The notes beneath the pieces were generated by a model, which worked only from the letters and a program-made list of their open reading frames with translations, was not told the origin of the DNA and did not search any database. A stretch of DNA of 64,000 nt from the NCBI GenBank assembly GCA_002394305.1, contig DGTM01000011.1, positions 60,778 to 124,777 on the forward strand. The letters are read 5' to 3'. Below, piece by piece: positions 1-64,000 of this stretch. Each line of letters opens with the position of its first letter. Position 1 is the first letter of the stretch. Position numbers and translations under genes: made by a program. This DNA comes from Prevotellaceae bacterium UBA4336. GTDB taxonomy: Bacteria > Bacteroidota > Bacteroidia > Bacteroidales > Bacteroidaceae.

Positions 1-1679
1 TCAAGGAGCGTGAACAGCTTCTCGTGTACCTCGATGTTGTGAGCGTTGCTCTCTCCCTGGTACCAGATAACGCCACGGATGGGCAGATGTCCGAGCGGCG
101 CAATGGCTGCCTCGAAGAGGTAGGCGGGTTCGTAAGGATGGCGTTGGAGAGGATTGTATGCAGCCGACTCTTTGTTGAGGGCGTGGGCAATGTTTTGTGT
201 CATGCGGCCTCGTGCCCAAGCTTGACCGAAGTCGCCGTTGCGCCAGTCGTGCAGGATGTTGGGAAACTCCCATTCCAACGTCGTGCGGTCAATCCATGAC
301 TCCGTCGTCGAGCCTCCCACGGCGTTACAGATGATGCCGATGGGAACGTCGGGCAGGCTGTCGCAAAGCACGCGGGCGAAGTTGAAGGCGACGGCAGAGA
401 ACTTGGCGACCACTTCGGGCGAAGCCGTCTTCCATCCCTGCATGTCCATGTGGCGCAGCTCATTCGTGTAGGCAAGCACGCTGTCGTCCCACTCCACGGC
501 ATCCGTCCTTGTTCGCGCGGGCATATTATATATATGTAGGCGACCAGCAAGACGTTTGGCGTCGGCAAGGTCCTCGTCGAGCGTGCCCGATTGGTCCACG
601 TGCAGCTCCATGTTCGACTGACCGCTGGCAAGCCAAATGTCGCCAAAGTAGAGGCTGTCTATCGTGAGCGTCTGCGGCTCGGCTTTCGTCAGGTTGTCAA
701 GAAGATAAGGGTACTTTTCGGGATAGTAGAAGCGATAATGGTCGGGGTTCAAAGGCTTGGCGGTGATGGTGAGCGTATAGGGGCCGCCAGCCTTCATTTC
801 GGACATCTCCATACTCCACGAGCCATCGGCACGCGAGAAAGTCTCACCCTCATCCACCACCTTGCCGTCCTTGCTCAGCACGCGTCTTATTTTGCTTCGT
901 GCATTGGCACGACCTTCCAACAGGAGAGGCTCGTCGCGCGGCAAGACCATTCCCGTGGAATAGACAGGAGGCAAATGCAGCCCTCCGTAGTCGCCCGTGA
1001 GTGCCGAATAGACGGTCTTTGCCAGAATCTTTGCGCCTTCGGGATTGGGGTGCAGGGCATCGGGGAAGAGGTCGGGATGGCAGTGAAGCGGCTCGTAGAG
1101 GTCGATGAGCTGTGCTCCGGAGCCTTGTGCCACCTGCTCGATGGCTTGCTGAATCTGTGCGTGCCAGTCGCGTGTGCCGCTCTGGAAGCGTGGGTGGCGA
1201 TGGAAGATGGGCGTCATCTTGCAGACCAGGATGCGGGCTTCGGGGTTCACCAGGCGGAAGGAATCAATCAGGGCGCGATAGTTCGGGATGAACTCCTCCT
1301 TCCAGTCGGGCCAGTTGCGCGGGTCGGTGTCGTTCAGGCCTAAGTGGATGACCACCCAGTCGGGCTTGAACTGGAGCGCCTGATGAAACTCCGGCAGACC
1401 GATGTACGGGCGATGTCCCTTATATAATAAGGTAGCGCCCGAGTGTCCGAAGTTCTGCACGTCGAAGCCCTCGCCCAGCATTCGTTGCAGCTGCGACGGG
1501 TAGCTGTCCCTCTCGCGGTCGGCAATGCCGTAACCGAACGTCACGCTGTTGCCCACGCAGGCCACACGGATAGCCCCTCTCCCTAACCCTCCCCCAAAGG
1601 GGAGGGAACTCCGGACGCTGAACTCAATGGATTGGAAGAGAAACAAGAACAGTAATAGGAACCATCTACTCTTTGTCAT
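1..1679 (-). CDS. Sialate O-acetylesterase (N-terminal SGNH/GDSL domain plus sialate O-acetylesterase domain). The C-terminus runs off the left edge of the window.
   Basis: Not in the supplied ORF track. My own translation of the minus strand from the ATG at 1679-1677 stays open to position 3. It reads MTKSRWFLLLFLFLFQSIEF (signal peptide), then IRVACVGNSVTFGYG (SGNH block I), VVIHLGLNDTD, DALHPNPEGAKILA, and later GDIWLASGQSNME and GVIWYQGESNAH, which are typical of the sialate O-acetylesterase family. It lies next to nanA. Confidence 0.8.
   Translation of the reverse strand, partial: MTKSRWFLLLFLFLFQSIEFSVRSSLPFGGGLGRGAIRVACVGNSVTFGYGIADRERDSYPSQLQRMLGEGFDVQNFGHSGATLLYKGHRPYIGLPEFHQALQFKPDWVVIHLGLNDTDPRNWPDWKEEFIPNYRALIDSFRLVNPEARILVCKMTPIFHRHPRFQSGTRDWHAQIQQAIEQVAQGSGAQLIDLYEPLHCHPDLFPDALHPNPEGAKILAKTVYSALTGDYGGLHLPPVYSTGMVLPRDEPLLLEGRANARSKIRRVLSKDGKVVDEGETFSRADGSWSMEMSEMKAGGPYTLTITAKPLNPDHYRFYYPEKYPYLLDNLTKAEPQTLTIDSLYFGDIWLASGQSNMELHVDQSGTLDEDLADAKRLAGRLHIYNMPARTRTDAVEWDDSVLAYTNELRHMDMQGWKTASPEVVAKFSAVAFNFARVLCDSLPDVPIGIICNAVGGSTTESWIDRTTLEWEFPNILHDWRNGDFGQAWARGRMTQNIAHALNKESAAYNPLQRHPYEPAYLFEAAIAPLGHLPIRGVIWYQGESNAHNIEVHEKLFTLL
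1571..1612. repeat. Small hairpin element (CCCTCCCC-CAAA-GGGGAGGG core), inserted in frame just after the signal peptide of the esterase
   Basis: The sequence gcccctctccctaaccctcccccaaaggggaggg encodes SSLPFGGGLGRG between the signal peptide and the first SGNH block. Near-identical copies lie at 1727-1760 (opposite orientation) and 21994-22022. Confidence 0.6.
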
Positions 1680-1726
1680 AGCTGAACGGTTTGAAGGGAA
1701 AAAGTTGACTTCGTCGAGCGTTTATT

Positions 1727-1785
1727 TCTCCCCTTTGGGGGAGTTAGAGGGGGGCAATGGGGGAGTTAAAGGGGGGCTAATTCGT
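1727..1785. repeat. Intergenic copy or copies of the same hairpin element (ctcccc-ttt-gggggag, followed by gggggagtta[ag]a ggggggc twice)
   Basis: The reverse complement of 1727-1760 is gcccccctctaactcccccaaaggggaga, which matches 21994-22022 almost base for base. It overlaps the last four codons of nanA. Confidence 0.6.
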
Positions 1786-2692
1786 TGCATTGCTGGAAGA
1801 AGCCTATCTCGTCGAGTTCCCTGCGGAGCTGCTGTTCCTCCTCGGGCGTGACGTTCTGGAAGGGTGTGCGGTTGGGTCCGAGGTCGAGGCCGATGAGCTT
1901 CATGATGCGCTTGCCGCCGACGATGTTGCCGCGGAAGTGGCAGATGATGTTGATGACGAGCTGCGAGTAGTCCTGCAGCCGGCGTGCTGTCTCCAGGTCG
2001 CCGCGCTTCCAGGCTTCGATGATGCCGACGAGGTTCTTGCCGTTGTAGTTCGTGGTACCGCCGATGCCGCCTTGCGCGCCGCCCATAGCCAGACAGGGCA
2101 GGATGGTCTCGTCCTGTCCGTGGAGCATGTCGAACTTACCGCCGCCGTAGAGTCGGCATTGGTTGTATTCGTAGAGGCTCTCGAAGGTGTACTTGATGCC
2201 TGCGAAGTTGGGGATGCGTCCGTCGACGGCCTCCAGGAACTTCACCATCGGCAGGTAGGCGCCGTTGAAGGCTGGGATGTGGTAGAAGTAGAAGGGCAGG
2301 TCTGGAGCGCCTGCGGCAATCTCCTCGCAGTATTTGACGAGCTCTTCGATGCGACTGATTTTCGGGAATGGCGGGGCCATGGCTCCGATGCCCCAGGCGC
2401 CTATCTTCTGTGCGTGCTCGGCCAGCTTCCTGCTCTCGCGGACGCAGCAGCTGCCGACGTGCACGATGACCTTGAAGCCCTCGGGCGCAGCCTTTATCCA
2501 GGCTTCGGCGAGCTGCATGCGTTCCTCTGGGGTGAGCATGTAGCCTTCGCCGCTGCTGCCGTTGATGAACACGCCTTTGAGGCCGTTCTTTTGCAGCATC
2601 TTGGCGTATGCGGGGATGGGTTCTAGGTTCACGTCGCCGTTCTCGTGGAAAGGCGTGAAGGGAGCATCGATAAGTCCGATAATTTTTTCCAT
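1766..2692 (-). CDS. nanA: N-acetylneuraminate lyase (DapA/NAL family class I aldolase)
   Basis: 308-aa ORF with an ATG start. The translation MEKIIGLIDAPFTPFHENGDVN...GVFINGSSGEGYMLTPEER...AGIKYTF... resembles NanA/DHDPS-family aldolases, and the gene is adjacent to the sialate esterase. Confidence 0.85.
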   Translation of the reverse strand: MEKIIGLIDAPFTPFHENGDVNLEPIPAYAKMLQKNGLKGVFINGSSGEGYMLTPEERMQLAEAWIKAAPEGFKVIVHVGSCCVRESRKLAEHAQKIGAWGIGAMAPPFPKISRIEELVKYCEEIAAGAPDLPFYFYHIPAFNGAYLPMVKFLEAVDGRIPNFAGIKYTFESLYEYNQCRLYGGGKFDMLHGQDETILPCLAMGGAQGGIGGTTNYNGKNLVGIIEAWKRGDLETARRLQDYSQLVINIICHFRGNIVGGKRIMKLIGLDLGPNRTPFQNVTPEEEQQLRRELDEIGFFQQCNELAPL

Positions 2693-2773
2693 AGTAATTC
2701 TTTTTTTAGGTTTGGTTGTTACGTTATTTCGTTATTACGTTATTTCGACATTTGGGTGTGAAGGCCTTTCGTC

Positions 2774-5434
2774 CTAATCGTTCCTTAGGACTTTCCGGTC
2801 CCTGCCGATGAGCAGACCGCGCGTGCGGTTTGTGGCGGGCAGTCCGGCGGGAGTGAAGAGGGATTCTGCGGTCGTCCCAAGGGGAAGGATGATGGCATCC
2901 TCGCCGTCCCGTTGCAGGGAGAGCGTTCCGGCGGGGATGTCGGCGCGGACGCCGTAGACGCCCTCGTCGAGCTGGAGGCTCCAGGTGCGTGTGGCGGAGG
3001 TGCTTCGGGCGAGCGACGAGGGGATGCCCGGCACGAGCGATTCGTCTGCGGAGGCCGGGGCGTAGCAGACGTTGTCGGCGGTGGTGGCGGTCTCGGGCTC
3101 GATGACTATCATCGTCCAGAACTGCAGGGAGGGCAGGGTCAGACTGACGGTGCCTGTGGCCGACGCGTACTTGTAGTCAGTGATTTCCTGCATGGCTCCG
3201 CCGCAATAGTCGGGCGAGGCGACCCATACGCGCCGCACCTTGCCCATGCCCGACAGCCCGCTGAGGCGGACGGACAGGTCCTCGAAGCGCCGGGGCCAGG
3301 GGCGTGTGGCCTGGTTGTCGTGCCAGCAGAGGAGGTAGTCGTCGTCGGAAACGGCGCCTGCACTGTCTTGCGTGAAGTTGAGCAAATGGACGACTTGCCT
3401 GCCGTTCACTTCCCTGGCGAGCAGCGTCACCTGATTGGCTTGCGGCTCCCAAGTATTGACCGTCACGTCGGAGCATGTCGCTTTGACGTTTGTGCGCTCC
3501 GTCCAGTCGTCGCGCAGCAGGTTCTCGTAGGCCGTGAGGAAGTCGTAGTAGCGCGTCATCCAGTCCTCCAGCTGGCTGTGCCACTTCATGCCTGCGTAGG
3601 GGAAATATTCGCGGCAGAGCATGTGGTCGCCGCCGAGCTCGAGGTGTGAGCCGCCGAGGGCAAACATCACGGCGTCGGCCATGACGATGCCCGGCGTGTT
3701 GAAGTTGCGGTTGTCGCTGGTGTAGTTCATGTAGGCGGCGAGGACGGTGCGCAGGGTGGGGCTGAGGCTGCGGTTCTCGTCGATGACGTTCTTGATGTTT
3801 GCAAAGCGTCCTGCACCGCTCTTCAGGCTGTTGCCGGACTGGTTGCCCCAGACCTCGGAGTAGAGGAAGTCCACTTTCCCCGAGCCGGCAATCTGGGACG
3901 CTCCCCACTGGCTGACGGCGTTCATGACGAGCCGCTTCCCGGGGTGGAGGTTCTTCATGTAGGTGATGAACGTGGCGTAGCCTTCGCGCAGGTCGACGCT
4001 CTGCCCGTCGTAGTCGTAGACGTTGCCGCGCGAGCCAAGCTGGTCTATCTGGTATCCGTCGAAGTCGAGAGCGGCGTAGACGTCGTCGTTGCGCTCCCCG
4101 AGGTAGGAGAGCCAGTCGGGGTTGGCCGGATTGACCAAAAGGATGTCGCTCTTCCACGAGTCCGGCAGCTCGTGGCGGTCGATGGTAGAGCGGTTCTTGT
4201 CCTTGTAGATGAACCACTCGGGCTTGACGCCGCGGTCCTGCCATCCGTCGAGGACGCCGAAGCAGAGGTTGTAGAAGATGCTCTTCATGCCGCGGTCGTG
4301 GGCCGAGCGTATGTAGTTCCGGACGGCAGAGGTGTAGATGGTCCTGTTCGCGACGTCCTTGTAGGTCGTCCAGAGTCCATCCTGTCGGGTGCCGCCCAGC
4401 GGCCAGTCGTGGCAGTAGTGCCAGTCCTGGAACTGTACGCCGTTGATGTGGCAGCGGTTGAGCCACTTCATCTCCGTGCGCGTCTTGACCGCCGTCTTGT
4501 CGCTTCCGAAGGTGGCTACGAAGCCGTAGCGCGGGAAGCGTGTCCAGTCGGAGCTGACATCGATGGCGATGGTGGCAAGGATTTCGTCGGCCTTCTCCGT
4601 GGAACGGTAGACCTCGGCCATGTATCCGCGGAAGTCCTCGGGCGGAGCCGTCCACGTCCAGCTGCGGGAGGTAAGCAGTGTGTCGGCGATGATGTCGCCC
4701 ATGTGTCGGTAGCGGACCCTGGTTCCCTGCGGGGGTGCCGACGTCATAGTCAGCGTCACCGTCTGGCCTGGAGCGTAGCTGCAGAGGTCGGTCTCAACCT
4801 GATAGCGCAGTTTGGGGAGCTTCTCGGTGGCTCCCGTGGCAAGCAGCGGTGCGATGGGGCGCACGGAGGGGGTCTTCTTGTAGGATTTGCTGTGCAAGGC
4901 CATCGTGCCGGGCGAGAGCCGGAGCCTGCCGCCGTAGGTGCCGGCATCGGGTGCGTCCTCGCGGAGGGCGAAGTCGTTCGTTTCGGTCAGTTCAGTGCTT
5001 GTGGCTGTGCCGACGGGGTAGAGCTGTGGCGGGAACCGGCGCACCTGGGGCAAAAGGCCCTCGCCGTCGGCTATGCGTATCTGTTTCGTGTTTGTGTCCA
5101 CCTGCACCCGGCAGGTCCCGATGTTGTCGGCGCGGAACTTGTAGTCGCCGCTGGTGTGGAGGACAACAGCCTGTGTGCCAGTGGAGAGACGTGTGCCGGC
5201 CTTGGCTGGTCCCCAGTGGCTGCCCCAGCCCGATGCGTCGGTCATGAACTTCAGCTCGCCGCCGTGCGCGAGGAATCCCTCCCAGGTGTAGATGCCCGGA
5301 GTCTGTTCCGTCATGGGCTGACGGCTCCAGCCTGAGGAGATGGCAGAGCCGACGATGTAGAGCGCTGCCTGCACGGGCAGGGGCGTCAGCACGGTCAGGA
5401 GACAGACGAGGAGGGCGTGTGTGATTCTGTTCAT
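2774..5434 (-). CDS. Secreted GH66-like glycoside hydrolase (dextranase / cycloisomaltooligosaccharide glucanotransferase family) with an N-terminal carbohydrate-binding-like domain
   Basis: 886 aa with a signal peptide (MNRITHALLVCLLTVLTPLPVQA). It carries FPRYGFVATF, NGVQFQDWHYCHDWP and FDGYQIDQLGSRG, the last resembling the GH66 nucleophile region (DG[WY]Q.D..G). The C-terminal RGLLIGRDRKVLRND weakly resembles the short T9SS tail seen on other proteins here. Confidence 0.6.
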   Translation of the reverse strand: MNRITHALLVCLLTVLTPLPVQAALYIVGSAISSGWSRQPMTEQTPGIYTWEGFLAHGGELKFMTDASGWGSHWGPAKAGTRLSTGTQAVVLHTSGDYKFRADNIGTCRVQVDTNTKQIRIADGEGLLPQVRRFPPQLYPVGTATSTELTETNDFALREDAPDAGTYGGRLRLSPGTMALHSKSYKKTPSVRPIAPLLATGATEKLPKLRYQVETDLCSYAPGQTVTLTMTSAPPQGTRVRYRHMGDIIADTLLTSRSWTWTAPPEDFRGYMAEVYRSTEKADEILATIAIDVSSDWTRFPRYGFVATFGSDKTAVKTRTEMKWLNRCHINGVQFQDWHYCHDWPLGGTRQDGLWTTYKDVANRTIYTSAVRNYIRSAHDRGMKSIFYNLCFGVLDGWQDRGVKPEWFIYKDKNRSTIDRHELPDSWKSDILLVNPANPDWLSYLGERNDDVYAALDFDGYQIDQLGSRGNVYDYDGQSVDLREGYATFITYMKNLHPGKRLVMNAVSQWGASQIAGSGKVDFLYSEVWGNQSGNSLKSGAGRFANIKNVIDENRSLSPTLRTVLAAYMNYTSDNRNFNTPGIVMADAVMFALGGSHLELGGDHMLCREYFPYAGMKWHSQLEDWMTRYYDFLTAYENLLRDDWTERTNVKATCSDVTVNTWEPQANQVTLLAREVNGRQVVHLLNFTQDSAGAVSDDDYLLCWHDNQATRPWPRRFEDLSVRLSGLSGMGKVRRVWVASPDYCGGAMQEITDYKYASATGTVSLTLPSLQFWTMIVIEPETATTADNVCYAPASADESLVPGIPSSLARSTSATRTWSLQLDEGVYGVRADIPAGTLSLQRDGEDAIILPLGTTAESLFTPAGLPATNRTRGLLIGRDRKVLRND

Positions 5435-5485
5435 GGTAAGTGAAGATGGTTGTTGCCTCTACGTGGAGGGTGGAGGCGTAGGGAA

Positions 5486-7783
5486 TCAGTGTGCGATGAC
5501 GATGCGCGTCAGGATGGCTTTGTCTCCGACGGAGTTGTTAGCCACGACGTGGTAGACGCCGCTTGCCACCTTGCGGCCGTTGTTGGCACATCCGTTCCAG
5601 GTGCAGGTGCCGCCTGCCGACGTGCCGTTCCAAACGAGTTGGCCGCCCGAGGAGAGTATCTTTACCTCGGAGTCGCTCGTCAGTCCGCGGATGGCAATCG
5701 GGCCGTTGTAGTCGGGCGTGACGGGGTTGGGGAAGACCACGACGTTGCTCTTCGAGAGTTCCTCCGCGGGGGCTGTGGCATCGCTGATGTAGCTGCACAG
5801 GCCCTTGTCGGTGCCGAAGACCACCTCGCCCGTGCCGGGATGGACGGCGATGCTCTGCACGTTGTCGCTCAGCAGGGGGCTGTCCTCGTTCGTGAAGTGG
5901 TGGATCATCTCCTGTCCGTCGGCGCTGATGAGATAGGCTCCGTTGGTATGCGTGCCTATCCACTTGCGGTTGGCGGCATCGATGGTGATGCAGGAGATGG
6001 AGACGTCGTTGAGCAGATAGTCGGCCAGGCCGCTGCCGTCGTTGCGGTTAATCTTGATTTGTGTGAACTGCATGCTGGGGTCGAAGACTTTCGTCACGTC
6101 CTCGATGACGAACAGTCCCGCCGATGTGCCTACCCACACCATGCCGTCCAGGTCCTCGCAGAGGCAGTAGAACTCCAGCGGCTCGTAGGTCGTGCCGTCC
6201 TGGTTGACGATGTTCTGGTGCAGGATGGTGCGGTCGTCGGTGGTGCGGTCGGTGCCCTTCGTGTCGAGGCAGAACACGCCTCTCATCTCGATGCGTCGGC
6301 TCGAGAAGAGCTTGATGCCGCTGCTGTGGTGCAGAATCTGGTCGATGAGCGACACGCCGTCAATCTCCGGGTAGTAGAGGTTGAGCCACTTGCCGTCGGG
6401 CTTGAGCACGTGTATCACGGTGTCCCTGATGGTGTTTGCCATCCACAGGTTGCCGTCGGCATCGTAGCTCAGGGCAGAGCACGTCACATAGTTGTAGTAG
6501 TAGCGCGAGGGGTACAGGACGCTCTTCAGGGGGGAGTTGTCGTGGTTGTAGACCTTGACGAACTTTCCGTTACGATACTCGCAGAGTCCCGTGCGGAAGG
6601 GGCTGGCGAAGTGATGCGTGTCGTCGAGGGGGTCCTGCACCAGGTCGGTGGTGTTGAAGACGTTGAGCCTGGGGTATTCGGCAGGCTTCTCCATCTCGGT
6701 GAAGTTCGTCCATTGTCCGTTTTCGTAGTACATGGCTGTGGCCGGGTTGTAGAAACTCGAGACGGTGTTGATGCCGCCGGCCACCAGGAGGCGGTCGCCT
6801 ATCCAGTTCACGCGGTAGCCGAGGTCGCGGATGGGGCTGCTTGGCTGAATGACTTCGCCTGTCGGCACTACCGTTCCTTCGCTCAGCTTGTAGCTCCTCA
6901 GTCCCTTATCCTGCTCGCTCATCCAGTAGGTGCTGCCCAGACAGGAGACATCCGTCCAGGTGTTTTCCACGGAGAGGACAGTGGGTTGGGCCGTGATGTC
7001 GGTCGTATAGCAGAGCTGCGTGGCGTTGCCCCATATCAGCCGCCCTTCGCTTTCCTTCAGGAAGGTGAAGGTCCCGTCCATATGGATTGCGTAGCCTTTG
7101 GCGTAGGGGTCCAGGATGAACAGTGCGCTGTTGTTCATCGCCATCAGTTTGCCCTGGTAGAAGTACATGTTCCTCATGCCGCCCCAGTCGAAGCGAAGCT
7201 TCCAGTTCGACTCCACCAGCATGTTGTCCGACTTCTTGCAGTAGAAGATGCCGCCCGACGTGCCGAGGAACACGGCCTCGTCCGACGCCGCGACGCTGTA
7301 GATGTTGAAGTTCAGCTTGTAGGTGTTGCGGAAGACGCCCTCCTTCATGTCCACTTCGACAAGGCCGAAGCCCGTGGCAAGATATGCCATCGAGCCAGTG
7401 ACGCTGACGTAGGCGACCTCCTTGCCCAGGATGCGTTTGTCCTTCAGTGCCGACAGGTTCTGCACGTTGCCGTCCCTGTCGAGCAGGTCGATGTTACTGC
7501 TTCCGTAGACGATGATCAGCTTGTCTGCCTCTTTGCTGTATGCGATGTGGGTAATGCCTATGTCGCTCAGCGTGTTGAGGTGGTCGTAGGTGCGCACCTC
7601 GCCGTCCTCCGTGTCGTAGGAGAGCAGGTTGCCGTTCATCAGTGAGTAGACCATGCTGCCCGCTGTCACGTTCTTCGTGGCGATGTAGTAACTCAGGTAC
7701 AATTGCCAGGTGCCCAGCTGCTGGGCGGCGGCTGTGAGGCAAAGCATGGAAAGGAGCGTTGCCAGGAGCTTCCTATAGTTCAT
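5486..7783 (-). CDS. Two-beta-propeller (Reg_prop-type) protein with a T9SS C-terminal domain, PorZ-like
   Basis: 765 aa with a signal peptide and repeated W.GT..G(L/A) propeller motifs (VWVGTSAGLFVI, KWIGTHTNGAYLI). The C-terminus VVFPNPVTPDYNGPIAIRGL...GVYHVVANNSVGDKAILTRIVIAH is a classical T9SS CTD. Size and architecture match PorZ-type proteins. Confidence 0.5.
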   Translation of the reverse strand: MNYRKLLATLLSMLCLTAAAQQLGTWQLYLSYYIATKNVTAGSMVYSLMNGNLLSYDTEDGEVRTYDHLNTLSDIGITHIAYSKEADKLIIVYGSSNIDLLDRDGNVQNLSALKDKRILGKEVAYVSVTGSMAYLATGFGLVEVDMKEGVFRNTYKLNFNIYSVAASDEAVFLGTSGGIFYCKKSDNMLVESNWKLRFDWGGMRNMYFYQGKLMAMNNSALFILDPYAKGYAIHMDGTFTFLKESEGRLIWGNATQLCYTTDITAQPTVLSVENTWTDVSCLGSTYWMSEQDKGLRSYKLSEGTVVPTGEVIQPSSPIRDLGYRVNWIGDRLLVAGGINTVSSFYNPATAMYYENGQWTNFTEMEKPAEYPRLNVFNTTDLVQDPLDDTHHFASPFRTGLCEYRNGKFVKVYNHDNSPLKSVLYPSRYYYNYVTCSALSYDADGNLWMANTIRDTVIHVLKPDGKWLNLYYPEIDGVSLIDQILHHSSGIKLFSSRRIEMRGVFCLDTKGTDRTTDDRTILHQNIVNQDGTTYEPLEFYCLCEDLDGMVWVGTSAGLFVIEDVTKVFDPSMQFTQIKINRNDGSGLADYLLNDVSISCITIDAANRKWIGTHTNGAYLISADGQEMIHHFTNEDSPLLSDNVQSIAVHPGTGEVVFGTDKGLCSYISDATAPAEELSKSNVVVFPNPVTPDYNGPIAIRGLTSDSEVKILSSGGQLVWNGTSAGGTCTWNGCANNGRKVASGVYHVVANNSVGDKAILTRIVIAH

Positions 7784-7876
7784 AGTTCAAAATACTTGTT
7801 AATGTATATAATGTGAGTGCGGTTTTTCGGTTCGGCACTCTTCTGCTGTTTGTCCTTGTCTGTGTGCGGCGGCAAA

Positions 7877-8479
7877 TTAATCCCTCATCAGGTATTCCGC
7901 CAGCTTCTGTGTGGCGCGTCCGCGATGGCTGATGGCGTTCTTCGCTTCGGCAGTCATCTGTGCGAAGGCCAGGCCGTCGGCTTCTGCGGGAGCAAAGACG
8001 GGGTCGTAGCCGAAGCCGCCTTCTCCAGCCCGCCGGGGCAGTATCTTGCCCTCCACGATGCCTTCGAAGAGGTTCTCCTCTTGTCCCTTGATCAGGGCGA
8101 TGACGGTGCGGAAGCGTGCCGTGCGGCTGTCGGCGTTCTCCAGTTTGTCCAGCAGGCACCGGATGTTGGCATCGGCATCGTGGCTCTCGCCGTAGCCGTT
8201 CATGGCGCCGAAGCGTGCCGTGAAGACGCCCGGCGCACCGCCCAGGGCATCCACCTCCAGCCCGGTGTCGTCGGCAAAGCAGTCCACGCCGTAGTGTTCG
8301 TGCACGTAGCGTGCCTTCTGCAGGGCGTTGCCCTCCAGCGTGTCGGCCGTCTCGGGAATGTCTTCCGTGCAGCCGATGTCGCTCAGCCCTCTGACGCAGA
8401 AGGCCTCGCCCAGTATCTGCCGCACTTCCTCCAGCTTGTGGGCATTGTTCGTCGCCATGACAAGTTCTCGTTTCATCAT
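7877..8479 (-). CDS. rdgB: dITP/XTP pyrophosphatase (RdgB/HAM1 family)
   Basis: 200 aa. The motifs ATNNAHKLEEV, EDIPETADTLEGNALQKA, DDTGLEVDALGGAPGV, FGYDPVF and KNAISHRGRA are hallmark RdgB/HAM1 motifs. Confidence 0.85.
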   Translation of the reverse strand: MMKRELVMATNNAHKLEEVRQILGEAFCVRGLSDIGCTEDIPETADTLEGNALQKARYVHEHYGVDCFADDTGLEVDALGGAPGVFTARFGAMNGYGESHDADANIRCLLDKLENADSRTARFRTVIALIKGQEENLFEGIVEGKILPRRAGEGGFGYDPVFAPAEADGLAFAQMTAEAKNAISHRGRATQKLAEYLMRD

Positions 8480-8523
8480 TTCACCTTTTAACTTCTTAAC
8501 CTTTTCACCTTTTCACCTTTTTA
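8471..8523. repeat. TTTTCAC / TTTCACC word array
   Basis: The sequence is tttcatcatttcaccttttaacttcttaaccttttcaccttttcacctttttatcg. It spans the rdgB start codon region and the stop of the upstream YitT gene. Confidence 0.7.
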
Positions 8524-9421
8524 TCGTGTCGAATCCCTCGCCGAAGACGCCCTCCACGTTGCTCATCGATACGAATGCCCGCGGGTCGAGGCGCTTGATG
8601 AGCTGGAAGATGCTGCGGCTCTCGTGCTTCTTTGCCAGGATGAGCAGCACTTGCCGTTTCTCCTTGCTGTAGAAACCTTCGCCGTCGAGGACGGTCACGC
8701 CGCGGTCGAGCCGTGTGTTCACCTCGTGCGCTATCTCCTCGTATCGGTCGCTGATGATGATGAACTGCACGCTCTGCCGCGCGGAGTTGATGACGTAGTC
8801 GATGAAGTTTGTGCTGATGAACATAGCCAGATAGCCCACCACCACCGTTTCGATGTCGTGCTCGATGAGGTAGCTGAAGCCAATGATGACGATGTCGCAC
8901 ATGAGCAGGAGCCGTCCGAGCGAGATGTCCCAGTATTTGTTGATGGCGCTGGCGATGATGTCCGTGCCGCCCGTGCTACCGCCTGCCAGGAAGATGGTGG
9001 CAAGTCCGAGACCCTCGAAGAAGGCGCCGATGACGCATGCCATGAACTTCTGTTCGCCCAGGATGTGCACGAGGGTCGGTGTGCCGTCCGCGGCCAGTTC
9101 GGTCATCTGCACCTGCATGAGGTCGATGCTGGCAGAGATGAGCAGGGTGACGATAATCGTGCGTACCAGATAGCGCCAGCCCAGGATGCGCATTGCCATC
9201 AGCAGCAGGGCGATGTTGATGAGCAGGTAAGTGTGTCCGGCCGGGAAGCCCGTCATGTAGTATATCACGGTGGAGATACCAGACACGCCGCCGCTGACAA
9301 TCTTGTAGGGCAGCAGGAAGATGGTATATCCAATCGTGTAGATGACGGTGCCCAGGAGCATCTGCAGGTAGTCGCGCAGCAGTTGCCAGGGCGAGGGGCC
9401 TATGATGGTTCTGAGATTCAA
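8513..9421 (-). CDS. YitT-family integral membrane protein (with C-terminal DUF2179), paralog 1. It probably uses a TTG start.
   Basis: 302 aa and polytopic. The N-terminus aligns with the neighbouring paralog (…GTVIYTIGYTIFLLPYKIVSGGVSG…). The codon at 9421-9419 is TTG, preceded in frame by TAA TAA. The first ATG would remove residues conserved with paralog 2. Confidence 0.7.
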   Translation of the reverse strand: MNLRTIIGPSPWQLLRDYLQMLLGTVIYTIGYTIFLLPYKIVSGGVSGISTVIYYMTGFPAGHTYLLINIALLLMAMRILGWRYLVRTIIVTLLISASIDLMQVQMTELAADGTPTLVHILGEQKFMACVIGAFFEGLGLATIFLAGGSTGGTDIIASAINKYWDISLGRLLLMCDIVIIGFSYLIEHDIETVVVGYLAMFISTNFIDYVINSARQSVQFIIISDRYEEIAHEVNTRLDRGVTVLDGEGFYSKEKRQVLLILAKKHESRSIFQLIKRLDPRAFVSMSNVEGVFGEGFDTIKR

Positions 9422-9481
9422 GGTTATTAATAATTGGTTTTCTGTTGTTCTTTACTTCTGTATTGGTTCCTTCGGCCTGAG

Positions 9482-10375
9482 TCAAGCCTTGATGGCGTTG
9501 AAGCCGTTCCCATAGACACCCTCGGCGCGGCTTTGCGAGACGAAGGCCCCAGGGTCGGTCTCCTGCACCATGCGCAGTATCTTCACAGCTTCGTGTTTGT
9601 GCACAATGGTGATGAGGACCTTGATGTCCTGATGGCTGTAGTAGCCCTCGCCGTCCAACGTGGTAACGCTGTGGCTGGTCTCGGATATGATGCGCCGGCA
9701 TATCTCGTCGGGCTTCTTGGTGAAGATGATGAACTGGATGTCCTGCCTGGTGCTGTTGATGAGCATGTCCAGGGCGTAGGTATAGACGACCAGCGTGACA
9801 TAGCCGAACACCACCATCCTCACGTCGTGGAAGATGGGCCAGCACGATGCGATGACCAGGAAGTCGAGGAAGAGCAGGGCGCGTCCGAAGGAGATGTTGC
9901 GGTACTTGTTCACCAGCGCCGCAATGATGTCCCATCCGCCCGTGCTGCCTCCGTTGAGGAAGACGATGCCGATGCCCAAGCCGTTCAGTATGGCGCCCAG
10001 CACGCAGGCCATCGAGTCCTGACCCTCGCCGAGCACCTGTATCAGGTTGCCTGCGTCGTCCGTCATCAGTTCCTGTCCCAGCTGCAGGTAGGTCGAGAGT
10101 GCCAGCACCGCATACGAGGTCTTGATGGTGAATTTCCAGCCGAGCTTCCAGAGGGCAAACGCCAGCAGGATGCTGTTGGCAATCAGTATGGCATAGCTCA
10201 CGGGGAAGCCCGTCACGTAGTAGACGATGGCGAACATGCCCGTCATGCCGCCCGTCGTGATGTGGTAGGGCAACAGGAAGGCAGCCCACCCCAGCGAGTA
10301 GGTTGCCATTCCTATGTTGATAGCCAGGAAGTCCACAACGAACTCCCGTATCCTGTGATAGTTCAGCTTCTGCAT
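9482..10375 (-). CDS. YitT-family integral membrane protein (DUF2179), paralog 2
   Basis: The track ORF (9482-10399) begins at TTG. The first ATG at 10375 gives MQKLNYHRIREF..., removes the overlap with leuS, and the rest aligns with paralog 1 (FLLPYHITTGGMTG). Confidence 0.7.
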   Translation of the reverse strand: MQKLNYHRIREFVVDFLAINIGMATYSLGWAAFLLPYHITTGGMTGMFAIVYYVTGFPVSYAILIANSILLAFALWKLGWKFTIKTSYAVLALSTYLQLGQELMTDDAGNLIQVLGEGQDSMACVLGAILNGLGIGIVFLNGGSTGGWDIIAALVNKYRNISFGRALLFLDFLVIASCWPIFHDVRMVVFGYVTLVVYTYALDMLINSTRQDIQFIIFTKKPDEICRRIISETSHSVTTLDGEGYYSHQDIKVLITIVHKHEAVKILRMVQETDPGAFVSQSRAEGVYGNGFNAIKA

Positions 10376-10376
10376 G

Positions 10377-13268
10377 TCAGGCCTGAGGTTTGAGCACAAT
10401 GTTGACGATGCGTCCGGGGATGGCGATGGTCTTCACCACCTGCATGCCTTCGAGGTACTTGGCGGCCTCGGGCGCGGAGGTGGCGAGCTCAATCATCTGT
10501 TCGGGAGTGGCATCGGCAGGGAAGAACATGTCGAAGCGCACCTTGCCGTTGAACTGCACGCCGAGCTTCACGCTTGTCTCCACGAGGTACTTCTCCTCCC
10601 ACTGCGGCCAGCGGGCGTCGCAGACGCTTCCTTCCTGGCCGAGGGCCTCCCAAAGCTCTTCGGCAATGTGAGGTGCGAAGGGCGCGATGAGGACGGGCAA
10701 CGTCTGGAGCACCTGGCGACTGGTGCAACGCTGTTGAGTCAGTTCGTTCACGGCCACCATGAAGGCCGAGATGCTCGTGTTGTAGGAGAAAGCCTCAATG
10801 TCGGCTGTCACCTTCTTGATGAGCTTGTGCAGCGTCTTGAGGCTGTCGGCAGAGGGCTCGCCGTCGGTGGCTGCGAGTTCGCCGTCCTTCGTCCAGAAGA
10901 GTGCCCAAAGCTTCTTGAGGAAGCGGTGGCAGCCGTCGATGCCGTTGGTGTCCCAAGGCTTCGACTGCTCGACGGGGCCGAGGAACATCTCGTACAGGCG
11001 CAGCGTGTCGGCACCGAACTTCTCGACAATCATGTCGGGGTTGACCACGTTGTACATCGACTTCGACATCTTCTCGATGGCCCAGCCGCAGATGTACTTG
11101 CCATCCTCGAGAACGAACTCGGCCGTGGCGTACTCGGGGCTCCATGCCTTGAAGGCCTCGATGTCGAGCACATCGTTCTTGACAATGTTGACGTCCACAT
11201 GGATGGGCGTGACGTCGTACTGGTCCTTGAGGCCCAGCGAGACGAAGGTGTTGGTCTCCTTGATGCGGTAGACGAAGTTGGAGCGCCCCTGTATCATGCC
11301 CTGGTTGACGAGCTTCTGGAAGGGTTCGTCCTTCTTGCTCACGCCGAGGTCGAAGAGGAACTTGTTCCAGAAGCGCGAGTAGATGAGGTGACCCGTGGCA
11401 TGCTCCGAGCCGCCGACGTAGAGGTCGACGTTCTGCCAGTAGCTTGCGGCGCGGTCGCTGACCAGAGCCTTGTCGTTGTGCGGGTCCATGTAGCGGAGGT
11501 AGTAGGCGCTCGAGCCTGCAAAGCCCGGCATGGTGTAGAGCTCGATGGGGAAGACGGTCTTGTTGTCGACCAGCGAACAATCGACCACACGGCGGTTCTT
11601 CTCGTCCCAGGCCCACACTTTTGCATTGCCGAGGGGCGGTTCGCCGGTTTCTGTCGGCAGGAACTTCTCCACCTGCGGCAGTTCGATGGGCAGGCACTCC
11701 TCGGGTATCATGGTGGGGATGCCCTGCTTGTAGTAGACGGGGAAGGGCTCGCCCCAGTAGCGCTGGCGACTGAAGATGGCGTCGCGCAGACGGTAGTTCA
11801 CTTTGACGCGGCCCAGGCCATGTGCCTTGACGAAGCGCTTCGTCTCGGCTATTGCCTCCTTGATGGTGAGGCCGTTCAGGCAGAGGCGTTCGCCGTCGTA
11901 TTCGACGCTCTTCTCCGGAGCGCTGGGCGAATTGATGACGATGCCTTCCTTTGCGTCGTAGCTCTCCTCCGAGACATCGGCACCTTCCACCAGCGGGATG
12001 ATGGGCAGGCCGAAGTGACGGGCAAAGGCGTAGTCGCGGCTGTCGTGTGCGGGCACTGCCATGATGGCGCCTGTGCCGTAGCCTGCGAGGACATACTCGG
12101 CGATGTAGATGGGACACTTGTCGCCCGTGATGGGGTTGATGCCGTAGGCTCCGCTGAAGACGCCCGTGACGGTGTGGTCTATCATGCGTTCCCTCTCGGT
12201 GCGGCTCTTGACGTAGTGGAGGTACTCGTCGACGGCGGCACGCTGCTCGGGCGTCGTGACTTTGTCGACCAGCTCGCTTTCGGGTGCGAGGACGAAGAAG
12301 GTGACGCCGAACATCGTGTCGGCGCGTGTGGTGAAGATGGTGAACTCAGTTGACGAGTTGACGAGTTGTTTGTTAGTTGACGAGTTACCATTAGCTCCTT
12401 CATCAACCAGCTTGTCAACTTGTTTGCTTGTCAACTCGTCAACTATTTTAATCTTTACCTCTGTTCCTTCGCTGCGGCCTATCCAGTTGCGCTGTGTCTC
12501 CTTGATGCTCTCGCTCCAGTCGATAGTGTCGAGTCCGTCGAGGAGGCGCTGGCTGTAGGCGCTGACGCGCAGGCACCACTGCCGCATCTTCTTCTGCTCT
12601 ACGGGGTAGCCTCCGCGGACGCTGACGCCTTCGACCACTTCATCGTTGGCGAGGACGGTGCCGAGCCCCGGGCACCAGTTCACCATCGTCTCGCCGAGGA
12701 AGGCCAGACGATAGTTCATCAGCAGGTCGCTCTGTGCCTTCTCGTCGGAGGGCCAACGGCCTTCCTGCTTGAACTTCTCGATGAGGCGTTCGATGGGCTG
12801 TGCCTTCTGGAGCTCTTCGTTGAAGTAGCTGTTGAACATCTTCTGGAAGGCCCATTGCGTCCAGTGGTAGTAGTCGGGTGTGCAGGTGCGCACTTCGCGG
12901 TCCCAGTCGAAGGAGAAGCCTATCTTGTCGAGCTGCTCGCGGTAGCGGTCGATGTTGGCGAAGGTTGTCTTCTCGGGGTGCTGTCCGGTCTTGATGGCGT
13001 ACTGCTCGGCTGGCAGTCCGTAGGCGTCGTAGCCCATGGGGTTGAGTACGTTGAAGCCCTGGAGCCGCTTGTAGCGTGCATAGATGTCGCTGGCGATGTA
13101 GCCGAGGGGGTGGCCTACGTGCAGTCCTGCGCCGCTGGGGTAGGGGAACATGTTGAGGACGTAGAACTTCTTACGGTTCACGTCCTCGGTGACTTTGTAG
13201 GTGTGGCGCTGCGTCCAGAGGCGGTGCCACTTCTGTTCTATCTCGCGGAAGTTATATTCTTTTGCCAT
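10377..13268 (-). CDS. leuS: Leucine--tRNA ligase
   Basis: 963 aa. It shows the class I signatures [16 protein letters not shown] (HIGH region) and KMSKSMYN (KMSKS), plus the TTRADT editing-domain motif. Collinear LeuRS similarity runs throughout. Confidence 0.97.
12349..12443. repeat. Palindromic word-repeat element (GTTGACGAG three times forward, C[TC][TC]GTCAAC three times reverse), in frame inside leuS
   Basis: The sequence is agttgacgagttgacgagttgtttgttagttgacgagtt...cttgtcaacttgtttgcttgtcaactcgtcaact. The outer 15 nt are perfect reverse complements. It encodes [32 protein letters not shown] directly N-terminal to [10 protein letters not shown]. Confidence 0.75.
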
Positions 13269-13274
13269 TGCTTT

Positions 13275-13991
13275 TTAGAAACGATAGCCAATCGTGATGC
13301 TGAAGTTGAAGTTCTTTACTTTGGGAAGGCGCATTCCCCATGCCTGATAGTAGTCATCGCGATAGCTGTCGCGGTAGATGTCAGCCAGGCCCCAGTCGCA
13401 GCCAAACATCAGGTTGTAGTGCTGGTTGTACTCTGCACCTACGCGGAAGCCGATGCCTGCGTCCCAGCGCTGGAAGGTCTCGACGGGATAGCCGTAGTTC
13501 TTGAAGGCCTTGTATGTGCCGAGGTCCTCGAGTTTGTTGGCTGCTTCTCCGTCGAAGTCTACACTGAGCTTGTGCTTGCCGCCCACGCCGACAGCGAAGT
13601 AGGGGCCAATCTCTGCGAAGAGGCCCAGGTTGTCCAAGGGGTTGTAGCGGAAGCCGACACGGATGGGAATCTCGAAGTAGTGGAGGTTGTACTTGGCTGT
13701 GGCATCGACGTCGGTGCCTGCTATATTTCTGGACAACGACTTCTTGCCGCCCTTCATGGTCCAGTCGAGGCCGGCAGTCAGGTAGGTTCCGTGGGCGTAG
13801 GGGAGGACATAGTCCACGCGGGCTCCCATTGTGGCGCCGGGCTTGGCGTTGTACTCGTGGTTCTGAAGCTTCGATACGTTCATGCCGAAGATTCCCATGA
13901 AGGTGAAGCCTTCTTCGGGTTCGTTGTCGAGTGCCTTTGCATTGCCGGCGCACATCACGAGGGCAATTGCTGCGATAAGAAACTTTTTCAT
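13275..13991 (-). CDS. Outer-membrane beta-barrel protein (OmpW/porin-like small barrel)
   Basis: 238 aa with a signal peptide (MKKFLIAAIALVMCAGNAKA), an alternating amphipathic pattern, aromatic girdle residues and a C-terminal ...TIGYRF. Confidence 0.65.
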   Translation of the reverse strand: MKKFLIAAIALVMCAGNAKALDNEPEEGFTFMGIFGMNVSKLQNHEYNAKPGATMGARVDYVLPYAHGTYLTAGLDWTMKGGKKSLSRNIAGTDVDATAKYNLHYFEIPIRVGFRYNPLDNLGLFAEIGPYFAVGVGGKHKLSVDFDGEAANKLEDLGTYKAFKNYGYPVETFQRWDAGIGFRVGAEYNQHYNLMFGCDWGLADIYRDSYRDDYYQAWGMRLPKVKNFNFSITIGYRF

Positions 13992-14030
13992 AATCTGTGA
14001 GTTTTTTTGGTTATTGTTTGTTCTGTGTTT

Positions 14031-14348
14031 CTAATGTCTGTCTGTCTTGCCGGCCTGTGCTGTGGGTTCTCTGCGACAGTCCCAGAAGGCAACGATGTGG
14101 ATGGCATCGTCTTTGACGCAATAAACCATCTTGCTTAGGCTGTTTATAATCATGCTGCGATACATGATGGCGCGGTCGGAGAAGAGGGGGTCGATGGAGC
14201 CGACGTTGGGTTGGTTTTTCATGAGCGTTTCGGCAGACCTGACCTTTTGTGTGAAATCCAGTCTTGCTTTGCGGCCAAACCTTTTTTGGATGTGTCGGGC
14301 TATCTGCCTGAATGATGCACTTGCTTCGGTCTGCCAGATGATTGTCAT
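14031..14348 (-). CDS. Type II toxin, RelE/ParE family
   Basis: 105 aa. The pattern IIWQTEASASFRQIARHI...YRSMIINSLSKMVYCVKDDAIHIVAFWDCRREP fits ParE/RelE toxins. A 4-nt ATGA overlap links it to the upstream small acidic ORF. Confidence 0.7.
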   Translation of the reverse strand: MTIIWQTEASASFRQIARHIQKRFGRKARLDFTQKVRSAETLMKNQPNVGSIDPLFSDRAIMYRSMIINSLSKMVYCVKDDAIHIVAFWDCRREPTAQAGKTDRH

Positions 14349-14707
14349 ACTGCTTTGTGTTGATATTCCTCTATGTATGAGCCGATACGTTGTCCCTCTT
14401 CTTCTTCTGCATCATCCTCCGCAAGGTCTTTTTCCAGTTCGCGCCATACTTCTTCGTCGGGTATTCCTCTACCGGCGGTCATTTCAGCCTCTGCTGCGTC
14501 GAGCATGGTGTTGATTTCCTCCATGGTGTAGGGCTTTGGCTGGTGTCCTTCGCTTTCTGGCGTGTGTGCCTTTCCTGCCGAGGGTTTCATGCTTTCCGCC
14601 AGCAAGGCTATCAGTTCCAGTTTCTGGCTGTTGTCCAGGTCTTTCACCATACCCCAGTATTCTCTGACAGGTTGGGAAGCATATTGTGTGTCTGTCGAGG
14701 TCGCCAT
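14345..14707 (-). CDS. Putative antitoxin / addiction-module component
   Basis: 120 aa and acidic. It is translationally coupled to the toxin through the ATGA overlap, has a C-terminal helical acidic segment (EEVWRELEKDLAEDDAEEEE), and its own -7 box lies 31 nt upstream. Confidence 0.5.
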   Translation of the reverse strand: MATSTDTQYASQPVREYWGMVKDLDNSQKLELIALLAESMKPSAGKAHTPESEGHQPKPYTMEEINTMLDAAEAEMTAGRGIPDEEVWRELEKDLAEDDAEEEEGQRIGSYIEEYQHKAV

Positions 14708-14737
14708 TTATCTGTCCTTTATTTATGTTTCCGCGTG

Positions 14738-14745
14738 CAAAGGTA
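14738..14745 (-). promoter_or_regulatory. Bacteroidetes sigma-A -7 box (TACCTTTG) for the toxin-antitoxin operon
   Basis: The reverse complement of caaaggta is TACCTTTG, which matches TAnnTTTG. It lies 31 nt upstream of the antitoxin ATG. Confidence 0.5.
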
Positions 14746-15132
14746 CGAAGATTTTGAGAATTTAGAAAGAAGAACGGGAATAATTTTATCAGTCCGCGAT
14801 GCGACGCGCCCGGGTGTAGAGTGGAAAATCCTTTACAGAGAATGGCGGCGAAGCGCGGCGTTCCGGGTGGCTCGGCGTGGGGCGTCGGCGAATACAGCGT
14901 GCTGTGTGGGTCATCACAGCATGGGTCTTCCGAAAATCCGGCGTGCCGTGTCCGCCTTCCGAACGTGCCGATTTTGTCCCGAAAGTGTGCGTTTTGTTGC
15001 TGTAGAGAATGGCGTGCGTGTACTTTCTTTGCATGCGGTTTGGAAAAGCGGCTCTGTAACATGCTGATTGTCAATCGCGACTCGATTTGAGCGCAAATAA
15101 CGCATTTGGGGCTCCCGAGTGCCGGAAGCCCC

Positions 15133-15157
15133 AAAACAAGCCGTCTGTGGAGGACGG
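15133..15157 (-). terminator. Weak intrinsic terminator downstream of the esterase gene
   Basis: The minus strand reads ccgtc-ctccaca-gacgg followed by cttgtttt. A second hairpin, ggggct...agcccc, lies at 15108-15132. Confidence 0.4.
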
Positions 15158-15179
15158 TCTCGGAAAAGCTGTTACAAAA

Positions 15180-16331
<1,152 letters not shown>

Positions 16332-16393
16332 TTATATAATAAGGTGAAACATTTTTGCTTGTAAACGGTTGCCTTGAGCCTAAAATCTGAACA

Positions 16394-16401
16394 CAAAGTT
16401 A
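16394..16401 (-). promoter_or_regulatory. -7 box (TAACTTTG) for the esterase gene
   Basis: The reverse complement of caaagtta matches TAnnTTTG and lies 69 nt upstream of the ATG at 16325. Confidence 0.45.
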
Positions 16402-16520
16402 AGTATTTTTTGGCAAACGCTTTCTTGTTTGCAAAAAAAAGTGTTACTTTGTAGCGAAAATAACTAAATCAGGGGTTGCGGGCAACAGGTTTGCCTGCCA
16501 ATCCGCCAACAAGAAGCGAT

Positions 16521-19352
16521 ATGAGACACATCTTTCTGCCTTTGCTGGCAATGCTCATGATAGTGCAGAGTGCCGCAGGAAGCGACCTGACAGGCTTCCG
16601 CGTGAGTAGGATGACAGAACCGGCCGGCATCGTCCGCACGGCACAGTTCTCTTGGCAGACCGTCAGCAAGAAGCCAAACGTCATGCAGACGGCCTACCGC
16701 ATGCGTGTGGCAGCATCGAAGTCCGACCTCAAGTCTGGCCGCAACCTGCTTTGGGACAGCGAAAGAACGCCGTCCGACGAGAGCGTCATGGTGCCCTACC
16801 AGGGGCGTCGGCTGCCCTACGAGAGCCGCATCTACTGGCAGGTGGAGGTATGGCTTAACACGGGCGAACACCTCACAAGCCCCGTGCAAAGCTTCCTGAC
16901 CGGACTCAAGCAGTTCCGCAGCGATGCAGAGTGGATAGGAGCAGCCTCCACCGACCCCTCCAAAGGAGAGGGGAATGGCGGGACGAGCGGACAGGTCACC
17001 CCTCCCTCGGAGGGGACGGGCGAGGCCTATGACCTCCCGGCCCGCTACCTCCGCCACACCTTCACGGTCGGCAGCAAGGTGCGCCGCGCCATACTCTACG
17101 TCAGCGGCATGGGCTACAGCTCCACCTATATCAACGGCAAACCCGTCAGCCCCGACGTCTTCGGCACCCTTCAGACCGACTACACGAAGACCGTCTACTA
17201 CAACACCTACGACGTCACCTCCCTGCTCCGCCGCGGCAGCAATGCCATCGCGTCGGTGCTCGGCAACGGCTACGTGCTCGGCTTCAGCCAGGGCTTCGCC
17301 TCGTTCGGACTGCCACGCCTGAAGGCACAGCTCGTTGTAGAGACCGACCGCGACACCCTCTGCGTCGTGAGCGGAACGGACTGGAAGGTCACGACGGAAG
17401 GCCCCATCCAGCGCAACCACCTCTACAACGGCGAACGCTACGAGGCCGCACGCGAGATGAAGGGCTGGCAGACCGCCGCCTTCGACGACTCCCGCTGGCA
17501 GCAGGCACAGCGAATGCCCGCACCCACCGGCATCGTGCAGCCACAGCCCTGTCCCGGCATGCGCGTGCAGAAAGAGCTGCAGGCGCAGAGCATCCGCCGC
17601 ACAGCCGACGGGCGCTTCATCGTCGACCTCGGGCAGAACATGGTCGGGCAGCTCCGCGTACACCTCGTCGGGCAGAAGGACGTCCCCGTCGTCATCCGGC
17701 ATGCCGAAATCCTCGACCCGAACGACCCCGAGCAACTCTCCGTGGCAAACCTCCGCACAGCCAAGTGCACCAACACCTATGTCCCTGCCGCCGACGGACC
17801 GTTCACCTATCAGCCACAGCTCGTCTACCAGGGCTTCCGCTACGTCGAGATATCCGGCGTCGCACAGGCGCCCCGCCTCTCCGACATCACAGGCTGCGTC
17901 ATCTACGACTACATGGCCGACCAGGGAACCTTCTGGTGCGACAACGAACTCCTCAACCAGCTGCACAAGAATGCCTACTGGGGCATCATCGGCAACTACC
18001 ACGGCATGCCCACCGACTGCCCACAGCGCGACGAACGGCTGGGCTGGACGGGCGACCACGTGATGGGATGCTACGGCGAGAACCTCCTGCTCGACAACGG
18101 AGCACTCTACTACAAGTGGCTCCAGGACAACATTGACACGCAGGATGAAAACGGACTCCTCGCCGACATCGCACCCGCCTACTGGGTGGCACGCGGCGGA
18201 GACGTGGCGTGGGAGGCCCTCTCCGTCTACGCCACATACATGCTCCTGGTGCGCTACAACGACACCGACGCCGTGCTCAAGTACTATCCGGCACTCCAGA
18301 AATACGTCCTCTACCTGGACCGCAACCTCCAGGACGGCATCGTGCCCACCAACAGCTACGGCGACTGGTGCATGCCGCCCGAGCGCCCCGACCTCATTCA
18401 CAGCGAGGACCCCGCCCGCAAGACCGACGGCAAGCTCATCTCCACCGCCATGTACTACAGCGTGCTCACCATGATGGGCCAGATGGCAATACAGCTCGGA
18501 CTGCAGGCCGACATGCTCGACTACGACCGCCGGCAAGAGAAGCTCCGCGAAGCATACAACCGACATTTCTATAACCCCGAGACGGCAAGCTACACGGGCA
18601 ACACGGTCACGGCCAACCTCCTCTCCCTCGAGTTCGGCCTCGTGCCTAAGGGAGACGAGGAACGCGTCATGCAGAACATCGTGGATGTCACTGAGAGAAC
18701 CTACAACGGACACGTCAGCTGCGGCGTGCTCGGCATGCAGCATCTCATGACGGGCCTCACCCATCGCGGCCATCTCGACCTGGCTATGCGCATCATCCTG
18801 CAAAGGGATTATCCCAGCTTCGGCTACATGATAGACCAGGGCGCCACTACCATCTGGGAACTCTGGAACGGCAATACCGCCGACCCCGCCATGAACAGCG
18901 GCAACCACGTCATGCTCCTCGGCGACCTCCTCATCTGGATGTACGGCGACCTGGCAGGCATACGACAGACACGTACCAGCCGCGCCTACAAGGAACTGGA
19001 CATGCACCTGAGCATGCCCGAGCAGCTCAACCACGTCCGCGCCACGCACCAGACACCCTACGGTACCGTCTGCAGCGAATGGAAGCGAACGGAGGAAGGC
19101 ATCGAATGGACGGTGGAAGTGCCGGCCAACAGCAGGGCCCGCATACACGTTCCCTCCGGCTATACGGTGCAGGGCATGCACAGCTTGCGGTGGGCCAGCG
19201 CAGAGGTGGAGAACGACGACATCTGCCTTCTGGTCGGCTCCGGCACCTACACCATCAAGGCCCACAAGGTGTTCACCGCACCGCAGCAGACCATATTCCG
19301 CCGCATGACGGAGACTCTGAGGAATATCCCCGAGTTCATCAAGAACTTCTGA
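16521..19352 (+). CDS. Alpha-L-rhamnosidase (GH78)
   Basis: The track ORF starts at TTG 16476. The ATG at 16521 gives the signal peptide MRHIFLPLLAMLMIVQSAAG. The hallmark GMPTDCPQRDERLGWTGD and overall GH78 collinearity are visible. The long antisense ORF 16464-19361 is rejected. Confidence 0.85.
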   Translation: MRHIFLPLLAMLMIVQSAAGSDLTGFRVSRMTEPAGIVRTAQFSWQTVSKKPNVMQTAYRMRVAASKSDLKSGRNLLWDSERTPSDESVMVPYQGRRLPYESRIYWQVEVWLNTGEHLTSPVQSFLTGLKQFRSDAEWIGAASTDPSKGEGNGGTSGQVTPPSEGTGEAYDLPARYLRHTFTVGSKVRRAILYVSGMGYSSTYINGKPVSPDVFGTLQTDYTKTVYYNTYDVTSLLRRGSNAIASVLGNGYVLGFSQGFASFGLPRLKAQLVVETDRDTLCVVSGTDWKVTTEGPIQRNHLYNGERYEAAREMKGWQTAAFDDSRWQQAQRMPAPTGIVQPQPCPGMRVQKELQAQSIRRTADGRFIVDLGQNMVGQLRVHLVGQKDVPVVIRHAEILDPNDPEQLSVANLRTAKCTNTYVPAADGPFTYQPQLVYQGFRYVEISGVAQAPRLSDITGCVIYDYMADQGTFWCDNELLNQLHKNAYWGIIGNYHGMPTDCPQRDERLGWTGDHVMGCYGENLLLDNGALYYKWLQDNIDTQDENGLLADIAPAYWVARGGDVAWEALSVYATYMLLVRYNDTDAVLKYYPALQKYVLYLDRNLQDGIVPTNSYGDWCMPPERPDLIHSEDPARKTDGKLISTAMYYSVLTMMGQMAIQLGLQADMLDYDRRQEKLREAYNRHFYNPETASYTGNTVTANLLSLEFGLVPKGDEERVMQNIVDVTERTYNGHVSCGVLGMQHLMTGLTHRGHLDLAMRIILQRDYPSFGYMIDQGATTIWELWNGNTADPAMNSGNHVMLLGDLLIWMYGDLAGIRQTRTSRAYKELDMHLSMPEQLNHVRATHQTPYGTVCSEWKRTEEGIEWTVEVPANSRARIHVPSGYTVQGMHSLRWASAEVENDDICLLVGSGTYTIKAHKVFTAPQQTIFRRMTETLRNIPEFIKNF
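16955..17015. repeat. Two small hairpins (cccctc-caaagga-gagggg and cccctcc-ctc-ggagggg), in frame inside GH78
   Basis: They encode DPSKGEGNGGTSGQVTPPSEGTGE in a position where I expect no sequence in GH78 relatives. The GEG/GRG-type coding matches the other in-frame elements. Confidence 0.55.
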
Positions 19353-19377
19353 CGCGAACAACTAACAACCTTCAACC

Positions 19378-20067
19378 ATGATACAGAACGACCTGCAACG
19401 CCTCCGTTGGATGATTCTCGATGAGGCACTCCGCGATCCCGTGACGGAATACTTCATGGGCGAGCGCACCAAGACTAATGAGACCGGCAACACACGCAGC
19501 CTGATCCACTACGTGAACACACGACTCAAAGCCGTCAACCGCGACTTCAGCTGCAGCAAACGCATGTTGCAGAACGACGTGGCCTACTTCCAGCAGAAGG
19601 GCGCCCGTTTGGAGCCCCGCTTCCGTCGCGGACACAAGCGCATCCTGCGCTACATCAACCTGCAGTGGAAGAATCCTCTGCTCAAGGCGGCCTCGTTCCT
19701 CCGCTACGACAAGGAGCCGGAAGCCGCTCCCGCCGTGCCCGCCCTGCCCGAAGGACCGCTGACGGCTGTCACCTTGCGTATCAGCCGCGACGAAGAGGCT
19801 GTCCGCCTCCGCCTCGGCAATCCCGAGGTGCTGCAGCGCAGTACGGACACCCGGACAAACAGCGTCACCATACAGGTCGAGCTGCCGATGAGCGAAGCCT
19901 TGCAGAACGTCATCCTCGGCTTCGGCACAGACGTTGAGGTGCTTGCCCCCGAAACGTTCCGCGAAGAACTGCGCCAGACCATCGGCATCCTGCAGAAACT
20001 CTACAAGAAGGACAGCGCTGCGACGAAGAAAACCGTGCAGGGCGACCTCTTCGAAGGGCTGTTCTAA
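19378..20067 (+). CDS. Hypothetical DNA-binding protein resembling WYL-family regulators (N-terminal HTH-like plus C-terminal WCX-like segment, middle WYL domain short or absent)
   Basis: 229 aa. The N-terminal LQRLRWMILDEAL and the C-terminal VTIQVELPMSEALQNVILGFGTDVEVLAPETFREELRQTI resemble the ends of WYL-type regulators. This is a low-confidence pattern match only. Confidence 0.35.
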   Translation: MIQNDLQRLRWMILDEALRDPVTEYFMGERTKTNETGNTRSLIHYVNTRLKAVNRDFSCSKRMLQNDVAYFQQKGARLEPRFRRGHKRILRYINLQWKNPLLKAASFLRYDKEPEAAPAVPALPEGPLTAVTLRISRDEEAVRLRLGNPEVLQRSTDTRTNSVTIQVELPMSEALQNVILGFGTDVEVLAPETFREELRQTIGILQKLYKKDSAATKKTVQGDLFEGLF

Positions 20068-20073
20068 ACCTGT

Positions 20074-20145
20074 CCTATAAGTCCCATAGAACCTATAGGT
20101 CCAATAAGTCCTATAAGTCTCATAAGTCCCATCAACCTAATAACC
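20074..20145 (+). repeat. Eight-unit 9-bp periodic repeat (consensus CCNATARGT) directly upstream of the GH2 start codon
   Basis: The units are cctataagt cccatagaa cctataggt ccaataagt cctataagt ctcataagt cccatcaac ctaataacc. The array ends 9 nt before the ATG at 20155. Confidence 0.8.
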
Positions 20146-20154
20146 CACAGTATA

Positions 20155-21993
20155 ATGAAACACATCACCAAGCTGCTCATGGCAGCAACCCTGCTCTTTA
20201 CGTTGGGCAGCAATGTTAAGGCTGCGGACCTTCCCCGCAGCGAGTATCCCCGGCCGCAGTTCGAGCGTGCCGACTGGGTCAACCTCAACGGCACTTGGAC
20301 GTACACCTTCGACTTCGGACAGACGGGTGCCGAGAGAGACTTCCGCAACAGCAAAGGCTTCGACGGCAAGATAACCGTCCCCTTCTGCCCTGAAAGCAGT
20401 CTCTCAGGCGTGAAGCATACCGACTTCATCCCCTGCATCTGGTACCAGCGCACCATTACCGTACCCGAGACTTGGGGCGGAAAGAACATCCTCCTCAACT
20501 TTGGTGCCGTCGATTACGACGCTACCATCTACATCGACGGAAAGAAGGTCGGTCGCCATTGCGGCGCAGGCTCTTCCTTCTCCCTCGACATCACGAAGTT
20601 CGTGAAGGCAGGCGGTAGCGCCAACCTCGTCATTCAGGTGAAGGACAACCTGCGTGGCGGCAAGCAGCCCGGCGGCAAGCAGAGCACAGGCTACTACAGT
20701 GCGGGTTGCAACTACACCCGCGTCACGGGCATCTGGCAGACAGTCTGGATGGAGGCAGTGGGCAGGAATGCCCTGAAGCAAGTCTTCGCCACGCCCGACA
20801 TCGACCAGCAGCAGCTTGTGGTGCGCCCCGAGTTCTACGACGAAGAGGTCAGCGGCGCAACGCTCACCGTGCAGGTGCTCGACGGTAAGAAGGTCGTGTC
20901 GAGCCGCACGGCTCCCGCCACCAACAACACCGTCATCGTGCTGCCCATCAAGAACCCCAAGCTGTGGAGCCCCGAGACGCCCAACCTCTATGATGTGACA
21001 TACGTAGTCCGCGACGCCAAGGGCGGCGTGCTCGACGAGGTGAAGTCCTATGCCGGCATGCGCAAGATTCACTTGGCCGGCGGCTACTTCTACCTGAACA
21101 ACAAGCCCTACTTCCAGCGTCTCGTGCTCGATCAGGGCTTCTATCCCGACGGTGTCTGGACGGCTCCCAGCGACGAAGCCCTCAAGCATGACATCGAGAT
21201 GAGCAAGGCCGTGGGCTTCAACGGCGCACGTCTGCACCAGAAGGTCTTCGAGGAGCGCTACTTCTACTGGGCCGACAAGCTGGGCTACATCACTTGGGCC
21301 GAGCAGGCAAGCTGGGGCTTGGACGTGAACAACGAAGAGGCTGTCCGCAACTTCCTCACGGAGTGGGCCGACGAAGTGGTGCGCGACCGCAACCACCCGA
21401 GCATCGTCACCTGGACGCCCCTCAATGAGACTTGGGGCGCTCGCGACGGCGTCTATGTCCGTTTCGTCAACGACCTCTACAATCTCACCAAGGCCATTGA
21501 CCCCACACGCCCCGTCAACGATGCCAGCGGCGACAGCCACGTCAAGACCGACATCTGGAGCGTACACGACTATACCCGCGAGTATGACCGCCTCGTGGCC
21601 AACCATACCTTCCGGGCCGGCGTGGAGCCTTACCGCAACATGCGCGACAAGGAGTGGCTCGCCAAGTACGACGGACAGCCCTACATGCTGGACGAGTTCG
21701 GCGGACTGGGTTGGATTCCGAAGGAAGAACGCAGCAGCTCCTGGGGCTACGGCGCACAGATCGAGTCGGAGGACGAGTTCTTCCAGATTCTCGAGAAGGA
21801 AGTTGATGCCATCAAGGCCTGCAAGCACATCACAGGCTTCTGCTACACACAGATAACAGACGTTGAGCAGGAGAAGAACGGCGTCTATTATTATGACCGC
21901 CGTCCCAAGTTCGATGCTGCCAAGTGGAAGGCAATCTTCGAGAAGATACCCTCAGTCATCGAAGACCCGCAGGACCTGAGCGACTGGAAGTAA
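20155..21993 (+). CDS. Glycoside hydrolase family 2 (beta-galactosidase / beta-mannosidase-like)
   Basis: 612 aa with a signal peptide. It shows an N-terminal sugar-binding-domain pattern (DWVNLNGTWTYTFD), NHPSIVTWTPLNETWG (acid/base region) and GFCYTQITDVEQEKNG. Confidence 0.75.
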   Translation: MKHITKLLMAATLLFTLGSNVKAADLPRSEYPRPQFERADWVNLNGTWTYTFDFGQTGAERDFRNSKGFDGKITVPFCPESSLSGVKHTDFIPCIWYQRTITVPETWGGKNILLNFGAVDYDATIYIDGKKVGRHCGAGSSFSLDITKFVKAGGSANLVIQVKDNLRGGKQPGGKQSTGYYSAGCNYTRVTGIWQTVWMEAVGRNALKQVFATPDIDQQQLVVRPEFYDEEVSGATLTVQVLDGKKVVSSRTAPATNNTVIVLPIKNPKLWSPETPNLYDVTYVVRDAKGGVLDEVKSYAGMRKIHLAGGYFYLNNKPYFQRLVLDQGFYPDGVWTAPSDEALKHDIEMSKAVGFNGARLHQKVFEERYFYWADKLGYITWAEQASWGLDVNNEEAVRNFLTEWADEVVRDRNHPSIVTWTPLNETWGARDGVYVRFVNDLYNLTKAIDPTRPVNDASGDSHVKTDIWSVHDYTREYDRLVANHTFRAGVEPYRNMRDKEWLAKYDGQPYMLDEFGGLGWIPKEERSSSWGYGAQIESEDEFFQILEKEVDAIKACKHITGFCYTQITDVEQEKNGVYYYDRRPKFDAAKWKAIFEKIPSVIEDPQDLSDWK

Positions 21994-22022
21994 AGGCCCC
22001 CTCTAACTCCCCAAAGGGGAGG
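21994..22022. repeat. Copy of the CCCC-AAA-GGGG hairpin element, immediately after the GH2 stop
   Basis: The sequence ggccccctctaactccccaaaggggagga matches the 1571-1612 and 1727-1760 copies. It may double as a terminator stem. Confidence 0.6.
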
Positions 22023-22026
22023 ATAA

Positions 22027-22098
22027 CCCATAAGACCCATTGGACCGATAGGCTCCATAAGTACCATTAGACTCCAACGACCCATATAACCCCTATAA
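22027..22098 (+). repeat. Second 9-bp periodic array (CCNATARGN, about 8 units) directly upstream of the DUF1080 gene start
   Basis: The units are cccataaga cccattgga ccgataggc tccataagt accattaga ctccaacga cccatataa cccctataa. Word, orientation and position relative to the ATG match the 20074-20145 array. Confidence 0.75.
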
Positions 22099-22111
22099 AA
22101 CCCAAACAAAT

Positions 22112-22987
22112 ATGAAGAAAATTCTTTTCTTTGCTGCTACGGCAGCTATGCTTCTGGCCTCTTGCTGCCAGAACAAGTGTAAGTGTACTTGCGAGTGCGA
22201 CGCTTGCAAGAATTGTGTGGAGAAGCAGGACCCCAATGCTCCTCAGGACAGCGCTACCATCGTTGACAACGAGCAGTACGACCTCTCCCTGCTGAAGGTC
22301 GACGACGAGGGCTACTATGTCCTCTACGACGGCACGAGCCTCGACGGATGGCGCGGCTACGGTCAGGACGCTGTTCCCACCAGCTGGGAGAGCGCCGACG
22401 GCTGCATCCACCTCGTTGGTAGCGGCACAGGCGAAGCCCAAGTGGAAGGCGGCGGCGACCTCTTGTTCGCTCACAAGTTCAAGAACTTCACCTTCGAGTG
22501 CGAGTACAAGATCAGCAAGGGCGGCAACTCCGGCATCTTCTATCTGGCTCAGGAAGCCAAAGGCAAGGACGGCAACTACCTGCCCATCTGGCAGAGCTGC
22601 TCAGAGTATCAGGTGCTCGACAACGCCAACCACGAGGACGCCAACCAGGGCAAGGACGGCAACCGTCAGGCTGCTTCGCTCTACGACATGATTCCTGCCG
22701 TGCCTCAGAATGCTAAGCCCTTCGGCGAATGGAACACCGTGAAGATTCGCGTCTTCAAAGGCTCCGTTTGGCACTATCAGAACGGCGAGGAAGTGCTGGA
22801 GTATCACCTCTGGACTCCGAAGTGGAAGGAAATGCTGGACGGCAGCAAGTTCTGCAAGGGTGGCGAGTTCCCCGCAGCCTACGACCTGATGATTGTCGAG
22901 GGTCAGAAGGACGGCGGCTACATCGCCTTCCAGGACCACGGCGACGACGTCTGGTATCGCAACGTCCGCATCAAGCTCGACGAATAA
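22112..22987 (+). CDS. DUF1080 (3-keto-disaccharide hydrolase-like) lipoprotein with a Cys-rich N-terminal stretch
   Basis: 291 aa. It has a lipobox-like LLASCC followed by QNKCKCTCECDACKNC. The DUF1080 pattern is present: LDGWRGYG...W...DG.I, NFTFECEYKISKGGNSGIFY, EYQVLDN, IAFQDHGDDVWYRNVRIK. Confidence 0.8.
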   Translation: MKKILFFAATAAMLLASCCQNKCKCTCECDACKNCVEKQDPNAPQDSATIVDNEQYDLSLLKVDDEGYYVLYDGTSLDGWRGYGQDAVPTSWESADGCIHLVGSGTGEAQVEGGGDLLFAHKFKNFTFECEYKISKGGNSGIFYLAQEAKGKDGNYLPIWQSCSEYQVLDNANHEDANQGKDGNRQAASLYDMIPAVPQNAKPFGEWNTVKIRVFKGSVWHYQNGEEVLEYHLWTPKWKEMLDGSKFCKGGEFPAAYDLMIVEGQKDGGYIAFQDHGDDVWYRNVRIKLDE

Positions 22988-23002
22988 GCATCAGAAACCA
23001 AC

Positions 23003-23040
23003 ACAACAGGCTGAGACTTAACTCAGCCTGTTGTGCTTTT
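23003..23040 (+). terminator. Intrinsic terminator after the DUF1080 gene
   Basis: A perfect 13-bp stem (acaacaggctgag-acttaa-ctcagcctgttgt) is followed by gctttt. Confidence 0.75.
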
Positions 23041-23134
23041 ACCACGTTCCGCGACTACAATCGCGCCTTCTTGCGCTCCAGTTTATATATAACAAGATTC
23101 GCGGGTCCTCCCTGCTACAGTCTCTTCTCGGTGT

Positions 23135-23228
23135 AGCGCCCCGTGCTTATTCCGGAAGCGCCCTGTGCTTATTTTGGAAGCGCCCTGTGCTTATCTCGGA
23201 AGCGCCTAGCGCTTATTTCGGAAGCGCA
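23135..23228. repeat. 22-bp tandem repeat, about 4.3 copies (AGCGCCCTGTGCTTATYYCGGA)
   Basis: The units start at 23135, 23157, 23179 and 23201, with a partial unit at 23223. The array lies between convergent genes. Confidence 0.85.
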
Positions 23229-23258
23229 GGGAGTTCTCCATCAAGCAGCGTTGAGGAC

Positions 23259-24638
23259 TTACAGTTGAATCGAGTCCCAGTTGGCAATTTCCTCGCTGAT
23301 GTAGCCTGTCTTGCCGTTGACGTTCACCTTGTACCACCATTTGTAGAAGCCGTCGGCCTCCTTGTGCGAGACGAACCCAAGGCAGGGATAGCCTTCGGGC
23401 AGCTCGCCGTCGTTGTCTAGGGTGAACAACACTTTGCTCTTCAGCGACGGCTTCTGCCGGACGTTTGCCCTGCGGATGTCGCTGTTCAGATAGACGTATC
23501 CTTGGCCTTTTGTTGCCTCGCGGAGTTTCACCTTTGCTCCGGCTTTGGGCACGAGGCCGTAGTCCTGCACCTCGATGAAGTAGTTGTCGCCCGAGTCGGC
23601 TATGTAGCGCATCTCGGAGCCGTCCTTCGTGACGACCACCCGCCCCTGATTGCTCAAGCCGCGCACGCCGCCTTTCAGCACGTAGAGCGGCTCGATGTGC
23701 AGGTTCTCCTTCGGGGCGAAGTTGGTGCTGTGCCACTCCAGGACGTTCCCCTCCATGAGTGGTGCGAAGAGGCACTGGCTGTAGCCCCAGTAGTCGGACT
23801 GCAGCTGATAGATGTCACCGATGCCCTCGAGCTTGAAGGGCGCCCCGAGGAACAGGCTGTCGTTCATCACGATTTCGCGGTCCGTCTCCGACTTAATCCG
23901 CAAGGTGAAGTCGTCGACCTGTCCGCCCCGCCAGCGTGTGACGGGCGTCAGCCAGTAGGAGAGCTCGTAGTCGCGCCCCACGCCCCAGCTCATGCGGTAG
24001 CGGTAGGTGTGGCGCACGGTGTTCTCGCCCTTGCGGAAGGGCGCGTCGAAGTAGTAGGCATAGGCAAAGGAACGGAACGAGTCGGGCAGCGCCGGGCAGA
24101 CGAGCACATCGTCCGTCGGCAGCAGACTGTCCGCCACCTCACCATAGCCCTTCCACGTGTCCAGGTCGAGCGGCGTCAGGTAGTCGTCCCTGCGCCCCTT
24201 CCACCCGGGGGATGAGTCGGGCGAAGAGCCTGCCACCACAGCGTTGCGGTGCTGGAGGGGCTTGCCGTTGAAGAGGACCGTGAAGTCCTCGATGAACGGA
24301 TGGATGCCGCGGCGGTCGAAGGGAACCCACGCATTGTAGGGCGCCGCAGCCTCGAATGCCATCGTCACCGTCTTGTCCTTATTATTATTATATAATGTGT
24401 AGTCCACCGTCACGGTGGCGAAGCTGTCCCGGCAAAGCGTAATCTCCAGCACCTCCTTCCTGACGGAGATGTCGGTCTCCCTGAGCGGCACCAGGAAGTT
24501 GCCGCTGGTGTAGTACACACCGTCGTTCGCATAGACGCTGAACATTGACCATTGACCATTGAACGTTGACCATTGAACATTGAACAAAGGCCAATGGGCA
24601 TTGAACAACAAAAGGAGCAGGATGGTGAACTTCTTCAT
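23259..24638 (-). CDS. Secreted hypothetical protein with a C-terminal bacterial SH3-like domain
   Basis: 459 aa. The C-terminus GYVYLNSDIRRANVRQKPSLKSKVLFTL...GFYKWWYKVNVNGKTGYISEEIANWDSIQL has an SH3b-like pattern. The N-terminus contains an in-frame word repeat. Confidence 0.6.
   Translation of the reverse strand: MKKFTILLLLLFNAHWPLFNVQWSTFNGQWSMFSVYANDGVYYTSGNFLVPLRETDISVRKEVLEITLCRDSFATVTVDYTLYNNNKDKTVTMAFEAAAPYNAWVPFDRRGIHPFIEDFTVLFNGKPLQHRNAVVAGSSPDSSPGWKGRRDDYLTPLDLDTWKGYGEVADSLLPTDDVLVCPALPDSFRSFAYAYYFDAPFRKGENTVRHTYRYRMSWGVGRDYELSYWLTPVTRWRGGQVDDFTLRIKSETDREIVMNDSLFLGAPFKLEGIGDIYQLQSDYWGYSQCLFAPLMEGNVLEWHSTNFAPKENLHIEPLYVLKGGVRGLSNQGRVVVTKDGSEMRYIADSGDNYFIEVQDYGLVPKAGAKVKLREATKGQGYVYLNSDIRRANVRQKPSLKSKVLFTLDNDGELPEGYPCLGFVSHKEADGFYKWWYKVNVNGKTGYISEEIANWDSIQL
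24541..24612. repeat. CATTGA[AC]C word array inside the 5' end of the 23259-24638 CDS
   Basis: The sequence aacattgaccattgaccattgaacgttgaccattgaacattgaacaaaggccaatgggcattgaacaac encodes LLFNAHWPLFNVQWSTFNGQWSMFSV right after the MKKFTILLLL signal start. The same word occurs at 34427-34447. Confidence 0.75.
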
Positions 24639-24707
24639 AGGGCTCTATGGCTTTAGTCTTTCGTCATGACGGAATCACGTTATAACGTTATAACGAAATC
24701 ATCTATC

Positions 24708-24780
24708 ATTTTTTCATTTTTCACCTTTAATTTTTCATTTTTCACTTTTAATTTTTAATTTTTCACCCTTCATTTTCATC
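24708..24780. repeat. TTTTCA[CT] word array
   Basis: The sequence is ttttttcatttttcacctttaatttttcatttttcacttttaatttttaatttttcacccttcattttcatc. It encodes the C-terminal GMKMKGEKLKIKSEK tail of the symporter. It is preceded by cgttataacgttataacg (24678-24696). Confidence 0.75.
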
Positions 24781-25766
24781 CCCCTCTCGTCCTGCCAGCT
24801 GAAGAAGCCAGCCAGCAGTGTGCCCGAGATGCTGTGGTAGGCACACGAGATGGCGCAGGGGAAGACCGCCAGAGCCGCCATCGGGTTCATGGCAATCATG
24901 GCAGGCGAGGCGAAGAAGTTGCGGGCCAGCACCGTAGCCATGCCTGCGTTCTGCATGCCCACCTCGATGGAGAGCGTCCTGCTCTTCGCGGTGTCGAAGT
25001 GGAAAGCCTTGCCCACAAGGTAGCCCAGCAGGTAGCCCATGCCGTTGTGGAGCGTCACGACAGCCAGCGTCAGCAGTATGAGATGCAGGCCATTCTCCTT
25101 GAGCTGCGGGTGGACCGTAAAGATGACGCCGCCCACGATGCACGCCAGGCACAGCACACTCGCGCCCGGCATCACGCCCTGCAGCTGCCGGAAGTACGTC
25201 TTCCCGGACAGGAAAAAGTTGAACGCCACGCCCAGTGCCACTGGCAGCAGCGTCACGAGCAGGATGTTCTGGAACATGCCCCAGGCATCCACGTCAATCT
25301 CTGCCCCGGCCAGCCTTAGCACCAGCAGCGGCGTCACGATGGGCGACAGGCACGTGCTCACCGTTGTCATGCCCACGCTGTAGGCCACGTCGCCACGGCA
25401 AAGGAAGCTCATGATGTTGCTGCTCACACCGCCCGGGCAGCAGCCAACCAGTATGATGCCGGCCGTCATGAAGCTGTCCAGGCCGAACATGTTTGCCAAG
25501 GCCCAGGCCACGAGCGGCATGATGGTGTACTGCGCCACGGCTCCGATGAGGATGTCTATCGGCCGGGTGAGCAGGATGCGGAAGTCCTCGACCGAGAGCG
25601 TGCAGCCCATCGTCAGCATGATAAGCCCGAGGATGACGGAAGCCCGCTGTCCCTGCTGCACCCACGCAAAAGCGTCGGGTACAAAGAAAGCCAGCACGGC
25701 AACCAGGATGATGAAGGGGCTCGTGTACCGAGCCAGCCAGCGACTAAAAGAAAGTAGTAGTGTCAT
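24735..25766 (-). CDS. Bile acid:sodium symporter (BASS) family transporter
   Basis: The track ORF starts at TTG 25817. The ATG at 25766 gives MTLLLSFSRWLARYTSPFIIL.... The protein is polytopic and carries GIILVGCCPGGVSSNIMSFLCRGDVAYSVGMT, typical of BASS/SBF proteins. Confidence 0.8.
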   Translation of the reverse strand: MTLLLSFSRWLARYTSPFIILVAVLAFFVPDAFAWVQQGQRASVILGLIMLTMGCTLSVEDFRILLTRPIDILIGAVAQYTIMPLVAWALANMFGLDSFMTAGIILVGCCPGGVSSNIMSFLCRGDVAYSVGMTTVSTCLSPIVTPLLVLRLAGAEIDVDAWGMFQNILLVTLLPVALGVAFNFFLSGKTYFRQLQGVMPGASVLCLACIVGGVIFTVHPQLKENGLHLILLTLAVVTLHNGMGYLLGYLVGKAFHFDTAKSRTLSIEVGMQNAGMATVLARNFFASPAMIAMNPMAALAVFPCAISCAYHSISGTLLAGFFSWQDERGMKMKGEKLKIKSEK

Positions 25767-25786
25767 GATGTAAAAGTTTTCAGTTG

Positions 25787-25794
25787 CAAAGTTA
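25787..25794 (-). promoter_or_regulatory. -7 box (TAACTTTG) for the BASS gene
   Basis: It matches TAnnTTTG and lies 21 nt upstream of the ATG at 25766. Confidence 0.5.
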
Positions 25795-26003
25795 CGAAGA
25801 AGCGTGGGAAGTGCCAAAGGAAAACCCGTTTTTATTTCTCTTTCCGCACAGAGCCGTCATTGCCGGAGCCTACCGCTTGCACAGAGGCCCGTGGAGAACG
25901 TCGGGAAGGCGCGAATGGGGAGGTTGGCTCCGCAGAAAGATGAATAAGCGAAAGAAACGCAAAAAAAGTGCGCCAAAAGTTTGGCTGTTCCGCGAAAAAG
26001 CTG

Positions 26004-26011
26004 TACCTTTG
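26004..26011 (+). promoter_or_regulatory. -7 box (TACCTTTG) for tRNA-Met, with a TTTG -33-like element at 25978-25981
   Basis: The sequence is aaagTTTGgctgttccgcgaaaaagctgTACCTTTGcg, and the box lies 31 nt upstream of the tRNA 5' end. Confidence 0.55.
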
Positions 26012-26041
26012 CGCTCGCAATCGCACAAGAAGGTTGTGGAT

Positions 26042-26115
26042 GGCGGGATAGCTCAGCTGGTTAGAGCGTCGGATTCATAATCCGGAGGTCGTGGGATCGT
26101 GACCCACTCCCGCTA
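26042..26115 (+). tRNA. tRNA with anticodon CAT (elongator tRNA-Met, or lysidine-dependent tRNA-Ile2)
   Basis: I folded the cloverleaf by hand. Acceptor stem is GGCGGGA/TCCCGCT, D arm AGCTCAGCTGGTTAGAGC, anticodon stem-loop TCGGA-TTCATAA-TCCGG, T stem GTGGG/CCCAC and discriminator A. It is not an initiator: there is no 1:72 mismatch and no GGG:CCC anticodon stem. Confidence 0.85.
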
Positions 26116-26145
26116 CAGAAGTATCGTTTACAACATAGTTGAGCA

Positions 26146-26187
26146 TTAACCCCGCGAGGCCAACCGCCAGCGGGGTTAATCGTTTTT
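26146..26187 (+). terminator. Intrinsic terminator after tRNA-Met
   Basis: The stem-loop ttaaccccgc-gaggccaaccgcca-gcggggttaa is followed by tcgttttt. Confidence 0.7.
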
Positions 26188-26228
26188 ATGGCACCGCCGC
26201 GTCGCAAAGGTTTCACCGCCGCGTCGCA

Positions 26229-26275
26229 AAAAAAGAAAGAAGCGCACGTCGGACGGCTGTCGTCCAGTGCACTTC
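26229..26275 (-). terminator. Intrinsic terminator after tRNA-Leu
   Basis: The minus strand reads gaagtgcac-tggacgacagccgtccgac-gtgcgcttc, followed by ttcttttttt. Confidence 0.65.
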
Positions 26276-26288
26276 TTGCCAAGCCTTG

Positions 26289-26370
26289 TACCCCGAGCCG
26301 GGGTCGAACCGGCACAGGTTGCCCTATCGGTGTTTGAGACCGACGCGTCTACCGATTCCGCCATCGGGGC
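26289..26370 (-). tRNA. tRNA-Leu (anticodon CAA), class II with a long variable arm
   Basis: The minus strand reads GCCCCGATGGCGGAATCGGTAGACGCGTCGGTCTCAAACACCGATAGGGCAACCTGTGCCGGTTCGACCCCGGCTCGGGGTA. The anticodon loop is CTCAAAC, the variable arm TAGGGCAACCTGTGCC and the T loop TTCGACC. Confidence 0.9.
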
Positions 26371-26382
26371 TCCAAGCGTGTG

Positions 26383-26390
26383 CAAAGGTA
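26383..26390 (-). promoter_or_regulatory. -7 box (TACCTTTG) for tRNA-Leu
   Basis: The reverse complement of caaaggta lies 13 nt upstream of the tRNA 5' end. A GTGAAAA word array sits just upstream. Confidence 0.55.
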
Positions 26391-26398
26391 CAACAAAA

Positions 26399-26430
26399 AG
26401 TGAAAAGTGAAAAATGAAAAGTGAAAAAAT
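26399..26430. repeat. GTGAAAA word array (reverse orientation of the TTTTCAC family)
   Basis: The sequence is gtgaaaagtgaaaaatgaaaagtgaaaaaat. Confidence 0.75.
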
Positions 26431-26642
26431 ATTGGTTATCCACTGCTTTTTGTCCTTTTACCTTCTGGCTTTGGGCACTTAACCCTAAACTTTTACGTCT
26501 CTGTGCCGTGCGAAACGCTCGTTTCCTGCCGGAGAGCATCCCAGCCGGAACGTTCTCTTATACCGGAAGCCCCAGACGCTTAAACCGGAAGCCCCTGGCT
26601 CTTATTAGTGGCGAGGCACGGAGCTGGAATTGGAGACGTGCC

Positions 26643-27374
26643 TCAGAACGCTACTTTCAGGCCGACGGTCATGCTGCTGAAGCTCGGGCCGCGGCTGCTC
26701 CTCAGCACGTTGAAGGGGTTGTACTTGTAGTAGATGCCGATGTGATGCACGTTGATTTCGGCCCCTACGCCGACGGAGAAACGGTTCTGGTGCACGTTGC
26801 CGCTGGTCAGTTTCTCCGACTCGCCGTTCACATAGTAGCGTGTCTTGAGCGAGCCGTAGGGCGTGAAGTACAGCTCGGGGCCGATGGCGAAGTAGGTTTT
26901 CTTGCTGAAGAAGTGGTAGTACTTGAGCGGGAAGGAGAGGCTGAAGGTGTGGATGCGGCTGAACTTGGGCTCTACACCTTCGGGATAGTCCTGCATCGTG
27001 ATGATGCCCAGCTCGTCCTTGGCGAATCGCTTGAAGTCGGTGACGCGGTAGTTGCGCCAGTCGAAGCCCATACCGATGCGCAGGAAGTCCTTCTTGCCGA
27101 TGCGGGTCTTTGCGCTGATGACGTCGCCCCATTCTATCTCGTAGGACTGCCCCATGTCGATGCTGACGTCCTTCGCCTGACCTATTCCGGTGATGAAGCC
27201 GAAGGAGAAGCTGCTGCTGAGTTCTATTACCACTTCCTTGCCGCTGCTCACCTTCAGCATGGGCAGCTCGAAGTCCCAGCCGCCGGGATTCTCTTCGTCG
27301 TTCTTGTCTCGGGCCAGCACGCTTGTCTGTCCCACCATTGCCAACACGAGGATGGCTGTAAGAAACTGTTTCAT
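26643..27374 (-). CDS. Outer-membrane beta-barrel protein (last gene of the ECF sigma operon)
   Basis: 243 aa with a signal peptide, an alternating beta-strand pattern and a C-terminal ...VGLKVAF. Confidence 0.6.
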   Translation of the reverse strand: MKQFLTAILVLAMVGQTSVLARDKNDEENPGGWDFELPMLKVSSGKEVVIELSSSFSFGFITGIGQAKDVSIDMGQSYEIEWGDVISAKTRIGKKDFLRIGMGFDWRNYRVTDFKRFAKDELGIITMQDYPEGVEPKFSRIHTFSLSFPLKYYHFFSKKTYFAIGPELYFTPYGSLKTRYYVNGESEKLTSGNVHQNRFSVGVGAEINVHHIGIYYKYNPFNVLRSSRGPSFSSMTVGLKVAF

Positions 27375-27393
27375 AGTCTGGATATGTGTGTGG

Positions 27394-27852
27394 TTATTTC
27401 TTCTTGAACGTCTTCCTCAGGTCGGCGAGGCTGGCTTTGCCCTCCATGTAGACGAGGGTGATGGTGTGCTCTGCCATGTTTGTCCGGCTCTGATAGCAGA
27501 TGTACCGGTGCAGGCCTTTCCTGATGTCGGCAATCTGCACGATGGCGTAGTAGAGGTGACCGTCGCGGTACTCCAGCTCCAGATTCTCGTCGTCGTCGGA
27601 GAGTCGCCCCTTCATGTCTTCCTCGAAGAGCGCCTCCACCCTGTCGCGCTGCGTGCTGCTGGTGGTGAACTTGACGGTGTGGAGCACCTTCAGCTTGTAG
27701 GGCTCGAGGCTCTCCCCCTTGACGAGGCTCTCCTGTAGGGCCAGTTCGTTGACGATGTTCCCCTTGAATACTTCGTCGATTCGTAGGCCCTTCTGTGCCG
27801 AGAGGGGCAGAGCGGCGACGATGGCGACGAGCGTTATGAGTAGCTGTTTCAT
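27394..27852 (-). CDS. Secreted hypothetical protein, in the position typical of DUF4252-type partners in Bacteroidetes ECF operons
   Basis: 152 aa with the signal peptide MKQLLITLVAIVAALPLSAQ. A 4-nt overlap links it to the anti-sigma gene. Confidence 0.4.
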   Translation of the reverse strand: MKQLLITLVAIVAALPLSAQKGLRIDEVFKGNIVNELALQESLVKGESLEPYKLKVLHTVKFTTSSTQRDRVEALFEEDMKGRLSDDDENLELEYRDGHLYYAIVQIADIRKGLHRYICYQSRTNMAEHTITLVYMEGKASLADLRKTFKKK

Positions 27853-28400
27853 AGTCCGTTGAATATGTTGCTGAGTTGTTCTTCCTGGTTTCCGTTGCTG
27901 AATATCTCCTGCAAGGCTTCCTGTCCCATCCGCATGGCCGCCTGCTTGTCGTCGAGTTTTTTGCCGTCGACATAGGCAACAGCCATGCTTTCCTCTTCCA
28001 GCCGAAGCGGTGCCAGCAGGATGAAGGCGAAGGCGGCAATGCAGGCTGCAGCGAGCAGGAGGCCAAGCCTGTGGGACCCTCTCCCAGCCTCTCCCTTGCA
28101 GGGAGAGGAGTAGTTACTTTTGTTCCCCGCTAAGCCTCCATTGGTATCTGCTCCTCTCCCAACAAGGGAGAGGTCGGGAGAGGGTCTGTCTGCCGCCAAC
28201 CTGTCAAGGGCTTGAACGGAAGGCGTTGGCTGCGTCTCGCCGAGCAGGGCAAACATCTGCGCGTAGGGCATCAGGTCGGCAGGCAGGCGGTCGGCGTGGC
28301 CCAGGTATTCGCCCAGCTGTTGCAGCTCTTCCTGCGTGCTCTCGCCGTCGAGGTAGCGGGTCAGGAGCAGGCGTATGTTTTCCGGTGTTACCTTATTCAT
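27849..28400 (-). CDS. Anti-sigma factor (single-pass membrane protein)
   Basis: 183 aa. The N-terminal LLLTRYLDGESTQEELQQLGEYL is an anti-sigma-like helix, and there is one TM segment (LGLLLAAACIAAFAFILLAPL). It lies immediately downstream of the ECF sigma gene. Confidence 0.6.
   Translation of the reverse strand: MNKVTPENIRLLLTRYLDGESTQEELQQLGEYLGHADRLPADLMPYAQMFALLGETQPTPSVQALDRLAADRPSPDLSLVGRGADTNGGLAGNKSNYSSPCKGEAGRGSHRLGLLLAAACIAAFAFILLAPLRLEEESMAVAYVDGKKLDDKQAAMRMGQEALQEIFSNGNQEEQLSNIFNGL
28072..28188. repeat. ~115-bp element with terminal inverted repeats (gaccctctccc ... gggagagggtc) and two internal CTCTCCC-N5-GGGAGAG hairpins, in frame in the anti-sigma gene
   Basis: The hairpins are cctctccc-ttgca-gggagagg (28089-28109) and ctctccc-aacaa-gggagag (28154-28172). 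The element encodes RPSPDLSLVGRGADTNGGLAGNKSNYSSPCKGEAGRGSH just before the TM helix. Confidence 0.65.
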
Positions 28401-28413
28401 GTTACTATGGCTT

Positions 28414-28914
28414 TTAGGTTTCGTTTCGTTTCATGAACTTCTCCAGGAGTTTCTTCCTGGCTTTCGAGAGGGCGGTGCGGACGGTGGTCTCGCTGATGCC
28501 GAGGAGTTCTGCTATCTCGCTGTTCTCCAGCCCGTCCTGCTGGCTCATCCGGAGTATCTGCATCTGTGCGGCAGGGAGCTCGCCGATGCGGTCCTCCAGC
28601 CACCGGGCATTTTCCTTCTCCTCGAGCATCCACTCCGAATCGTGTGCCGAGGCGAGCTTTATCTCCTCGTTCAGTTCTAAGGGGACGACCTTCCGCTTGC
28701 GGAGTTTGGAGATACACAGGTTGCGGCAGATGGCATACGTCAGTGCCCTGACGGAGCGGACGGCGTCGAGCTGGTGGCGGATGCTCCAGAGGCGCAGCAG
28801 TGTGTCCTGCACGTTGTCCTCCGCCTCGGCCTGGCTGCCCAGGAAGCGGCGGCTGACGGCCAGGATGTCGGCCCTCAGGTCACGTGCCAGTATGCAGAAC
28901 GCTTCTTTCTCCAT
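28414..28914 (-). CDS. ECF-type RNA polymerase sigma-70 factor
   Basis: The ATG at 28914 gives a 166-aa protein. Region 2 reads AEDNVQDTLLRLW. Region 4 reads LPAAQMQILRMSQQDGLENSEIAELLGISETTVRTALSKARKKL. The track ORF is over-extended upstream. Confidence 0.85.
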   Translation of the reverse strand: MEKEAFCILARDLRADILAVSRRFLGSQAEAEDNVQDTLLRLWSIRHQLDAVRSVRALTYAICRNLCISKLRKRKVVPLELNEEIKLASAHDSEWMLEEKENARWLEDRIGELPAAQMQILRMSQQDGLENSEIAELLGISETTVRTALSKARKKLLEKFMKRNET

Positions 28915-28940
28915 CGTGCTTCGTTGCTCTCTGTTATAAT

Positions 28941-28965
28941 GACGCAAAAGGGGCCGTTTTGTTCC
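28941..28965 (-). promoter_or_regulatory. ECF-type promoter (GGAAC-N16-CGTC) upstream of the sigma gene
   Basis: The minus strand reads GGGAACaaaacggccccttttgCGTCatt. The spacer is exactly 16 nt, and the site lies about 27 nt upstream of the ATG. This is consistent with autoregulation. Confidence 0.5.
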
Positions 28966-29014
28966 CGCTGATGCGAAAAAAAGTTTGTGCCATGCTCCGG
29001 CGGATAAAGGAAAA

Positions 29015-29052
29015 GCGGGCGAAGACCGACGGCCCGGCTGGTCTTCGCCCGC
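29015..29052 (-). terminator. Intrinsic terminator after the GH97 gene
   Basis: The minus strand reads gcgggcgaagacc-agccgggccgtc-ggtcttcgcccgc (13-bp stem), followed by ttttccttt. Confidence 0.75.
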
Positions 29053-29078
29053 TTGCTGATGTGTGGCAGGATGCTGTG

Positions 29079-31025
29079 TCAGAGGTCGATGCGTGCGCAC
29101 CAGCCGCCGTTGCGGACCATGTGGATGGGCTGGACGGTCGTGCTGCCTACCTTGCTCTCCTTGCGGAGGTAGTCCATGGCGATGATGTGTGCGTTCACGC
29201 CGTCCTCGAAGCTCGTCATCTTGTACTGCTTGCCTGCGGGCAGGAAGTCGAGCTTCAGCTCAATGTTGCGCTCGGTGCTGTTCGTGATGCCGCCGATGAA
29301 CCACTGGTTGCCTTTGCGCTTTGCCGTCACGCAGTACTGGCCGGCTTCGGCTGCGAGGACGCGTGTCTCGTCCCAGTTGACGGGCACGCTGGTGAGGAAG
29401 TCGCGGCAGTCGGGCCACTGGTCGTAGCGGCAGGGGTTGTCCATGAGCATCTGCAGGTTGCTCTCGGCAAGCACGAAGATGGCCAGGTTGAAGGCCTTTG
29501 TGCCCACGCCGGCGCAGATGGGACGGCCTCCGTGGTGGCGCTCCGGCTGGTAGTTGAGCATGGAGCCGGGCGTATAGTCCATCGGTCCGACGGCATTGCG
29601 TATGAAGGGCAGCCATACGCTGTTGTCGGGCTTGCAGCTCCCGTTGTACTCCATGCCGCGCACACCTTCGTAGGTCAGCACGTTGGGGTACTTGTAGTCC
29701 AGGCCGCTGGGGTGGAAGGCGCCGTGGAAGTCGACGAAGATATGGTGCTTGGCAGCTTCACGGGCCACGCGCTCGTAGAAGTTCACCATCCATTGGTCCT
29801 GACGGTCCATGAAGTCAATCTTCGTGCCCTTGATGCCCCACTCCTCAAACTTCTCGAAGAGGTCCATGTGGTGCTCTACGGTGAGCCACGGGAGCCAAAG
29901 GATGACGCCTACGCCTTTGCTCTTGCCGTAGGCGATGATTTCGGGCAGATGCACTTCGGGGTTGGTCTCGAAGGGGTTGCGTGTGTTTTTTGCCCAGCCT
30001 TCGTCGATGAGGATGTAGCCCACGCCGTTGCGGGCGGCGAAGTCGATGAAGTACTTGTAGGTGTCGAGGTTGATGCCCGACTTGAACGTCACCTCCGGGC
30101 CGAAGGGAATGCCGTTGAGCCAGTCCCAGCAGGTCTGTCCGACCTTAATCCAGCTGGGGTCGCCGATGGCGTTCGCGGGAGCCAGGCGGACAGGCATCGT
30201 GCTTTCGACGAGCTGGCCGTCTTGCTGCGTGATGAGCATGTAGCGCCAGGGGAAGGTGCGGGTGCCCGATGTCTTGGCTACGTACGGGGCCTCCTTCAGG
30301 ATCTTGTGCCTGCGGTCGCCGTCGTCCTCGTATTCGGTGGGGCACTTGGGCTGGATGATGGCGAAGGCGTTGCTGCCCTCGCCTGTTGACTTGAGGAACG
30401 TCCCGGGATAGTCGAACAGGTCGAACTCGCTGATGAGGACCTTCTGCCGCTCTCCCATCACGAGGATGGGCAGCTCGCTCATCTTGTCGTCGGCCTTCCA
30501 CTCGTTGCTTGCCACGACGGAGTAGTTCTCTTCGCAGCTTGTCTTGAAGGCGCCGGCCTGCTGCATCACGAGCTTGGCAGGCGAGGCGAGCTGCCAGGTG
30601 CCGTCCTCGCCCATCACCTCGATGTCGCCCTTCAGGGCTGTGACGAAGCGGTAGGCCACGCCGTCGTCGTAGATGCGCCACTCCAACTTGTAGCCTCCGC
30701 CGAAGGTGAGGGTGAGCAGGGTGTAGGTGTTGTCCACCTTGCTGAACTTCAGTGGATGGATGGGCGTGACGGTCTCGCTGACCTTCTGCACCTTTTTGCC
30801 CTTCAGGACGGGCTTCTCGCCGAGGGTGCGGTCGCTGAGGGTCATGCCGATGTGGCACTGCTTGAACAGCAGCTCGCCGTGGCTCTCTACGTCGTAGTAG
30901 ATGCGGTCGGCTGCGGTGACGGTCACTTTCGTCTGTCCGTCGGGACTCGTTGCGCTGACTTGTTTCTGTGCGTGTGCGACGATGCAGGAAAGCAGCATCA
31001 CCGCGATGGAAAAGGTTTTCTTCAT
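29079..31025 (-). CDS. GH97 glycoside hydrolase (SusB-like alpha-glucosidase / alpha-galactosidase)
   Basis: 648 aa with a signal peptide. The N-terminal SPDGQTKVTV...YYDV pattern, GVGYILIDEGW and overall length match GH97. Confidence 0.8.
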   Translation of the reverse strand: MKKTFSIAVMLLSCIVAHAQKQVSATSPDGQTKVTVTAADRIYYDVESHGELLFKQCHIGMTLSDRTLGEKPVLKGKKVQKVSETVTPIHPLKFSKVDNTYTLLTLTFGGGYKLEWRIYDDGVAYRFVTALKGDIEVMGEDGTWQLASPAKLVMQQAGAFKTSCEENYSVVASNEWKADDKMSELPILVMGERQKVLISEFDLFDYPGTFLKSTGEGSNAFAIIQPKCPTEYEDDGDRRHKILKEAPYVAKTSGTRTFPWRYMLITQQDGQLVESTMPVRLAPANAIGDPSWIKVGQTCWDWLNGIPFGPEVTFKSGINLDTYKYFIDFAARNGVGYILIDEGWAKNTRNPFETNPEVHLPEIIAYGKSKGVGVILWLPWLTVEHHMDLFEKFEEWGIKGTKIDFMDRQDQWMVNFYERVAREAAKHHIFVDFHGAFHPSGLDYKYPNVLTYEGVRGMEYNGSCKPDNSVWLPFIRNAVGPMDYTPGSMLNYQPERHHGGRPICAGVGTKAFNLAIFVLAESNLQMLMDNPCRYDQWPDCRDFLTSVPVNWDETRVLAAEAGQYCVTAKRKGNQWFIGGITNSTERNIELKLDFLPAGKQYKMTSFEDGVNAHIIAMDYLRKESKVGSTTVQPIHMVRNGGWCARIDL

Positions 31026-31075
31026 GGATGGAAAGTTGTTAGGGGCGCTTAGCTACCCGATGCTGCGAGGCGGGT

Positions 31076-31978
31076 TTACTTCGCAGAATCTTTTTCTATC
31101 TCCAGGAGCTCTACGGTAAAGATGAGGCAGGAGAAGGGTGGAATCTTGCTCTGCTCGCGGTCGCCATAGGCCAGGTTCTGCGGAACGTAGATTTCCCACT
31201 TGCTGCCTACGGGCATCATGCAGAGCGCCTCTGTCCAGCCCGCAATGACCTGCCCGACGGGGAAGGTGACGGGCTTGCCGCGCTTGTAGGAGCTGTCGAA
31301 CTCGGTGCCGTCGATGAGGTGGCCTTCGTAGTTCACCTTCACCTTGTCCTCCTTCTTGGGCATCTCGCCGGTGCCTGCGGTCAGTATCTTGTACTGCAGG
31401 CCGCTGGGAGTCACCTTCACGCTGTCCTTCTTGGCATTGGCCTTGAGGAACTCCTCTCCGGCGATGCGGTTGGCACCGTACTTCTTCTCCATTGCCACGC
31501 GATGGTAGTACTCCATCTGCTTCTTGACGATGGCCTGCGAGCTGTCCATGGGAACTGTGACGTTCTGGCCGGAGAAGCCGTCGAGGAAGCCTTGCACGAA
31601 GAGCGTTTTGTTCAGGATGTCGGTGCTGTCGTTCACTTGCTTTGAGGCATTGGGGTAGACCTGTTCCTCCACTTGCTGGCGGATTTCGATGCCGGCCAGA
31701 CGTGCTTTCTCGCGTTTGTCGGCCTCGCTGAGCTCCTTCTGCTGGAAGCCTTTCAGGAAGTCGACGACGTAGGTCGTGTCGACACCCATGCGCTGAGCCA
31801 GGTACATCTTCAGGCCGTTGGAGTTGGCGCGGCCGAAGTGATAGCTGAATGTGTCGACGCTTACCGTGTCGACCACCTCAACGGGCTGCTTGGATTTCTT
31901 CTTCTTGCCGTTCTTCTTGGCAGCACCTGCGCCCAGCGAGATGCAGGCGCAGAGTGCAAAGAGAATAAGTTTTTTCAT
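31076..31978 (-). CDS. FKBP-type peptidyl-prolyl cis-trans isomerase (FkpA/Mip-like, secreted), paralog 1
   Basis: 300 aa with a signal peptide. The C-terminal FKBP core reads VKVNYEGHLIDGTEFDSSYKRGKPVTFPVGQVIAGWTEAL..MPVGSKWEIYVPQNLAYG...IPPFSCLIFTVELLEI. Confidence 0.9.
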   Translation of the reverse strand: MKKLILFALCACISLGAGAAKKNGKKKKSKQPVEVVDTVSVDTFSYHFGRANSNGLKMYLAQRMGVDTTYVVDFLKGFQQKELSEADKREKARLAGIEIRQQVEEQVYPNASKQVNDSTDILNKTLFVQGFLDGFSGQNVTVPMDSSQAIVKKQMEYYHRVAMEKKYGANRIAGEEFLKANAKKDSVKVTPSGLQYKILTAGTGEMPKKEDKVKVNYEGHLIDGTEFDSSYKRGKPVTFPVGQVIAGWTEALCMMPVGSKWEIYVPQNLAYGDREQSKIPPFSCLIFTVELLEIEKDSAK

Positions 31979-32000
31979 CTTATTGACTTGTTGTGAAGAG

Positions 32001-32095
32001 TGGTTAGGAGTTAGGGGTTAGAGGATACTTGGGGCTCCGTAGAAGCGGCCACAGCATTCCTCTAACCTCTAACCACTAACCACTAACCTCTAACT
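32001..32095. repeat. Imperfect inverted repeat built from GGTTAG/CTAACC words, between two FKBP genes
   Basis: The left arm is tggttaggagttaggggttagagga and the right arm is tcctctaacctctaaccactaaccactaacctctaac, with about 33 nt between them. Confidence 0.75.
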
Positions 32096-32106
32096 TGTTT
32101 GTTCGA

Positions 32107-32973
32107 TTATTCGATGCCCAGCAGTTCAATCTTGAAGATGAGGCAGGAGTAGGGTGTAATCTTGCCGGCCTCGCGCTCGCCATAAGCCTGTTCCTGGGGG
32201 ATGTAGACCATCCATGTGGAGCCGACGGGCATCTTTGTCAGGGCCTTCGTCCAGCCGGGGATGACCTGGTTGCAACGGAACTTGGCGGGCTCGCCGCGCT
32301 TGTAGCTGCTGTCGAAGATAGTGTCGTTGAGGAGCTTGCCCTCGTAGTTGACGCTGACGCGACTGGTGTCGGCGGGGATGGCACCCTTACCTTCTGTGAT
32401 GACTTCGTAGTAGACGCCGTCGCCCAGCTCCTGGATGCCTTCCTTCTTGGCAACTTCGGCCATGTAGTCCTCGCACTGCTTCTTCCAGTCGCCGAACTTC
32501 TCAGCCATGAACTTCTCCTTTACTTCCTGCATCTTTGTCTGAGCCGTGGCAGCAGCCTCGTCGACGGTCATCAGGCCGTTCTTGCCTGTGGTGCCGGAGA
32601 TGAAGCCTGCCATGAAGTTCTTCAGGCTGATGGTGCGTGTGCTGTCGTCGCCGAAGACTTCGTAGTTGATGCCTTTGATCATCTGCTGGCTGACCTGCTG
32701 ACCAATCTGCAGACCTGCGTAGTAGGCGGCCTTCTTCTTGTTGTCGCCGGCATTGGCAGCCTCGTTCAGGCCTTTGATGAACTCGTCGATGTAGGTTGTG
32801 TCGACGCCCATGCGCTGGGTCAGGTATTCCTTCAGACCCTGTGTCTGAGCCAGACCGATAGCGTAGCTCAGGGTATCAACGTCGTCCTTCAGATTAGCTT
32901 TGGGAGTGCCGTTCGTGCAGCTTCCCATGATAGCAGCCAGTGCTACGGCTGCAAGGATTGAAAACTTCTTCAT
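32107..32973 (-). CDS. FKBP-type peptidyl-prolyl cis-trans isomerase, paralog 2 (lipoprotein-like)
   Basis: 288 aa. It has MKKFSILAAVALAAIMGSC and the FKBP core VSVNYEGKLLNDTIFDSSYKRGEPAKFRCNQVIPGWTKAL. Confidence 0.9.
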   Translation of the reverse strand: MKKFSILAAVALAAIMGSCTNGTPKANLKDDVDTLSYAIGLAQTQGLKEYLTQRMGVDTTYIDEFIKGLNEAANAGDNKKKAAYYAGLQIGQQVSQQMIKGINYEVFGDDSTRTISLKNFMAGFISGTTGKNGLMTVDEAAATAQTKMQEVKEKFMAEKFGDWKKQCEDYMAEVAKKEGIQELGDGVYYEVITEGKGAIPADTSRVSVNYEGKLLNDTIFDSSYKRGEPAKFRCNQVIPGWTKALTKMPVGSTWMVYIPQEQAYGEREAGKITPYSCLIFKIELLGIE

Positions 32974-33007
32974 GATGTTTTTTTGTTGTTTAATGTTATA
33001 TGATGTT

Positions 33008-33042
33008 TTACTTTTTCATCTTTTCACTTTTTCACCTTTTCT
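33008..33042. repeat. TTTTCAC word array
   Basis: The sequence ttactttttcatcttttcactttttcaccttttctc lies between FKBP paralogs 2 and 3. Confidence 0.7.
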
Positions 33043-33626
33043 CAAAGCACCTTGATGAGCTCTACGTCGAAGATGAGCGTGCTGAAGGGCGGAATGCTCG
33101 AGCCGGCACCCTGCTCGCCGTAGGCCAGCAGATAGGGGATGGTGAAGCGGAACTTGGCGCCTTCCTTCATGAGCTGCACGCCTTCCGTCCAGCCTGGGAT
33201 GACCTGGTTGAGGCCGAAGTCGGCGGGTGTGCCGCGGCGGTACGAGCTGTCGAAGACGCTGCCGTCGAGCAGACGGCCTTCGTAGTGGCAGCGCACGGTG
33301 TCGGTGGCCTTGGGGCTCTTGCCGCTTCCTTCGGTCAGCACCTCATACTGCAGGCCGCTCTTCGTCACGTTGACGCCTGGTTTCTTGGCATTCTCGTCCA
33401 GGTAAGCCTTGCCGGCTGCGATGGCCTGCTGTGCTTCCTGCTTCTGCTTCTTCTGGAAGAAGTCCTGCAGCATGGCCTGTGCTTCCTGGTGCGAGAAGGC
33501 GGGCTTGCGGCCCTCGATGACGTCGCTGACGCTTTTTGCGAAGTCCTCCACGCTGAAATTCTCTATGTTCATGCTTTTGAGCTGTTGGCCGATGCCAAGG
33601 CCGAGAGCATAACTTATTTTATCCAT
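33042..33626 (-). CDS. FKBP-type peptidyl-prolyl cis-trans isomerase, paralog 3 (no signal peptide)
   Basis: 194 aa with the FKBP core VRCHYEGRLLDGSVFDSSYRRGTPADFGLNQVIPGWTEGV. Confidence 0.9.
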   Translation of the reverse strand: MDKISYALGLGIGQQLKSMNIENFSVEDFAKSVSDVIEGRKPAFSHQEAQAMLQDFFQKKQKQEAQQAIAAGKAYLDENAKKPGVNVTKSGLQYEVLTEGSGKSPKATDTVRCHYEGRLLDGSVFDSSYRRGTPADFGLNQVIPGWTEGVQLMKEGAKFRFTIPYLLAYGEQGAGSSIPPFSTLIFDVELIKVL

Positions 33627-33658
33627 AATATATTAAGTATGTAATGTTAAATGCGCCG

Positions 33659-33666
33659 CAAAATTA
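33659..33666 (-). promoter_or_regulatory. -7 box (TAATTTTG) for FKBP paralog 3
   Basis: The reverse complement of caaaatta lies 33 nt upstream of the ATG at 33626. It is divergent from the cobB promoter. Confidence 0.45.
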
Positions 33667-33710
33667 ACATATTTTCTTCACACAACGCGCGTCCTCTCCT
33701 TTTTTTTTGC

Positions 33711-33718
33711 TATATTTG
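33711..33718 (+). promoter_or_regulatory. -7 box (TATATTTG) for cobB
   Basis: It lies 29 nt upstream of the ATG at 33747. Confidence 0.5.
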
Positions 33719-33746
33719 CATATCTTTAACATTAAAATGCCGAATT

Positions 33747-34442
33747 ATGAGAGTCGTTGTCTTGACAGGAGCGGGTATGAGTGCCGAAAGCGGCATTAGT
33801 ACTTTCCGCGACAATGGAGGTCTTTGGGAACAGTATAATGTGGAGGATGTGGCGACGCCCGAGGGCTGGGCACGCAATCCGAAGCTCGTGACGGAGTTCT
33901 ACAACGTGCGCCGGCGCCAACTGCTTGACGTGCAGCCTTGTCTGGGCCATAAGCTTGTGGCTGAGCTGGAGAAGCAGCACGAGGTGACGGTGGTGACGCA
34001 GAACGTCGACGACCTGCACGAGCGTGCCGGCAGCTCGTATGTCATCCACCTGCATGGCGAGCTGATGAAGGTGACGAGCAGCTTCTCGCCCAACGACCCG
34101 CGCTACATCAAGACGCTCAGCCCCGAGCATCTCGAGGTGAAGATGGGCGACTTGGCAGGCGACGGCAGTCAGCTTCGCCCCTTCATCGTTTGGTTCGGAG
34201 AGCCTGTGCCCGAGATAGACAAGGCGGTGGAGGAATGTGCCAAGGCCGACATGCTCATCGTCATCGGCACGAGCCTCAACGTCTATCCTGCTGCAGGTCT
34301 GACCCGTTGCGTCCAACCCGGCACTCCCATCTACCTTATCGATCCGAAGCCTGTCCAGTGGAACAGCGACGTGCCTGTCCATCACATCATGAAGGGCGCC
34401 AGCGAAGGCATGAAGGAACTGATGAATTTAATTGAACATTGA
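33747..34442 (+). CDS. cobB: NAD-dependent protein deacylase (Sir2/CobB family)
   Basis: The start is set at MRVVVLTGAGMSAESGISTFRD (canonical sirtuin N-terminus). QNVDDLHERAG and HLHGEL are present. The track start at 33651 adds 32 non-conserved residues. Confidence 0.85.
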   Translation: MRVVVLTGAGMSAESGISTFRDNGGLWEQYNVEDVATPEGWARNPKLVTEFYNVRRRQLLDVQPCLGHKLVAELEKQHEVTVVTQNVDDLHERAGSSYVIHLHGELMKVTSSFSPNDPRYIKTLSPEHLEVKMGDLAGDGSQLRPFIVWFGEPVPEIDKAVEECAKADMLIVIGTSLNVYPAAGLTRCVQPGTPIYLIDPKPVQWNSDVPVHHIMKGASEGMKELMNLIEH

Positions 34443-34451
34443 ATATTGAAG

Positions 34452-36107
34452 ATGAGTGAACTAAGAATACGTTGCCGCAACAATGGAAAGAAGATAAGCG
34501 TGCCTTTTGGCAGCTCGCTCTATGATGTCTTCGCACAAGCGAACTTCCACATGGACTACGGCCCTGTGGCGGCTCGCGTCAACAACAAGGTGCAAGGCAT
34601 GAACTACCGCTTCTACAACAACAAGGACGTGGAGTTCCTCTCGCTCACTTCCCCCAGCGGGATGCGCACCTACATACGTACCCTCTTCTTCATCCTTGCC
34701 AAGGCGGTGGAGGACACCTTCCCCGAGGCGAAGCTCGTCATCGGGAGCGCCGTGTCGCGCGGCTATTACTGCGAGCTGCACCTCGGTCGTCCGGTGGAGG
34801 AAGAGGACGTGCGTGTCATCAGGCAGCGCATGCAGGAGATTATTGATGCCGACATGTTTATCCATCGCATCCAGTGCCCCATCGAAGATGCCATCGAGAT
34901 GTTCCAGCGGCACGGCATGACCAGCAAGGTGCAACTCCTGGAGAGTCAGGACAGCCTCTACACATATTATTATAAGCTGGGCGACACCATCGACTACTTC
35001 TACGGCTGCCTGCTCACCCGCACCAGCCAGGTGCATCTCTTCGACCTCGTGAAGTTCTACGACAGCCTCCTGCTGCGCATCCCGTCGGTGAAGGACCCGT
35101 CGCGGCTGGAAGAGATGGTGGAGCAGCAGAAGATGCTCGGCGTCATCCGTGAGCATCGGCGCTGGCAGGACATCCTGGGCGTGCGCACCGTGGGCGAGCT
35201 CAACGCGGCAATCCTGGCCGGACATGCCACCGACCTCATCAACGTCAGCGAGGCCTTGCAGGAGAAGAAGCTGGTGGGCATAGCCGACGAGATAGCCGAG
35301 CGCGGCGCCCGCATCGTGCTCCTGGCCGGACCGAGCAGCAGTGGCAAGACGACTACGGCCAAGCGTCTGGCCATCCTCGTCATGGCATGCGGCCTGCGCC
35401 CCCACATCATCAGCACGGACGACTACTTCGTCAATCGTGTCGACACGCCGAAGGATGCCAACGGCGAGTACGACTTCGAGTGCATCGAGGCCGTCGATAC
35501 CGAGCTCTTCAACAAGCAGATGAATGCCCTGCTCAGCGGCGAGGAGGTTGAGCTGCCGCGCTACGACTTCCGTTCCGGCGAGCGTGTCTTCGAGGGGCGC
35601 AAGCTCCGCATAGGGCCGGACGACGTCATCCTGCTCGAAGGCAACCATGCCCTCAACCCAATCTTCACACGCCAGATACCGGAGGAAAAGAAGTTCCGCA
35701 TCTACGTCTCGGCCCTTACGACCATCCAGCTGGACGACCACAACCACATCCCCACGGACGACATCCGCCTGCTGCGCCGCATCCTGCGCGACTACCGGTA
35801 CCGCGGCTTCTCGGCCGTCGAGACCATCAAGCGCGGACCGAGCGTCAAGGCTGGCGAAGAGAAGTGGATCCTGCCCTTCCAGGAACTGGCCGATGCTACG
35901 TTCAACAGCGCCTTGCTCTACGAGTTGGGCGTGATTCGCGACCAGGTGATTCCCATCCTGGAGCAGGTGCCGGAACGTGCCGTCGAGTATGCCGAAGCGT
36001 CGCGTCTGCGCAAGTTCCTGGCCTACTTCCTCAGCATCCCCGGCGACCAGGTGCCGCCCACCAGCCTGTTGCGCGAGTTCGCCGGAGGAAGCTCGTTCAA
36101 GTATTAA
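34452..36107 (+). CDS. Uridine-kinase-family nucleoside kinase with an N-terminal TGS / ThrRS-like second additional domain
   Basis: The track start at 34446 is TTG, and the ATG at 34452 gives MSELRIRC.... The P-loop reads LLAGPSSSGKTTTAKRL. The architecture is typical of Bacteroidales 'nucleoside kinase'. Confidence 0.7.
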   Translation: MSELRIRCRNNGKKISVPFGSSLYDVFAQANFHMDYGPVAARVNNKVQGMNYRFYNNKDVEFLSLTSPSGMRTYIRTLFFILAKAVEDTFPEAKLVIGSAVSRGYYCELHLGRPVEEEDVRVIRQRMQEIIDADMFIHRIQCPIEDAIEMFQRHGMTSKVQLLESQDSLYTYYYKLGDTIDYFYGCLLTRTSQVHLFDLVKFYDSLLLRIPSVKDPSRLEEMVEQQKMLGVIREHRRWQDILGVRTVGELNAAILAGHATDLINVSEALQEKKLVGIADEIAERGARIVLLAGPSSSGKTTTAKRLAILVMACGLRPHIISTDDYFVNRVDTPKDANGEYDFECIEAVDTELFNKQMNALLSGEEVELPRYDFRSGERVFEGRKLRIGPDDVILLEGNHALNPIFTRQIPEEKKFRIYVSALTTIQLDDHNHIPTDDIRLLRRILRDYRYRGFSAVETIKRGPSVKAGEEKWILPFQELADATFNSALLYELGVIRDQVIPILEQVPERAVEYAEASRLRKFLAYFLSIPGDQVPPTSLLREFAGGSSFKY

Positions 36108-36137
36108 AGCCTCACCGCCAAGCAAGGCTCGACGATA

Positions 36138-36343
36138 GTCAACCCTCCTCCGAAGAGAGGGGAGAAAGGAAGACGAGGAGAGGCTGAAACGAAAGCTGTT
36201 ACAGAGTGAAAAAGGATAAAATGATACAGGATTCTCTCTTCGGAGAAGGGAGAAAGAAAGACTAGAACTAAAACTATTACAGAATGAAAAAGAATTCTAA
36301 GACACAGAATTCCCCTCTCCTCGGAGAGGGGCAAGGGGTGAGG
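36138..36343 (+). repeat. ~78-bp tandem repeat, about 2.7 copies. The last copy contains the start codon and first ~20 codons of the downstream gene.
   Basis: Compare aaagctgttacagaGTGaaaaaggat...acaggattctctcttcggagaagggagaaag (36192-36262) with aaaactattacagaATGaaaaagaat...acagaattcccctctcctcggagaggggcaagg (36270-36343). Each unit carries a CTC-rich/GAG-rich hairpin. The last hairpin is perfect (cccctctc-ctcg-gagagggg, 36312-36331). Confidence 0.75.
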
Positions 36344-37432
36344 CTTTGCTCCATTGATGCCCTTCGAGGCTTTGACATGCTGTTCATCATGGGCGGCGCA
36401 GGTTTACTTGCCGCATTGGCACAGTGGATGCCTTGCGACCTGACCGAGACGCTGGCTGAGCAGATGAGTCACGTAGAGTGGGACGGACTCCGCCACCACG
36501 ACACCATCTTCCCGCTGTTCCTCTTCATCGCGGGCATCTCGTTCCCCTTCTCCTTGCAGAAACAGTTGGAGAAGGGCAAGTCCATGACAAGCATCTATCT
36601 GAAAATCGTGCGCCGAGGCTTGATGCTGGTGCTCTTGGGCATGGTCTACGGCGGCCTGCTGAACTTCAATTTCGACACGCAGCGTATCCCCAGTGTGTTA
36701 GGGCGAATCGGTCTGGCCTGGATGTTTGCAGCCCTCATATTCACCGCGACGGGCAGGAAGTTGTGGCCGAAGGTGGCTGTCGTACCGGTCATTCTGATTG
36801 CTTACTGGCTGGTTTCTGCCTTCGTGCACGCGCCGGATGTCAGCCCCTCAGTCGAGCCTCTGACGCGCGAAGGCAACATCGCCTGCTACATCGACCGCAC
36901 GTTGCTGGGTGCCCATTGCTACAGACCCGACTACGACCCTGAGGGCCTTTTCTCCACCATCCCTGCCATCTGCACGGCTATGCTGGGAATGCTTACCGGC
37001 CTCTTCGTGCAGCGTTCCAAGCCTACGTCGCGGACGGCGCTCACGCTCTTCGCGGCAGGCATCGTCTTTGCCCTCTTGGGCGCAGCGTGGAACACCATCT
37101 ATCCCATTAATAAGGCCCTGTGGAGCAGCTCCTTCGTGCTGGCCGTTGCCGGATATTCCCTTGTGATGTTCGCCCTGTTCTACTACCTCATAGAGGTGTT
37201 GGGGTGGCGGCGTTGGGCGTTTTTCTTTACGGTCATCGGCATGAACTCCATCACCATCTACCTGGGGCAGCGCTTCATCAACTTCTCCTACACGTCCGAG
37301 AAGCTCTTCTCCGGCCTTGTGAAGCTGATGCCGGAGAACTCGCAGACCTTCTTCACCCAGCTGGCCTACATCGTCGTCTGCTGGCTCTTCCTCTACTTCC
37401 TCTACCGCAAGCGCGTGTTCCTGAAGGTGTGA
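36284..37432 (+). CDS. DUF5009/DUF1624 membrane acyltransferase-like protein (heparan-alpha-glucosaminide N-acetyltransferase-like)
   Basis: 382 aa and polytopic. It carries CSIDALRGFDMLFIMGG and HVEWDGLRHHDTIFPLFLFIAGISFPFS, typical of this family. Confidence 0.7.
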   Translation: MKKNSKTQNSPLLGEGQGVRLCSIDALRGFDMLFIMGGAGLLAALAQWMPCDLTETLAEQMSHVEWDGLRHHDTIFPLFLFIAGISFPFSLQKQLEKGKSMTSIYLKIVRRGLMLVLLGMVYGGLLNFNFDTQRIPSVLGRIGLAWMFAALIFTATGRKLWPKVAVVPVILIAYWLVSAFVHAPDVSPSVEPLTREGNIACYIDRTLLGAHCYRPDYDPEGLFSTIPAICTAMLGMLTGLFVQRSKPTSRTALTLFAAGIVFALLGAAWNTIYPINKALWSSSFVLAVAGYSLVMFALFYYLIEVLGWRRWAFFFTVIGMNSITIYLGQRFINFSYTSEKLFSGLVKLMPENSQTFFTQLAYIVVCWLFLYFLYRKRVFLKV

Positions 37433-37458
37433 GACGCGAAGGCTTCGTGCCATGACTG

Positions 37459-38364
37459 TCAAATGGCATCTATCTCTTCGAGAGTCAGTCCTGTGTATCT
37501 TGCTATCAATTCTGCCGCCATACCGTCGTCCTTCATCTTCTGAGCCGTCTCAAGTTTTCCTTCAGCCCTTCCTTCAGCTCTTCCTTCAGCTCTTCCTTCA
37601 GCCCTTCCTTCAGCCCTTCCTTCAGCTCTTCCTTCCTTTTGTGCAGTGGAAATTACATCGTTCTGCACCATGATGGCATCCAGATGGCGGTCGTAGGAGA
37701 GTTGTTCCTCGCGCGGCATCTGCATGTACTGCAGCTGTCTGCGAGCCTCTTGCAGGCCGGGAGCCGTAGTGTCGTCCTTGATGTGGCCGGAGCGCAGGTA
37801 GTCGAGCCACTCCTCCAGCGGGGTCGTTGCCACCTTGTTGAACTCGTTCACGCGGATGAGGAAGTACTCGGGGAAGACCTGTTCGGGAGTCTTCATCTCG
37901 ATGATGTCCTTCTCCTTCGTCGTTATCTGGAGCGTGTCGCCGGTATGTACGCCGGTGAATGTGGTCTGCCCGTGGTAGAGGTAGTCGGCACCCTTGCCGA
38001 GGTCGAAGTAGAGGATACTGATGCTGTAGACTTTTTTCACCTTGTCGTACTTGTCACCGAGCTGTATGTGTTCGGTAATGGACTTCGCCACGCCGTAGAG
38101 GATGCGCTCCAGATAGTATAGTTCCCTTGTGAGCTGTATCTCCACGATGATGATTTCCCCTTTGGAGTTCTTTGCCTTCACGTCGACGCGGTTGAACTTG
38201 TCGTCGTAGGTGTCCTGGTTCCCTTCGCTCTCCAGAATCTCCTCGATGTGCACTTCCTCGTTCAGCAGCACGGTGATAAGCCCTTCCAGCACTCCGAAGT
38301 TGGCCTTGTTGCGGAGCATGCGCTTAGCTGCCCAGTCGAAGCGTACGTATTTGTCTTTTGCCAT
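37459..38364 (-). CDS. PD-(D/E)XK nuclease-family transposase-like protein (Rpn/YhgA-like)
   Basis: 301 aa. The sequence YVRFDWAAKRMLR...NRVDVKAKNSKGEIIIVEIQLTRELYYLERILYG fits the PDDEXK_2/Rpn pattern (D...E.Q core). No inverted repeats or integrase lie nearby. Confidence 0.65.
   Translation of the reverse strand: MAKDKYVRFDWAAKRMLRNKANFGVLEGLITVLLNEEVHIEEILESEGNQDTYDDKFNRVDVKAKNSKGEIIIVEIQLTRELYYLERILYGVAKSITEHIQLGDKYDKVKKVYSISILYFDLGKGADYLYHGQTTFTGVHTGDTLQITTKEKDIIEMKTPEQVFPEYFLIRVNEFNKVATTPLEEWLDYLRSGHIKDDTTAPGLQEARRQLQYMQMPREEQLSYDRHLDAIMVQNDVISTAQKEGRAEGRAEGRAEGRAEGRAEGRAEGKLETAQKMKDDGMAAELIARYTGLTLEEIDAI
37557..37636. repeat. 12-bp tandem repeat, about 6.6 copies (TTCCTTCAGC[CT]C), encoding (GRAE)x6 near the C-terminus of the Rpn-like protein
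   Basis: The protein reads KEGRAEGRAEGRAEGRAEGRAEGRAEGK. Confidence 0.9.
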
Positions 38365-38395
38365 AATAGCCTCCTTGTTTATATGTTTTCGACAG

Positions 38396-38403
38396 CAAAG
38401 TTA
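38396..38403 (-). promoter_or_regulatory. -7 box (TAACTTTG) for the Rpn-like gene
   Basis: It lies 32 nt upstream of the ATG at 38364. Confidence 0.5.
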
Positions 38404-38610
38404 GCAAAAAAATAAATATCGTGCAAGAAGCTGACAAAGAAGTATTAATTTTACCCATTATTCACCCCCTTTATGAAGTGCGCTTCGCGCAGAAATTAAA
38501 CGAAATTGCATTCAAAATTCATCAAAGTAAAATCCTTGTTGTTTAATTTTATATCCAATTTTGATGAATTTCTCGCCGGAGGCGATTCTATTTACAATTC
38601 GTTGAGCAGT

Positions 38611-38649
38611 TACAAAAAAGGGGATGTGTCCGTTTCCCGACACATCCCC
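38611..38649 (-). terminator. Strong intrinsic terminator closing the cohesin/dockerin operon
   Basis: The minus strand reads ggggatgtgtc-gggaaacg-gacacatcccc (perfect 11-bp stem), followed by ttttttgta. It lies 21 nt after the stop of the 60-aa ORF. Confidence 0.8.
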
Positions 38650-38670
38650 TTGGCGTTTTCCGATGTCAGA

Positions 38671-38853
38671 TCAGAAGTCTATATCATCCCAGGAACCCCA
38701 GGAGTCTTCCTTCACGTCCGCATTCAGGTCGCCGTCTCCGTCGACACCTCCGAAGTCAATCTTTGGGTCATCGCTGAACACGCTGGAGGCGAGCATTGAT
38801 TCTACTGTAGCATCTTCAATGTTTATGGCAGGACATACATATATCTTTTTCAT
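38671..38853 (-). CDS. 60-aa highly acidic peptide with one EF-hand/dockerin-like Ca-loop pattern. Last ORF of the operon.
   Basis: The translation is MKKIYVCPAINIEDATVESMLASSVFSDDPKIDFGGVDGDGDLNADVKEDSWGSWDDIDF. DGDGDLNADVKE fits D-x-D-x-D-x-x-x-D-x-x-E. It starts 41 nt after the upstream stop, and the terminator follows directly. There is no signal peptide. Confidence 0.45.
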   Translation of the reverse strand: MKKIYVCPAINIEDATVESMLASSVFSDDPKIDFGGVDGDGDLNADVKEDSWGSWDDIDF

Positions 38854-38894
38854 AGCTTTTTCTGTAATTAAGAGGTTAAACTTCGAGATTGAGA

Positions 38895-40037
38895 TTATCT
38901 GATGACCTTCTTGCCATTCACGATGTTGATGCCATGCTGAGCCTTGCTCACGCGCTGGCCTGCGAGGTTGTAAATAGCTCCCTCGCCTTCGGAAAGGGCT
39001 GGGGTGAGGCTGTTGATGCCGGTTGCTTCGTCGTTGAAGAGGATGTTCACTTTCACCTCAGCCACGTCGTAGTAGCCGTCCAGCACGTAGTAGAGGTCGA
39101 AGTAGCCGCGGTAGCCCTTGATGGCTGAAGCGCCTGTCGAGTACCAGAACTTGTTGCCGCTCAGGAAAATGTTCTCCTCGGGCACCAGCGTTGCTGCGTA
39201 TGTGCCGCGGAAATAGCTGTACTTCCTTCTTTCGCCAACCTGTACTTCGGGCTCCTCTTCTGCTTCGATGCTGACGTTCTCGAACTCGGCCGACTCAACG
39301 TCTGCGCTCACCTTGATGAGCATGGGGGTATTGGCCTCGATGCCGTCAGCAGCATCAGCTGCGGTGAACTTCATGTTGATGTTGTCGTTATCCTCGTCCA
39401 CCTCGACGCCGCTGAAGGAGGCCAGCTCAACATCGTTGCCAAAGGCAGCCTTCACCTGTTCGCCAGTAGCAGCGAAGGGCAGACAGATTGTGCTCCATAC
39501 GTCTGCACTGATGGTGCGCTTCAGGGTGACGTTCACTTCGTCCTCGCTGGCTTCGGGAGCCTCGGTGTCATTCTCGTCGAGGACAACCGTGTGGCGGTCC
39601 ACTACGCTTACGACGAATGTTGCGTCCTCGGCATCAGCGTTGCCATCAGCACCTTCAAAGACGATGTCCGTCACGCTGACATAATAGTCTCCGACAGCCA
39701 CGTCAGCTCCTACCGTGAATTCTACCGTGAGGGTAGCCGACTCGAAAGTCTTGGCTGCGGCAGCAGCAACTTTCACCTTGCCTTCGTTCATGGTGCCGTA
39801 CTCCAGCGAACCGTTCCATCCCTCTATGGCACCGCCGGCCTCCATCGTGAAGCCCTCAGCGGGGAACTGCAGTGCCATCTGTATGCCGGTAAAGGCATCA
39901 GCGGGTGCAGAGAGGTTGAGAGTAGCTGTCACCTTCTCGCCGGGCAGAGCCTCGACGTCGGAGGCAGAGACAGTCTGTGCCATTGATGCTCCGCTTAGTC
40001 CGAAGAGCACAGACAAACTAAGAATTAACTTTTTCAT
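38895..40037 (-). CDS. Secreted protein: cohesin-like module, then a jelly-roll-like middle domain, then a short T9SS-type C-terminal tail
   Basis: 380 aa with the signal peptide MKKLILSLSVLFGLSGASMA. The cohesin-like segment is TVSASDVEALPGEKVTATLNLSAPADAFTGIQMALQFPAEGFTM... (about 39597-39974). The tail is GAIYNLAGQRVSKAQHGINIVNGKKVIR. Confidence 0.6.
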   Translation of the reverse strand: MKKLILSLSVLFGLSGASMAQTVSASDVEALPGEKVTATLNLSAPADAFTGIQMALQFPAEGFTMEAGGAIEGWNGSLEYGTMNEGKVKVAAAAAKTFESATLTVEFTVGADVAVGDYYVSVTDIVFEGADGNADAEDATFVVSVVDRHTVVLDENDTEAPEASEDEVNVTLKRTISADVWSTICLPFAATGEQVKAAFGNDVELASFSGVEVDEDNDNINMKFTAADAADGIEANTPMLIKVSADVESAEFENVSIEAEEEPEVQVGERRKYSYFRGTYAATLVPEENIFLSGNKFWYSTGASAIKGYRGYFDLYYVLDGYYDVAEVKVNILFNDEATGINSLTPALSEGEGAIYNLAGQRVSKAQHGINIVNGKKVIR

Positions 40038-40079
40038 GTCTTCTTATCTTAATTATTTAACTTCTGAAAGTTGATCTGT

Positions 40080-42200
40080 TTATTCCACGAGCTTCTTCAG
40101 GATAGCTGTAGCGTCTAAGGTGTTAATCTTGCCGTCACCGTCAACGTCGGCAGCTTTCTCTACGAAGTCCTCGGGAGTATTGCCTACGAGGTACATCAGG
40201 ATGTAGGAGGCGTCTACCGTGTTGATCTTGCCGTCGCCGTTCACGTCGCCTGGGATGATGGCATCAGCCTCGCGCTGAGCTTCCAGAGCGTCAGCTACGG
40301 GAGCAACCAGTTCGTCCACGGCAGCCTTGTTCTCGTCGAGCGTCTTCTCTTCGTCGTATTCAAGGGCATTGATAGCTTCTACGGCATCAGCGATGATGGC
40401 CTGCGAAGCCTCGCTGTCGCCTTCCTCTGCCATTGCCTCTACAGCAGCAGCCTGTTCAGCCACGTATGCTTCGAAGGCAGCCTTGTCGGCAGCGAGCTGA
40501 GCGGCAGCTACGTCAGCGAGCAGGGCCTCAATGCCGGCGGCGATAGCTTCGCCATTCTGCAGTGTGCTTTCTGCGGTCAGCTTCTCTGCTGCATAGGCGC
40601 CCTCCAGCTTGGCAATGGCATCACTGAGCATGTCTTCCAGGTCAGCGATGGTGTCATCAAACTGCGAAGCCACTTCCGGGTAGTCGTTCTTGATGGTGTT
40701 CTTGGCCTGTCTCAGGGCAGCACGCAGTTCGTCGTACTGTGCCTTCAAGGTCGTATAGGCTTCCTCGTTGGCAGCAGCCTTGGCAGCTTCTGCGTCGGCA
40801 GCACGCTGAGCGGTGAGAGCCTCTTGGGCGTTAGCGGCCACTGCGTCAACGGCAGCCTTGTTCTCGTCGAGAGACTTCTCTTCGTCGTACTCCAGAGCTT
40901 CGATGGCAGCCTTGGCGTCGGCAAGAATCTGCTGTGCAGCCTCGCTGTCGTCTTCCTCGGCCAGAGCTTCTACGGCAGCAGCCTGCTCTGCCAGATACTC
41001 AGCGAAGGCTTCCTTGTCGGCAGCCAGCTGTTCGGCAGCACGCTGTGCAGCCAGAGCCTCCTGAGCTGAAGCGGCAACTTCGTCAATGGCAGCCTTGTTC
41101 TCGTCGAGCGACTTCTCTTCGTCGTACTCCAGAGCTTCGATGTCAGCTACGGCATCAGCGATGATGGCCTGCGAAGCCTCGCTGTCGCCTTCCTCAGCCA
41201 GAGCCTCTAATGCAGCAGCCTGCTCAGCCTTGTACTCGTCGAAGGCAGCCCTGTCAGCAACAGAGGTGTTGGTCACCTTGATGGTAAGGGGGTCGCAGAG
41301 CTGAGACTTTCCTGTGGTGGTTGCCACGCGCAGGTCGGTAAGTGAAATCTCTGCTTCTTCGGCCAAGTCAGCAGTTGCCTTCACGATGAACGAGAAGATG
41401 ACGCCGTCGTTTTCGATAATCTTGGCATTCATGGAGGAACTCAGCACGAAGTTGATGGAACCATTATTATCCTCGAACTTAAACTGTGACTGCTTGGGAA
41501 TACGGTCGGAATAGATGAACCGTTCCTCGGACTCCTCTTCATCGGGCAGTACAATCTCCAGTCCTTCGGGCAAGGTGAGCGTACCCTGGAGGGCCGTAAG
41601 GTCCTGTACATGTACATTGGTCATTGTGACATCCACCTGATATTCCTGTCCCACGGACACCTCGATGCTCTCGGGAGCAGAGAACTTACAATCCAGCCCC
41701 AGCATTTTCACCTTGGCTGTGCATGTCTTGTTCTCGTTCAGCTTTGTACCATTGTCATCGACGATTTCGATGTCCTCAATGTTCAGAACCTCTTCTTTGT
41801 CGTCAAGGGTACCGGCTTCCACGCTGAAGGTGATGATAGCGCCTTCACCGGCAGCAATGGTGCCGTCGGTCTCGACAATCACCAGCTTGCCTGTTCTTTC
41901 ATATGCATCCTTGTCAGATGCCTGCACCATAGCGCCGCGGCCTTTGACGCGTGCCGTTTTGTTCACAGAGTTTTCTTTGTAGGTCAGTCCTTTCGGAAGG
42001 TCGACGGTCAGCTGCAGGGCAGTTACCGGTTGGTCGTTGGTGAGCAGCACAGCCACCTCCTTGGTTTCACCGCTTGCTATAGTGAAATCCTCCACAGAGA
42101 TTTCCACCTTGGCGGACGATGTCAGTGCCTGTGCCAGGAAAAGCATCAGCAGCAGACAGCTTTGCATCGTCCGTTTGCTTATATTTGTGATATTACTCAT
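40080..42200 (-). CDS. Secreted scaffold-like protein: two cohesin-like modules, three ~77-aa acidic helical repeats, and a canonical C-terminal dockerin
   Basis: The track start at 42275 is GTG and lies inside a hairpin. The ATG at 42200 gives MSNITNISKRTMQSCLLLMLFLAQALTSSA (alternatives at 42212 and 42170). The cohesin-like modules lie at about 41706-42110 and 41268-41690. The repeats lie at 41025-41258, 40794-41024 and 40263-40496. The dockerin GDVNGDGKINTVDASYILMYL...ADVDGDGKINTLDATAILKKL lies at 40083-40250. There is no T9SS tail. Confidence 0.65.
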   Translation of the reverse strand: MSNITNISKRTMQSCLLLMLFLAQALTSSAKVEISVEDFTIASGETKEVAVLLTNDQPVTALQLTVDLPKGLTYKENSVNKTARVKGRGAMVQASDKDAYERTGKLVIVETDGTIAAGEGAIITFSVEAGTLDDKEEVLNIEDIEIVDDNGTKLNENKTCTAKVKMLGLDCKFSAPESIEVSVGQEYQVDVTMTNVHVQDLTALQGTLTLPEGLEIVLPDEEESEERFIYSDRIPKQSQFKFEDNNGSINFVLSSSMNAKIIENDGVIFSFIVKATADLAEEAEISLTDLRVATTTGKSQLCDPLTIKVTNTSVADRAAFDEYKAEQAAALEALAEEGDSEASQAIIADAVADIEALEYDEEKSLDENKAAIDEVAASAQEALAAQRAAEQLAADKEAFAEYLAEQAAAVEALAEEDDSEAAQQILADAKAAIEALEYDEEKSLDENKAAVDAVAANAQEALTAQRAADAEAAKAAANEEAYTTLKAQYDELRAALRQAKNTIKNDYPEVASQFDDTIADLEDMLSDAIAKLEGAYAAEKLTAESTLQNGEAIAAGIEALLADVAAAQLAADKAAFEAYVAEQAAAVEAMAEEGDSEASQAIIADAVEAINALEYDEEKTLDENKAAVDELVAPVADALEAQREADAIIPGDVNGDGKINTVDASYILMYLVGNTPEDFVEKAADVDGDGKINTLDATAILKKLVE

Positions 42201-42238
42201 AACATTAAGCATTTGTTTTGTTTTGTGTAAGGTAAAAG

Positions 42239-42277
42239 GGGTGGCAGCCAGTGCCGTGCAGCACGAGGCTGCCACCC
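42239..42277 (-). terminator. Intercistronic stem-loop (perfect 11-bp stem) between the giant gene and the scaffold-like gene. It may be an attenuator or partial terminator.
   Basis: The minus strand reads gggtggcagcc-tcgtgctgcacggcact-ggctgccaccc, followed by cttttacc. It lies 39 nt after the giant's stop. No TAnnTTTG box is visible between it and the next start. Confidence 0.5.
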
Positions 42278-42315
42278 GGGAAACTGAGATGAGAAAAACT
42301 AATGTTTTGCTGGGA

Positions 42316-45300
42316 TTACTTCAATACCTTCTTCGTTGTGCCGTCAGCATTCTGGATGATGTTCACACCCTTCTTCATGCCGTTCATCATGCGTCCGCCC
42401 AGGTCATAGACCTTCTGCTTGAGCGACTGCATGGCAGCCATGATGTCGATGCCGGTAGCCTCGCCGCCGTTGCCGATAGCGAATGCATGAGTATTGGCAT
42501 AGATGTCGGAGAAGAGGATGTTCAGCATCTCTACGCTGCCGCCCTGGAAGTTGGCATCGGTCTGAACGTCGATGTAGAGCACAGCGCCTTCGTTTCCGCT
42601 GAAGGTCTCGCCCTTGATGGACGAAGCCAGCAGGCGGATGCTGCCGTCCTCCTGTGCGTGGCTATAGAGCTTGTGGCTCTGTCCGGCGCGGTCGCTCAGG
42701 CTCTGGCCTACGATGGTCATACCCTCGGGCAGAAGCACGTCGAGCTGGAAGGCGGTGTAGTCCTCTGTGTTCTGCAGGTTGATGGCGTAGCGCTGTACGC
42801 CCTGCTGCATCGGAGTGATGTCCATCGACATACTCTCGCTCTGAGAGCGGAAGCCCTTCACGGCAGCATAGCCGTCTGCCCATTCCTTGTTCAGGATGTA
42901 GTTGACGATGGCAGTCAGGTCGCCCACCTCGATAGCCGAGTTCTGGTTGATGTCGAGGTTTGCGAAGAGGTTGGTCCCTTCAGTTGGCATCGCGTTCTTA
43001 CCGAGAATCATGTTCAATACTATCTGGTAGTCGGCCACGGTCACACCGTTTTCACCATTGGCATCGCCGAGCAGACCCATGTTGTCAACAGCATCGTTGA
43101 GATCCGCAATCTCATTCTTGATGTTTCCAACGGTCTTCATCTGGCTTGCGTAGTCAGCATCGCTGGTGATGCCCCATGTCCTTACGCCATTCTCATTATA
43201 ATAATAATGGTTGGTGTGAGAGGCTGTGATGGCAATGCCGAGGTTGGTAATTTCACCGTTAATGGCAGTATACTGTTCCAGCATCCCATCCCACAGTGTC
43301 CTGGAGTACTTCTGAGCATGCTCATGACTGAATTGGTCGAGGGCCTTGTCGAGAAGCTCGCCAAGATTGTCCTTCTGTGCTGTCAACTCATAGTATGCAG
43401 AGTCGTCTAGATAACCCTGGATGGTTGTCTGGATGGTTGTCTTAGTAGTGTTGACAAAGTAAGTGTTCAAGTTGCTTGAAGCGTTCAATTCAACATTGCT
43501 GTTAGCATTATTGAGGTTGTTGTTTGCAACGTTGATGTTATACTGAACACCGCCATTGAGATAACCATACCAGTAGGACTCAATCCTGGATATGTAGGTG
43601 TTGTTAGCATACTCGTATGCATAGACCTTATCTTTGGCTGCATCCACAAGGTCTTGCAGCCCTTGTAGCTCATCGCTGAGTCTAGCGTAAGCTGCCGTGT
43701 TGGCATCGAACTGAGCCTGACGATCGTTAATCTCTTTGACAACAGGATCAAGGGCAGTCTTGATGTTCGTGATTTGCTCCTGATACTGCTTCTTGAAGAA
43801 TGCAATGTTAGGTTCGTTCTTGACCTCTTCCTTCAGTCCAGCAATTTGGGTGCTAATCTCTTCAATCCACTGCTCGAGCGTCTTGCCTTTGAACATCCGC
43901 TGCTTAACCCAATCGGCCTTGCCTTCCAGCGTGGCTGAAGTTGCCAGAGTGTCAAGCTGCGTCTGGAAGTTGGCGAGTACTTCGGCATTGGCTGTGCTTT
44001 CATTTGCCTGCAGCAGTTCGCTCTCCAGGTCGGCGATCTTGTCTTGCAGGGCAATCAGGTTCTCTGTGGCGGCAACAATCTCGTCGAACTGGATGCCGTC
44101 GGCGGGATCGTCGAGGTCGGCGATGGCAGCATTCGTAAGTGCTGTCTCATACTCATCAATCTTGGCCTTGAAAGCGTTTGCCGTGTCGTCGAGACCCTTG
44201 GCAGCAACGTATGCGTTGTACTGGTTCTTCAGCTCGGCGATGTCAGCATTCAGACCAGTCTTCTCTGTGTTAAAGGCTTTGGTCAGAGTTTCCTCGATAT
44301 TTGTGCTGAGTGTTGTTACGCGGTTCAGGAGTGCTGTCTTGTTTGCAACAGCAGAACCATGTGTCTTGTAGTAATCAGCATCGCTATTGATGCTTGCGAG
44401 TTCTAACTCGTATGTAGCGAACGATGTTGCATACTTATAGGGAGCTGCTGCATCCATAGCTTCTTTCAGCTTCTCACCCACGGGTGCAATCTTTGCTGTC
44501 ATTTCATTGTAAGCAGCAGTGTTAGCTTCGTCACTGGCAAATGCTTTCTCAACATACGTCTTGATTTCGTTGGCCTGAGTTATGAAGTAACTGAGGTAAT
44601 TGTCGACGTATTCGTTGTGATTTGAGAAATTGTAAGTACCGGGACGATTCTTAATATACGTTACGTACCAGTATTCATCCTCAAGATTGTTCAACTGTTC
44701 ACTAACACCATAAACATCATCTGCAATGCTTACAGATTCGAGGTAAGTCTTCACTTCGGTGTGCTTGTCTTCAGCATCAGCAATCCACAGGTTGATGTCC
44801 TTCACTGCGGCAGCATTCTTGTCTGCGGTCAGCATAGCGTCGATGTGCTCAAGGCCGTTAATAGCGGCTTCCACATCGGAGAGTGTCATAGACTGTACAC
44901 CGGCATCGCCATTTGCAATCAGGTCTGTCACATCCTTGAAGGCATCTGTCTTGGCACCGTCCTTGTAGCTGTTGATTGCAGCCTCGGCTAGAGTTACCTT
45001 GGTGGCGAACCCTTCCTTCTTCGGAGTCCAATAATCTCCAATTGCCGTCTTGACATTCTCCTTGAACGTGTTGAGTTTGTTTGTGATATTTGTAACGATT
45101 GTAGCGGCTCTGGTGTTGAAGCCAGATACATCGAATACGTCAGGACTCATGGTGTTAGCGTAGGCTTCGCCTTCTTCGTTTCTCAACGTTTCAATATCGG
45201 TCGGACAGTTGTAGAGTGCAACGTCGAGATCAGCTGCAGCATCCGTGATGAGGCCTTCAATCTCTGCATTGGTAGAGCTGTACTTGGCACGATCCTGAAC

Positions 45301-48300
45301 GGCGTCCAGATAAGCTTGGTTAGCCAAGCCGATGGCGGTATTGAAGGATTTGTGAGCAGCTTCGTTGTCGGCAGCTATGGCTTCGTCGTAACCTTCGCTC
45401 CATTGTGCCTTCACATCGTTGATGCTGGCTTCGATGGCTGCGAAGTCCTTGGCCTCTGCTACAGACTTGCCAATCAGGTAGTTTGCCTCTACTGCTTCGG
45501 TTGCCTCCGTGAGCGTTACCTGGATAGCATCGAGCTGGTCGGTCCACTCTTGAACCTTAGAGCTCTTGTCCCTTGCAGCAATCTCGGTGAAGGTGTTGTT
45601 CCACAGGGTCTGTGCGTGCTGGTAGGCAGCCTTCTGCTCGTCGTACTTCGCCTTGTTGGCCTTGCTATCGGTGTAAATGGCTTTCACCTTATTGATGAGC
45701 TCGGTAATCTCTGCCTCGAATCTGCTCTTTGTGCTTACAGCTGTGCGTGCATTCAAGGAAGCCTGCATGTTAGTGAGGATGTCGGCCTTGTCATTGATGT
45801 ACTGAGTCTTGAGGCCCTGATAGTAGGGCATTGCACCTTCGCCCATGACGGCTGCGACAATCGTGATAGAATCGGGCCGCAGATTATTATCCCAGTTGCC
45901 CTTCAGTGCCATGTAAGCCTTCCAGTTGTCGCTTTCTGCGGCAGCCTCAGCCTTCAGGGCGTTGATGGCAGCAGTGATAGCGGAGATAGAGTAGGTCTTC
46001 TTATTATCACCTTCACCCACCGTGATGCTGTTGTCCTTCCATTCGTCGAACAGTTTTTCGACAGCTGCGGAGGCAGTGATAGCGTTGCTCATGGCTGCGA
46101 TGTCGGCATCGATGGCAGCCTTCTTTGCGGTGTAGGTCTTGTCTGCTTCCAATCCAGTCTCGAATACCTTCCAGTTTGCAGGGTCTGTCTTCTTGGCTAT
46201 ATCGTCTTCACTTTCGGCCTTGGCATTCGTTACGTTGTCCAGGTTCTTCAGTGTGTTTAGCTCAGCGGTCTGCAGGTTCGAGACGGCCGTGTTGGCAGCG
46301 GTCAGGGTTGCTGCATTGTTCTCAACAGCGGTCTTGATGCCGGGAGCATCATTTACTTGTTTCTGGAATCTTTCATTCAGAGCGGTGTACTGGTTGGTGT
46401 AGCCGGGAGTCTCCGTGCTGGCGTTGTTATACTTGCCAAGCTGGTCGTTCTCGTGGTAGGTTACCTTCTTCACTTCGAATTTGACACCTTCCTTGTTGGC
46501 GCTGACTTTCAGTGTGCCGTCGGTAACGAATACACCTTCCAGTGTGACTTCGCCAGTTGCGGTACCAGCTGCTTCTGTGGCGTTGGCTTTAATCTTGCCT
46601 CCTTCTGCTGCTGCAGTAATATCTACAACAACGACGTATACGCCGTTAGCCAGGTTGCTGTATTCGTTGCCAGCCACCGTGATTTCGACAGGTTTCCATG
46701 CTTTAGGCTCAACTTCACCGTTGGCGGTCTTGAGGGTGCCGAGTTTGGTTTCAATATCGTTTACCTCTGTGGTTACGCTGCCGCCAGCCTTACCACGAAG
46801 ACCGAGTGTGGAATCGTCCTCACCAACCTTATAGGTAGTCTTGAATGTGCCAATACTCGTCTGCAGGCCATTGATGCTGGCCGCAAGCGTTGTCTTTGCA
46901 TTGGTGTTTGCTGCGACTTTAGCCTTGACTGCGTCTGCAGCGGCTACGAGTGCAGCCTGCTCTGCCTTGAGGCTTGTGATTCTCTCACCCAGCGCCTGGA
47001 TTGTTTCGGGGGCATTTTCGGCATTGACATCGATGGCCTCCCAATCGCTGTTGATCTGGGCTAATTTGCTATCGATGGTTGCCTTTGCGTTGGCAAAGAA
47101 ATAATAATCGACACCAAGTACGGCATCGGTTGCTTCTAAATCATCGATGCTCCTTTGGATAGAGTCTCGGTCAGCTGTGAGCTGATCCTTGTCGTACTGG
47201 TTCTGGTTTGCCTTTGCGCCGGCAATCAGGTCTGTTACATCCTGAATGAAATTGTCGTCGGCAGCAACAGCCTGCATGGCAGCCCAATGCTCTGCGCCCC
47301 TCTTCTCCTGAGCGGCAGCGATGGCCTTCTTGATTTCGTTGATACGCTTCTGCAGGAGGTCGAGCTTTGTTTCATAGTCGTAATCTGCGGCAGTGTAGAT
47401 GTCAAGACCCTTTATCTTTTCGCGTACCTTATTAAGAGTATCCTGATATTCTGCGATGTCATCCTGACGCTTGTCGTAGTTCTCAACAGCCAGGGGAGCG
47501 TTGGTCTTGTAGTCGTTGATGGCAGCGGTGATAGGTGCAGTCTTGGCTGCCAAGCCGTTGTTGTAGTTTTGGGCAGTACCCGTGCCGTCAGCCTTATAGG
47601 CAGCAGCTGCATCTGTGGTAAGCTTGTTGATGGCATCCTGCTGTGTTTTGAGGTAGTCTGCATAGTAGTCGGCGGGCTTGTATTCTCCGTCCTTGGAGTT
47701 CTTTTTGTTTACATCCGTCACGGCATCGTCCTTTGCCTTCTGTACGACAGCGATGGCCGCTGTGGTAGCTTTGTTGGCATTGAACTCTGCGTTGGCTGTC
47801 GATACCTTGCCTGCCAATGTGGTGATTTTGCTATTGGCATTATTATAGTCTGTTGTAAAGTCGGCGTTGTCGTTGAGTGACAATTGCTCAGCTTTGTTGT
47901 AGACAGCTTCTACCTTTGCTTTGACTTTATTGATGGCTTCGCTTGCTGCAGCACGATCAGTTGCAAAGGCAGCAGAGATGGCATCATTGTTGTCTGCGTA
48001 GGTCACAGCACTGAGGGCGCCCTCCAAAGCTGTTACCTTGTCAGCCAGAGCCTGATACTTGTCCTTGTTGTTCTGAGCCTGTGTCTTGTAGTCGTCGACG
48101 ATAGTGTTCAAGTCTGTCTCTGTGGGAATCTTGCCCAAGTTCGCTGTCTTGTCCGCTACTGCAGTGCCTGCCTCGTAGGAAGCATAGCTGGCAGATGTTG
48201 CTTCGGTTATCTTCTTGTTGATTTCATCATTCAGCTTAGCCTTGGCTCCGTTGAGGAGGTAACCTGCAGCGTCGACGAGGACACCTTCCAGTTCGGTAAC

Positions 48301-49020
48301 GGCGGCATTGTACTTAGCCTTGATTGCTGTGATTTCTGCGTTGACGTCGCTGTATGCCTTCTCGTTCTGGTTGCTGGCGATAGTGGCGGCAAGGTTGGCA
48401 ATGTCATCATCGTAAGTAGTCTTCTTGCTGTCGAGGTTGTAGAGCTTTTTTTCCTTATAGGTAAGGTACTTCTCCTCGATTTCAGTGTTAATTTTCCCAA
48501 CCAGTTTGTCAACAGCAGTCGCATCGTCCGTGCTATTGTATGAGTAGACAGGGATATTCACTGTCTTCAGGTCATTTGCACGGCCAACGAGTGTTGTCTT
48601 GGCATTGTTAAAATCGAAGTCGAGGCTCAGCACGGGAGCGGTGAACGAGTATGCGGAACCAGCTTCGCCGGGATCACTGCTTGTGAAGGAGAGCTTGACA
48701 TCCTTCGTTTCGGTGAGTGTGAACTCGAGCTCTACAGCTTGTGCTCCACTGGCATTTGTTATCTCCTTCTTTGTGCCGCCAATTTCCACCGTGACATTGT
48801 AGACCTTTGTGGTGAGCGAGCATGTAAGTTTATAGTTGCCTGGCAATAACTGCGGAATGGTGTATTCTGCAGCTGAGCCGTTGGAGGAAATTGTTCCGTC
48901 GACAACCGTCAGACCCGTACCTTCCCAATTGGTGAGTTGGGCAGCCTGGACAACAGCTGCTTCAGCTCCGAGGGGCAGAGCAGCAAGTCCCATCATTGAG
49001 TAAAGAACTTTTTGATTCAT
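42316..49020 (-). CDS. Giant (2,234-aa) secreted protein: N-terminal beta domain, ~1,900 aa of Ala/Asn/Lys/Asp/Thr-rich helical (coiled-coil-like) sequence with one internal beta domain, a dockerin-like segment, a cohesin-like module, and a short T9SS-type tail
   Basis: It has an ATG start and the signal peptide MNQKVLYSMMGLAALPLGAEA. The dockerin-like GDANGENGVTVADYQIVLNMIL...ANLDINQNSAIEVGDLTAIVNYIL lies at 42889-43068. The cohesin-like MDITPMQQGVQRYAINLQNTEDYTAFQLDVLLPEGMTIV... lies at about 42454-42834. The tail is KVYDLGGRMMNGMKKGVNIIQNADGTTKKVLK. Confidence 0.7.
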   Translation of the reverse strand: MNQKVLYSMMGLAALPLGAEAAVVQAAQLTNWEGTGLTVVDGTISSNGSAAEYTIPQLLPGNYKLTCSLTTKVYNVTVEIGGTKKEITNASGAQAVELEFTLTETKDVKLSFTSSDPGEAGSAYSFTAPVLSLDFDFNNAKTTLVGRANDLKTVNIPVYSYNSTDDATAVDKLVGKINTEIEEKYLTYKEKKLYNLDSKKTTYDDDIANLAATIASNQNEKAYSDVNAEITAIKAKYNAAVTELEGVLVDAAGYLLNGAKAKLNDEINKKITEATSASYASYEAGTAVADKTANLGKIPTETDLNTIVDDYKTQAQNNKDKYQALADKVTALEGALSAVTYADNNDAISAAFATDRAAASEAINKVKAKVEAVYNKAEQLSLNDNADFTTDYNNANSKITTLAGKVSTANAEFNANKATTAAIAVVQKAKDDAVTDVNKKNSKDGEYKPADYYADYLKTQQDAINKLTTDAAAAYKADGTGTAQNYNNGLAAKTAPITAAINDYKTNAPLAVENYDKRQDDIAEYQDTLNKVREKIKGLDIYTAADYDYETKLDLLQKRINEIKKAIAAAQEKRGAEHWAAMQAVAADDNFIQDVTDLIAGAKANQNQYDKDQLTADRDSIQRSIDDLEATDAVLGVDYYFFANAKATIDSKLAQINSDWEAIDVNAENAPETIQALGERITSLKAEQAALVAAADAVKAKVAANTNAKTTLAASINGLQTSIGTFKTTYKVGEDDSTLGLRGKAGGSVTTEVNDIETKLGTLKTANGEVEPKAWKPVEITVAGNEYSNLANGVYVVVVDITAAAEGGKIKANATEAAGTATGEVTLEGVFVTDGTLKVSANKEGVKFEVKKVTYHENDQLGKYNNASTETPGYTNQYTALNERFQKQVNDAPGIKTAVENNAATLTAANTAVSNLQTAELNTLKNLDNVTNAKAESEDDIAKKTDPANWKVFETGLEADKTYTAKKAAIDADIAAMSNAITASAAVEKLFDEWKDNSITVGEGDNKKTYSISAITAAINALKAEAAAESDNWKAYMALKGNWDNNLRPDSITIVAAVMGEGAMPYYQGLKTQYINDKADILTNMQASLNARTAVSTKSRFEAEITELINKVKAIYTDSKANKAKYDEQKAAYQHAQTLWNNTFTEIAARDKSSKVQEWTDQLDAIQVTLTEATEAVEANYLIGKSVAEAKDFAAIEASINDVKAQWSEGYDEAIAADNEAAHKSFNTAIGLANQAYLDAVQDRAKYSSTNAEIEGLITDAAADLDVALYNCPTDIETLRNEEGEAYANTMSPDVFDVSGFNTRAATIVTNITNKLNTFKENVKTAIGDYWTPKKEGFATKVTLAEAAINSYKDGAKTDAFKDVTDLIANGDAGVQSMTLSDVEAAINGLEHIDAMLTADKNAAAVKDINLWIADAEDKHTEVKTYLESVSIADDVYGVSEQLNNLEDEYWYVTYIKNRPGTYNFSNHNEYVDNYLSYFITQANEIKTYVEKAFASDEANTAAYNEMTAKIAPVGEKLKEAMDAAAPYKYATSFATYELELASINSDADYYKTHGSAVANKTALLNRVTTLSTNIEETLTKAFNTEKTGLNADIAELKNQYNAYVAAKGLDDTANAFKAKIDEYETALTNAAIADLDDPADGIQFDEIVAATENLIALQDKIADLESELLQANESTANAEVLANFQTQLDTLATSATLEGKADWVKQRMFKGKTLEQWIEEISTQIAGLKEEVKNEPNIAFFKKQYQEQITNIKTALDPVVKEINDRQAQFDANTAAYARLSDELQGLQDLVDAAKDKVYAYEYANNTYISRIESYWYGYLNGGVQYNINVANNNLNNANSNVELNASSNLNTYFVNTTKTTIQTTIQGYLDDSAYYELTAQKDNLGELLDKALDQFSHEHAQKYSRTLWDGMLEQYTAINGEITNLGIAITASHTNHYYYNENGVRTWGITSDADYASQMKTVGNIKNEIADLNDAVDNMGLLGDANGENGVTVADYQIVLNMILGKNAMPTEGTNLFANLDINQNSAIEVGDLTAIVNYILNKEWADGYAAVKGFRSQSESMSMDITPMQQGVQRYAINLQNTEDYTAFQLDVLLPEGMTIVGQSLSDRAGQSHKLYSHAQEDGSIRLLASSIKGETFSGNEGAVLYIDVQTDANFQGGSVEMLNILFSDIYANTHAFAIGNGGEATGIDIMAAMQSLKQKVYDLGGRMMNGMKKGVNIIQNADGTTKKVLK

Positions 49021-49152
49021 AGTAAGTTTCTTTAAAGGTTAGTATTATTTGTTTATTCTCTTTTGTCGAGTTTGTCTGTTTCGTTCTCTTACATTATTAT
49101 TATATATAGTGTGCAGTGCATAATCTGCCCATAATTTCTGTAGTATTCTTGG

Positions 49153-49160
49153 CAAAGGTA
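49153..49160 (-). promoter_or_regulatory. -7 box (TACCTTTG) for the giant-protein operon
   Basis: The reverse complement of caaaggta lies 133 nt upstream of the ATG at 49020, in the 247-bp gap after the kinase gene. Confidence 0.55.
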
Positions 49161-49220
49161 CGAGTTTTTGATAATACGTCGTGTCGGGGAAAAGGCTTTG
49201 TTTCTGAACCCTTCGGTTTT

Positions 49221-49252
49221 GGGGTACGAATTGCCGGGGACGGCGTACGAGT
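49221..49252 (-). promoter_or_regulatory. Two 11-bp direct repeats (GG[GC]GTACGA[AG]T) 21 bp apart, a candidate LytTR operator. A third copy overlaps the -7 box (49155-49165).
   Basis: The copies are ggggtacgaat (49221-49231), ggcgtacgagt (49242-49252) and aaggtacgagt (49155-49165). Spacings are 21 and 66 bp. They lie upstream of the operon promoter, next to a LytTR gene. Confidence 0.3.
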
Positions 49253-49266
49253 GCAAAAGTGGGTCC

Positions 49267-50088
49267 TCAGGCTTTGTTTCTGAGGCTGTTGGCCTGTGTT
49301 TTGAGCGGAAGGACGAGGGAGACGGCGTAGGCTTCGGGGGTGTTGTGAATGTCGAGCGAATAGTTGAGGCCATAGAGTGTGTCGAGGCGCTGCCGGACGT
49401 CGTTGATGCCCAGGCCGTCGGTGCGTCCGACGGGGCTGTCGGCGTTTGTGCCGCGGCAGAGGAACTGTAGCCGTTCGTCCTGGACCGACGCCTTTATCTC
49501 GATGGCAGCACTATGGTCCGCTCCGGTGCTGCGGCTGACGACGTCCTCGATGATGGCGAAGAGCACAAGCGGCGGTATCTGCCGGTCGGGGACGACGGGG
49601 AGTTCGAGTTCCACGCTGAATGTGTCGCCGAAGCGCAGCTTGAGGAGTGCGGTGTAGTGCCGGATGAAGTCGAGCTCGTAGTAGAGGTGGACGTAGGGCT
49701 GGTTGGCTTCGACGAGGACATAGTGCATCACCTTCGAGAACTCCCACGTGGCGTGCTTGGCTTTCTGCGGTGCGATGTCGGTCAGGGCGGCGTGTATGTG
49801 CCGGAGGGTGCTGGTGGAGATGCGCTCGATGTTGTGCAGCCGTTTGTTGTTGACGGGTATTTCCGGTGTGTCCTTTCTGTTTGTGCAGGCCAGGAACACC
49901 ATGACGAGGAGCACCAGTGCCAGGACGATGAATTCGATGAGGTCGGGTGCGGTAATGGTGCCACTGGCGGTGTGCATGTGAATCTTCAGCACGAAGGCGG
50001 CAAAGAGCAGGCCCCATGCTGTCAGGAAAAGCAGGTTCTTCAGTCTGAAAAGCTTCATCTGTGTCGGTTTGGCTTGGTTCGTAGACAT
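49267..50088 (-). CDS. LytS/YehU-type (His_kinase plus HATPase) membrane sensor kinase, short and divergent
   Basis: The preferred start is MSTNQAKPTQMKLFRL... An in-frame ATG at 50190 would overlap the LytTR gene by 23 nt. It has two TM segments. YELDFIRHYTALLKLRFGDTF...IPPLVLFAIIEDVV and TDGLGINDVRQRLDTLYG fit PF06580-type kinases. The usual NPHFLFN H-box is replaced by STSTLRHIHAAL. Confidence 0.6.
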   Translation of the reverse strand: MSTNQAKPTQMKLFRLKNLLFLTAWGLLFAAFVLKIHMHTASGTITAPDLIEFIVLALVLLVMVFLACTNRKDTPEIPVNNKRLHNIERISTSTLRHIHAALTDIAPQKAKHATWEFSKVMHYVLVEANQPYVHLYYELDFIRHYTALLKLRFGDTFSVELELPVVPDRQIPPLVLFAIIEDVVSRSTGADHSAAIEIKASVQDERLQFLCRGTNADSPVGRTDGLGINDVRQRLDTLYGLNYSLDIHNTPEAYAVSLVLPLKTQANSLRNKA

Positions 50089-50167
50089 TTTGAGGGCAAA
50101 GCTACGCCTTTTTTGCGAGACGCAGCTCTTTGCCTTGCCGGATGTCTCCGAAAGGTGTGGTTTGTCG

Positions 50168-50557
50168 TTACGAAATGTTGCGCACGGCATACGAATCCTC
50201 AGCGAGCCTTTCGGAGATTTGCTCCTTGAGGTTTTTGAGGAGGAACTTCGAGACGGGGATTGACGTTGGCGGAGTCGTCTTGAAGATGATTTTCTGCAGT
50301 TTCATGCTGAGCACCTCGACGTGTGTGGTGTTGACCAACAGGCTTCGCCCCACGTGTACAAAGGGGTTGCGGATGTTCCTCTGCGAAGTCATCTCGGCGA
50401 TTTGCGACTCGAGGAAGGAGATGTTCATCAGTTCGCTTTTCACCCGCCCGTCGGTGTAGACGAAGTCGGTGTAGTTGTGGCTTGCCCTGAGGTAGAGCAC
50501 TTCAGAGAGGTTGATGATGCGGAGCTCATCGCGCGACTCAATAAATATCTTCATCAT
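50168..50557 (-). CDS. Stand-alone LytTR DNA-binding domain protein (no receiver domain)
   Basis: From the ATG at 50557 the protein reads MMKIFIESRDELRIINLSEVLYLRASHNYTDFVYTDGRVKSELMNISFLE...FVHVGRSLLVNTTHV, a LytTR pattern. The 73 extra residues in the track ORF are not receiver-like. Confidence 0.65.
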   Translation of the reverse strand: MMKIFIESRDELRIINLSEVLYLRASHNYTDFVYTDGRVKSELMNISFLESQIAEMTSQRNIRNPFVHVGRSLLVNTTHVEVLSMKLQKIIFKTTPPTSIPVSKFLLKNLKEQISERLAEDSYAVRNIS

Positions 50558-50984
50558 AAGCGGGACAATGTTTTCTTTGACTTGCTGTGGACAGATACAA
50601 AAAAAGCGTGGGTCTCTTCTGTTCCAGTTGCCCGTTCCGCTGCAAAAGGCTCTCGCATTGCCCATCAAGTCTGAACGAGCAACGCCGAAGCCCACGCGAA
50701 AGATATGCCAACACATCAACAGCAACGCACGTACCTTCTGTAGGGAGAAAGGTACTGCGTGCGGAGATATCAACATATTTCCACATAGGTCATCTACCGT
50801 TGCTTTGTCTCGGACTTGATTGTGAATTTGCGAGATTCTTTGCAGCCTAAGAACAAAGCGCCTGTGTAAACGCCTTTCTGTATATGTGCCCCACCGTCCC
50901 GGCTTCTGCTGACAGGCGTCATCGAGGCTTCGGGGCCGGATGGTTTGGCCTGTTCTTGCTTCCGCAGGAATGGTGACGACGTTG

Positions 50985-50992
50985 CAAAGTTA
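50985..50992 (-). promoter_or_regulatory. -7 box (TAACTTTG) upstream of the LytTR/kinase pair
   Basis: It matches TAnnTTTG. It implies a long leader of about 420 nt to the ATG at 50557. Confidence 0.35.
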
Positions 50993-51117
50993 GAAAATTT
51001 ATGCGAATTGGCAAAGGAAAAGCTGAATATTTGTTGTCACGCACACTTGTTTGGCATGTCAGTACGTGCGAAGTTGGCTATTTTTCCCCGTGGCACGCCG
51101 CTGATGCCGGAAAACAG

Positions 51118-51153
51118 GAATCCCCGCCGCCCTGTGAAGGACAGCGGGGATTC
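51118..51153 (-). terminator. Intrinsic terminator after the GH85 gene
   Basis: The minus strand reads gaatccccgc-tgtccttcacagggcg-gcggggattc, followed by ctgttttcc. Confidence 0.65.
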
Positions 51154-51184
51154 TTCGGGGGAAGTCGGCAAACTGCCGCTTCGC

Positions 51185-54100
51185 TTACTTGAGCATGACC
51201 TTCCGGGCCGTGCCGTCTGCCATGCGGATGATGTTGATGCCGCGCTGCAGGGCGGGCTGCTTCCTGCCGTCGGGCGTGTAGATGGCCGTGACGGTGGAGG
51301 CGGCAGAGGCGGCTTCGGGGCTCAGGATGCCGTCGGGGTTGAAGGGTTTGTAGCCCTTCTTGGCGATGCCCAGGATGGTGGGTATCTTGCCGGAGGCTGT
51401 GGAGGTGAAGGTGATGCCCTTCGCGGCCTTGTTCTTGTCGGCCGGGAGCGTGTACTCGAAGATGCGGAACTGTGTGCGTCCGTCGAACTGGTCGGCAGTG
51501 TAGCCGCTGCCGCCGCCGCGCTTGATGCGGTCGAGGCCGTAGATGGCTTCGCCCTGGTTTGCGCTGCCGCTCCACCAGTCGCCCACGGAGAACTGCTTGG
51601 CGGGCTCGCTGGTGCCGTCCTCGTAGTTCACTTCTGCCTTCAGCGTAGAGGCGCCTTCGGCCGAGATGACGATGAAGTAGAGCTCTTCGCAAGTGGCGGG
51701 AGAGGTGAACTCAAGCGTCTTGGGCGAGTTGGCAGTCTTCAGCACGAGCGAGTTCTTCTTGCTGGCATCGATGCTGTAGACGGTGCCGCTCTTCGTCGTC
51801 ACCTTGCCGTCGGCTATCGGCATGGCGCCGGTAGCCTTGACGCTGGGCGTGAACAGGCACCAGCCCTGGTTGTCGAGCGTGTTGTCGGTGTAGTCGGTGA
51901 CAGGCTTGTTCTCGGCAATCACATCGTCGGTCCAGTTGGCAATCTCCACGGGTGCATTCAGGGGGATGGCGCTTTCGTACTGCTCGTAAGCCTCAACCTC
52001 GGCCATCGAGGGATAGAAGTATGCGTTCAGGGTGGACACAATGGCCAGGTACTTGGTGTTCTTGTATTCGGGCAGGATGTACGAGAGGCTCGACACGCCG
52101 TCCAGCTCCGTGAAGGTCTTGATGGTCTGCATGGACGTGAGGTCGCCTCCGATGCATATCTCGACGGTGCCCGTCACGGTGCCCTCGTTGCCGTTGTCGT
52201 TCTCGCCAAAGTTGCCGTCAGGCAGGTAGATGTTCACCTTCGAGAGGTTCCACCCCTCGCTGGTCGGCGCCTCGAAGATGGCCCAGAGGTCGCGCTTGTG
52301 GGTGGAGAAGTCTTCTATCTCGAGGAGGCCCTCCGTCTCGCGGTCGCCGTCGGTGAGCGTCGTGATGTCGTACTCGTTGTAGGCAGCCTCGTAGGAATAG
52401 TCGGCCTTGAAGTGGCGCACCTTGGCTGTCCGCCCTGCCAGGATGTTGGGCTGCGTGTCGGAGTCGATGGTCACGGCCACGGTGCGTTCCTGGTAGGCGC
52501 CGCCGTTGTTGACCGTAATCGTCACGTTGTCCAGGCCATAGCTGTAGCCTGCGAAGACGGGCACGGTGAAGGTCTGCTCAGCAACGTTCTCAGTGATTTT
52601 GCCGATGGTGACCATGCCTGTCGTCGACTTGGCAGTGCAGGTGAAGAGCTGTTCGCGCTGGTCGCCGCCCAGGTCGTAGTGCACCGTGACGTTCCTGCCC
52701 GTGCCTGCCACCAGCGTCAGTTCCTTAGGCTCCACCTTCATCGTCAGGTTGTTGTCCTCCACACCGTAGGCCTCGAACTCCCAGATGCGCAGCGTGCCGT
52801 TCACATGCGGGCGGAGACGGATGTAGCGAGCCTTGACGGGAGCGATGTAGTCGCTCTTGACGGAAACCTTCTCGTTGCCGGGCGTCTGGTTGTCGACGAC
52901 GGTCTGCCACGTCGTGCCGTCCTGCGACAGCTCGATGGTGTACGTGTCGATTTGGTCCACGCCCGACTCGGGTCCGGCATTGCCGTCGTAGATGACGAAG
53001 CCGTACATGCGGTAGGCTCCCTCGCAGTCGAAGACGACTTCATTGTCGGGCGAAATGTTGCACCACTTCGAGCTGGTGGCCGAGGGGTTCGTCACGCCGT
53101 CGATAATCTTGCCGGGCACCTCGGTGGAGTTGGTGGAGCCGCTGAAGCTGACCACGGTCTTGCCCTTGAGCACGTTGTAGACGGAACTGATGGCCGAGGC
53201 ATCGGCATAGACGTCGAAGGCCTGAGCCGTGTACTCCGTCGTGCCCACGTCGTTGGTGGCAGCCACGGTGAGGCTCACCTTGCCTTCCTCCTTCGCCACG
53301 ACGGTGACGGACTGCTCCGTGAGGCTGCTGCCGGAAGAGAGCTCGACGTTCGCGGGGAGCGTCCACTGGTAGGCTGTGGGATGGCCTGTGCATTTGGCCG
53401 TGACGGTGACGCTTTCGCCAACCAGCACATAGCTCTTCGGCGAGATGGCGTACGTCACCTTCGGAGCCGTCGGGGCGGGATAGTCCACGCGGAGCTCGCT
53501 GGCCTGCTGGGCCTTGCCGTCCTTCATGATGGGCTCCACGAGCACCGTGACGTAGCTGTCGGAGCCGTTGCGCTCGAAGGAGGGAATGTAGAAGCCCTCG
53601 TCGCGCGTCTGTCCGATGAGTGTCTTCTCGCCGCCGGCGGTCTGGGTGTAGATGTCGAAGTGGTCGAAGTCGGGCGTCCAGGTGTACTTCCAAGAGACGC
53701 GGATGTCGCCCCTCTCCTCGCCGAGCACACTTGTCGTGGAGAGGTCGCTGACCTTGACGGGAGCCGGAGCATAGTCGGCAGGCAGCACGGCGATGCGGCC
53801 CAGGTTGAAGCTGAACTTGGAGACGCGGGCTGCAGCGTTGATGTTGATGCCGAGCATGTAGATGGTCTTGCCGTTCAGGGAAGAGAGGTCGAAGCTGGCT
53901 ACCGTCCAGCCGCCCACGGTCGTCGTGGTGCCCTCCAGGGTCACGTCGGGCTTCGTAGAGCTCTCTGTGGAGAGGTGTGCCTGGACGGTGATGGGGCTCT
54001 CGCTCTTGTAGACGACTTGATACGTGCCGCCTGCGGTGACGGGAATCTGTGTCTTGTAGAGGCGGACGAGGTGGTCGCCGGGCGACAGGTTGCCGGAGAT

Positions 54101-55441
54101 CTTGAAGCTCGAACCGACGTTGAAGGCATTGTCCCAGTCGATGCTGACGGAGATGCCGGTCTTCTTCTCAATCCACCAGCGCCAGGTGGGCAGCACGCTC
54201 TGCATGCCGGAGTGGTACCAGTCGGCCGTGCCGGCTATCTCTCCGCGGACGAAGCGGTGCTTGCCGTTGCCCACACCCATGTCGCTGGCGAAGGGCATGG
54301 AGGTGATGGCCGAGCGCTCCAGCACACGGCTCGATATGCCGGGCCATCCGCTCGAGGCGATGGTCGTGGGGTCGGAACTGAGGTTCACCCACATGTCCTC
54401 GTCGTTCTCGAACACCGTCTTGGCGATGGGGTAGGCCGTCGCGCCGTGACAGTCGCTGGCCGACTTGAAGGCTTTCTTCGCAGGGTCCTCCCATATCTTT
54501 GTCTCGGGGCAGAAGAGGTCGAGCGAGCAGGCGTGGCCTCCCGTCTTGGGCATGGCCGTGTTCAGGTCCGACGTCCATCCCGTGTGGCCTTTCTGCGCCA
54601 GCTCTACGCCGGCATAGACCTTCGAGAACGTCTCCGCCTCCGTGCAGCCAAGCTGCGAGGCGTAGCTGCGGTACTCCCTCACGGCACCGTACTCCACGAA
54701 CTGCGACGTGTTGATGTGCGTCTTGAGGATACCCGTGTTGGGAGTGCGCGAAGCGTTGTACCACTGCAGCTCCATCTGCGTGTCGGGGTCGTCGGCCATT
54801 GCTGCTGCGTAGAAGTCGCGGAAGAAAGCTTCCCATTCGCTCTGCGAGCCGCCGCCGGTCTCTTCGTTGATGAACCAGCCGTCGAAGCCGTAGTACTTTG
54901 CCATCTCGTAGAGCTTGACGGCCATCGGGTAGTGGCCGTTCTCCGTGACGAGCATCTCGCGTACCCATTCCTGCTTGCCACCGAAGGCAGCGGGCGGGAA
55001 GAAGATGTTGCCCAGCGACTTCACGCCGCTCTGGTGGGCAGCGTCCGTGGAGCCTGCGGGCGGGATGTTGATGATGCCCTCGGAGGCGGCACCTGCCCAG
55101 TAGACCAGCTTGTCCATGTACTGCCAGTAGGTAGGCTGGTAACCCAGGAAGTTGCCCAGCTCACCTTGCGAGGGGCAGAGGGAGCAAGTGGGGTAGAGGA
55201 TGGTGGAGTTGCAAATCTGTCCGTCGTAGAGCTGGGCCGAGTTGGCCTTCATCAGGGTCGGTTCCTTGAAGCGGGTCTGCAAGGGGACCTTTGCAACGTT
55301 GAAGGCATCGTTGGGGTTCGAACCGGGCGTCCAGTCCTTGATGTCCTTCGGGTGGCAGCACACATTCAGCGGCTGCTGACTGAATCCTGACAGCCCAATC
55401 AGAAGAAGGGCTGCGGATAAGGAGAGTTGTTTTAAGTTCAT
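51185..55441 (-). CDS. Endo-beta-N-acetylglucosaminidase (GH85) with discoidin/CBM32-like and Ig-like domains and a short T9SS-type tail
   Basis: 1,418 aa with a signal peptide. The GH85 core reads YWQYMDKLVYWAG, GFDGWFINEETGGG (N-x-E catalytic pattern). The F5/8-type C pattern reads WCNISPDNEVVFDCEGAYRMYGFVIYDGN...RYIRLRP. The tail is AIYTPDGRKQPALQRGINIIRMADGTARKVMLK. The 1,481-aa antisense ORF is rejected. Confidence 0.75.
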   Translation of the reverse strand: MNLKQLSLSAALLLIGLSGFSQQPLNVCCHPKDIKDWTPGSNPNDAFNVAKVPLQTRFKEPTLMKANSAQLYDGQICNSTILYPTCSLCPSQGELGNFLGYQPTYWQYMDKLVYWAGAASEGIINIPPAGSTDAAHQSGVKSLGNIFFPPAAFGGKQEWVREMLVTENGHYPMAVKLYEMAKYYGFDGWFINEETGGGSQSEWEAFFRDFYAAAMADDPDTQMELQWYNASRTPNTGILKTHINTSQFVEYGAVREYRSYASQLGCTEAETFSKVYAGVELAQKGHTGWTSDLNTAMPKTGGHACSLDLFCPETKIWEDPAKKAFKSASDCHGATAYPIAKTVFENDEDMWVNLSSDPTTIASSGWPGISSRVLERSAITSMPFASDMGVGNGKHRFVRGEIAGTADWYHSGMQSVLPTWRWWIEKKTGISVSIDWDNAFNVGSSFKISGNLSPGDHLVRLYKTQIPVTAGGTYQVVYKSESPITVQAHLSTESSTKPDVTLEGTTTTVGGWTVASFDLSSLNGKTIYMLGININAAARVSKFSFNLGRIAVLPADYAPAPVKVSDLSTTSVLGEERGDIRVSWKYTWTPDFDHFDIYTQTAGGEKTLIGQTRDEGFYIPSFERNGSDSYVTVLVEPIMKDGKAQQASELRVDYPAPTAPKVTYAISPKSYVLVGESVTVTAKCTGHPTAYQWTLPANVELSSGSSLTEQSVTVVAKEEGKVSLTVAATNDVGTTEYTAQAFDVYADASAISSVYNVLKGKTVVSFSGSTNSTEVPGKIIDGVTNPSATSSKWCNISPDNEVVFDCEGAYRMYGFVIYDGNAGPESGVDQIDTYTIELSQDGTTWQTVVDNQTPGNEKVSVKSDYIAPVKARYIRLRPHVNGTLRIWEFEAYGVEDNNLTMKVEPKELTLVAGTGRNVTVHYDLGGDQREQLFTCTAKSTTGMVTIGKITENVAEQTFTVPVFAGYSYGLDNVTITVNNGGAYQERTVAVTIDSDTQPNILAGRTAKVRHFKADYSYEAAYNEYDITTLTDGDRETEGLLEIEDFSTHKRDLWAIFEAPTSEGWNLSKVNIYLPDGNFGENDNGNEGTVTGTVEICIGGDLTSMQTIKTFTELDGVSSLSYILPEYKNTKYLAIVSTLNAYFYPSMAEVEAYEQYESAIPLNAPVEIANWTDDVIAENKPVTDYTDNTLDNQGWCLFTPSVKATGAMPIADGKVTTKSGTVYSIDASKKNSLVLKTANSPKTLEFTSPATCEELYFIVISAEGASTLKAEVNYEDGTSEPAKQFSVGDWWSGSANQGEAIYGLDRIKRGGGSGYTADQFDGRTQFRIFEYTLPADKNKAAKGITFTSTASGKIPTILGIAKKGYKPFNPDGILSPEAASAASTVTAIYTPDGRKQPALQRGINIIRMADGTARKVMLK

Positions 55442-55451
55442 GATGTTGTTT

Positions 55452-55645
55452 GTTGAAGTTTCGGAAGTTATAAAATGGAGTTAAATAGGAAGTGATGCGC
55501 TACGCGCAGGGAGTTAAGCCAGCACGCTGGCTGGACAGTAGCTTTGGGTGCTGAAGACCTATATGGTATTGTCCTTTTATAAATTCCATGAGCGTAGCGA
55601 ATTAACTTCCATTTTAACTTCTGCTTTAACTTCAGAAACTTGAGT
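55452..55645. repeat. ~195-bp imperfect inverted-repeat (MITE-like) element between the GH85 and SusD genes
   Basis: The left arm is aagtttcggaagttataaaatggagttaaataggaagtgatgcgctacgc. The reverse complement of the right arm is aagtttctgaagttaaagcagaagttaaaatggaagttaattcgctacgc. Confidence 0.6.
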
Positions 55646-55691
55646 TATTAATGGTTTAACGTTTCTTGCTGTTTCTTGCGGCGCGGGCTCG

Positions 55692-57587
55692 CTACCGGAA
55701 GTTGTTGTATGTTTTGCGGTTGCCGCTGTCGTCCATCGTGTCGTCGACGTCCCACCAGAGGCGTGTGCTCTGCATGTTCCTCTGCTGCAGCTCGGTGTTG
55801 GACGTGAAGTACTGGTTGGCGCTTTCGCTGTTGGGGTAGAGCAGGCGCTTAATGAGGTGACGGTCCAGGATGGGGTCGCCCGAGGTGTTGGGGGTGTAGC
55901 CTGTCTCGGCGTTGTACATGCCCTCCAGGGCGGGATAGTCTGTGCGGCGGAAGTCGGCCCAGCCTTCGTTGCCGTTGGGGAAGACGGCCATCCACTTGTG
56001 CGTGATGAGGGCTTCGAGGATGCGTTCCTTGTCGCCGCTCTGGAAGGTGCCGTCGGCGAAGCACTTCACGCCGCCGATGTAGGCTTGTGCCTCGGCTGCG
56101 CTGACCTGGTAGTGGTCCATCGAGGCCTGTATGCCGGCACGGACGTAGTCCTCCACGCTCATGGTGAGTGCCTCGCCGCTCCAGCCGCGCAGCACGGCTT
56201 CGGCCTTGAGGAAGAGGCTCTCGGCATAACCGAGCCATACGTGGGGACGGCTGTAGTTGAAGTAGTAGTCGGGGTTGAGTTCCTTCGATGCAGGCTTGGG
56301 CTGCGTCTTGGTGAGGCTGTACTTGAGCACCGACATGGAGAGGTCGTCGTCCGGAGCATTGCGGTGGCAGCCTGTGTAGTCCTCGCGCAACGACTCCTCG
56401 CCGGCTGCGAGGGTCTCGGACGTCATGTTGCCGCGATACCAGCACTTCAGGCAGCGCGGGTCGATGACCTTCGTCACGTTCGTGGCATTGCGCCCAGAGC
56501 CTTCCCTGACGGTATACTCTGCTCCGCCGGTGGAGAGGTTGCGATAGAACTGTTCCATGTCCCACGAGAGGACGAACTCGCCGTTGTAGGCCACGGAGCA
56601 CATTGCCATGCCGTTCTCGTCGCCGCCAGCGTCCTCGCCGCCGATGCTGGCTGGGGCGTACTTGGGCACGGTCTGCATGTTGTCGTCGTTCGATGCCATG
56701 AGGCCGTACTGGTTCGAGAGGGCAGCTTCGCCTTCCTTGCGTGCCCGTTCGGGGTCGACGTTCGAGATGCGTAGAGCCAAGCGCAGGCGCAGGGTGTTGG
56801 CGAAGCGCAGCCACTTCAGGTCGTCGCCGAAGTAGCAGATGTCGTCGTCGGTGATGTTGTACTGGCTCTTGTCTTCGGGGTTGATGCTGTCGACGGCTTG
56901 TTCCAGCATGCGGAACATGCAGTCGTAGATGTCTTGCTGCGAGTCGTAGGGGACGTTGTTTTCTTCGGGAATCTTTGCCTGCACGTATTGCTTGCAGGGC
57001 ATGTCGCCGTAGGTGTCGGTGTGTGCCAGCAGGACGAAGGCCATGTAGATGCGCACCTTGTAGAACATGTTCCTGTAGTGCTCGGGGTTGCTGTTGAACT
57101 TCAGGGCGCGGAGCATGTTGCGGTACTCGGTGCAGCGCTGGTTGTAGAAGTCCTCCCAGCGGTAGGCCGACCATCCGTCGGTGTAGCCGTAGCGGGGCGA
57201 GCCGTTCATGTGCTTGGGCTGGTTGTAGGCTCCGTAGCCGGAGTAGACGTCGTGCGTGAGGTTCGTGGCCCGCTGGTACTGTGAGTAGTAGCTTTGGTAG
57301 AGGAAGGAGCGGAGGTCGCTGGGGACGGCGCTGATGTAGTCCTTCCAGTAGGCCGAGTCTTCGGCTGTGACGTAGTAGTCGAGGTTGATGTCGGCGTACT
57401 TCGATTCGTCCTCCACGGGCGTGACTTCGCTGGTGGGTGCGCTGCCGCTGCCTTCGATGGCGTAGGGGTTGTGGCTCATTTCGGTGAGGTCGTAGCAGGA
57501 GGAGAGCAGGCCCCCTCCCAGCCATCCTCCGAGGAGGAGGGCTTTCTGGGCTGTGTGCTTTACCTTATTATATATATGGTGTTTCAT
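55692..57587 (-). CDS. SusD/RagB-family outer-membrane lipoprotein
   Basis: 631 aa. It has a lipoprotein signal ending LLSSCYD, TPR-like SusD features and a C-terminal RLWWDV motif. It lies immediately downstream of SusC. Confidence 0.85.
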   Translation of the reverse strand: MKHHIYNKVKHTAQKALLLGGWLGGGLLSSCYDLTEMSHNPYAIEGSGSAPTSEVTPVEDESKYADINLDYYVTAEDSAYWKDYISAVPSDLRSFLYQSYYSQYQRATNLTHDVYSGYGAYNQPKHMNGSPRYGYTDGWSAYRWEDFYNQRCTEYRNMLRALKFNSNPEHYRNMFYKVRIYMAFVLLAHTDTYGDMPCKQYVQAKIPEENNVPYDSQQDIYDCMFRMLEQAVDSINPEDKSQYNITDDDICYFGDDLKWLRFANTLRLRLALRISNVDPERARKEGEAALSNQYGLMASNDDNMQTVPKYAPASIGGEDAGGDENGMAMCSVAYNGEFVLSWDMEQFYRNLSTGGAEYTVREGSGRNATNVTKVIDPRCLKCWYRGNMTSETLAAGEESLREDYTGCHRNAPDDDLSMSVLKYSLTKTQPKPASKELNPDYYFNYSRPHVWLGYAESLFLKAEAVLRGWSGEALTMSVEDYVRAGIQASMDHYQVSAAEAQAYIGGVKCFADGTFQSGDKERILEALITHKWMAVFPNGNEGWADFRRTDYPALEGMYNAETGYTPNTSGDPILDRHLIKRLLYPNSESANQYFTSNTELQQRNMQSTRLWWDVDDTMDDSGNRKTYNNFR

Positions 57588-57616
57588 TGGGGTGTGAACT
57601 GTGAGTGATGAAGTGT

Positions 57617-60600
57617 TTAGAGTCCGATGTTAAGTGTGAGACCGTATGTGCGGGCGTACGGCACGGCCAGGAAGTCGAGTGCCTGCGAGAACATGCTGGT
57701 GTCGTAGCCGCCTTCGGGGTTGCCCGGTGCGTTCTTCATGAGGAAGCAGAGGTTGCGTGCCACGAAGGAGAGGCGCAGCGAGGTGAAGACTCCTCTGTCC
57801 CCCTTCAGGGGGAGAATCTTGCGGAGCGTCTTCTTGGGGAAGTCGTAGCCGATGGAGAGTTCCTTGAGCTTGATGTAGGAGGCGTCGTGGACGAACTCCT
57901 CGGCGTAGCCCTGCGAGTTGGAGAAGAGGCCGATGCGGTTGTAGTAGTTCTCGGCGGAGACCAGGATGTCGTTCGGGCTGCCGTCGGCCTTCACGCCCGG
58001 TACGGTCATGTAGTAGTTGTCGGTGCCGTTCACGGTCATGTATTCTCCGCGGTAGAGGGTGCGCTCGGATGTGCCGGCCTTCGTGGCGATGCCTTCCGAG
58101 ACGCTGACGATGTCGCCGCCGATCTTGGCGTCGAGCATGGCGGAGAGGATGATGCCGCGGTAGTTGAAGGAGGGCATGAGGGACATCGTGAGCTTGGGCT
58201 GTATGTTGCCGATGGGGTGGTCCAGGAGCCACTGTTCCTGGTTGCCGCCGCCTGTCTCGGTTTGTGGCAGTCCGCTGGCGTCGACGATGGTGCGTCCCTG
58301 TGCGTCGCGCTTGATGAGGCGGTAGGCGTAGATGTCGCCCAGCTTGCCGCCTGCGACGGCGCCGACCCTGACGGGCATGTGCGAGTCGCCTGCGAAGTAG
58401 ATGCGGCCGACGCCGTCGGCCAGTTCGTCGACGCGGCTGACGTTGTGTGCGAGGTTCAGGTTGAGGTCGAAGGTGAAGTCGCGGGTCTTGACGGGCGTGG
58501 TGTAGAGTGTGAACTCGATGCCTTTGTTGGAGATCTTGCCGGCGTTCACCCATTGCTGGCTCCAGGGCGAGGATGCGCTGACGAGCATCGCCTGGTTGCG
58601 GGTGGTGTTGTAGTAGAAGGTGAAGTCGAAGCCGAGGCGGTTCTGCAGGAACTTCATGTCGAGGCCGACCTCGAACGAGCTCTTGATTTCGGGCTTCAGG
58701 TTGTCGTTCATCTTGATGGTCTGCACGGTGGACTGTCGCACGCCGTTCGAGAAGCTGTACTGCAGGGTGTTGTAGAGGTTGTAGGGGTCGGGGTCCTTAC
58801 CCACCTGCGCCCATGAGAGGCGTAGCTTGGAGAAGGTCATCCAGTCGGGGAGCGGGCGGTCGATGGCGTTCATGAAGTCGGAGAAGATGTAGCTCAGCGA
58901 TGCCGAGGGATAGAAGAACGAGCGGTTGCTGGCGGGCAGCGTCGAGGACCAGTCGTTGCGCGCGGTGAGGTCGAGGCTGAGATATTCGCGGAAGGCGACC
59001 TGTGCCGATGCGAAGATGGAGTACATGGCGCGGTCGCTGCCGGTGTCGGTGGCGCTGTTCAGCTTCTCGGCGGTGTTGAAGAGCCAGAGGTCCTTCTGCA
59101 GCATGTTGCGTGCGGAGGCTCCGAGGAGTTCGTACTTCTGGTACATGATGTTGCCGCCCAGGGTGTAGCCCAGGCGCCAGTTGTCGCTGATGGTGTAGTC
59201 GCCGAGGAACATGGCGGAGATGTTGTGCTCGAAGTGGTTCGTCTCGCCGCGGTACATGCCGTCCTCCGTCACCTGCGACTGCCAGGTGTTCTCGCCGCTT
59301 GTCTCGGCGCTGATGGCTCCGCTGAGGTTGGTCTCCTGGATGCGTGTGCGGTAGTAGTCGAAGGCGTACTTGGCCTGGAACTTGAGCCAGGGCTTGATGT
59401 CGGCGCCCAGCGAGAAGTAGCCGAAGGCGCGGAGCCTCTCGTCGCTGTTCTGCATCTGGTGGCGGATGTAGTAGGGGTTGCTGTAGTTCATGTCGGGGCC
59501 GAACCAGTTCTGGTGCGGGCGCAGGTCGGTGCTGTACTGTGCCAGGTCGCAGAGGCGGACGTTGGCCGGGATGAGCAGCAGCTGCCCCACTTCGCCGCCC
59601 AGTCCGGTCTGCGGGCGGTTGTTGGCCTTTGTCCTGGAGAGGGATACCTTGCCGTCGACGTTCATCCACTTGTTCAGCTGGTGTCCGGCGTTGAGGTCGA
59701 TGGTCAGCTTGTCGAGCTTCTCGTCCTTGAACATGCCGCGGTTGTCGTTGTAGCCCAGCGAGAGGCGGAAGTGCGAGAGGTCGGTCTGCTTGCCCAGCGC
59801 CACAGAGTGGAACTGCGAGAAGCCCGTCTTGAAGTAGTCGGTCAGCTTGTTGCCATAGGCCTGGTAGGGTATGGTCAGTCCGTTCCAGGTGACGTAGTCG
59901 TGCCCGTCGAGGGGAGAGCCGAACGAGTCGCTGGCCTTGCTGACGGGGACGTTGTCCTTCCTTTGTGCTGTGCTTCCCTGGCCGTACTTGTCCTGCAGCT
60001 TGATGGTCTGCGCGGGCTGGCTCCATGTGAAGCTGCCCGAGTAGTTGATGCCGATGCCTTCCTTGCGGGCGCCCTTCTTCGTGGTGACGAGAATGACGCC
60101 GTTGCCGGCGCGGGCGCCGTAGAGGGCTGCCGCATTAGGGCCTTTCAGGACGGATATCGATTCGATGTCCTCGGGATTGAGGTCGAAGTTGGTGCCGCCG
60201 CGGTCGTAACCGCCGTAGGCTGTCACGTCGCTCGTCTGGTTGTCGGAGAAAGGAACGCCGTCCACCACCCAGAGCGGCTGGTTGTTGTCCGTGAGGGACG
60301 AGTTGCCGCGGATGGTTATCTTGGTGGAGCCGCCCAGGCCTGTCGATGCGGTGTTCATTTCCACACCGGCTATCTTGCCCGAGAGGGCCGACGTCACCGA
60401 GGGGTCGCCCGTCAGGTTGAGCTGTTCGCTCTTCAGGTCCTGCACGGCATAGCCGAGCATCTTCTTCTCGCGCTTGATGCCGAGGGCCGTCACTACGACT
60501 TCCTCCAGCTGCTCCGTGTCTTCCTCCAGGCGGACGTCGACAACCTCCTGTCCGGCGGCTGCCACCTCCTTCGTCCTGTAGCCCATGTAGGTGAACACCA

Positions 60601-60907
60601 GCACGGGTGCCGTTTCGCTGGTCGTGAGGCGGTAGTTACCGTCCAGGTCGGCGAGGCCACGGTCTGTGGTCCCTCGGACGACTACGGAGGCTCCGATGAG
60701 CGGTTCTCCCTGCTCGTCGAGAATCTTTCCGCGGATTTCCTTCTTCGGCTTCTGCGTGTTGTCTTTCGACGACTCTGTCTGCGACGCGGCCTGTCCCGTC
60801 GCCACCTGAGCCGAACCTTGCACGGCGGGGAGCAGCAGGAGCAGTGCCGTCATGCCAAAACGGACAAGCAGGCCGCCTGTTGTCCGTTGTGTCTGTTTTT
60901 CTTTCAT
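57617..60907 (-). CDS. SusC/RagA-family TonB-dependent outer-membrane transporter
   Basis: The ATG at 60907 gives MKEKQTQRTTGGLLVRFGMTALLLLLPAVQGSA. It has a carboxypeptidase-regulatory-like domain (IRGKILDEQGEPLIGASVVVRG), a plug region (VTALGIKREKK) and a C-terminal ...YGLTLNIGL. Confidence 0.9.
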   Translation of the reverse strand: MKEKQTQRTTGGLLVRFGMTALLLLLPAVQGSAQVATGQAASQTESSKDNTQKPKKEIRGKILDEQGEPLIGASVVVRGTTDRGLADLDGNYRLTTSETAPVLVFTYMGYRTKEVAAAGQEVVDVRLEEDTEQLEEVVVTALGIKREKKMLGYAVQDLKSEQLNLTGDPSVTSALSGKIAGVEMNTASTGLGGSTKITIRGNSSLTDNNQPLWVVDGVPFSDNQTSDVTAYGGYDRGGTNFDLNPEDIESISVLKGPNAAALYGARAGNGVILVTTKKGARKEGIGINYSGSFTWSQPAQTIKLQDKYGQGSTAQRKDNVPVSKASDSFGSPLDGHDYVTWNGLTIPYQAYGNKLTDYFKTGFSQFHSVALGKQTDLSHFRLSLGYNDNRGMFKDEKLDKLTIDLNAGHQLNKWMNVDGKVSLSRTKANNRPQTGLGGEVGQLLLIPANVRLCDLAQYSTDLRPHQNWFGPDMNYSNPYYIRHQMQNSDERLRAFGYFSLGADIKPWLKFQAKYAFDYYRTRIQETNLSGAISAETSGENTWQSQVTEDGMYRGETNHFEHNISAMFLGDYTISDNWRLGYTLGGNIMYQKYELLGASARNMLQKDLWLFNTAEKLNSATDTGSDRAMYSIFASAQVAFREYLSLDLTARNDWSSTLPASNRSFFYPSASLSYIFSDFMNAIDRPLPDWMTFSKLRLSWAQVGKDPDPYNLYNTLQYSFSNGVRQSTVQTIKMNDNLKPEIKSSFEVGLDMKFLQNRLGFDFTFYYNTTRNQAMLVSASSPWSQQWVNAGKISNKGIEFTLYTTPVKTRDFTFDLNLNLAHNVSRVDELADGVGRIYFAGDSHMPVRVGAVAGGKLGDIYAYRLIKRDAQGRTIVDASGLPQTETGGGNQEQWLLDHPIGNIQPKLTMSLMPSFNYRGIILSAMLDAKIGGDIVSVSEGIATKAGTSERTLYRGEYMTVNGTDNYYMTVPGVKADGSPNDILVSAENYYNRIGLFSNSQGYAEEFVHDASYIKLKELSIGYDFPKKTLRKILPLKGDRGVFTSLRLSFVARNLCFLMKNAPGNPEGGYDTSMFSQALDFLAVPYARTYGLTLNIGL

Positions 60908-60937
60908 ATAGCTAACATGATTATATGTAATTTCTTG

Positions 60938-60945
60938 CAAAGTTA
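60938..60945 (-). promoter_or_regulatory. -7 box (TAACTTTG) for the SusC/SusD/GH85 locus
   Basis: It lies 31 nt upstream of the ATG at 60907. Confidence 0.5.
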
Positions 60946-61453
60946 CACAATCTTTTCGACTTAATGAAATGAAATAGCATAATTTTAGCAAAGGTGAATA
61001 CCGACGAGCCTCATACAGAATGACAGAAAGAAAGAAAACGAGGCGTTTTACTTACTATCTGACTTCTCATAAACTCACGAGATGCGCAGAAAAAGCCTTC
61101 GGACATGGTTTTGGTCGTTTTTCCGAAGAAAGTCGCTCAAATCAAAAGTACGCTGAAACACAGAGCATTACAAATCGATTTCTCCGACAAAAATCGTCAT
61201 ATTGTAAACTCCACTTAACAAAATCGAGCGTTTTTCTGCGTTTTTTGACCAAATTTGCCATGGAATTTTAGTGAACGCGACACAAGGCTTTTGTAAACGA
61301 AGCACGTCTTGTTGGTCAATTAAGCGTGCGTCGTTTGCAAACGTCCCACGTCAAGCGACCCAAAGCCCCCTGTTTTGCCCCCTTTTGGCCTTGTGCATGA
61401 AGTGACAAAAAGCAGGCAAAACAACAGGAAACGGCAGCAAATTGTTATTTTCG

Positions 61454-61813
61454 CTAAGCGTTGGAAGAATTGGAACGATGCCTTCCGTAGAGCCATGCGG
61501 AAGCGAAGCAGACCAGCAAGGAGGCACAGACAGTCAGGACGACGCCTGTCGGCATGGCGGGCTGCGTGGCTATGGAAGTCTGTTCGGCCGGTTCCTGTAT
61601 GGTCGTGACCGTCAGAGGAGTGGCTTGCGACAAGTTCTTCACTTCTTTCTGAGCCTGTTTCTCTGCCTTTTTCTTCTCCTTTTCAGCTTTCTTTTCTGCT
61701 TTTTTCTGTGCCTTCTCGGCCTTTTTCTGTGCCTTCTGGCTTGCTTTTTCCTGCTTCGCCTGCTTTTGGCGAATTTCTTCCCAATCTCTTGGAATCGGTG
61801 CAATGTCTAACAT
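61454..61813 (-). CDS. Hypothetical tail-anchored membrane protein with a Lys/Ala/Glu/Gln-rich (KKAEK-repeat) N-terminal half
   Basis: 119 aa with a single C-terminal TM segment (GVVLTVCASLLVCFASAWLY). It lies 42 nt downstream of the preceding membrane protein gene. Confidence 0.4.
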   Translation of the reverse strand: MLDIAPIPRDWEEIRQKQAKQEKASQKAQKKAEKAQKKAEKKAEKEKKKAEKQAQKEVKNLSQATPLTVTTIQEPAEQTSIATQPAMPTGVVLTVCASLLVCFASAWLYGRHRSNSSNA

Positions 61814-61855
61814 AAGATTGTGAGTTAAAAGGTTGAAAATGGAAATATTAAATAC

Positions 61856-63190
61856 TCAAAATGTTAAGTGGCTCAGGGATTGTATGAGTATGCCGACGAG
61901 AAAACTCGTGGTGTTGCATAGGAAACTGTAGATGGCAGCCCTTCGGAGGTCGCGGATGAAGAGGTAATACCACAGCGCTTCGACCAGAAGCACGACTGTT
62001 TCGCCTGCGACGAGATGGCTTGTCGTGTAGCCACACATCAGGAGGAAGCAGTTCAGCGGTACGTTTGTCAGGATGTTGACCAGTATGGCTCCTGTCAGCA
62101 CATCTTTCCTTTTCTCTCTCATCAGCATCAGCATCCCGACCTCGACGGCGACGGTGAGGAGTAAGGCGGAAAGCATTAAGAGGTGAACAGGCAAAAGAGT
62201 GAAAGAGTGAAAAAGCATGTAGCCTGGAATGAGGGCGGCAGCCAGCAGTCCAAAGGAGAGGGCTTCGCGTCCGGGCAGCAAGCGATTGCTGGCATAAAGC
62301 GTCATGGGCATGGTGAGGTTGATGGCAAAGATGCCAGTCAGGACAGGCAGCAACGGACTGGCAGCTCCTTCTCCACACATCAGGCAAGCTGCAGCGATGC
62401 CTACACAGAGTAAGATGGCGTGACAGATACCTATACAGCGTGCCAACCATCCGCCGAGGACTTTCCCCATCATGGCCGTTACAGCCAGAAGCAGCAGAAC
62501 TCTCGAAGGCTTTTCAACTTCTGCGGCAATAGCCTCGCCCACAAACGACCTCATCATGACGAAGGCAAGGATGGAGGGAAGAATCCAAAGCCCTCTCCTG
62601 CTCCCCCTTTGGGGGAGTGTCCAAGTTGCGAGACTCTTTGCTTTTGAGGCACTCACCCAAAGGGGTAGCGGGGAGAAGACTGACTGTGCCGCCAGTATTG
62701 CGATGCCAAGCAACATCCCTGCCATCAGCCACCAAGATGCGTAGAGTGCACCAACGGTAAGCCCCATTACGCCCGAAGAGACATATATGCCGAGTGCCCG
62801 CATGTCATTGCCTGTCACGGCGGCTGTCATCTTACCTCCCCAGACATGGAACAGAGAGTTTCCCATGCCCAGCAGGGCAGAAACAGACAGCGCACATAGC
62901 GGCATGAACTGTTGCCCCTGCATCGCAGCAACAAGCACTGCGACAGCCGTCGAAAGCAAACAAGCCGAAAGAAGCAATGACTTTTGAGGGCGGCAAAGAC
63001 GGTCTGTCCAGAAGCCAGTCAAAGGCTGCGACATGAAGGCCAGCACATTGTATAAAAGAAATAGACTCAGTACGTCTGTCGATAGGTCAGCCTTCGCCAT
63101 CAGATACAGGCAACACACACAAAGCCCGTCCACCAGGAAGTGGAGAACAGTGGCAAAGCCTATAGGCATCCATCTTGTGCAACCTGTCAT
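61856..63190 (-). CDS. Polytopic membrane protein of unknown function (MFS-like topology in the N-terminal part)
   Basis: The track start at 63214 is TTG. The ATG at 63190 gives MTGCTRWMPIGFATVLHFLVDG.... I count more than 10 hydrophobic segments and recognise no family. Confidence 0.5.
   Translation of the reverse strand: MTGCTRWMPIGFATVLHFLVDGLCVCCLYLMAKADLSTDVLSLFLLYNVLAFMSQPLTGFWTDRLCRPQKSLLLSACLLSTAVAVLVAAMQGQQFMPLCALSVSALLGMGNSLFHVWGGKMTAAVTGNDMRALGIYVSSGVMGLTVGALYASWWLMAGMLLGIAILAAQSVFSPLPLWVSASKAKSLATWTLPQRGSRRGLWILPSILAFVMMRSFVGEAIAAEVEKPSRVLLLLAVTAMMGKVLGGWLARCIGICHAILLCVGIAAACLMCGEGAASPLLPVLTGIFAINLTMPMTLYASNRLLPGREALSFGLLAAALIPGYMLFHSFTLLPVHLLMLSALLLTVAVEVGMLMLMREKRKDVLTGAILVNILTNVPLNCFLLMCGYTTSHLVAGETVVLLVEALWYYLFIRDLRRAAIYSFLCNTTSFLVGILIQSLSHLTF
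62588..62675. repeat. In-frame hairpin element (ctccccc-ttt-gggggag plus cccaaagggg) inside the membrane protein gene
   Basis: The sequence ccctctcctgctccccctttgggggag...cactcacccaaaggggtagcgggg encodes PLPLWVSASKAKSLATWTLPQRGSRRGL in a predicted loop. Confidence 0.55.
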
Positions 63191-63429
63191 CGTATTGTGG
63201 CTTGTCGAATGCAAATTTAGACAAATTACTGGAATTATAAGACAGTTGATGCAAAGAATTAACTTTATTTAGGAAAACGCCATACCCATGCGTCCGATAT
63301 GTGTCAGGAAGTGTTGCTTTATGGAAAAAGGAGATGAAATAAGGTGACTTTTGCCGCCTGAAGTTCCCATTTTCTGCATGTAAGAGAAAAAAGAAAGGAA
63401 GAAAGAGGGGAATACTAACAAATAATGTA

Positions 63430-63437
63430 TATCTTTG
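63430..63437 (+). promoter_or_regulatory. -7 box (TATCTTTG) for tRNA-Arg
   Basis: It lies 12 nt upstream of the tRNA 5' end. Confidence 0.55.
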
Positions 63438-63449
63438 CACCGCAAAAAG

Positions 63450-63521
63450 GCTCCTGTAGTTCAACGGATAGAATAGAAGTTTCCTAAACTTTAGATAGGG
63501 GTTCGATTCCCCTCGGGAGTA
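63450..63521 (+). tRNA. tRNA-Arg (anticodon CCT)
   Basis: Hand fold: acceptor GCTCCTG/CGGGAGT, D arm GTTC-AACGGATA-GAAT, anticodon arm GAAGT-TTCCTAA-ACTTT, T arm AGGGG-TTCGATT-CCCCT, discriminator A. Confidence 0.85.
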
Positions 63522-63582
63522 CACTACACTCTAAGAAAGAGAGTGTGTGAAACGAGAAACAAGGCACATTTCCTTTTGCCAA

Positions 63583-63615
63583 AATGGTAAATGGTAAATG
63601 GTTTAATGGTAAATG
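63583..63615 (+). repeat. ATGGTAA word array directly upstream of the korA start
   Basis: The sequence is aatggtaaatggtaaatggtttaatggtaaatg. Confidence 0.65.
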
Positions 63616-63619
63616 CAAG

Positions 63620-64000
63620 ATGGAAATAAAGGAAAAAGAATCTGTAGTAGTTAGGTTCTCTGGTGATTCCGGCGACGGCATGCAACTCGCCGGAAACATT
63701 TTTTCTACAGTCAGTGCCACCGTAGGCAACAGCATCAGTACGTTCCCCGACTATCCCGCCGACATCCGCGCCCCGCAAGGCTCGCTCACAGGCGTCAGCG
63801 GCTTTCAGGTGCACATCGGCGCCGGACAGGTCTACACCCCCGGCGACCTCTGCGACGTGCTCGTGGCAATGAATGCCGCAGCCCTCAAGACGCAGTACCG
63901 CTATGCCAAGCCCGATGCCGCCATCATCATCGACACCGACAGCTTCGGCCCCAAGGACCTGGAGAAAGCACAGTTCAAGACCGACGACTACCTCGGCGAG
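63620..64000 (+). CDS. korA: 2-oxoglutarate/2-oxoacid:ferredoxin oxidoreductase subunit alpha (5' part; runs off the window)
   Basis: Not in the ORF track. My translation from the ATG at 63620 is MEIKEKESVVVRFSGDSGDGMQLAGNIFSTVSATVGNSISTFPDYPADIRAPQGSLTGVSGFQVHIG..., the conserved KorA/OorA N-terminus. Confidence 0.8.
   Translation, partial: MEIKEKESVVVRFSGDSGDGMQLAGNIFSTVSATVGNSISTFPDYPADIRAPQGSLTGVSGFQVHIGAGQVYTPGDLCDVLVAMNAAALKTQYRYAKPDAAIIIDTDSFGPKDLEKAQFKTDDYLGE

Follow-up and report, generated by a model that had tools for sequence, protein, structure and literature searches.

It is probable that the short C-rich/G-rich hairpins dispersed through a rumen Bacteroidales genome are repeats of the BoxC/PIT/TM family, that inverted pairs of their units bracket cassettes encoding a DUF559 nuclease, and that the copies surviving in frame inside genes have been resized by slippage. 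Since the 1990s, BoxC/PIT/TM repeats have had the status of orphans: we know of no enzyme or function for them, and the only link made is to local genome instability. We analysed a 64-kb stretch of DNA, called the window below, together with the genome from which it comes and related genomes. The genome under study (G000) is a MAG from a rumen Bacteroidales lineage, with 2.75 Mb in 71 contigs, a G+C content of 56% and a completeness of 76%; it is generally stop-poor and rich in long antisense ORFs.

The repeat unit is about 36 bp long (33–39 nt) and occurs either singly or as an inverted doublet of 66–190 bp. Each unit consists, in order, of a homopyrimidine block, a 3–5-nt loop, the complementary homopurine block, a 2–3-nt linker and a third block, again of purines, that mirrors the second. 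In the unit at 36312–36344, for example, a 4-nt loop closes an 8-nt stem, and a 3-nt linker leads to the third block. This layout of pyrimidine block, purine complement and third purine block, with loops of 1–6 nt, was found in every one of at least six subfamilies, which are told apart by their ends and loops. Subfamilies F1 and F2 have the ends GACC..GGTC, while F3 to F6 have the ends GCC..GGC, and paired changes between subfamilies preserve the complementarity of the stem. The mirror geometry of the third block could be decided because the arms of F3, F4 and F5 are asymmetric: the arm GGGGGAG is followed by GGGGAGGGGG in F3, GGAGGGG by GGGGGAGG in F4 and GGAGAGGGG by GGGGGTGAGG in F5, each time the reverse of the arm and without a direct copy of it. 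The fit of the mirror block has one mismatch in F2. A reversed third block is the geometry required for a purine-motif intrastrand triplex (G.G-C, A.A-T or T.A-T triads), and the DNA may fold as a hairpin or as a triplex in the cell.

Several further features of the units bear on how they could have spread. Four F1 copies in different genes have a homologous 45-nt centre in common, and the centres of many other doublets are mutually unrelated. No direct repeats indicative of a target-site duplication were found at the ends of the elements; the flanks often prolong the inverted repeat, as in CA|GACC..GGTC|TG. A GTAG or CGTC tag is absent from the units, which end in GACC.. or GCC.., and GTAG occurs by chance only, in the F1 loop. 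Arms of pure pyrimidine and pure purine allow no stop codon in any frame.

The preliminary description had reported hairpins inside five coding sequences of the window, and all five sites proved to belong to a single repeat superfamily. The element in the anti-sigma gene, described as about 115 bp with inverted ends at 28072–28188, is present with limits of 28075–28186 (112 bp). It is an F1 inverted doublet and a near-perfect long palindrome, in which two inverted ends of about 34 bp surround a 45-nt centre, each end carrying a C-rich block, a 2–3-nt spacer and an 8–9-bp hairpin with a pure pyrimidine 5′ arm and a pure purine 3′ arm. As single-stranded DNA, its calculated folding energy is −38.3 kcal/mol, compared to −17.5 ± 2.7 kcal/mol for shuffled sequences (z = −7.8), where the calculation covers hairpin energy only. 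The doublet is read in frame in the anti-sigma ORF, where it accounts for ~37 residues immediately preceding the TM helix. Its host (27849–28400, minus strand) is a single-pass protein of 183 aa, placed as an anti-sigma factor and encoded directly downstream of an ECF sigma gene (28414–29100), in which Pfam identified the Sigma70_r2/r4 domains; Pfam returned no domain match for the anti-sigma ORF itself, and its orthologs do align.

The remaining four sites are similar in kind. The esterase element, placed earlier at 1571–1612, is one F6 unit at 1573–1606 that separates, in frame, the signal peptide of the sialate esterase from its GDSL/SASA domain. The GH78 element is wider than first described (16944–17026 instead of 16955–17015) and is an F4 doublet located in frame between two domains of the rhamnosidase, an N-terminal Ig domain (residues 40–144) and Bac_rhamnosid_N (residues 201–365). 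The DUF5009 element, formerly 36310–36343, is one F5 unit at 36312–36344, in frame in the N-terminal tail of the membrane protein. The fifth, claimed at 62588–62675, is a mutated F3 doublet at 62589–62681, in frame in a loop between the TM helices of a 452-aa membrane protein (61856–63214, minus strand) that has homologs in G056, G009 and G058. Thus, the proposal that the insertions occupy tolerant positions agrees with where they lie: one follows a signal peptide, one precedes a TM helix, and the others are in an inter-domain linker, an N-terminal tail and a TM loop. Three more copies were found in the window beyond the five listed: a single unit in inverted orientation at 1728–1755, in the spacer upstream of the esterase start; a single intergenic unit at 21995–22021, just past the GH2 stop codon; and a decayed F5-like doublet at 36108–36185, in the spacer upstream of the DUF5009 gene. 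The latter two are missing in the related genome G043.

We found that congeneric orthologs lack the insert at four of the five sites. In the anti-sigma proteins of G005, G011 and G017, a short linker replaces about 32 extra residues. The 13-residue DUF5009 insert is present in the close relatives L013, L014 and L016, but L015 (92% identical) lacks it, as does every more distant ortholog examined. Seven congeneric GH78 orthologs have an unrelated 10-residue loop at the insert position. The closest esterase orthologs (G017, G056 and G007; 88–89% identical) lack the 12 residues and run straight from the signal peptide into the catalytic domain. Therefore, the possibility that these peptides are ancestral segments of their proteins fails, and the inserts at the anti-sigma, DUF5009, GH78 and esterase sites are, judged by these alignments, lineage-specific. 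The picture of a dispersed, MITE/REP-like family retained in frame is upheld accordingly: the host genes are real, and at these four sites the congeners lack the inserts. The membrane-protein case is weaker, and the sequence there qualifies only in part as an insertion, because the loop is variable in every ortholog; it differs in G056, G009 and G058, and the G056 loop has element-like sequence too.

The same sites in related genomes also contain other forms of the repeat. The anti-sigma linker of G007 contains a canonical doublet of another subfamily, F2, and the DUF5009 protein of L030 has a different, unrelated unit at the insert position; distant congeners have different subfamilies in one linker, with none in the species intermediate between them. 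A contig of G043 (C149) is collinear with the window's contig at 90–96% identity, and many of the breaks in their alignment fall at elements; the syntenic 100 kb contains about 2 units in G043 and about 10 in G000. At the anti-sigma site, G043 carries a single 37-nt unit and is exactly 75 nt shorter than G000, a difference equal to that made by a deletion from one direct copy of the pyrimidine block to the next. At the GH78 site, the G043 sequence is shorter by 69 nt and retains 14 nt resembling both ends, whereas G047 has an extra half-unit (+27 nt, +9 aa). Because the ‘empty’ G043 allele at the GH78 site looks like a deletion remnant, some of the differences between genomes are losses and not insertions, and the direction of change is ambiguous.

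We considered whether the copies are removed at the RNA level. One metatranscriptome contig of the source sample runs across the GH78 copy uninterrupted, and no joint that skips a copy is listed, so RNA-level removal was rejected. A sheep-gut metagenome contig likewise spans the anti-sigma doublet without a gap. This evidence from public reads is at the level of contigs, and RNA coverage of the anti-sigma copy is thin.

The hairpins are far more numerous in the genome than expected by chance. Counting hairpins with a pyrimidine 5′ arm of at least 6 nt and a loop of 3–9 nt, we found 323 in G000, compared to 33 of the mirror class with the purine arm first and 33–42 in three third-order Markov simulations. 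The excess is about ten-fold, and some 35–40 of the 323 hairpins are therefore expected to be chance hits, mainly with 6-bp stems. The polarity is strict: among all hairpins of the genome with 7-bp stems, the 13 most frequent stems are C/T-only without exception, and a pattern search of G000 returned 111 matches, with 0 for the reversed pattern. An nhmmer search with the anti-sigma element as seed identified about 50 loci, of which some 25 are full length (88–136 bp), and the genome contains 76 inverted doublets. Across the family, BLAST with the 117-nt seed detected the element in 3 of 35 genera, which indicates presence only because four candidates per genome were scored; for counts throughout the genus, the pattern search took the place of the seed BLAST.

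We characterized the location of a high-confidence set of 289 units in 205 clusters, using gene calls from a purpose-built codon-usage ORF caller rather than a standard one. Inside an ORF, with both 240-nt flanks coding best in the host frame, lie 86 clusters (42%, compared to 61% of random positions), and another 31 are otherwise inside an ORF call (random positions, 18%). A further 27 clusters touch a gene end (random positions, 8%) and 61 are intergenic (random positions, 13.5%). Therefore, genes are only mildly avoided; the genic share of the approximately 205 clusters in frame is 42–57%. Among 20 hosts of mid-gene doublets scanned with Pfam, all 20 have domains that flank the insert or are split by it, and all are ordinary conserved proteins. 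They include NAD-dependent DNA ligase (LigA), seryl-tRNA synthetase (SerRS), FGAM synthase (PurL) and CCA-adding/poly(A) polymerase, as well as FeoAB (FeoB), glucuronate isomerase, a class-V aminotransferase, an M24 peptidase and MFS and OPT transporters.

Selection on the genic copies is visible in their lengths divisible by three, their short size and their open frames. Doublets with GACC..GGTC ends have a length of 3n in 16 of 20 cases inside genes and in 4 of 10 outside (binomial p = 2.5e-5), the genic 3n lengths being 66, 75, 87, 90, 96, 102, 111 and 186. The earlier proposal of selection for 3n length thus stands for these copies, but it does not extend to those with GCC..GGC ends, which are almost never 3n when measured between fixed ends, or to other definitions of the ends. 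When the ends were set by maximal extension of the inverted repeat, lengths were random with respect to 3n (13/16/15), because chance complementarity shifts the ends. Genic doublets are shorter than intergenic doublets and have more open frames; being stop-free in all frames is not in itself a special property, since random segments of the genome are at least as rich in open frames as the elements. The encoded peptides had been described as rich in Gly, Glu, Arg, Pro, Ser and Leu, and in those of genic copies the over-represented residues are Gly, Ser, Pro, Leu and Glu. The inserted peptides are presumably made in the cell.

In sequence and layout, the family matches an already known one, the BoxC/PIT/TM triplex-motif repeats. 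Holder et al. (2015) list 23 three-block ‘TMECO’ units of E. coli in their Table 1 (PMC4666352), and TMECO has been shown by CD and NMR to form a stable intrastrand triplex; earlier BoxC/PIT work by Bachellier and by Hoyne and Maher is cited there. Both sets of repeats have a three-block unit of 34–37 nt, a 2–3-nt linker (often TTA) and a mirror purine block, with nearly identical blocks (CCCTCTCCC / GGGAGAGGG / GGGTGAGGG); the blocks CCCTCTCCC, GGGAGAGGG and GGGTGAGG are common to that table, in a comparison made by eye and without a statistic. Further common traits are the occasional pairing of units in inverted orientation, the existence of sequence subtypes and an association with local rearrangement when related genomes are compared. 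In E. coli K-12, the 23 TM copies are ‘always located intergenically’, sometimes as inverted pairs, and are linked to local rearrangement, with no associated mobile-element gene, protein partner or mobility reported (PMC4666352). In contrast, 86 of the 205 clusters studied here lie in ORFs with coding flanks, the host is a rumen Bacteroidales, and every DUF559 gene of the genome sits between inverted units. Intergenic location describes E. coli and is not a defining trait of the BoxC/PIT/TM family.

A second comparison is with the RPEs, for which we know of no parent gene. They too are palindromes of about 100–150 bp, located in frame in unrelated functional housekeeping genes and retained as extra peptide segments at tolerant positions (Ogata et al., PMC10969869). 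They have no sequence relation to our elements, come from another phylum and lack a triplex-type third block. The elements behave like RPEs, being in frame and absent from orthologs, but for want of any sequence relation they are not members. Short palindromes are in addition known as REPs, found in frame in DNA ligase, tRNA synthetases and similar genes of Opitutus terrae and R. conorii (PMC3733652; Di Nocera et al. 2013). Thus, in-frame palindromic repeats as a phenomenon are already in print. What stands out here is the genic scale, the strict polarity together with the three-block anatomy, the in-frame resizing and four polymorphic nuclease cassettes.

The cassettes pair nuclease genes with repeat subfamilies one to one. 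G000 contains four DUF559 genes (104–117 bits), and all four are bracketed by inverted units whose third blocks face outward, with one distinct subfamily per cassette. The ends belong to F3 in the cassette on contig C41, to F6 on C20 and to F5 on C47; on C25 they belong to F1, the subfamily of the anti-sigma element itself, including its subterminal AGTAGATAC. Each cassette is about 0.5 kb long, with a nuclease gene of roughly 125 codons. The four proteins are full length (124–130 aa), 41–48% identical to one another as measured against the first of them, and have 39 invariant columns. Of each cassette, only the near-identical terminal 40–80 bp recur at other loci (8–33 hits), while the genes are unique. 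DUF559 has been grouped with Vsr among the PD-(D/E)XK nucleases (PMC3424549). For F2 and F4, no cassette was found in this 76%-complete MAG.

Every cassette is missing at the orthologous site of at least one relative, where the flanks are about 70–92% identical in nucleotide sequence. In G042 and G043, an AT-rich spacer takes the place of the C41 cassette; G041 and G042 have an empty C25 site; G044 has nothing but a TAAcATG junction at the C47 site; and in G043 the C20 site comprises just 63 nt. Presence and absence concern whole 0.5-kb cassettes, with limits that fall exactly at a stop codon on one side and at the next start codon on the other, and the distribution among relatives fits no single tree. 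At C41 and C25, the host ORF upstream continues across the left end and terminates shortly before the nuclease gene begins; the downstream host gene is then restarted, across the right end, from an ATG that overlaps the nuclease stop codon.

We then compared hairpin load and nuclease number across 40 congeners, in which the hairpin pattern occurs 0 to 265 times and the reverse pattern 0 to 4 times. The hairpin count correlates with the number of DUF559 genes (rho 0.64; with genome size taken into account, partial rho 0.62; hairpin medians of 38 versus 3), a correlation that is only suggestive because the genomes are related and incomplete, the rho values being uncorrected for relatedness. Three hairpin-rich genomes, G045 (133 hairpins), G056 (75) and G055 (43), have no DUF559 match, and all three are incomplete.

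An alternative explanation sees the repeats as REP/REPIN-like elements that a RAYT-like Y1 (HUH) transposase mobilises in trans, with the DUF559 genes as passengers between REP pairs. There are resemblances to REPIN/RAYT systems (PMC3733652; PMC6006769; Bertels and Rainey 2011): short palindromes occur singly and as inverted dimers without target duplication, each repeat subfamily has one cognate enzyme gene, and the 76 inverted doublets found here would fold into a long hairpin (z = −7.8 for the anti-sigma copy) and include those with the shared F1 centre. Moreover, ‘atypical’ and ‘double-foot’ REPs and in-frame REPs in tnpA are reported for the RAYT subclasses of Bacteroidetes (Quentin et al. 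2018; PMC6006769). The genome encodes three diverged Y1-like paralogs with HUH (DH[VL]H) and Y..NP motifs, one of which scores 23.2 bits for Pfam Y1_Tnp (cut-off 23) and matches NCBIfam REP_Tyr_transpos with E = 8e-9. But that NCBIfam score of 35.5 is far under the cut-off of 80, with one third of the model matched. Throughout the genus, the Y1 family is multi-copy, in numbers that track hairpin load (rho 0.62; partial 0.55 given DUF559) although they are strongly confounded with genome size (rho 0.70), and G007, 89% complete, has 64 hairpins and no Y1-family member that we could find.

The location of the candidate genes bears most directly on this alternative. No unit lies within 1 kb of any of the three Y1-like genes, so there is no REPtron, whereas four of four DUF559 genes are flanked by elements. 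The units lack the GTAG or CGTC tag of REPs, the bracketed gene is a DUF559 nuclease instead of a Y1 transposase, and REPs are mostly extragenic, while about half of the copies here are genic. As its candidates are unflanked by units, RAYT was rejected as the mobilising enzyme and retained as a rival only, and we consider it unlikely. A PDB sequence search with the best RAYT candidate gave nothing useful. One of the Y1 proteins contains a five-fold in-frame tandem repeat between its motifs.

It is also conceivable that the repeats are non-mobile, structure-forming motifs that arise and grow in place, by slippage or template switching at purine/pyrimidine tracts, and spread only by recombination. 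The single, double and extended forms seen at one site in sister genomes fit such an origin, as do the mutually unrelated centres of many doublets, and TM loci have been reported to be rearrangement hot spots in E. coli (PMC4666352). However, growth in place would not provide four F1 copies in different genes with a homologous 45-nt centre, nor ends that are near-identical over up to 40–80 bp at dozens of unrelated loci. The exact presence or absence of whole cassettes from stop codon to next start, and the different subfamilies in the same linker of distant congeners with none in intermediate species, also argue against this mechanism, which we regard as quite improbable. That the elements are classical MITEs, IS deletion derivatives moved by a DDE transposase, is hardly credible: they do have terminal inverted repeats, small size, no coding gene and many copies, but they lack a target-site duplication and have flanks that tend to prolong the inverted repeat, no transposase gene lies between matching ends, where the ORFs are ordinary genes, and the only gene-bearing relatives carry the DUF559 nuclease. 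In a search for a parent IS, all outward-facing unit pairs 0.4–5 kb apart were listed; three bracket DUF559 genes, and the other pairs examined by Pfam enclose ordinary genes (dehydrogenase, ABC ATPase, sigma-54 activator and TolC).

We return to BoxC/PIT/TM repeats that bracket nuclease cassettes, for which these observations suggest the following course of events. Doublets of 66–190 bp have the anatomy of gene-less cassettes and may derive from cassettes by internal deletion, while single units look like solo or collapsed ends. Copies would land anywhere, without target duplication. Those that survive in genes would be of 3n length, stop-free and located in loops, linkers or termini, and would be translated as Gly/Ser/Pro/Leu/Glu-rich peptides; survival would be easier because arms of pure pyrimidine and purine hold no stop in any frame. 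Once resident, a copy could be resized in frame via slippage between its repeated blocks.

The role of the nuclease is the more tentative part. The DUF559 protein may recognise the folded ends and drive their copying or movement, and it may thereby be what moves the repeats; it could also be a passenger that merely likes such ends. We advance as a working proposal, at slightly less than even chances, that the DUF559 nucleases are the missing BoxC partners, each recognising the folds of, and copying or moving, its own 0.5-kb cassette and the gene-less derivatives without target duplication. In that case the cassette would be built for life in coding DNA, given its stop-free arms and the stop/restart arrangement in two of the four cassettes. 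If this is true, miniature mobile elements would include a nuclease-driven class that is neither IS/MITE nor RAYT/REPIN.

For genome annotation, the inserts mean extra Gly/Ser/Pro/Glu-rich loops in proteins, displaced start and end predictions, and assemblies that break at the copies. For the organism, our analysis indicates that a free-living gut anaerobe can carry about 100 in-frame insertions in housekeeping proteins, a scale so far described mainly from Rickettsia. For the repeat family, four cassettes, four end subfamilies, empty sister sites and a load of 0 to 265 in one genus make an unusually clean natural experiment, so that the question of what spreads these repeats becomes directly testable.

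At the C47 and C25 gene junctions, which hold DUF559 nuclease-gene cassettes in the window's genome (G000), relatives carry a different mini-cassette of about 0.5 kb at exactly the same places (G043:C131:5560-6320 in the sister genome G043, excerpt L191; G047:C114:1180-1830 in the congener G047, excerpt L192). The product of the G043 mini-cassette belongs to the four-helix-bundle family TIGR02436 (E = 2e-35), and we read the G047 ORF as a putative member of the same family. An 8-nt word resembling TAGTTAAG or GTTAAAAT forms inverted arrays on either side of each mini-cassette. Short word arrays at five places in the window (8479-8521, 12348-12386, 20068-20124, 22027-22098 and 24541-24612), some coding and some non-coding and one of them within leuS, have unequal copy numbers in G000 and G043. 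These arrays may be solo ends of the mini-cassettes in L191 and L192.

The F3 DUF559 cassette, considered with its host junction (G000:C41:49760-54312, L176), has a sodium:solute symporter gene on one side and a GlcNAc 2-epimerase gene on the other, and has taken the place of the spacer together with the original start codon of the epimerase. Consequently, the epimerase reading frame now seems to begin at an ATG that overlaps the nuclease stop codon. Among the genus-wide DUF559 matches, those in several congeners fall within open frames 494-651 aa long; G022:C18:34060-34383 and G005:C12:6099-6413 are two such cases. Therefore, entire cassettes may form in-frame parts of host genes in these genomes.

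A tandem array of eight triplex-motif hairpins with a 51-bp period (G000:C13:36231-36728) reads in frame as SPSPTGEGSRQPAKVTF, about six times, within a 546-aa ORF that also contains a histidine-kinase ATPase-like motif. The RAYT-like Y1/HUH proteins, rival candidates for moving triplex-motif repeats, have at most a dozen matches per genome within the genus. The G000 member of 456 aa (C67:13979-15346, equal to L093:1249-2619) has paralogs at C44:7007-7876 and C32:43920-44930. Between its HUH and Tyr motifs, a 14-15-residue repeat (AAKVHGEG..) occurs five times in tandem and in frame, and the protein also has a conserved C-terminal domain of about 150 aa.

Very long antisense 'shadow' ORFs, of up to 1481 aa, lie opposite real genes of the window (regions 5450-7645, 10374-12353, 16464-19361, 34461-36125 and 50945-55390). 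The opposite strand stays open because codon usage favours GAC/GTC, GAG/CTC and similar codons alike. These shadow ORFs inflate ORF lists and weaken 'open frame' arguments in this genome.

Follow-up and report, generated by a model that had tools for sequence, protein, structure and literature searches.

A four-gene operon of a Prevotella-like rumen bacterium predicted to encode a T9SS-anchored, dockerin-recruited surface assembly

Organization of the operon

In a Prevotella-like rumen bacterium known solely as a metagenome-assembled genome, an operon of four co-oriented minus-strand ORFs, located in a 64,000-nt stretch of DNA (the window), probably encodes a surface assembly without enzymatic function, in which two proteins are anchored by the T9SS and another is recruited through its dockerin. 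As listed in Table 1, a single -7 box precedes the operon and a single terminator closes it. The initial annotation had proposed such a promoter-to-terminator unit, and its layout, -7 box and strong terminator were all recovered, with the terminator stem counted here as 13 pairs; the claimed 41-42 nt spacing of the last three ORFs was also found (gaps of 42 and 41 nt). The giant gene is separated by 115 nt from the ATG of the second gene, and the terminator starts 20 nt past the last stop codon of the operon. For the second gene, the conserved N terminus of its homologues favors a start at the ATG at 42200, so that the protein earlier described as a 731-aa ORF is shortened to 706 aa, although its two cohesin-like modules, its dockerin and its lack of a tail stand as described. 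The sequence TACCTTTG is the sole minus-strand TAnnTTTG in the 246-nt gap (49021-49266) upstream of the giant, no minus-strand copy was found within the operon, and we infer that it serves the operon as its promoter box. Within the window, the motif occurs more often than chance predicts (27 observed vs 12.9 expected, with at least 27 in 0 of 100 shuffles). Several of the window copies precede genes and tRNAs.

In 11 related loci a stand-alone LytTR gene is located 150-570 nt upstream of the giant; in two further loci the distance is 1.1-1.9 kb. At the other end of the operon, the 60-aa protein is conserved and acidic with no obvious signal peptide, and its gene is always found 3' of a 380-aa family gene; a single-sequence search detected just seven stand-alone homologues, 58-71 aa in length. 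The 60-aa gene and the upstream LytTR candidate regulator are part of the locus.

Table 1. Features of the operon and of related genes in the window, ordered along the minus strand.
Feature	Position	Strand	Details
Candidate regulator pair	49267..50776	-	Co-oriented with operon, upstream of giant
LytTR DNA-binding protein	50168-50776 (ORF)	-	Probably about 129 aa
PF06580 histidine kinase	49267-50190	-	
Bacteroides-type -7 box TACCTTTG	49153..49160	-	133 nt upstream of giant's ATG
Giant gene	42316..49020	-	2,234 aa
Giant N-terminal beta domain	48610..48957	-	Residues 22-137; predicted from composition
Giant helical rod 1	46705..48609	-	Residues 138-772
Giant inserted Gly/Val/Thr-rich beta domain	46450..46704	-	Residues 773-857; predicted from composition
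Giant helical rod 2	43078..46449	-	Residues 858-1981
Giant divergent dockerin-like module	42886..43077	-	Residues 1982-2045; loops DANGENGVTVAD and DINQNSAIEVGD, helix after each
Cohesin-like module 4	42454..42840	-	Residues 2061-2189 of giant
Giant short CTD	42319..42453	-	GIDIMAAMQSLKQKVYDLGGRMMNGMKKGVNIIQNADGTTKKVLK; 45 aa from predicted T/GI cleavage site
Second gene	40080..42200	-	706 aa from ATG; ORF to 42275 gives 731 aa from GTG
Cohesin-like module 1	41694..42110	-	Residues 31-169 of 706-aa protein
Cohesin-like module 2	41259..41693	-	Residues 170-314 of 706-aa protein
Ala/Glu-rich helical spacer	40263..41258	-	Three copies of 79-aa (237-nt) repeat
Type I dockerin of 706-aa protein	40083..40259	-	Loops DVNGDGKINTVD and DVDGDGKINTLD, helix after each
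Third gene	38895..40037	-	380 aa
Cohesin-like module 3	39585..39977	-	Residues 21-151 of 380-aa protein
Central beta-rich domain	39021..39536	-	Residues 168-339 of 380-aa protein; motif WSTICLPF
380-aa protein short CTD	38898..39020	-	GINSLTPALSEGEGAIYNLAGQRVSKAQHGINIVNGKKVIR; 41 aa from T/GI
Fourth gene	38671..38853	-	60 aa
Intrinsic terminator	38618..38651	-	13-pair stem (7 G-C), 8-nt loop, then T run (TTTTTG)
PorZ homologue (T9SS attachment-complex component)	5486..7783	-	PF21544, E 3.4e-43; long canonical CTD

Cohesin-like modules and dockerins

The four beta modules had been described as paralogous, and profile-profile comparison makes all of them mutually homologous, with hhalign probabilities of 94-98.7% (E 1e-7 to 1e-16). 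Module 1 matches module 2 at 98.7% (E 1.5e-16) and modules 3 and 4 at 95-97%, the range that module 4 also shows against modules 1-3. Their homologues pass the Pfam Cohesin model, but the window's own modules all fall below its cut-off, the best being module 2 (E 0.003, 18.2 bits vs 24.1). Within the two-cohesin family, 8 of 23 members match Pfam Cohesin (best E 8.9e-9), and 11 of the 23 are also matched, weakly, by DUF11. Within the 380-aa family, whose profile matches the R. flavefaciens cohesin 5n5p (E 1e-3), Pfam Cohesin was detected in 13 of 30 members. AlphaFold2 models of modules 3 and 4 searched with Foldseek returned solved cohesins first in both cases. Module 3 (pLDDT around 90, in a 380-aa model of pLDDT 82.9) matches 6kgc_A (E 7e-9, TM 0.69) and 1aoh (TM 0.73), and module 4 (pLDDT 70-86) matches non-cellulosomal cohesins of Clostridium perfringens first; its top hits are the cohesins 2jh2 (E 1e-6, TM 0.66), then 2w1n, 2xdh and 2vo8. 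The identification of the modules as cohesin-like is thus supported by predicted structure for modules 3 and 4, and by homology to these for modules 1 and 2.

The dockerin of the 706-aa protein, earlier called textbook at 40083-40250, is a clear type I dockerin: it covers positions 1-56 of the 57 of Pfam Dockerin_1 (46.7 bits, E 3.6e-12), matches solved dockerins (4fl4_A, E 5.8e-6), and its two segments show up in the DNA as direct repeats of 63 nt lying 99 nt apart. The second dockerin, in the giant, is sub-threshold in the window copy (12.6 bits, E 0.16; cut-off 22.9) but is recognized in orthologues (Dockerin_1 E 8e-4 and 0.011), and homologous fragments carry precomputed PF00404 matches. 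Its family profile aligns with the dockerin 4dh2_B at E 0.011. AlphaFold2 models both this dockerin and the CTD of the giant with low confidence.

Architecture of the three large proteins

From N to C terminus, the giant comprises a signal peptide, a beta domain, a first rod, an inserted beta domain, a second rod, the dockerin-like and cohesin-like modules and a short CTD. It had been annotated as a low-complexity coiled coil with about 1,900 helical residues. The helical character is retained, but two beta domains (residues 22-137 and 773-857) interrupt it, so the helical part amounts to about 1,760 aa. The sequence is not of low complexity: no DNA repeats were found in the gene, and identity to orthologues (about 35-70%) is kept from end to end. 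Hydrophobic periodicity of 3.5-3.67 residues is seen in rod 1 (z about 6; 2.33 harmonic, z 5.7), where Pro/Gly-free runs do not exceed 70 residues, and of 3.5 residues in rod 2 (z 9.5), where the longest such run is 114 residues and identity to orthologues is 36-70% in most 100-residue bins. The rod can be described, from its sequence, as conserved, segmented and amphipathic-helical; the original description as a coiled coil does not stand as given. The N-terminal beta domain (residues 22-137), for which neither Pfam nor PDB sequences gave a match, ranks with the least conserved regions of the giant (35-44% identity to orthologues). The inserted domain (residues 773-857) has no family match and falls within a weakly conserved region (32-35% identity to orthologues at residues 801-900).

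The 706-aa protein consists of a signal peptide, two cohesin-like modules, a helical repeat spacer and the type I dockerin, and homologues carry between 0 and 3 copies of the spacer repeat. No CTD and no known outer-membrane crossing signal were found in it, and because of the latter, a surface location for this protein needs an unproven step. In the 380-aa protein, a signal peptide with a predicted cleavage site preceding Gln is followed by cohesin-like module 3, a linker, the central beta domain and a short CTD. This family has more than 1,000 homologues, of which every named one is annotated as hypothetical. Its best conserved part is the central domain (modelled pLDDT 75-97), for which searches of Pfam, NCBIfam and PDB sequences gave no match. 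In other proteins, Flg_new repeats take the place of the cohesin ahead of this domain.

A short C-terminal tail

The tail that the initial annotation had noted in the giant, the 380-aa protein and a GH85 enzyme is present in exactly these three ORFs of the window, at lengths of 45, 41 and 48 aa, respectively, with the pattern T/GI, then Y-x-x-G-(R/Q/K), then G-x-N-I and a basic end. Its reading as a T9SS signal fails with the standard models (no match of TIGR04183 or PF18962 to the tails, and only 2 of 30 family members reaching E 0.019) but fits a validated Prevotella signal: the 40-55-residue "short CTD" of Prevotella intermedia, which is cleaved and glycosylated (PMC11969387), agrees with the window tails motif for motif, and the "T/GINS" of the 380-aa protein exactly matches a cleavage site seen in that species. 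The profile of the giant tail matches the C terminus of 8bbl_A (E 6e-4), and the 380-aa tail matches the C termini of 4kca_A (E 6e-6) and 7jvi_A. The PorZ homologue encoded in the window indicates that the genome has a T9SS. The annotation of both operon tails as short T9SS CTDs is supported by these sequence comparisons. Of the domain assignments in the initial annotation, each one amenable to testing withstood at least one independent check.

Conservation and exchange in related genomes

A synteny comparison across related genomes found the cassette conserved: the giant gene followed by the two-cohesin gene is kept in about 25 species-level gut and rumen MAGs, where the collinear giant orthologues measure 1,934-2,731 aa. 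Depending on the locus, the C terminus of the two-cohesin protein is formed by a short CTD or by a dockerin, and the two are interchangeable at this position. The dockerin-ended form is encoded in the window and in L001, L004, L007, L008, L009, L014 and L016, and in all eight a cohesin-short-CTD protein comes next, reduced in L016 to a minimal 208 aa of signal peptide, cohesin and CTD. The CTD-ended form is found at 11 other loci, and the cohesin-short-CTD gene is absent from all 11; as the dockerin-type loci form one related group, this 8-versus-11 co-occurrence does not represent 19 independent events. Dockerin identity tracks the identity of the anchor cohesin best (Spearman 0.94, 7 loci). 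Between L009 and the window, the rest of the cassette is 54-64% identical, with only 40% for the dockerin and 23% for the neighboring cohesin, and both were replaced together in the L009 lineage. Recruitment via the dockerin gains comparative support from this exchange, co-occurrence and co-variation.

Proposed assembly and alternatives

Binding between the operon's proteins, their pairing, their display at the surface and their adhesive role are what we infer from the sequences. Sec signal peptides would take all three large proteins into the periplasm, and the short CTD (41-45 residues) would route the giant and the 380-aa protein through the T9SS, where the sortase PorU would cut at T/GI and join the new C terminus to a surface glycolipid. 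Anchored in this way, the giant would hold its cohesin and dockerin at the base and extend its segmented rod of about 1,760 residues outward, with the variable N-terminal beta domain as distal tip, a layout resembling that of a fibrillar adhesin. The 706-aa protein, without a CTD, would be bound through its own dockerin to the 380-aa anchor's cohesin, and would present two more cohesins, carried on a repeat spacer that varies in length. They would be the most likely sockets for the conserved dockerin of the giant, in which case the fibril bases would be cross-linked or multiplied.

An overlapping and compatible explanation, which we consider possible but rather unlikely, is that the anchored cohesins serve mainly to dock glycoside hydrolases and other proteins that bear dockerins and whose genes lie outside this operon, as an enzyme platform that would be a Gram-negative counterpart of the cellulosome. 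It would cover the 380-aa family and perhaps both 706-aa cohesins, with the giant as only one client. The size of the 380-aa family (more than 1,000 matches) speaks for it, as do other apparent clients adjoining the family, such as a Flg_new-cohesin protein and BspA-type LRR proteins that end in a dockerin-like segment. In rumen Prevotella, dockerins have been reported on glycoside hydrolases, CBMs and DUFs, with a "functional role not defined yet" (PMC7480376), and HMM searches of a Bacteroidetes bin from camel rumen counted 11 dockerins and 0 cohesins (PMC6071333). However, neither the operon nor the orthologous cassettes include a gene for a dockerin-bearing enzyme, and the co-variation of the anchor cohesin with the neighboring dockerin argues for a dedicated local partner. 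Improbable, too, is the case in which the cohesin-like and dockerin-like folds do not pair, and the operon encodes three proteins that act independently at the surface or in the periplasm. The giant and the 380-aa protein would then be separate T9SS adhesins, and the 706-aa protein periplasmic or vesicle-exported, with its dockerin as only a calcium-binding stabilizer. According to Peer et al. 2009, as cited in PMC4035507, cohesin- and dockerin-like modules are widespread outside cellulosomes with no partner shown for them, and such independence would agree with the sub-threshold Pfam Cohesin scores of the window modules and with the 706-aa protein having no outer-membrane export signal. It leaves unexplained, however, why four cohesin-like and two dockerin-like modules occur within three adjacent genes, why the cohesin-CTD gene strictly accompanies the dockerin form and is missing with the CTD form, and why the L009 dockerin and cohesin were replaced together.

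The surface assembly outlined above could also serve mainly as a coat, the giant being a spacer rather than an adhesin in a dense lawn of base-cross-linked rods that protects the cell or keeps distance, e.g., against phage, protozoa or host factors. A long, conserved, non-repetitive rod with cross-linking modules at its anchored end would suit this function, and a search of the tip revealed no recognizable ligand-binding family. We nevertheless give this role little credence relative to that of an adhesin, since the tip and the inserted beta domain rank with its least conserved regions, as expected for binding sites exposed to ligands or to immunity.

Organization of the operon

The four genes of the operon encode, from 5' to 3', a giant protein of 2,234 aa that carries one cohesin-like module (module 4), a protein with two such modules (modules 1 and 2), a 380-aa protein with one (module 3) and a protein of 60 aa. 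The initial annotation had placed these co-oriented minus-strand ORFs between a -7 box and a terminator, and this layout is real: it is supported by the ORF calls, by a hairpin of 13 pairs followed by a T run 20 nt past the last stop codon, and by TACCTTTG, the sole minus-strand TAnnTTTG in the 246-nt gap 5' of the giant gene. No minus-strand TAnnTTTG is found inside the operon, and the last three ORFs are separated by 42 and 41 nt. We infer that the operon is transcribed as one unit. TAnnTTTG is enriched across the window (27 observed against 12.9 expected) and often precedes genes and tRNAs. The result of a sigma-70 promoter scan was disregarded, as the sigma-70 model is inapplicable to Bacteroidota, and Rfam and tRNA scans of the operon gave no matches. 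For the second gene the ATG start, yielding 706 aa, is favored over the upstream GTG because the N terminus of its homologues is conserved.

All four proteins are present verbatim in public assemblies, and near-identical copies, annotated as hypothetical, occur in a metagenome-assembled genome (MAG) named "Bacteroidaceae bacterium". The C terminus of the giant has a 95% identical copy in a roe-deer rumen MAG (isolate RGIG4863, JAFUVM01); the source organism is itself known from a MAG alone.

Positions of the operon, its signals and other features in the window and in related loci (L numbers)
Feature	Sequence	Position	Strand	Details
Giant ORF	window	42316-49020	-	2,234 aa; ORF call and translation
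Second ORF	window	40080-42275	-	731 aa from GTG; 706 aa from ATG at 42200
380-aa ORF	window	38895-40037	-	ORF call and translation
Central domain of 380-aa protein	window	39021-39536	-	motif WSTICLPF
60-aa ORF	window	38671-38853	-	ORF call and translation
TAnnTTTG box 5' of giant	window	49153-49160	-	
Terminator hairpin	window	38651-38618		
PorZ homologue	window	5486-7783	-	T9SS attachment-complex protein; PF21544, E 3.4e-43; long canonical CTD
LytTR DNA-binding protein and PF06580 histidine kinase	window	49267-50776	-	upstream candidate regulator pair
GH85 endo-beta-N-acetylglucosaminidase	window	51185-55441	-	1,418 aa; F5/8 type C and PKD-like domains; short CTD at end
SusD	window	55692-57587		same locus as GH85
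SusC	window	57617-60991		same locus as GH85
PD-(D/E)XK transposase-family gene	window	37459-38364	-	PF12784, E 3e-24; directly downstream of operon terminator
TAnnTTTG box	window	38396-38403		just upstream of transposase-family gene start
Antisense ORF, 965 aa	window	16464-19361		opposite GH78 rhamnosidase gene
Antisense ORF, 1,481 aa	window	50945-55390		opposite GH85
LytTR gene 5' of giant	L001	313-669		
~60-aa acidic protein	L001	10850-11005		
~60-aa acidic protein	L004	9692-9862		
~60-aa acidic protein	L005	11214-11393		
~60-aa acidic protein	L006	11224-11409		
Different partner of cohesin-CTD anchor	L005	9222-9953		upstream of anchor gene
Different partners of cohesin-CTD anchor	L006	4924-8454, 8501-9994		upstream of anchor gene

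Cohesin-like modules and dockerins

Module 2 is the only one in the window to match the Pfam Cohesin model (PF00963), at 18.2 bits (E 0.003) against a curated cut-off of 24.1 bits; modules 1, 3 and 4 did not match this model. In the two-cohesin family 8 of 23 members match Cohesin (best E 8.9e-9), as do 13 of the 30 aligned members of the 380-aa family (best E 3.9e-6), which has more than 1,000 homologues, none of them annotated, and whose profile matches the Ruminococcus flavefaciens cohesin 5n5p (E 1e-3). A neighbor at the related locus L006, a Flg_new protein, has a cohesin that is significant in Pfam (25.8 bits). AlphaFold2 modeled the 380-aa protein with a pLDDT of 82.9, and Foldseek searches with its module 3 place solved cohesins in the top ranks (E 7e-9 to 1e-6, target TM 0.6-0.73), 6kgc_A (E 7e-9, TM 0.69) and 1aoh (TM 0.73) among them. 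For the last 260 residues of the giant the mean pLDDT is 54.8, with the dockerin and C-terminal signal parts unusable, so that the beta module alone was interpreted; within this model module 4 reaches a pLDDT of 70-86. Its five best Foldseek matches are cohesins (2jh2, 2w1n and 2o4e among them), headed by the non-cellulosomal Clostridium perfringens cohesin 2jh2 (E 1e-6, TM 0.66), and further cohesins follow among chitin-binding domains. Profile-profile comparison with hhalign links all four modules mutually (94-98.7% probability, E 1e-7 to 1e-16); the links of modules 1 and 2 to modules 3 and 4 have 94-97% probability, and the fold of the former two is assigned by this homology. These structural matches, profile links and family matches agree with the earlier designation of the four beta modules as cohesin-type. 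The family-level evidence is much stronger than the window's own Pfam scores, and we conclude that all four are divergent modules of the predicted cohesin fold. A previous HMM census of rumen Bacteroidetes recorded dockerins and almost no cohesins (PMC6071333); to judge from this locus, such censuses miss cohesins in rumen Bacteroidota because these are too divergent for the Pfam cut-off.

The C terminus of the 706-aa protein is a type I dockerin, as had been proposed: it scores 46.7 bits against Dockerin_1 (PF00404; E 3.6e-12, model positions 1-56 of 57, cut-off 22.9 bits) and also matches solved dockerins. Its calcium loops, DVNGDGKINTVD and DVDGDGKINTLD, lie in duplicated loop-helix segments of ~22 residues, which are so nearly symmetrical as to be visible as a DNA repeat. 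The dockerin-like segment of the giant (residues 1982-2045) covers the full length of PF00404 at 12.6 bits (E 0.16); the corresponding segments of orthologues reach 19.9 and 16.4 bits, precomputed PF00404 matches exist for homologous fragments, and its profile matches the dockerin 4dh2_B (E 0.011). In the first loop the window copy has GENG where the consensus of the orthologues is EDGK, the canonical loop being DANEDGKVNVLD in the orthologues and DANGENGVTVAD in the window copy.

Between the recognizable parts of the 380-aa protein lies a central domain that is better conserved than the cohesin, and is indeed the best conserved part of the family. Proteins of 574-644 aa (homologues P0128-P0149) have this domain too, preceded by Flg_new (Listeria-Bacteroides) repeats; it had no sequence match in Pfam, NCBIfam or the PDB.

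Predicted C-terminal secretion signals

A short tail shared by the giant, the 380-aa protein and the GH85 enzyme of the window had been read in the initial annotation as a T9SS sorting signal. Searches with TIGR04183 and PF18962 gave no match, be it to the full-length proteins or to the tails by themselves, and two of 30 family members reached E 0.019 with the standard T9SS models, under the cut-off. This miss is not taken as a refutation because short C-terminal signals (short CTDs) were delimited as a class by purpose-built models (Ye et al. 2025); in Prevotella intermedia, dedicated short-CTD and long-CTD models were built in place of the standard ones (PMC11969387). The 48 short CTDs predicted there are 43-55 residues long, the class as a whole extending 40-55 aa from the cleavage site, and are characterized by PT/GI at the cleavage site, where the Ile at +2 is conserved, a motif B of Y..G plus a basic residue, a motif D of GxY (GxN in a subgroup) followed by Ile, and a basic motif E (PMC11969387). 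Cleavage sites were determined for five short CTDs, the mature C terminus was glycosylated on both short-CTD and long-CTD cargo, and one observed cleavage, on a long CTD, was at T/GINS (PMC11969387).

By direct, unscored reading against this published description, the three tails fit the class. The giant ends in EAT/GIDIMAAMQSLKQKVYDLGGRMMNGMKKGVNIIQNADGTTKKVLK (45 aa), the 380-aa protein in EAT/GINSLTPALSEGEGAIYNLAGQRVSKAQHGINIVNGKKVIR (41 aa) and the GH85 enzyme in a tail of 48 aa; the cleavage motif is T/GI in the first two and D/GI in the third. Across the three, motif B reads VYDLGGR, IYNLAGQR and IYTPDGRK, motif D reads GVNII, GINIV and GINII, and the basic ends are KKVLK, KKVIR and RKVMLK. 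In the window the tail is restricted to these three ORFs, and the solved rumen/gut enzymes 4kca, 7jvi and 8bbl end in the same kind of tail. Signal-peptide-like N termini are apparent by eye on the giant and the 380-aa protein. As the window also encodes a PorZ homologue, the genome must possess a T9SS, the other genes of which lie outside the window. The sorting-signal reading is supported by the short-CTD motifs and PorZ, and not by TIGR04183 and PF18962; predicted from motif reading plus PorZ and carrying no score, T9SS targeting is well supported. A short CTD also closes the GH85 enzyme of the Sus locus, and this PUL's surface enzyme therefore seems not to be a lipoprotein but to be anchored by the T9SS.

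Architecture of the giant

The description of the giant as low-complexity did not survive closer comparison, as the gene has no DNA repeats and every 100-residue bin of the protein is 32-76% identical to its orthologues. Both of its rods show amphipathic periodicity at 3.5-3.67 residues (z 5-9.5), with a 3.5-residue hydrophobic periodicity of z 6.4 and 9.5 and a 7/3 harmonic in rod 1 (z 5.7), and stretches without Pro or Gly mostly span 25-70 residues and reach 114 at most. These periodicities and run lengths fit two possible arrangements of the rods equally well, a coiled coil broken into segments and a series of helical hairpins or bundles. Two further beta domains, one N-terminal (residues 22-137) and one inserted (residues 773-857), lie in poorly conserved stretches and had no sequence match in Pfam, NCBIfam or the PDB. 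With its C terminus anchored, the giant would have the variable N-terminal domain as its distal tip, and its architecture would then be that of a fibrillar adhesin. Weak matches to SMC and KIF9 might instead suggest a cytoplasmic SMC-like protein or a phage tape measure; this reading was rejected in view of the signal peptide, the CTD and the cohesin-like and dockerin-like modules.

Comparative genomics of the cassette

When 185,579 species genomes were searched with the C terminus of the giant, 42 loci were retrieved, none of them from a culturable Prevotella with the cassette. Synteny is conserved, as the proposed comparison across related genomes bears out: at ~25 of the 42 the giant, 1,934-2,731 aa long and alike in its N- and C-terminal parts, comes immediately before a two-cohesin protein. 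The genomes are mostly MAGs of Prevotella, Prevotellaceae, Paraprevotella and Muribaculaceae, and exact-protein look-ups in other assemblies found the LytTR protein, giant, two-cohesin protein, 380-aa protein and small ORF together. One full cassette (L017, CAVKAH010000004.1) lies in a genome bin labeled Oscillospiraceae; as every other match is from Bacteroidales, a binning error is more likely than transfer.

The second protein ends in a dockerin in the window and at L001, L004, L007, L008, L009, L014 and L016, and in a short CTD at L010, L013, L015, L017-L020, L023, L025, L029 and L031. A downstream gene encoding a cohesin and a short CTD is present at all of the dockerin-type loci and at none of the CTD-type loci; these counts do not represent independent events, because the loci are related. 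At L016 this anchor is a minimal protein of 208 aa with a signal peptide, cohesin and CTD, and at L014 it has several cohesins. Such a pattern is what one expects if a dockerin and a separate cohesin-CTD anchor were to replace a direct CTD. Co-variation points the same way: between L009 and the window the rod, cohesin and dockerin-like segment of the giant and both cohesins of the second protein are 54-64% identical, whereas the dockerin of the second protein is just 40% and the adjoining anchor cohesin just 23% identical. In identity values from seven loci, this dockerin correlates most closely with the anchor cohesin (Spearman 0.94). Together the dockerin/CTD swap and the co-variation of the dockerin with the neighboring cohesin are indirect support for the calcium-dependent dockerin binding predicted of the cohesin-like modules. 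The dockerin-like segment of the giant and both cohesins of the adjacent protein are kept in all lineages and are for that reason most likely to pair with each other, a prediction for which the evidence is weaker.

The anchor gene does not always follow a two-cohesin gene. At L005 and L006 its upstream partners are different, and include a BspA-type LRR protein that ends in a dockerin-like segment (Dockerin_1, E 0.006) and the Flg_new protein with the Pfam-significant cohesin; given such varied partners the anchor may serve different clients. At three loci in Prevotella MAGs (L022, L024 and L026), three or four tandem genes encoding proteins of ~800-2,700 aa match the dockerin-cohesin-CTD profile of the giant, which suggests a local expansion into a fibril family.

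Proposed assembly and comparison with known systems

In the proposed wiring, the dockerin of the 706-aa adaptor would bind the cohesin of the small 380-aa anchor, which would in turn be held by its T9SS short CTD. How the adaptor would reach the surface is both the weakest and the most interesting step of the model. The protein has a Sec signal peptide, and no CTD, lipobox or other known outer-membrane route was found in its sequence; a lipoprotein was rejected, as its only Cys is unconserved and lies before the hydrophobic core. Either the protein binds a cohesin in the periplasm and is then carried out with its partner, or it is not on the surface. More generally, CTD-less dockerin proteins may form a periplasmic complex with their cohesin protein and pass the T9SS translocon as its passengers, in which case the dockerin would be a transferable tag, evolutionarily interchangeable with a CTD. 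The 380-aa family, for its part, may provide gut and rumen Prevotellaceae with the general, T9SS-fixed cohesin anchor that has been missing, and this would explain the orphan dockerins on Prevotellaceae enzymes and surface proteins. That both ideas hold jointly, with the family as the general anchor and the dockerin as a secretion and anchoring tag exchangeable for a CTD, we consider unlikely.

The operon system, as far as its domain content tells, is not a cellulosome and would work like the anchoring part of one. Family-model searches found no enzyme domains in its four proteins, and the scanned enzymes of the window (GH85, GH66, GH97, GH2 and GH78) gave no dockerin matches. By analogy, its closest working counterpart would be the anchoring end of the R. 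flavefaciens cellulosome, where the dockerin of ScaB is held by a single, sortase-attached cohesin, that of ScaE; the cohesin structures 5n5p and 5lxv are among the matches. Both systems have a small one-cohesin protein fixed covalently to the envelope by sortase-type transpeptidation (predicted for the operon), which holds a multi-cohesin adaptor by the C-terminal dockerin of the latter (again a prediction here). Unlike R. flavefaciens, the host of the operon is a diderm, the predicted anchoring is by a T9SS short CTD, PorU and a glycolipid rather than by LPXTG to peptidoglycan, and the client is not a set of enzymes but a 2,234-aa helical rod that is itself predicted to be anchored. The cohesins of C. 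perfringens GH84C/NagJ (2jh2, 2o4e, 2w1n and 2ozn) are the best structural matches of module 4 and weak sequence matches, and share with the operon the use of cohesin-dockerin pairs outside cellulose degradation; the toxin and glycosidase complexes to which they belong differ in joining secreted enzymes of a Gram-positive pathogen, and in having no T9SS membrane anchoring, structural rod or operon-encoded anchor. Streptococcal M proteins and staphylococcal Ebh are fibrillar adhesins with an alpha-helical stalk, and resemble the giant in the long helical stalk, the covalent C-terminal anchor (predicted for the giant) and the variable N-terminal tip. They are Gram-positive, sortase-anchored and often repetitive, whereas the rod of the giant is segmented and without DNA repeats, and the giant has a cohesin-like and a dockerin-like module at its predicted base and a predicted use of the T9SS.

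The tails agree with the P. intermedia short CTDs in their 40-55 aa, four motifs, GxN motif D and Ile at +2 (PMC11969387). Long and short CTDs occur side by side in the source genome (the long one on PorZ) as they do in P. intermedia, the only species for which this has so far been reported. Short-CTD cargo in that species consists of LRR proteins, proteases, beta-helix proteins and FN3/choice-of-anchor adhesins, a description without cohesin or dockerin cargo (PMC11969387), whereas the predicted operon cargo carries cohesin-like and dockerin-like modules. In organisms of the same kind and habitat as ours, rumen metagenomes have yielded dockerins from Prevotella and Bacteroides and a few cohesins from Bacteroidaceae (PMC4035507, 2014; PMC6487960, 2016; PMC6071333, 2018; PMC7480376, 2020), reported as isolated HMM modules without operon, anchor, partner or T9SS link; the role of the dockerins was "not defined yet", and no cellulosome producer was known in these families (PMC4035507, PMC7480376). 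The open-access literature searched contains no described T9SS-cohesin-dockerin system. The operon system would be a variation on known parts, supported by sequence, structure prediction and comparative genomics, with binding, secretion and function being predictions. With the locus supplying a concrete wiring diagram of adaptor, anchor and T9SS, the role of Bacteroidota dockerins, recorded in the rumen since 2014, becomes testable. If the model is true, cohesin-dockerin assembly would extend to the diderm outer membrane and be connected with another sortase-like mode of anchoring, bacteria of a lineage dominant in gut and rumen would display a long helical surface fibril of a new type, and new orthogonal cohesin-dockerin pairs would be available for Bacteroidota surface display; it would also raise the question of how a CTD-less protein crosses the outer membrane.

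Candidate regulator, small gene and genomic context

A stand-alone LytTR gene (~120 aa), co-oriented with the giant gene and just upstream of it, is present in about 13 related loci, among them L001, L007-L013, L016 and L020, and its product is a candidate for a dedicated regulator of the locus. In the window the PF06580 histidine kinase gene sits between the LytTR gene and the giant, and the 202-aa call of the LytTR ORF is probably too long.

The 60-aa protein is conserved, with the consensus MKKxYIxPxI...E.LLAVS..S.D..IGYGGVD..G.L, and its gene lies directly 3' of the 380-aa-family gene in every locus inspected, keeping this position even where LRR or Flg_new proteins are encoded upstream instead. 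No signal peptide is evident, and the protein matched no known family in family-model and single-sequence searches, the latter returning seven stand-alone small homologues and no informative fusion.

The content of the window is otherwise typical of glycan-degrading Bacteroidales, with a SusC/SusD/GH85 locus and GH66, GH97, GH2 and GH78 enzymes. Two very long ORFs lie antisense to the GH78 rhamnosidase and GH85 genes; the 965-aa one had no family matches when scanned, and both look like composition artefacts. Directly downstream of the operon terminator is a PD-(D/E)XK transposase-family gene, the start of which is itself preceded by a TAnnTTTG box.
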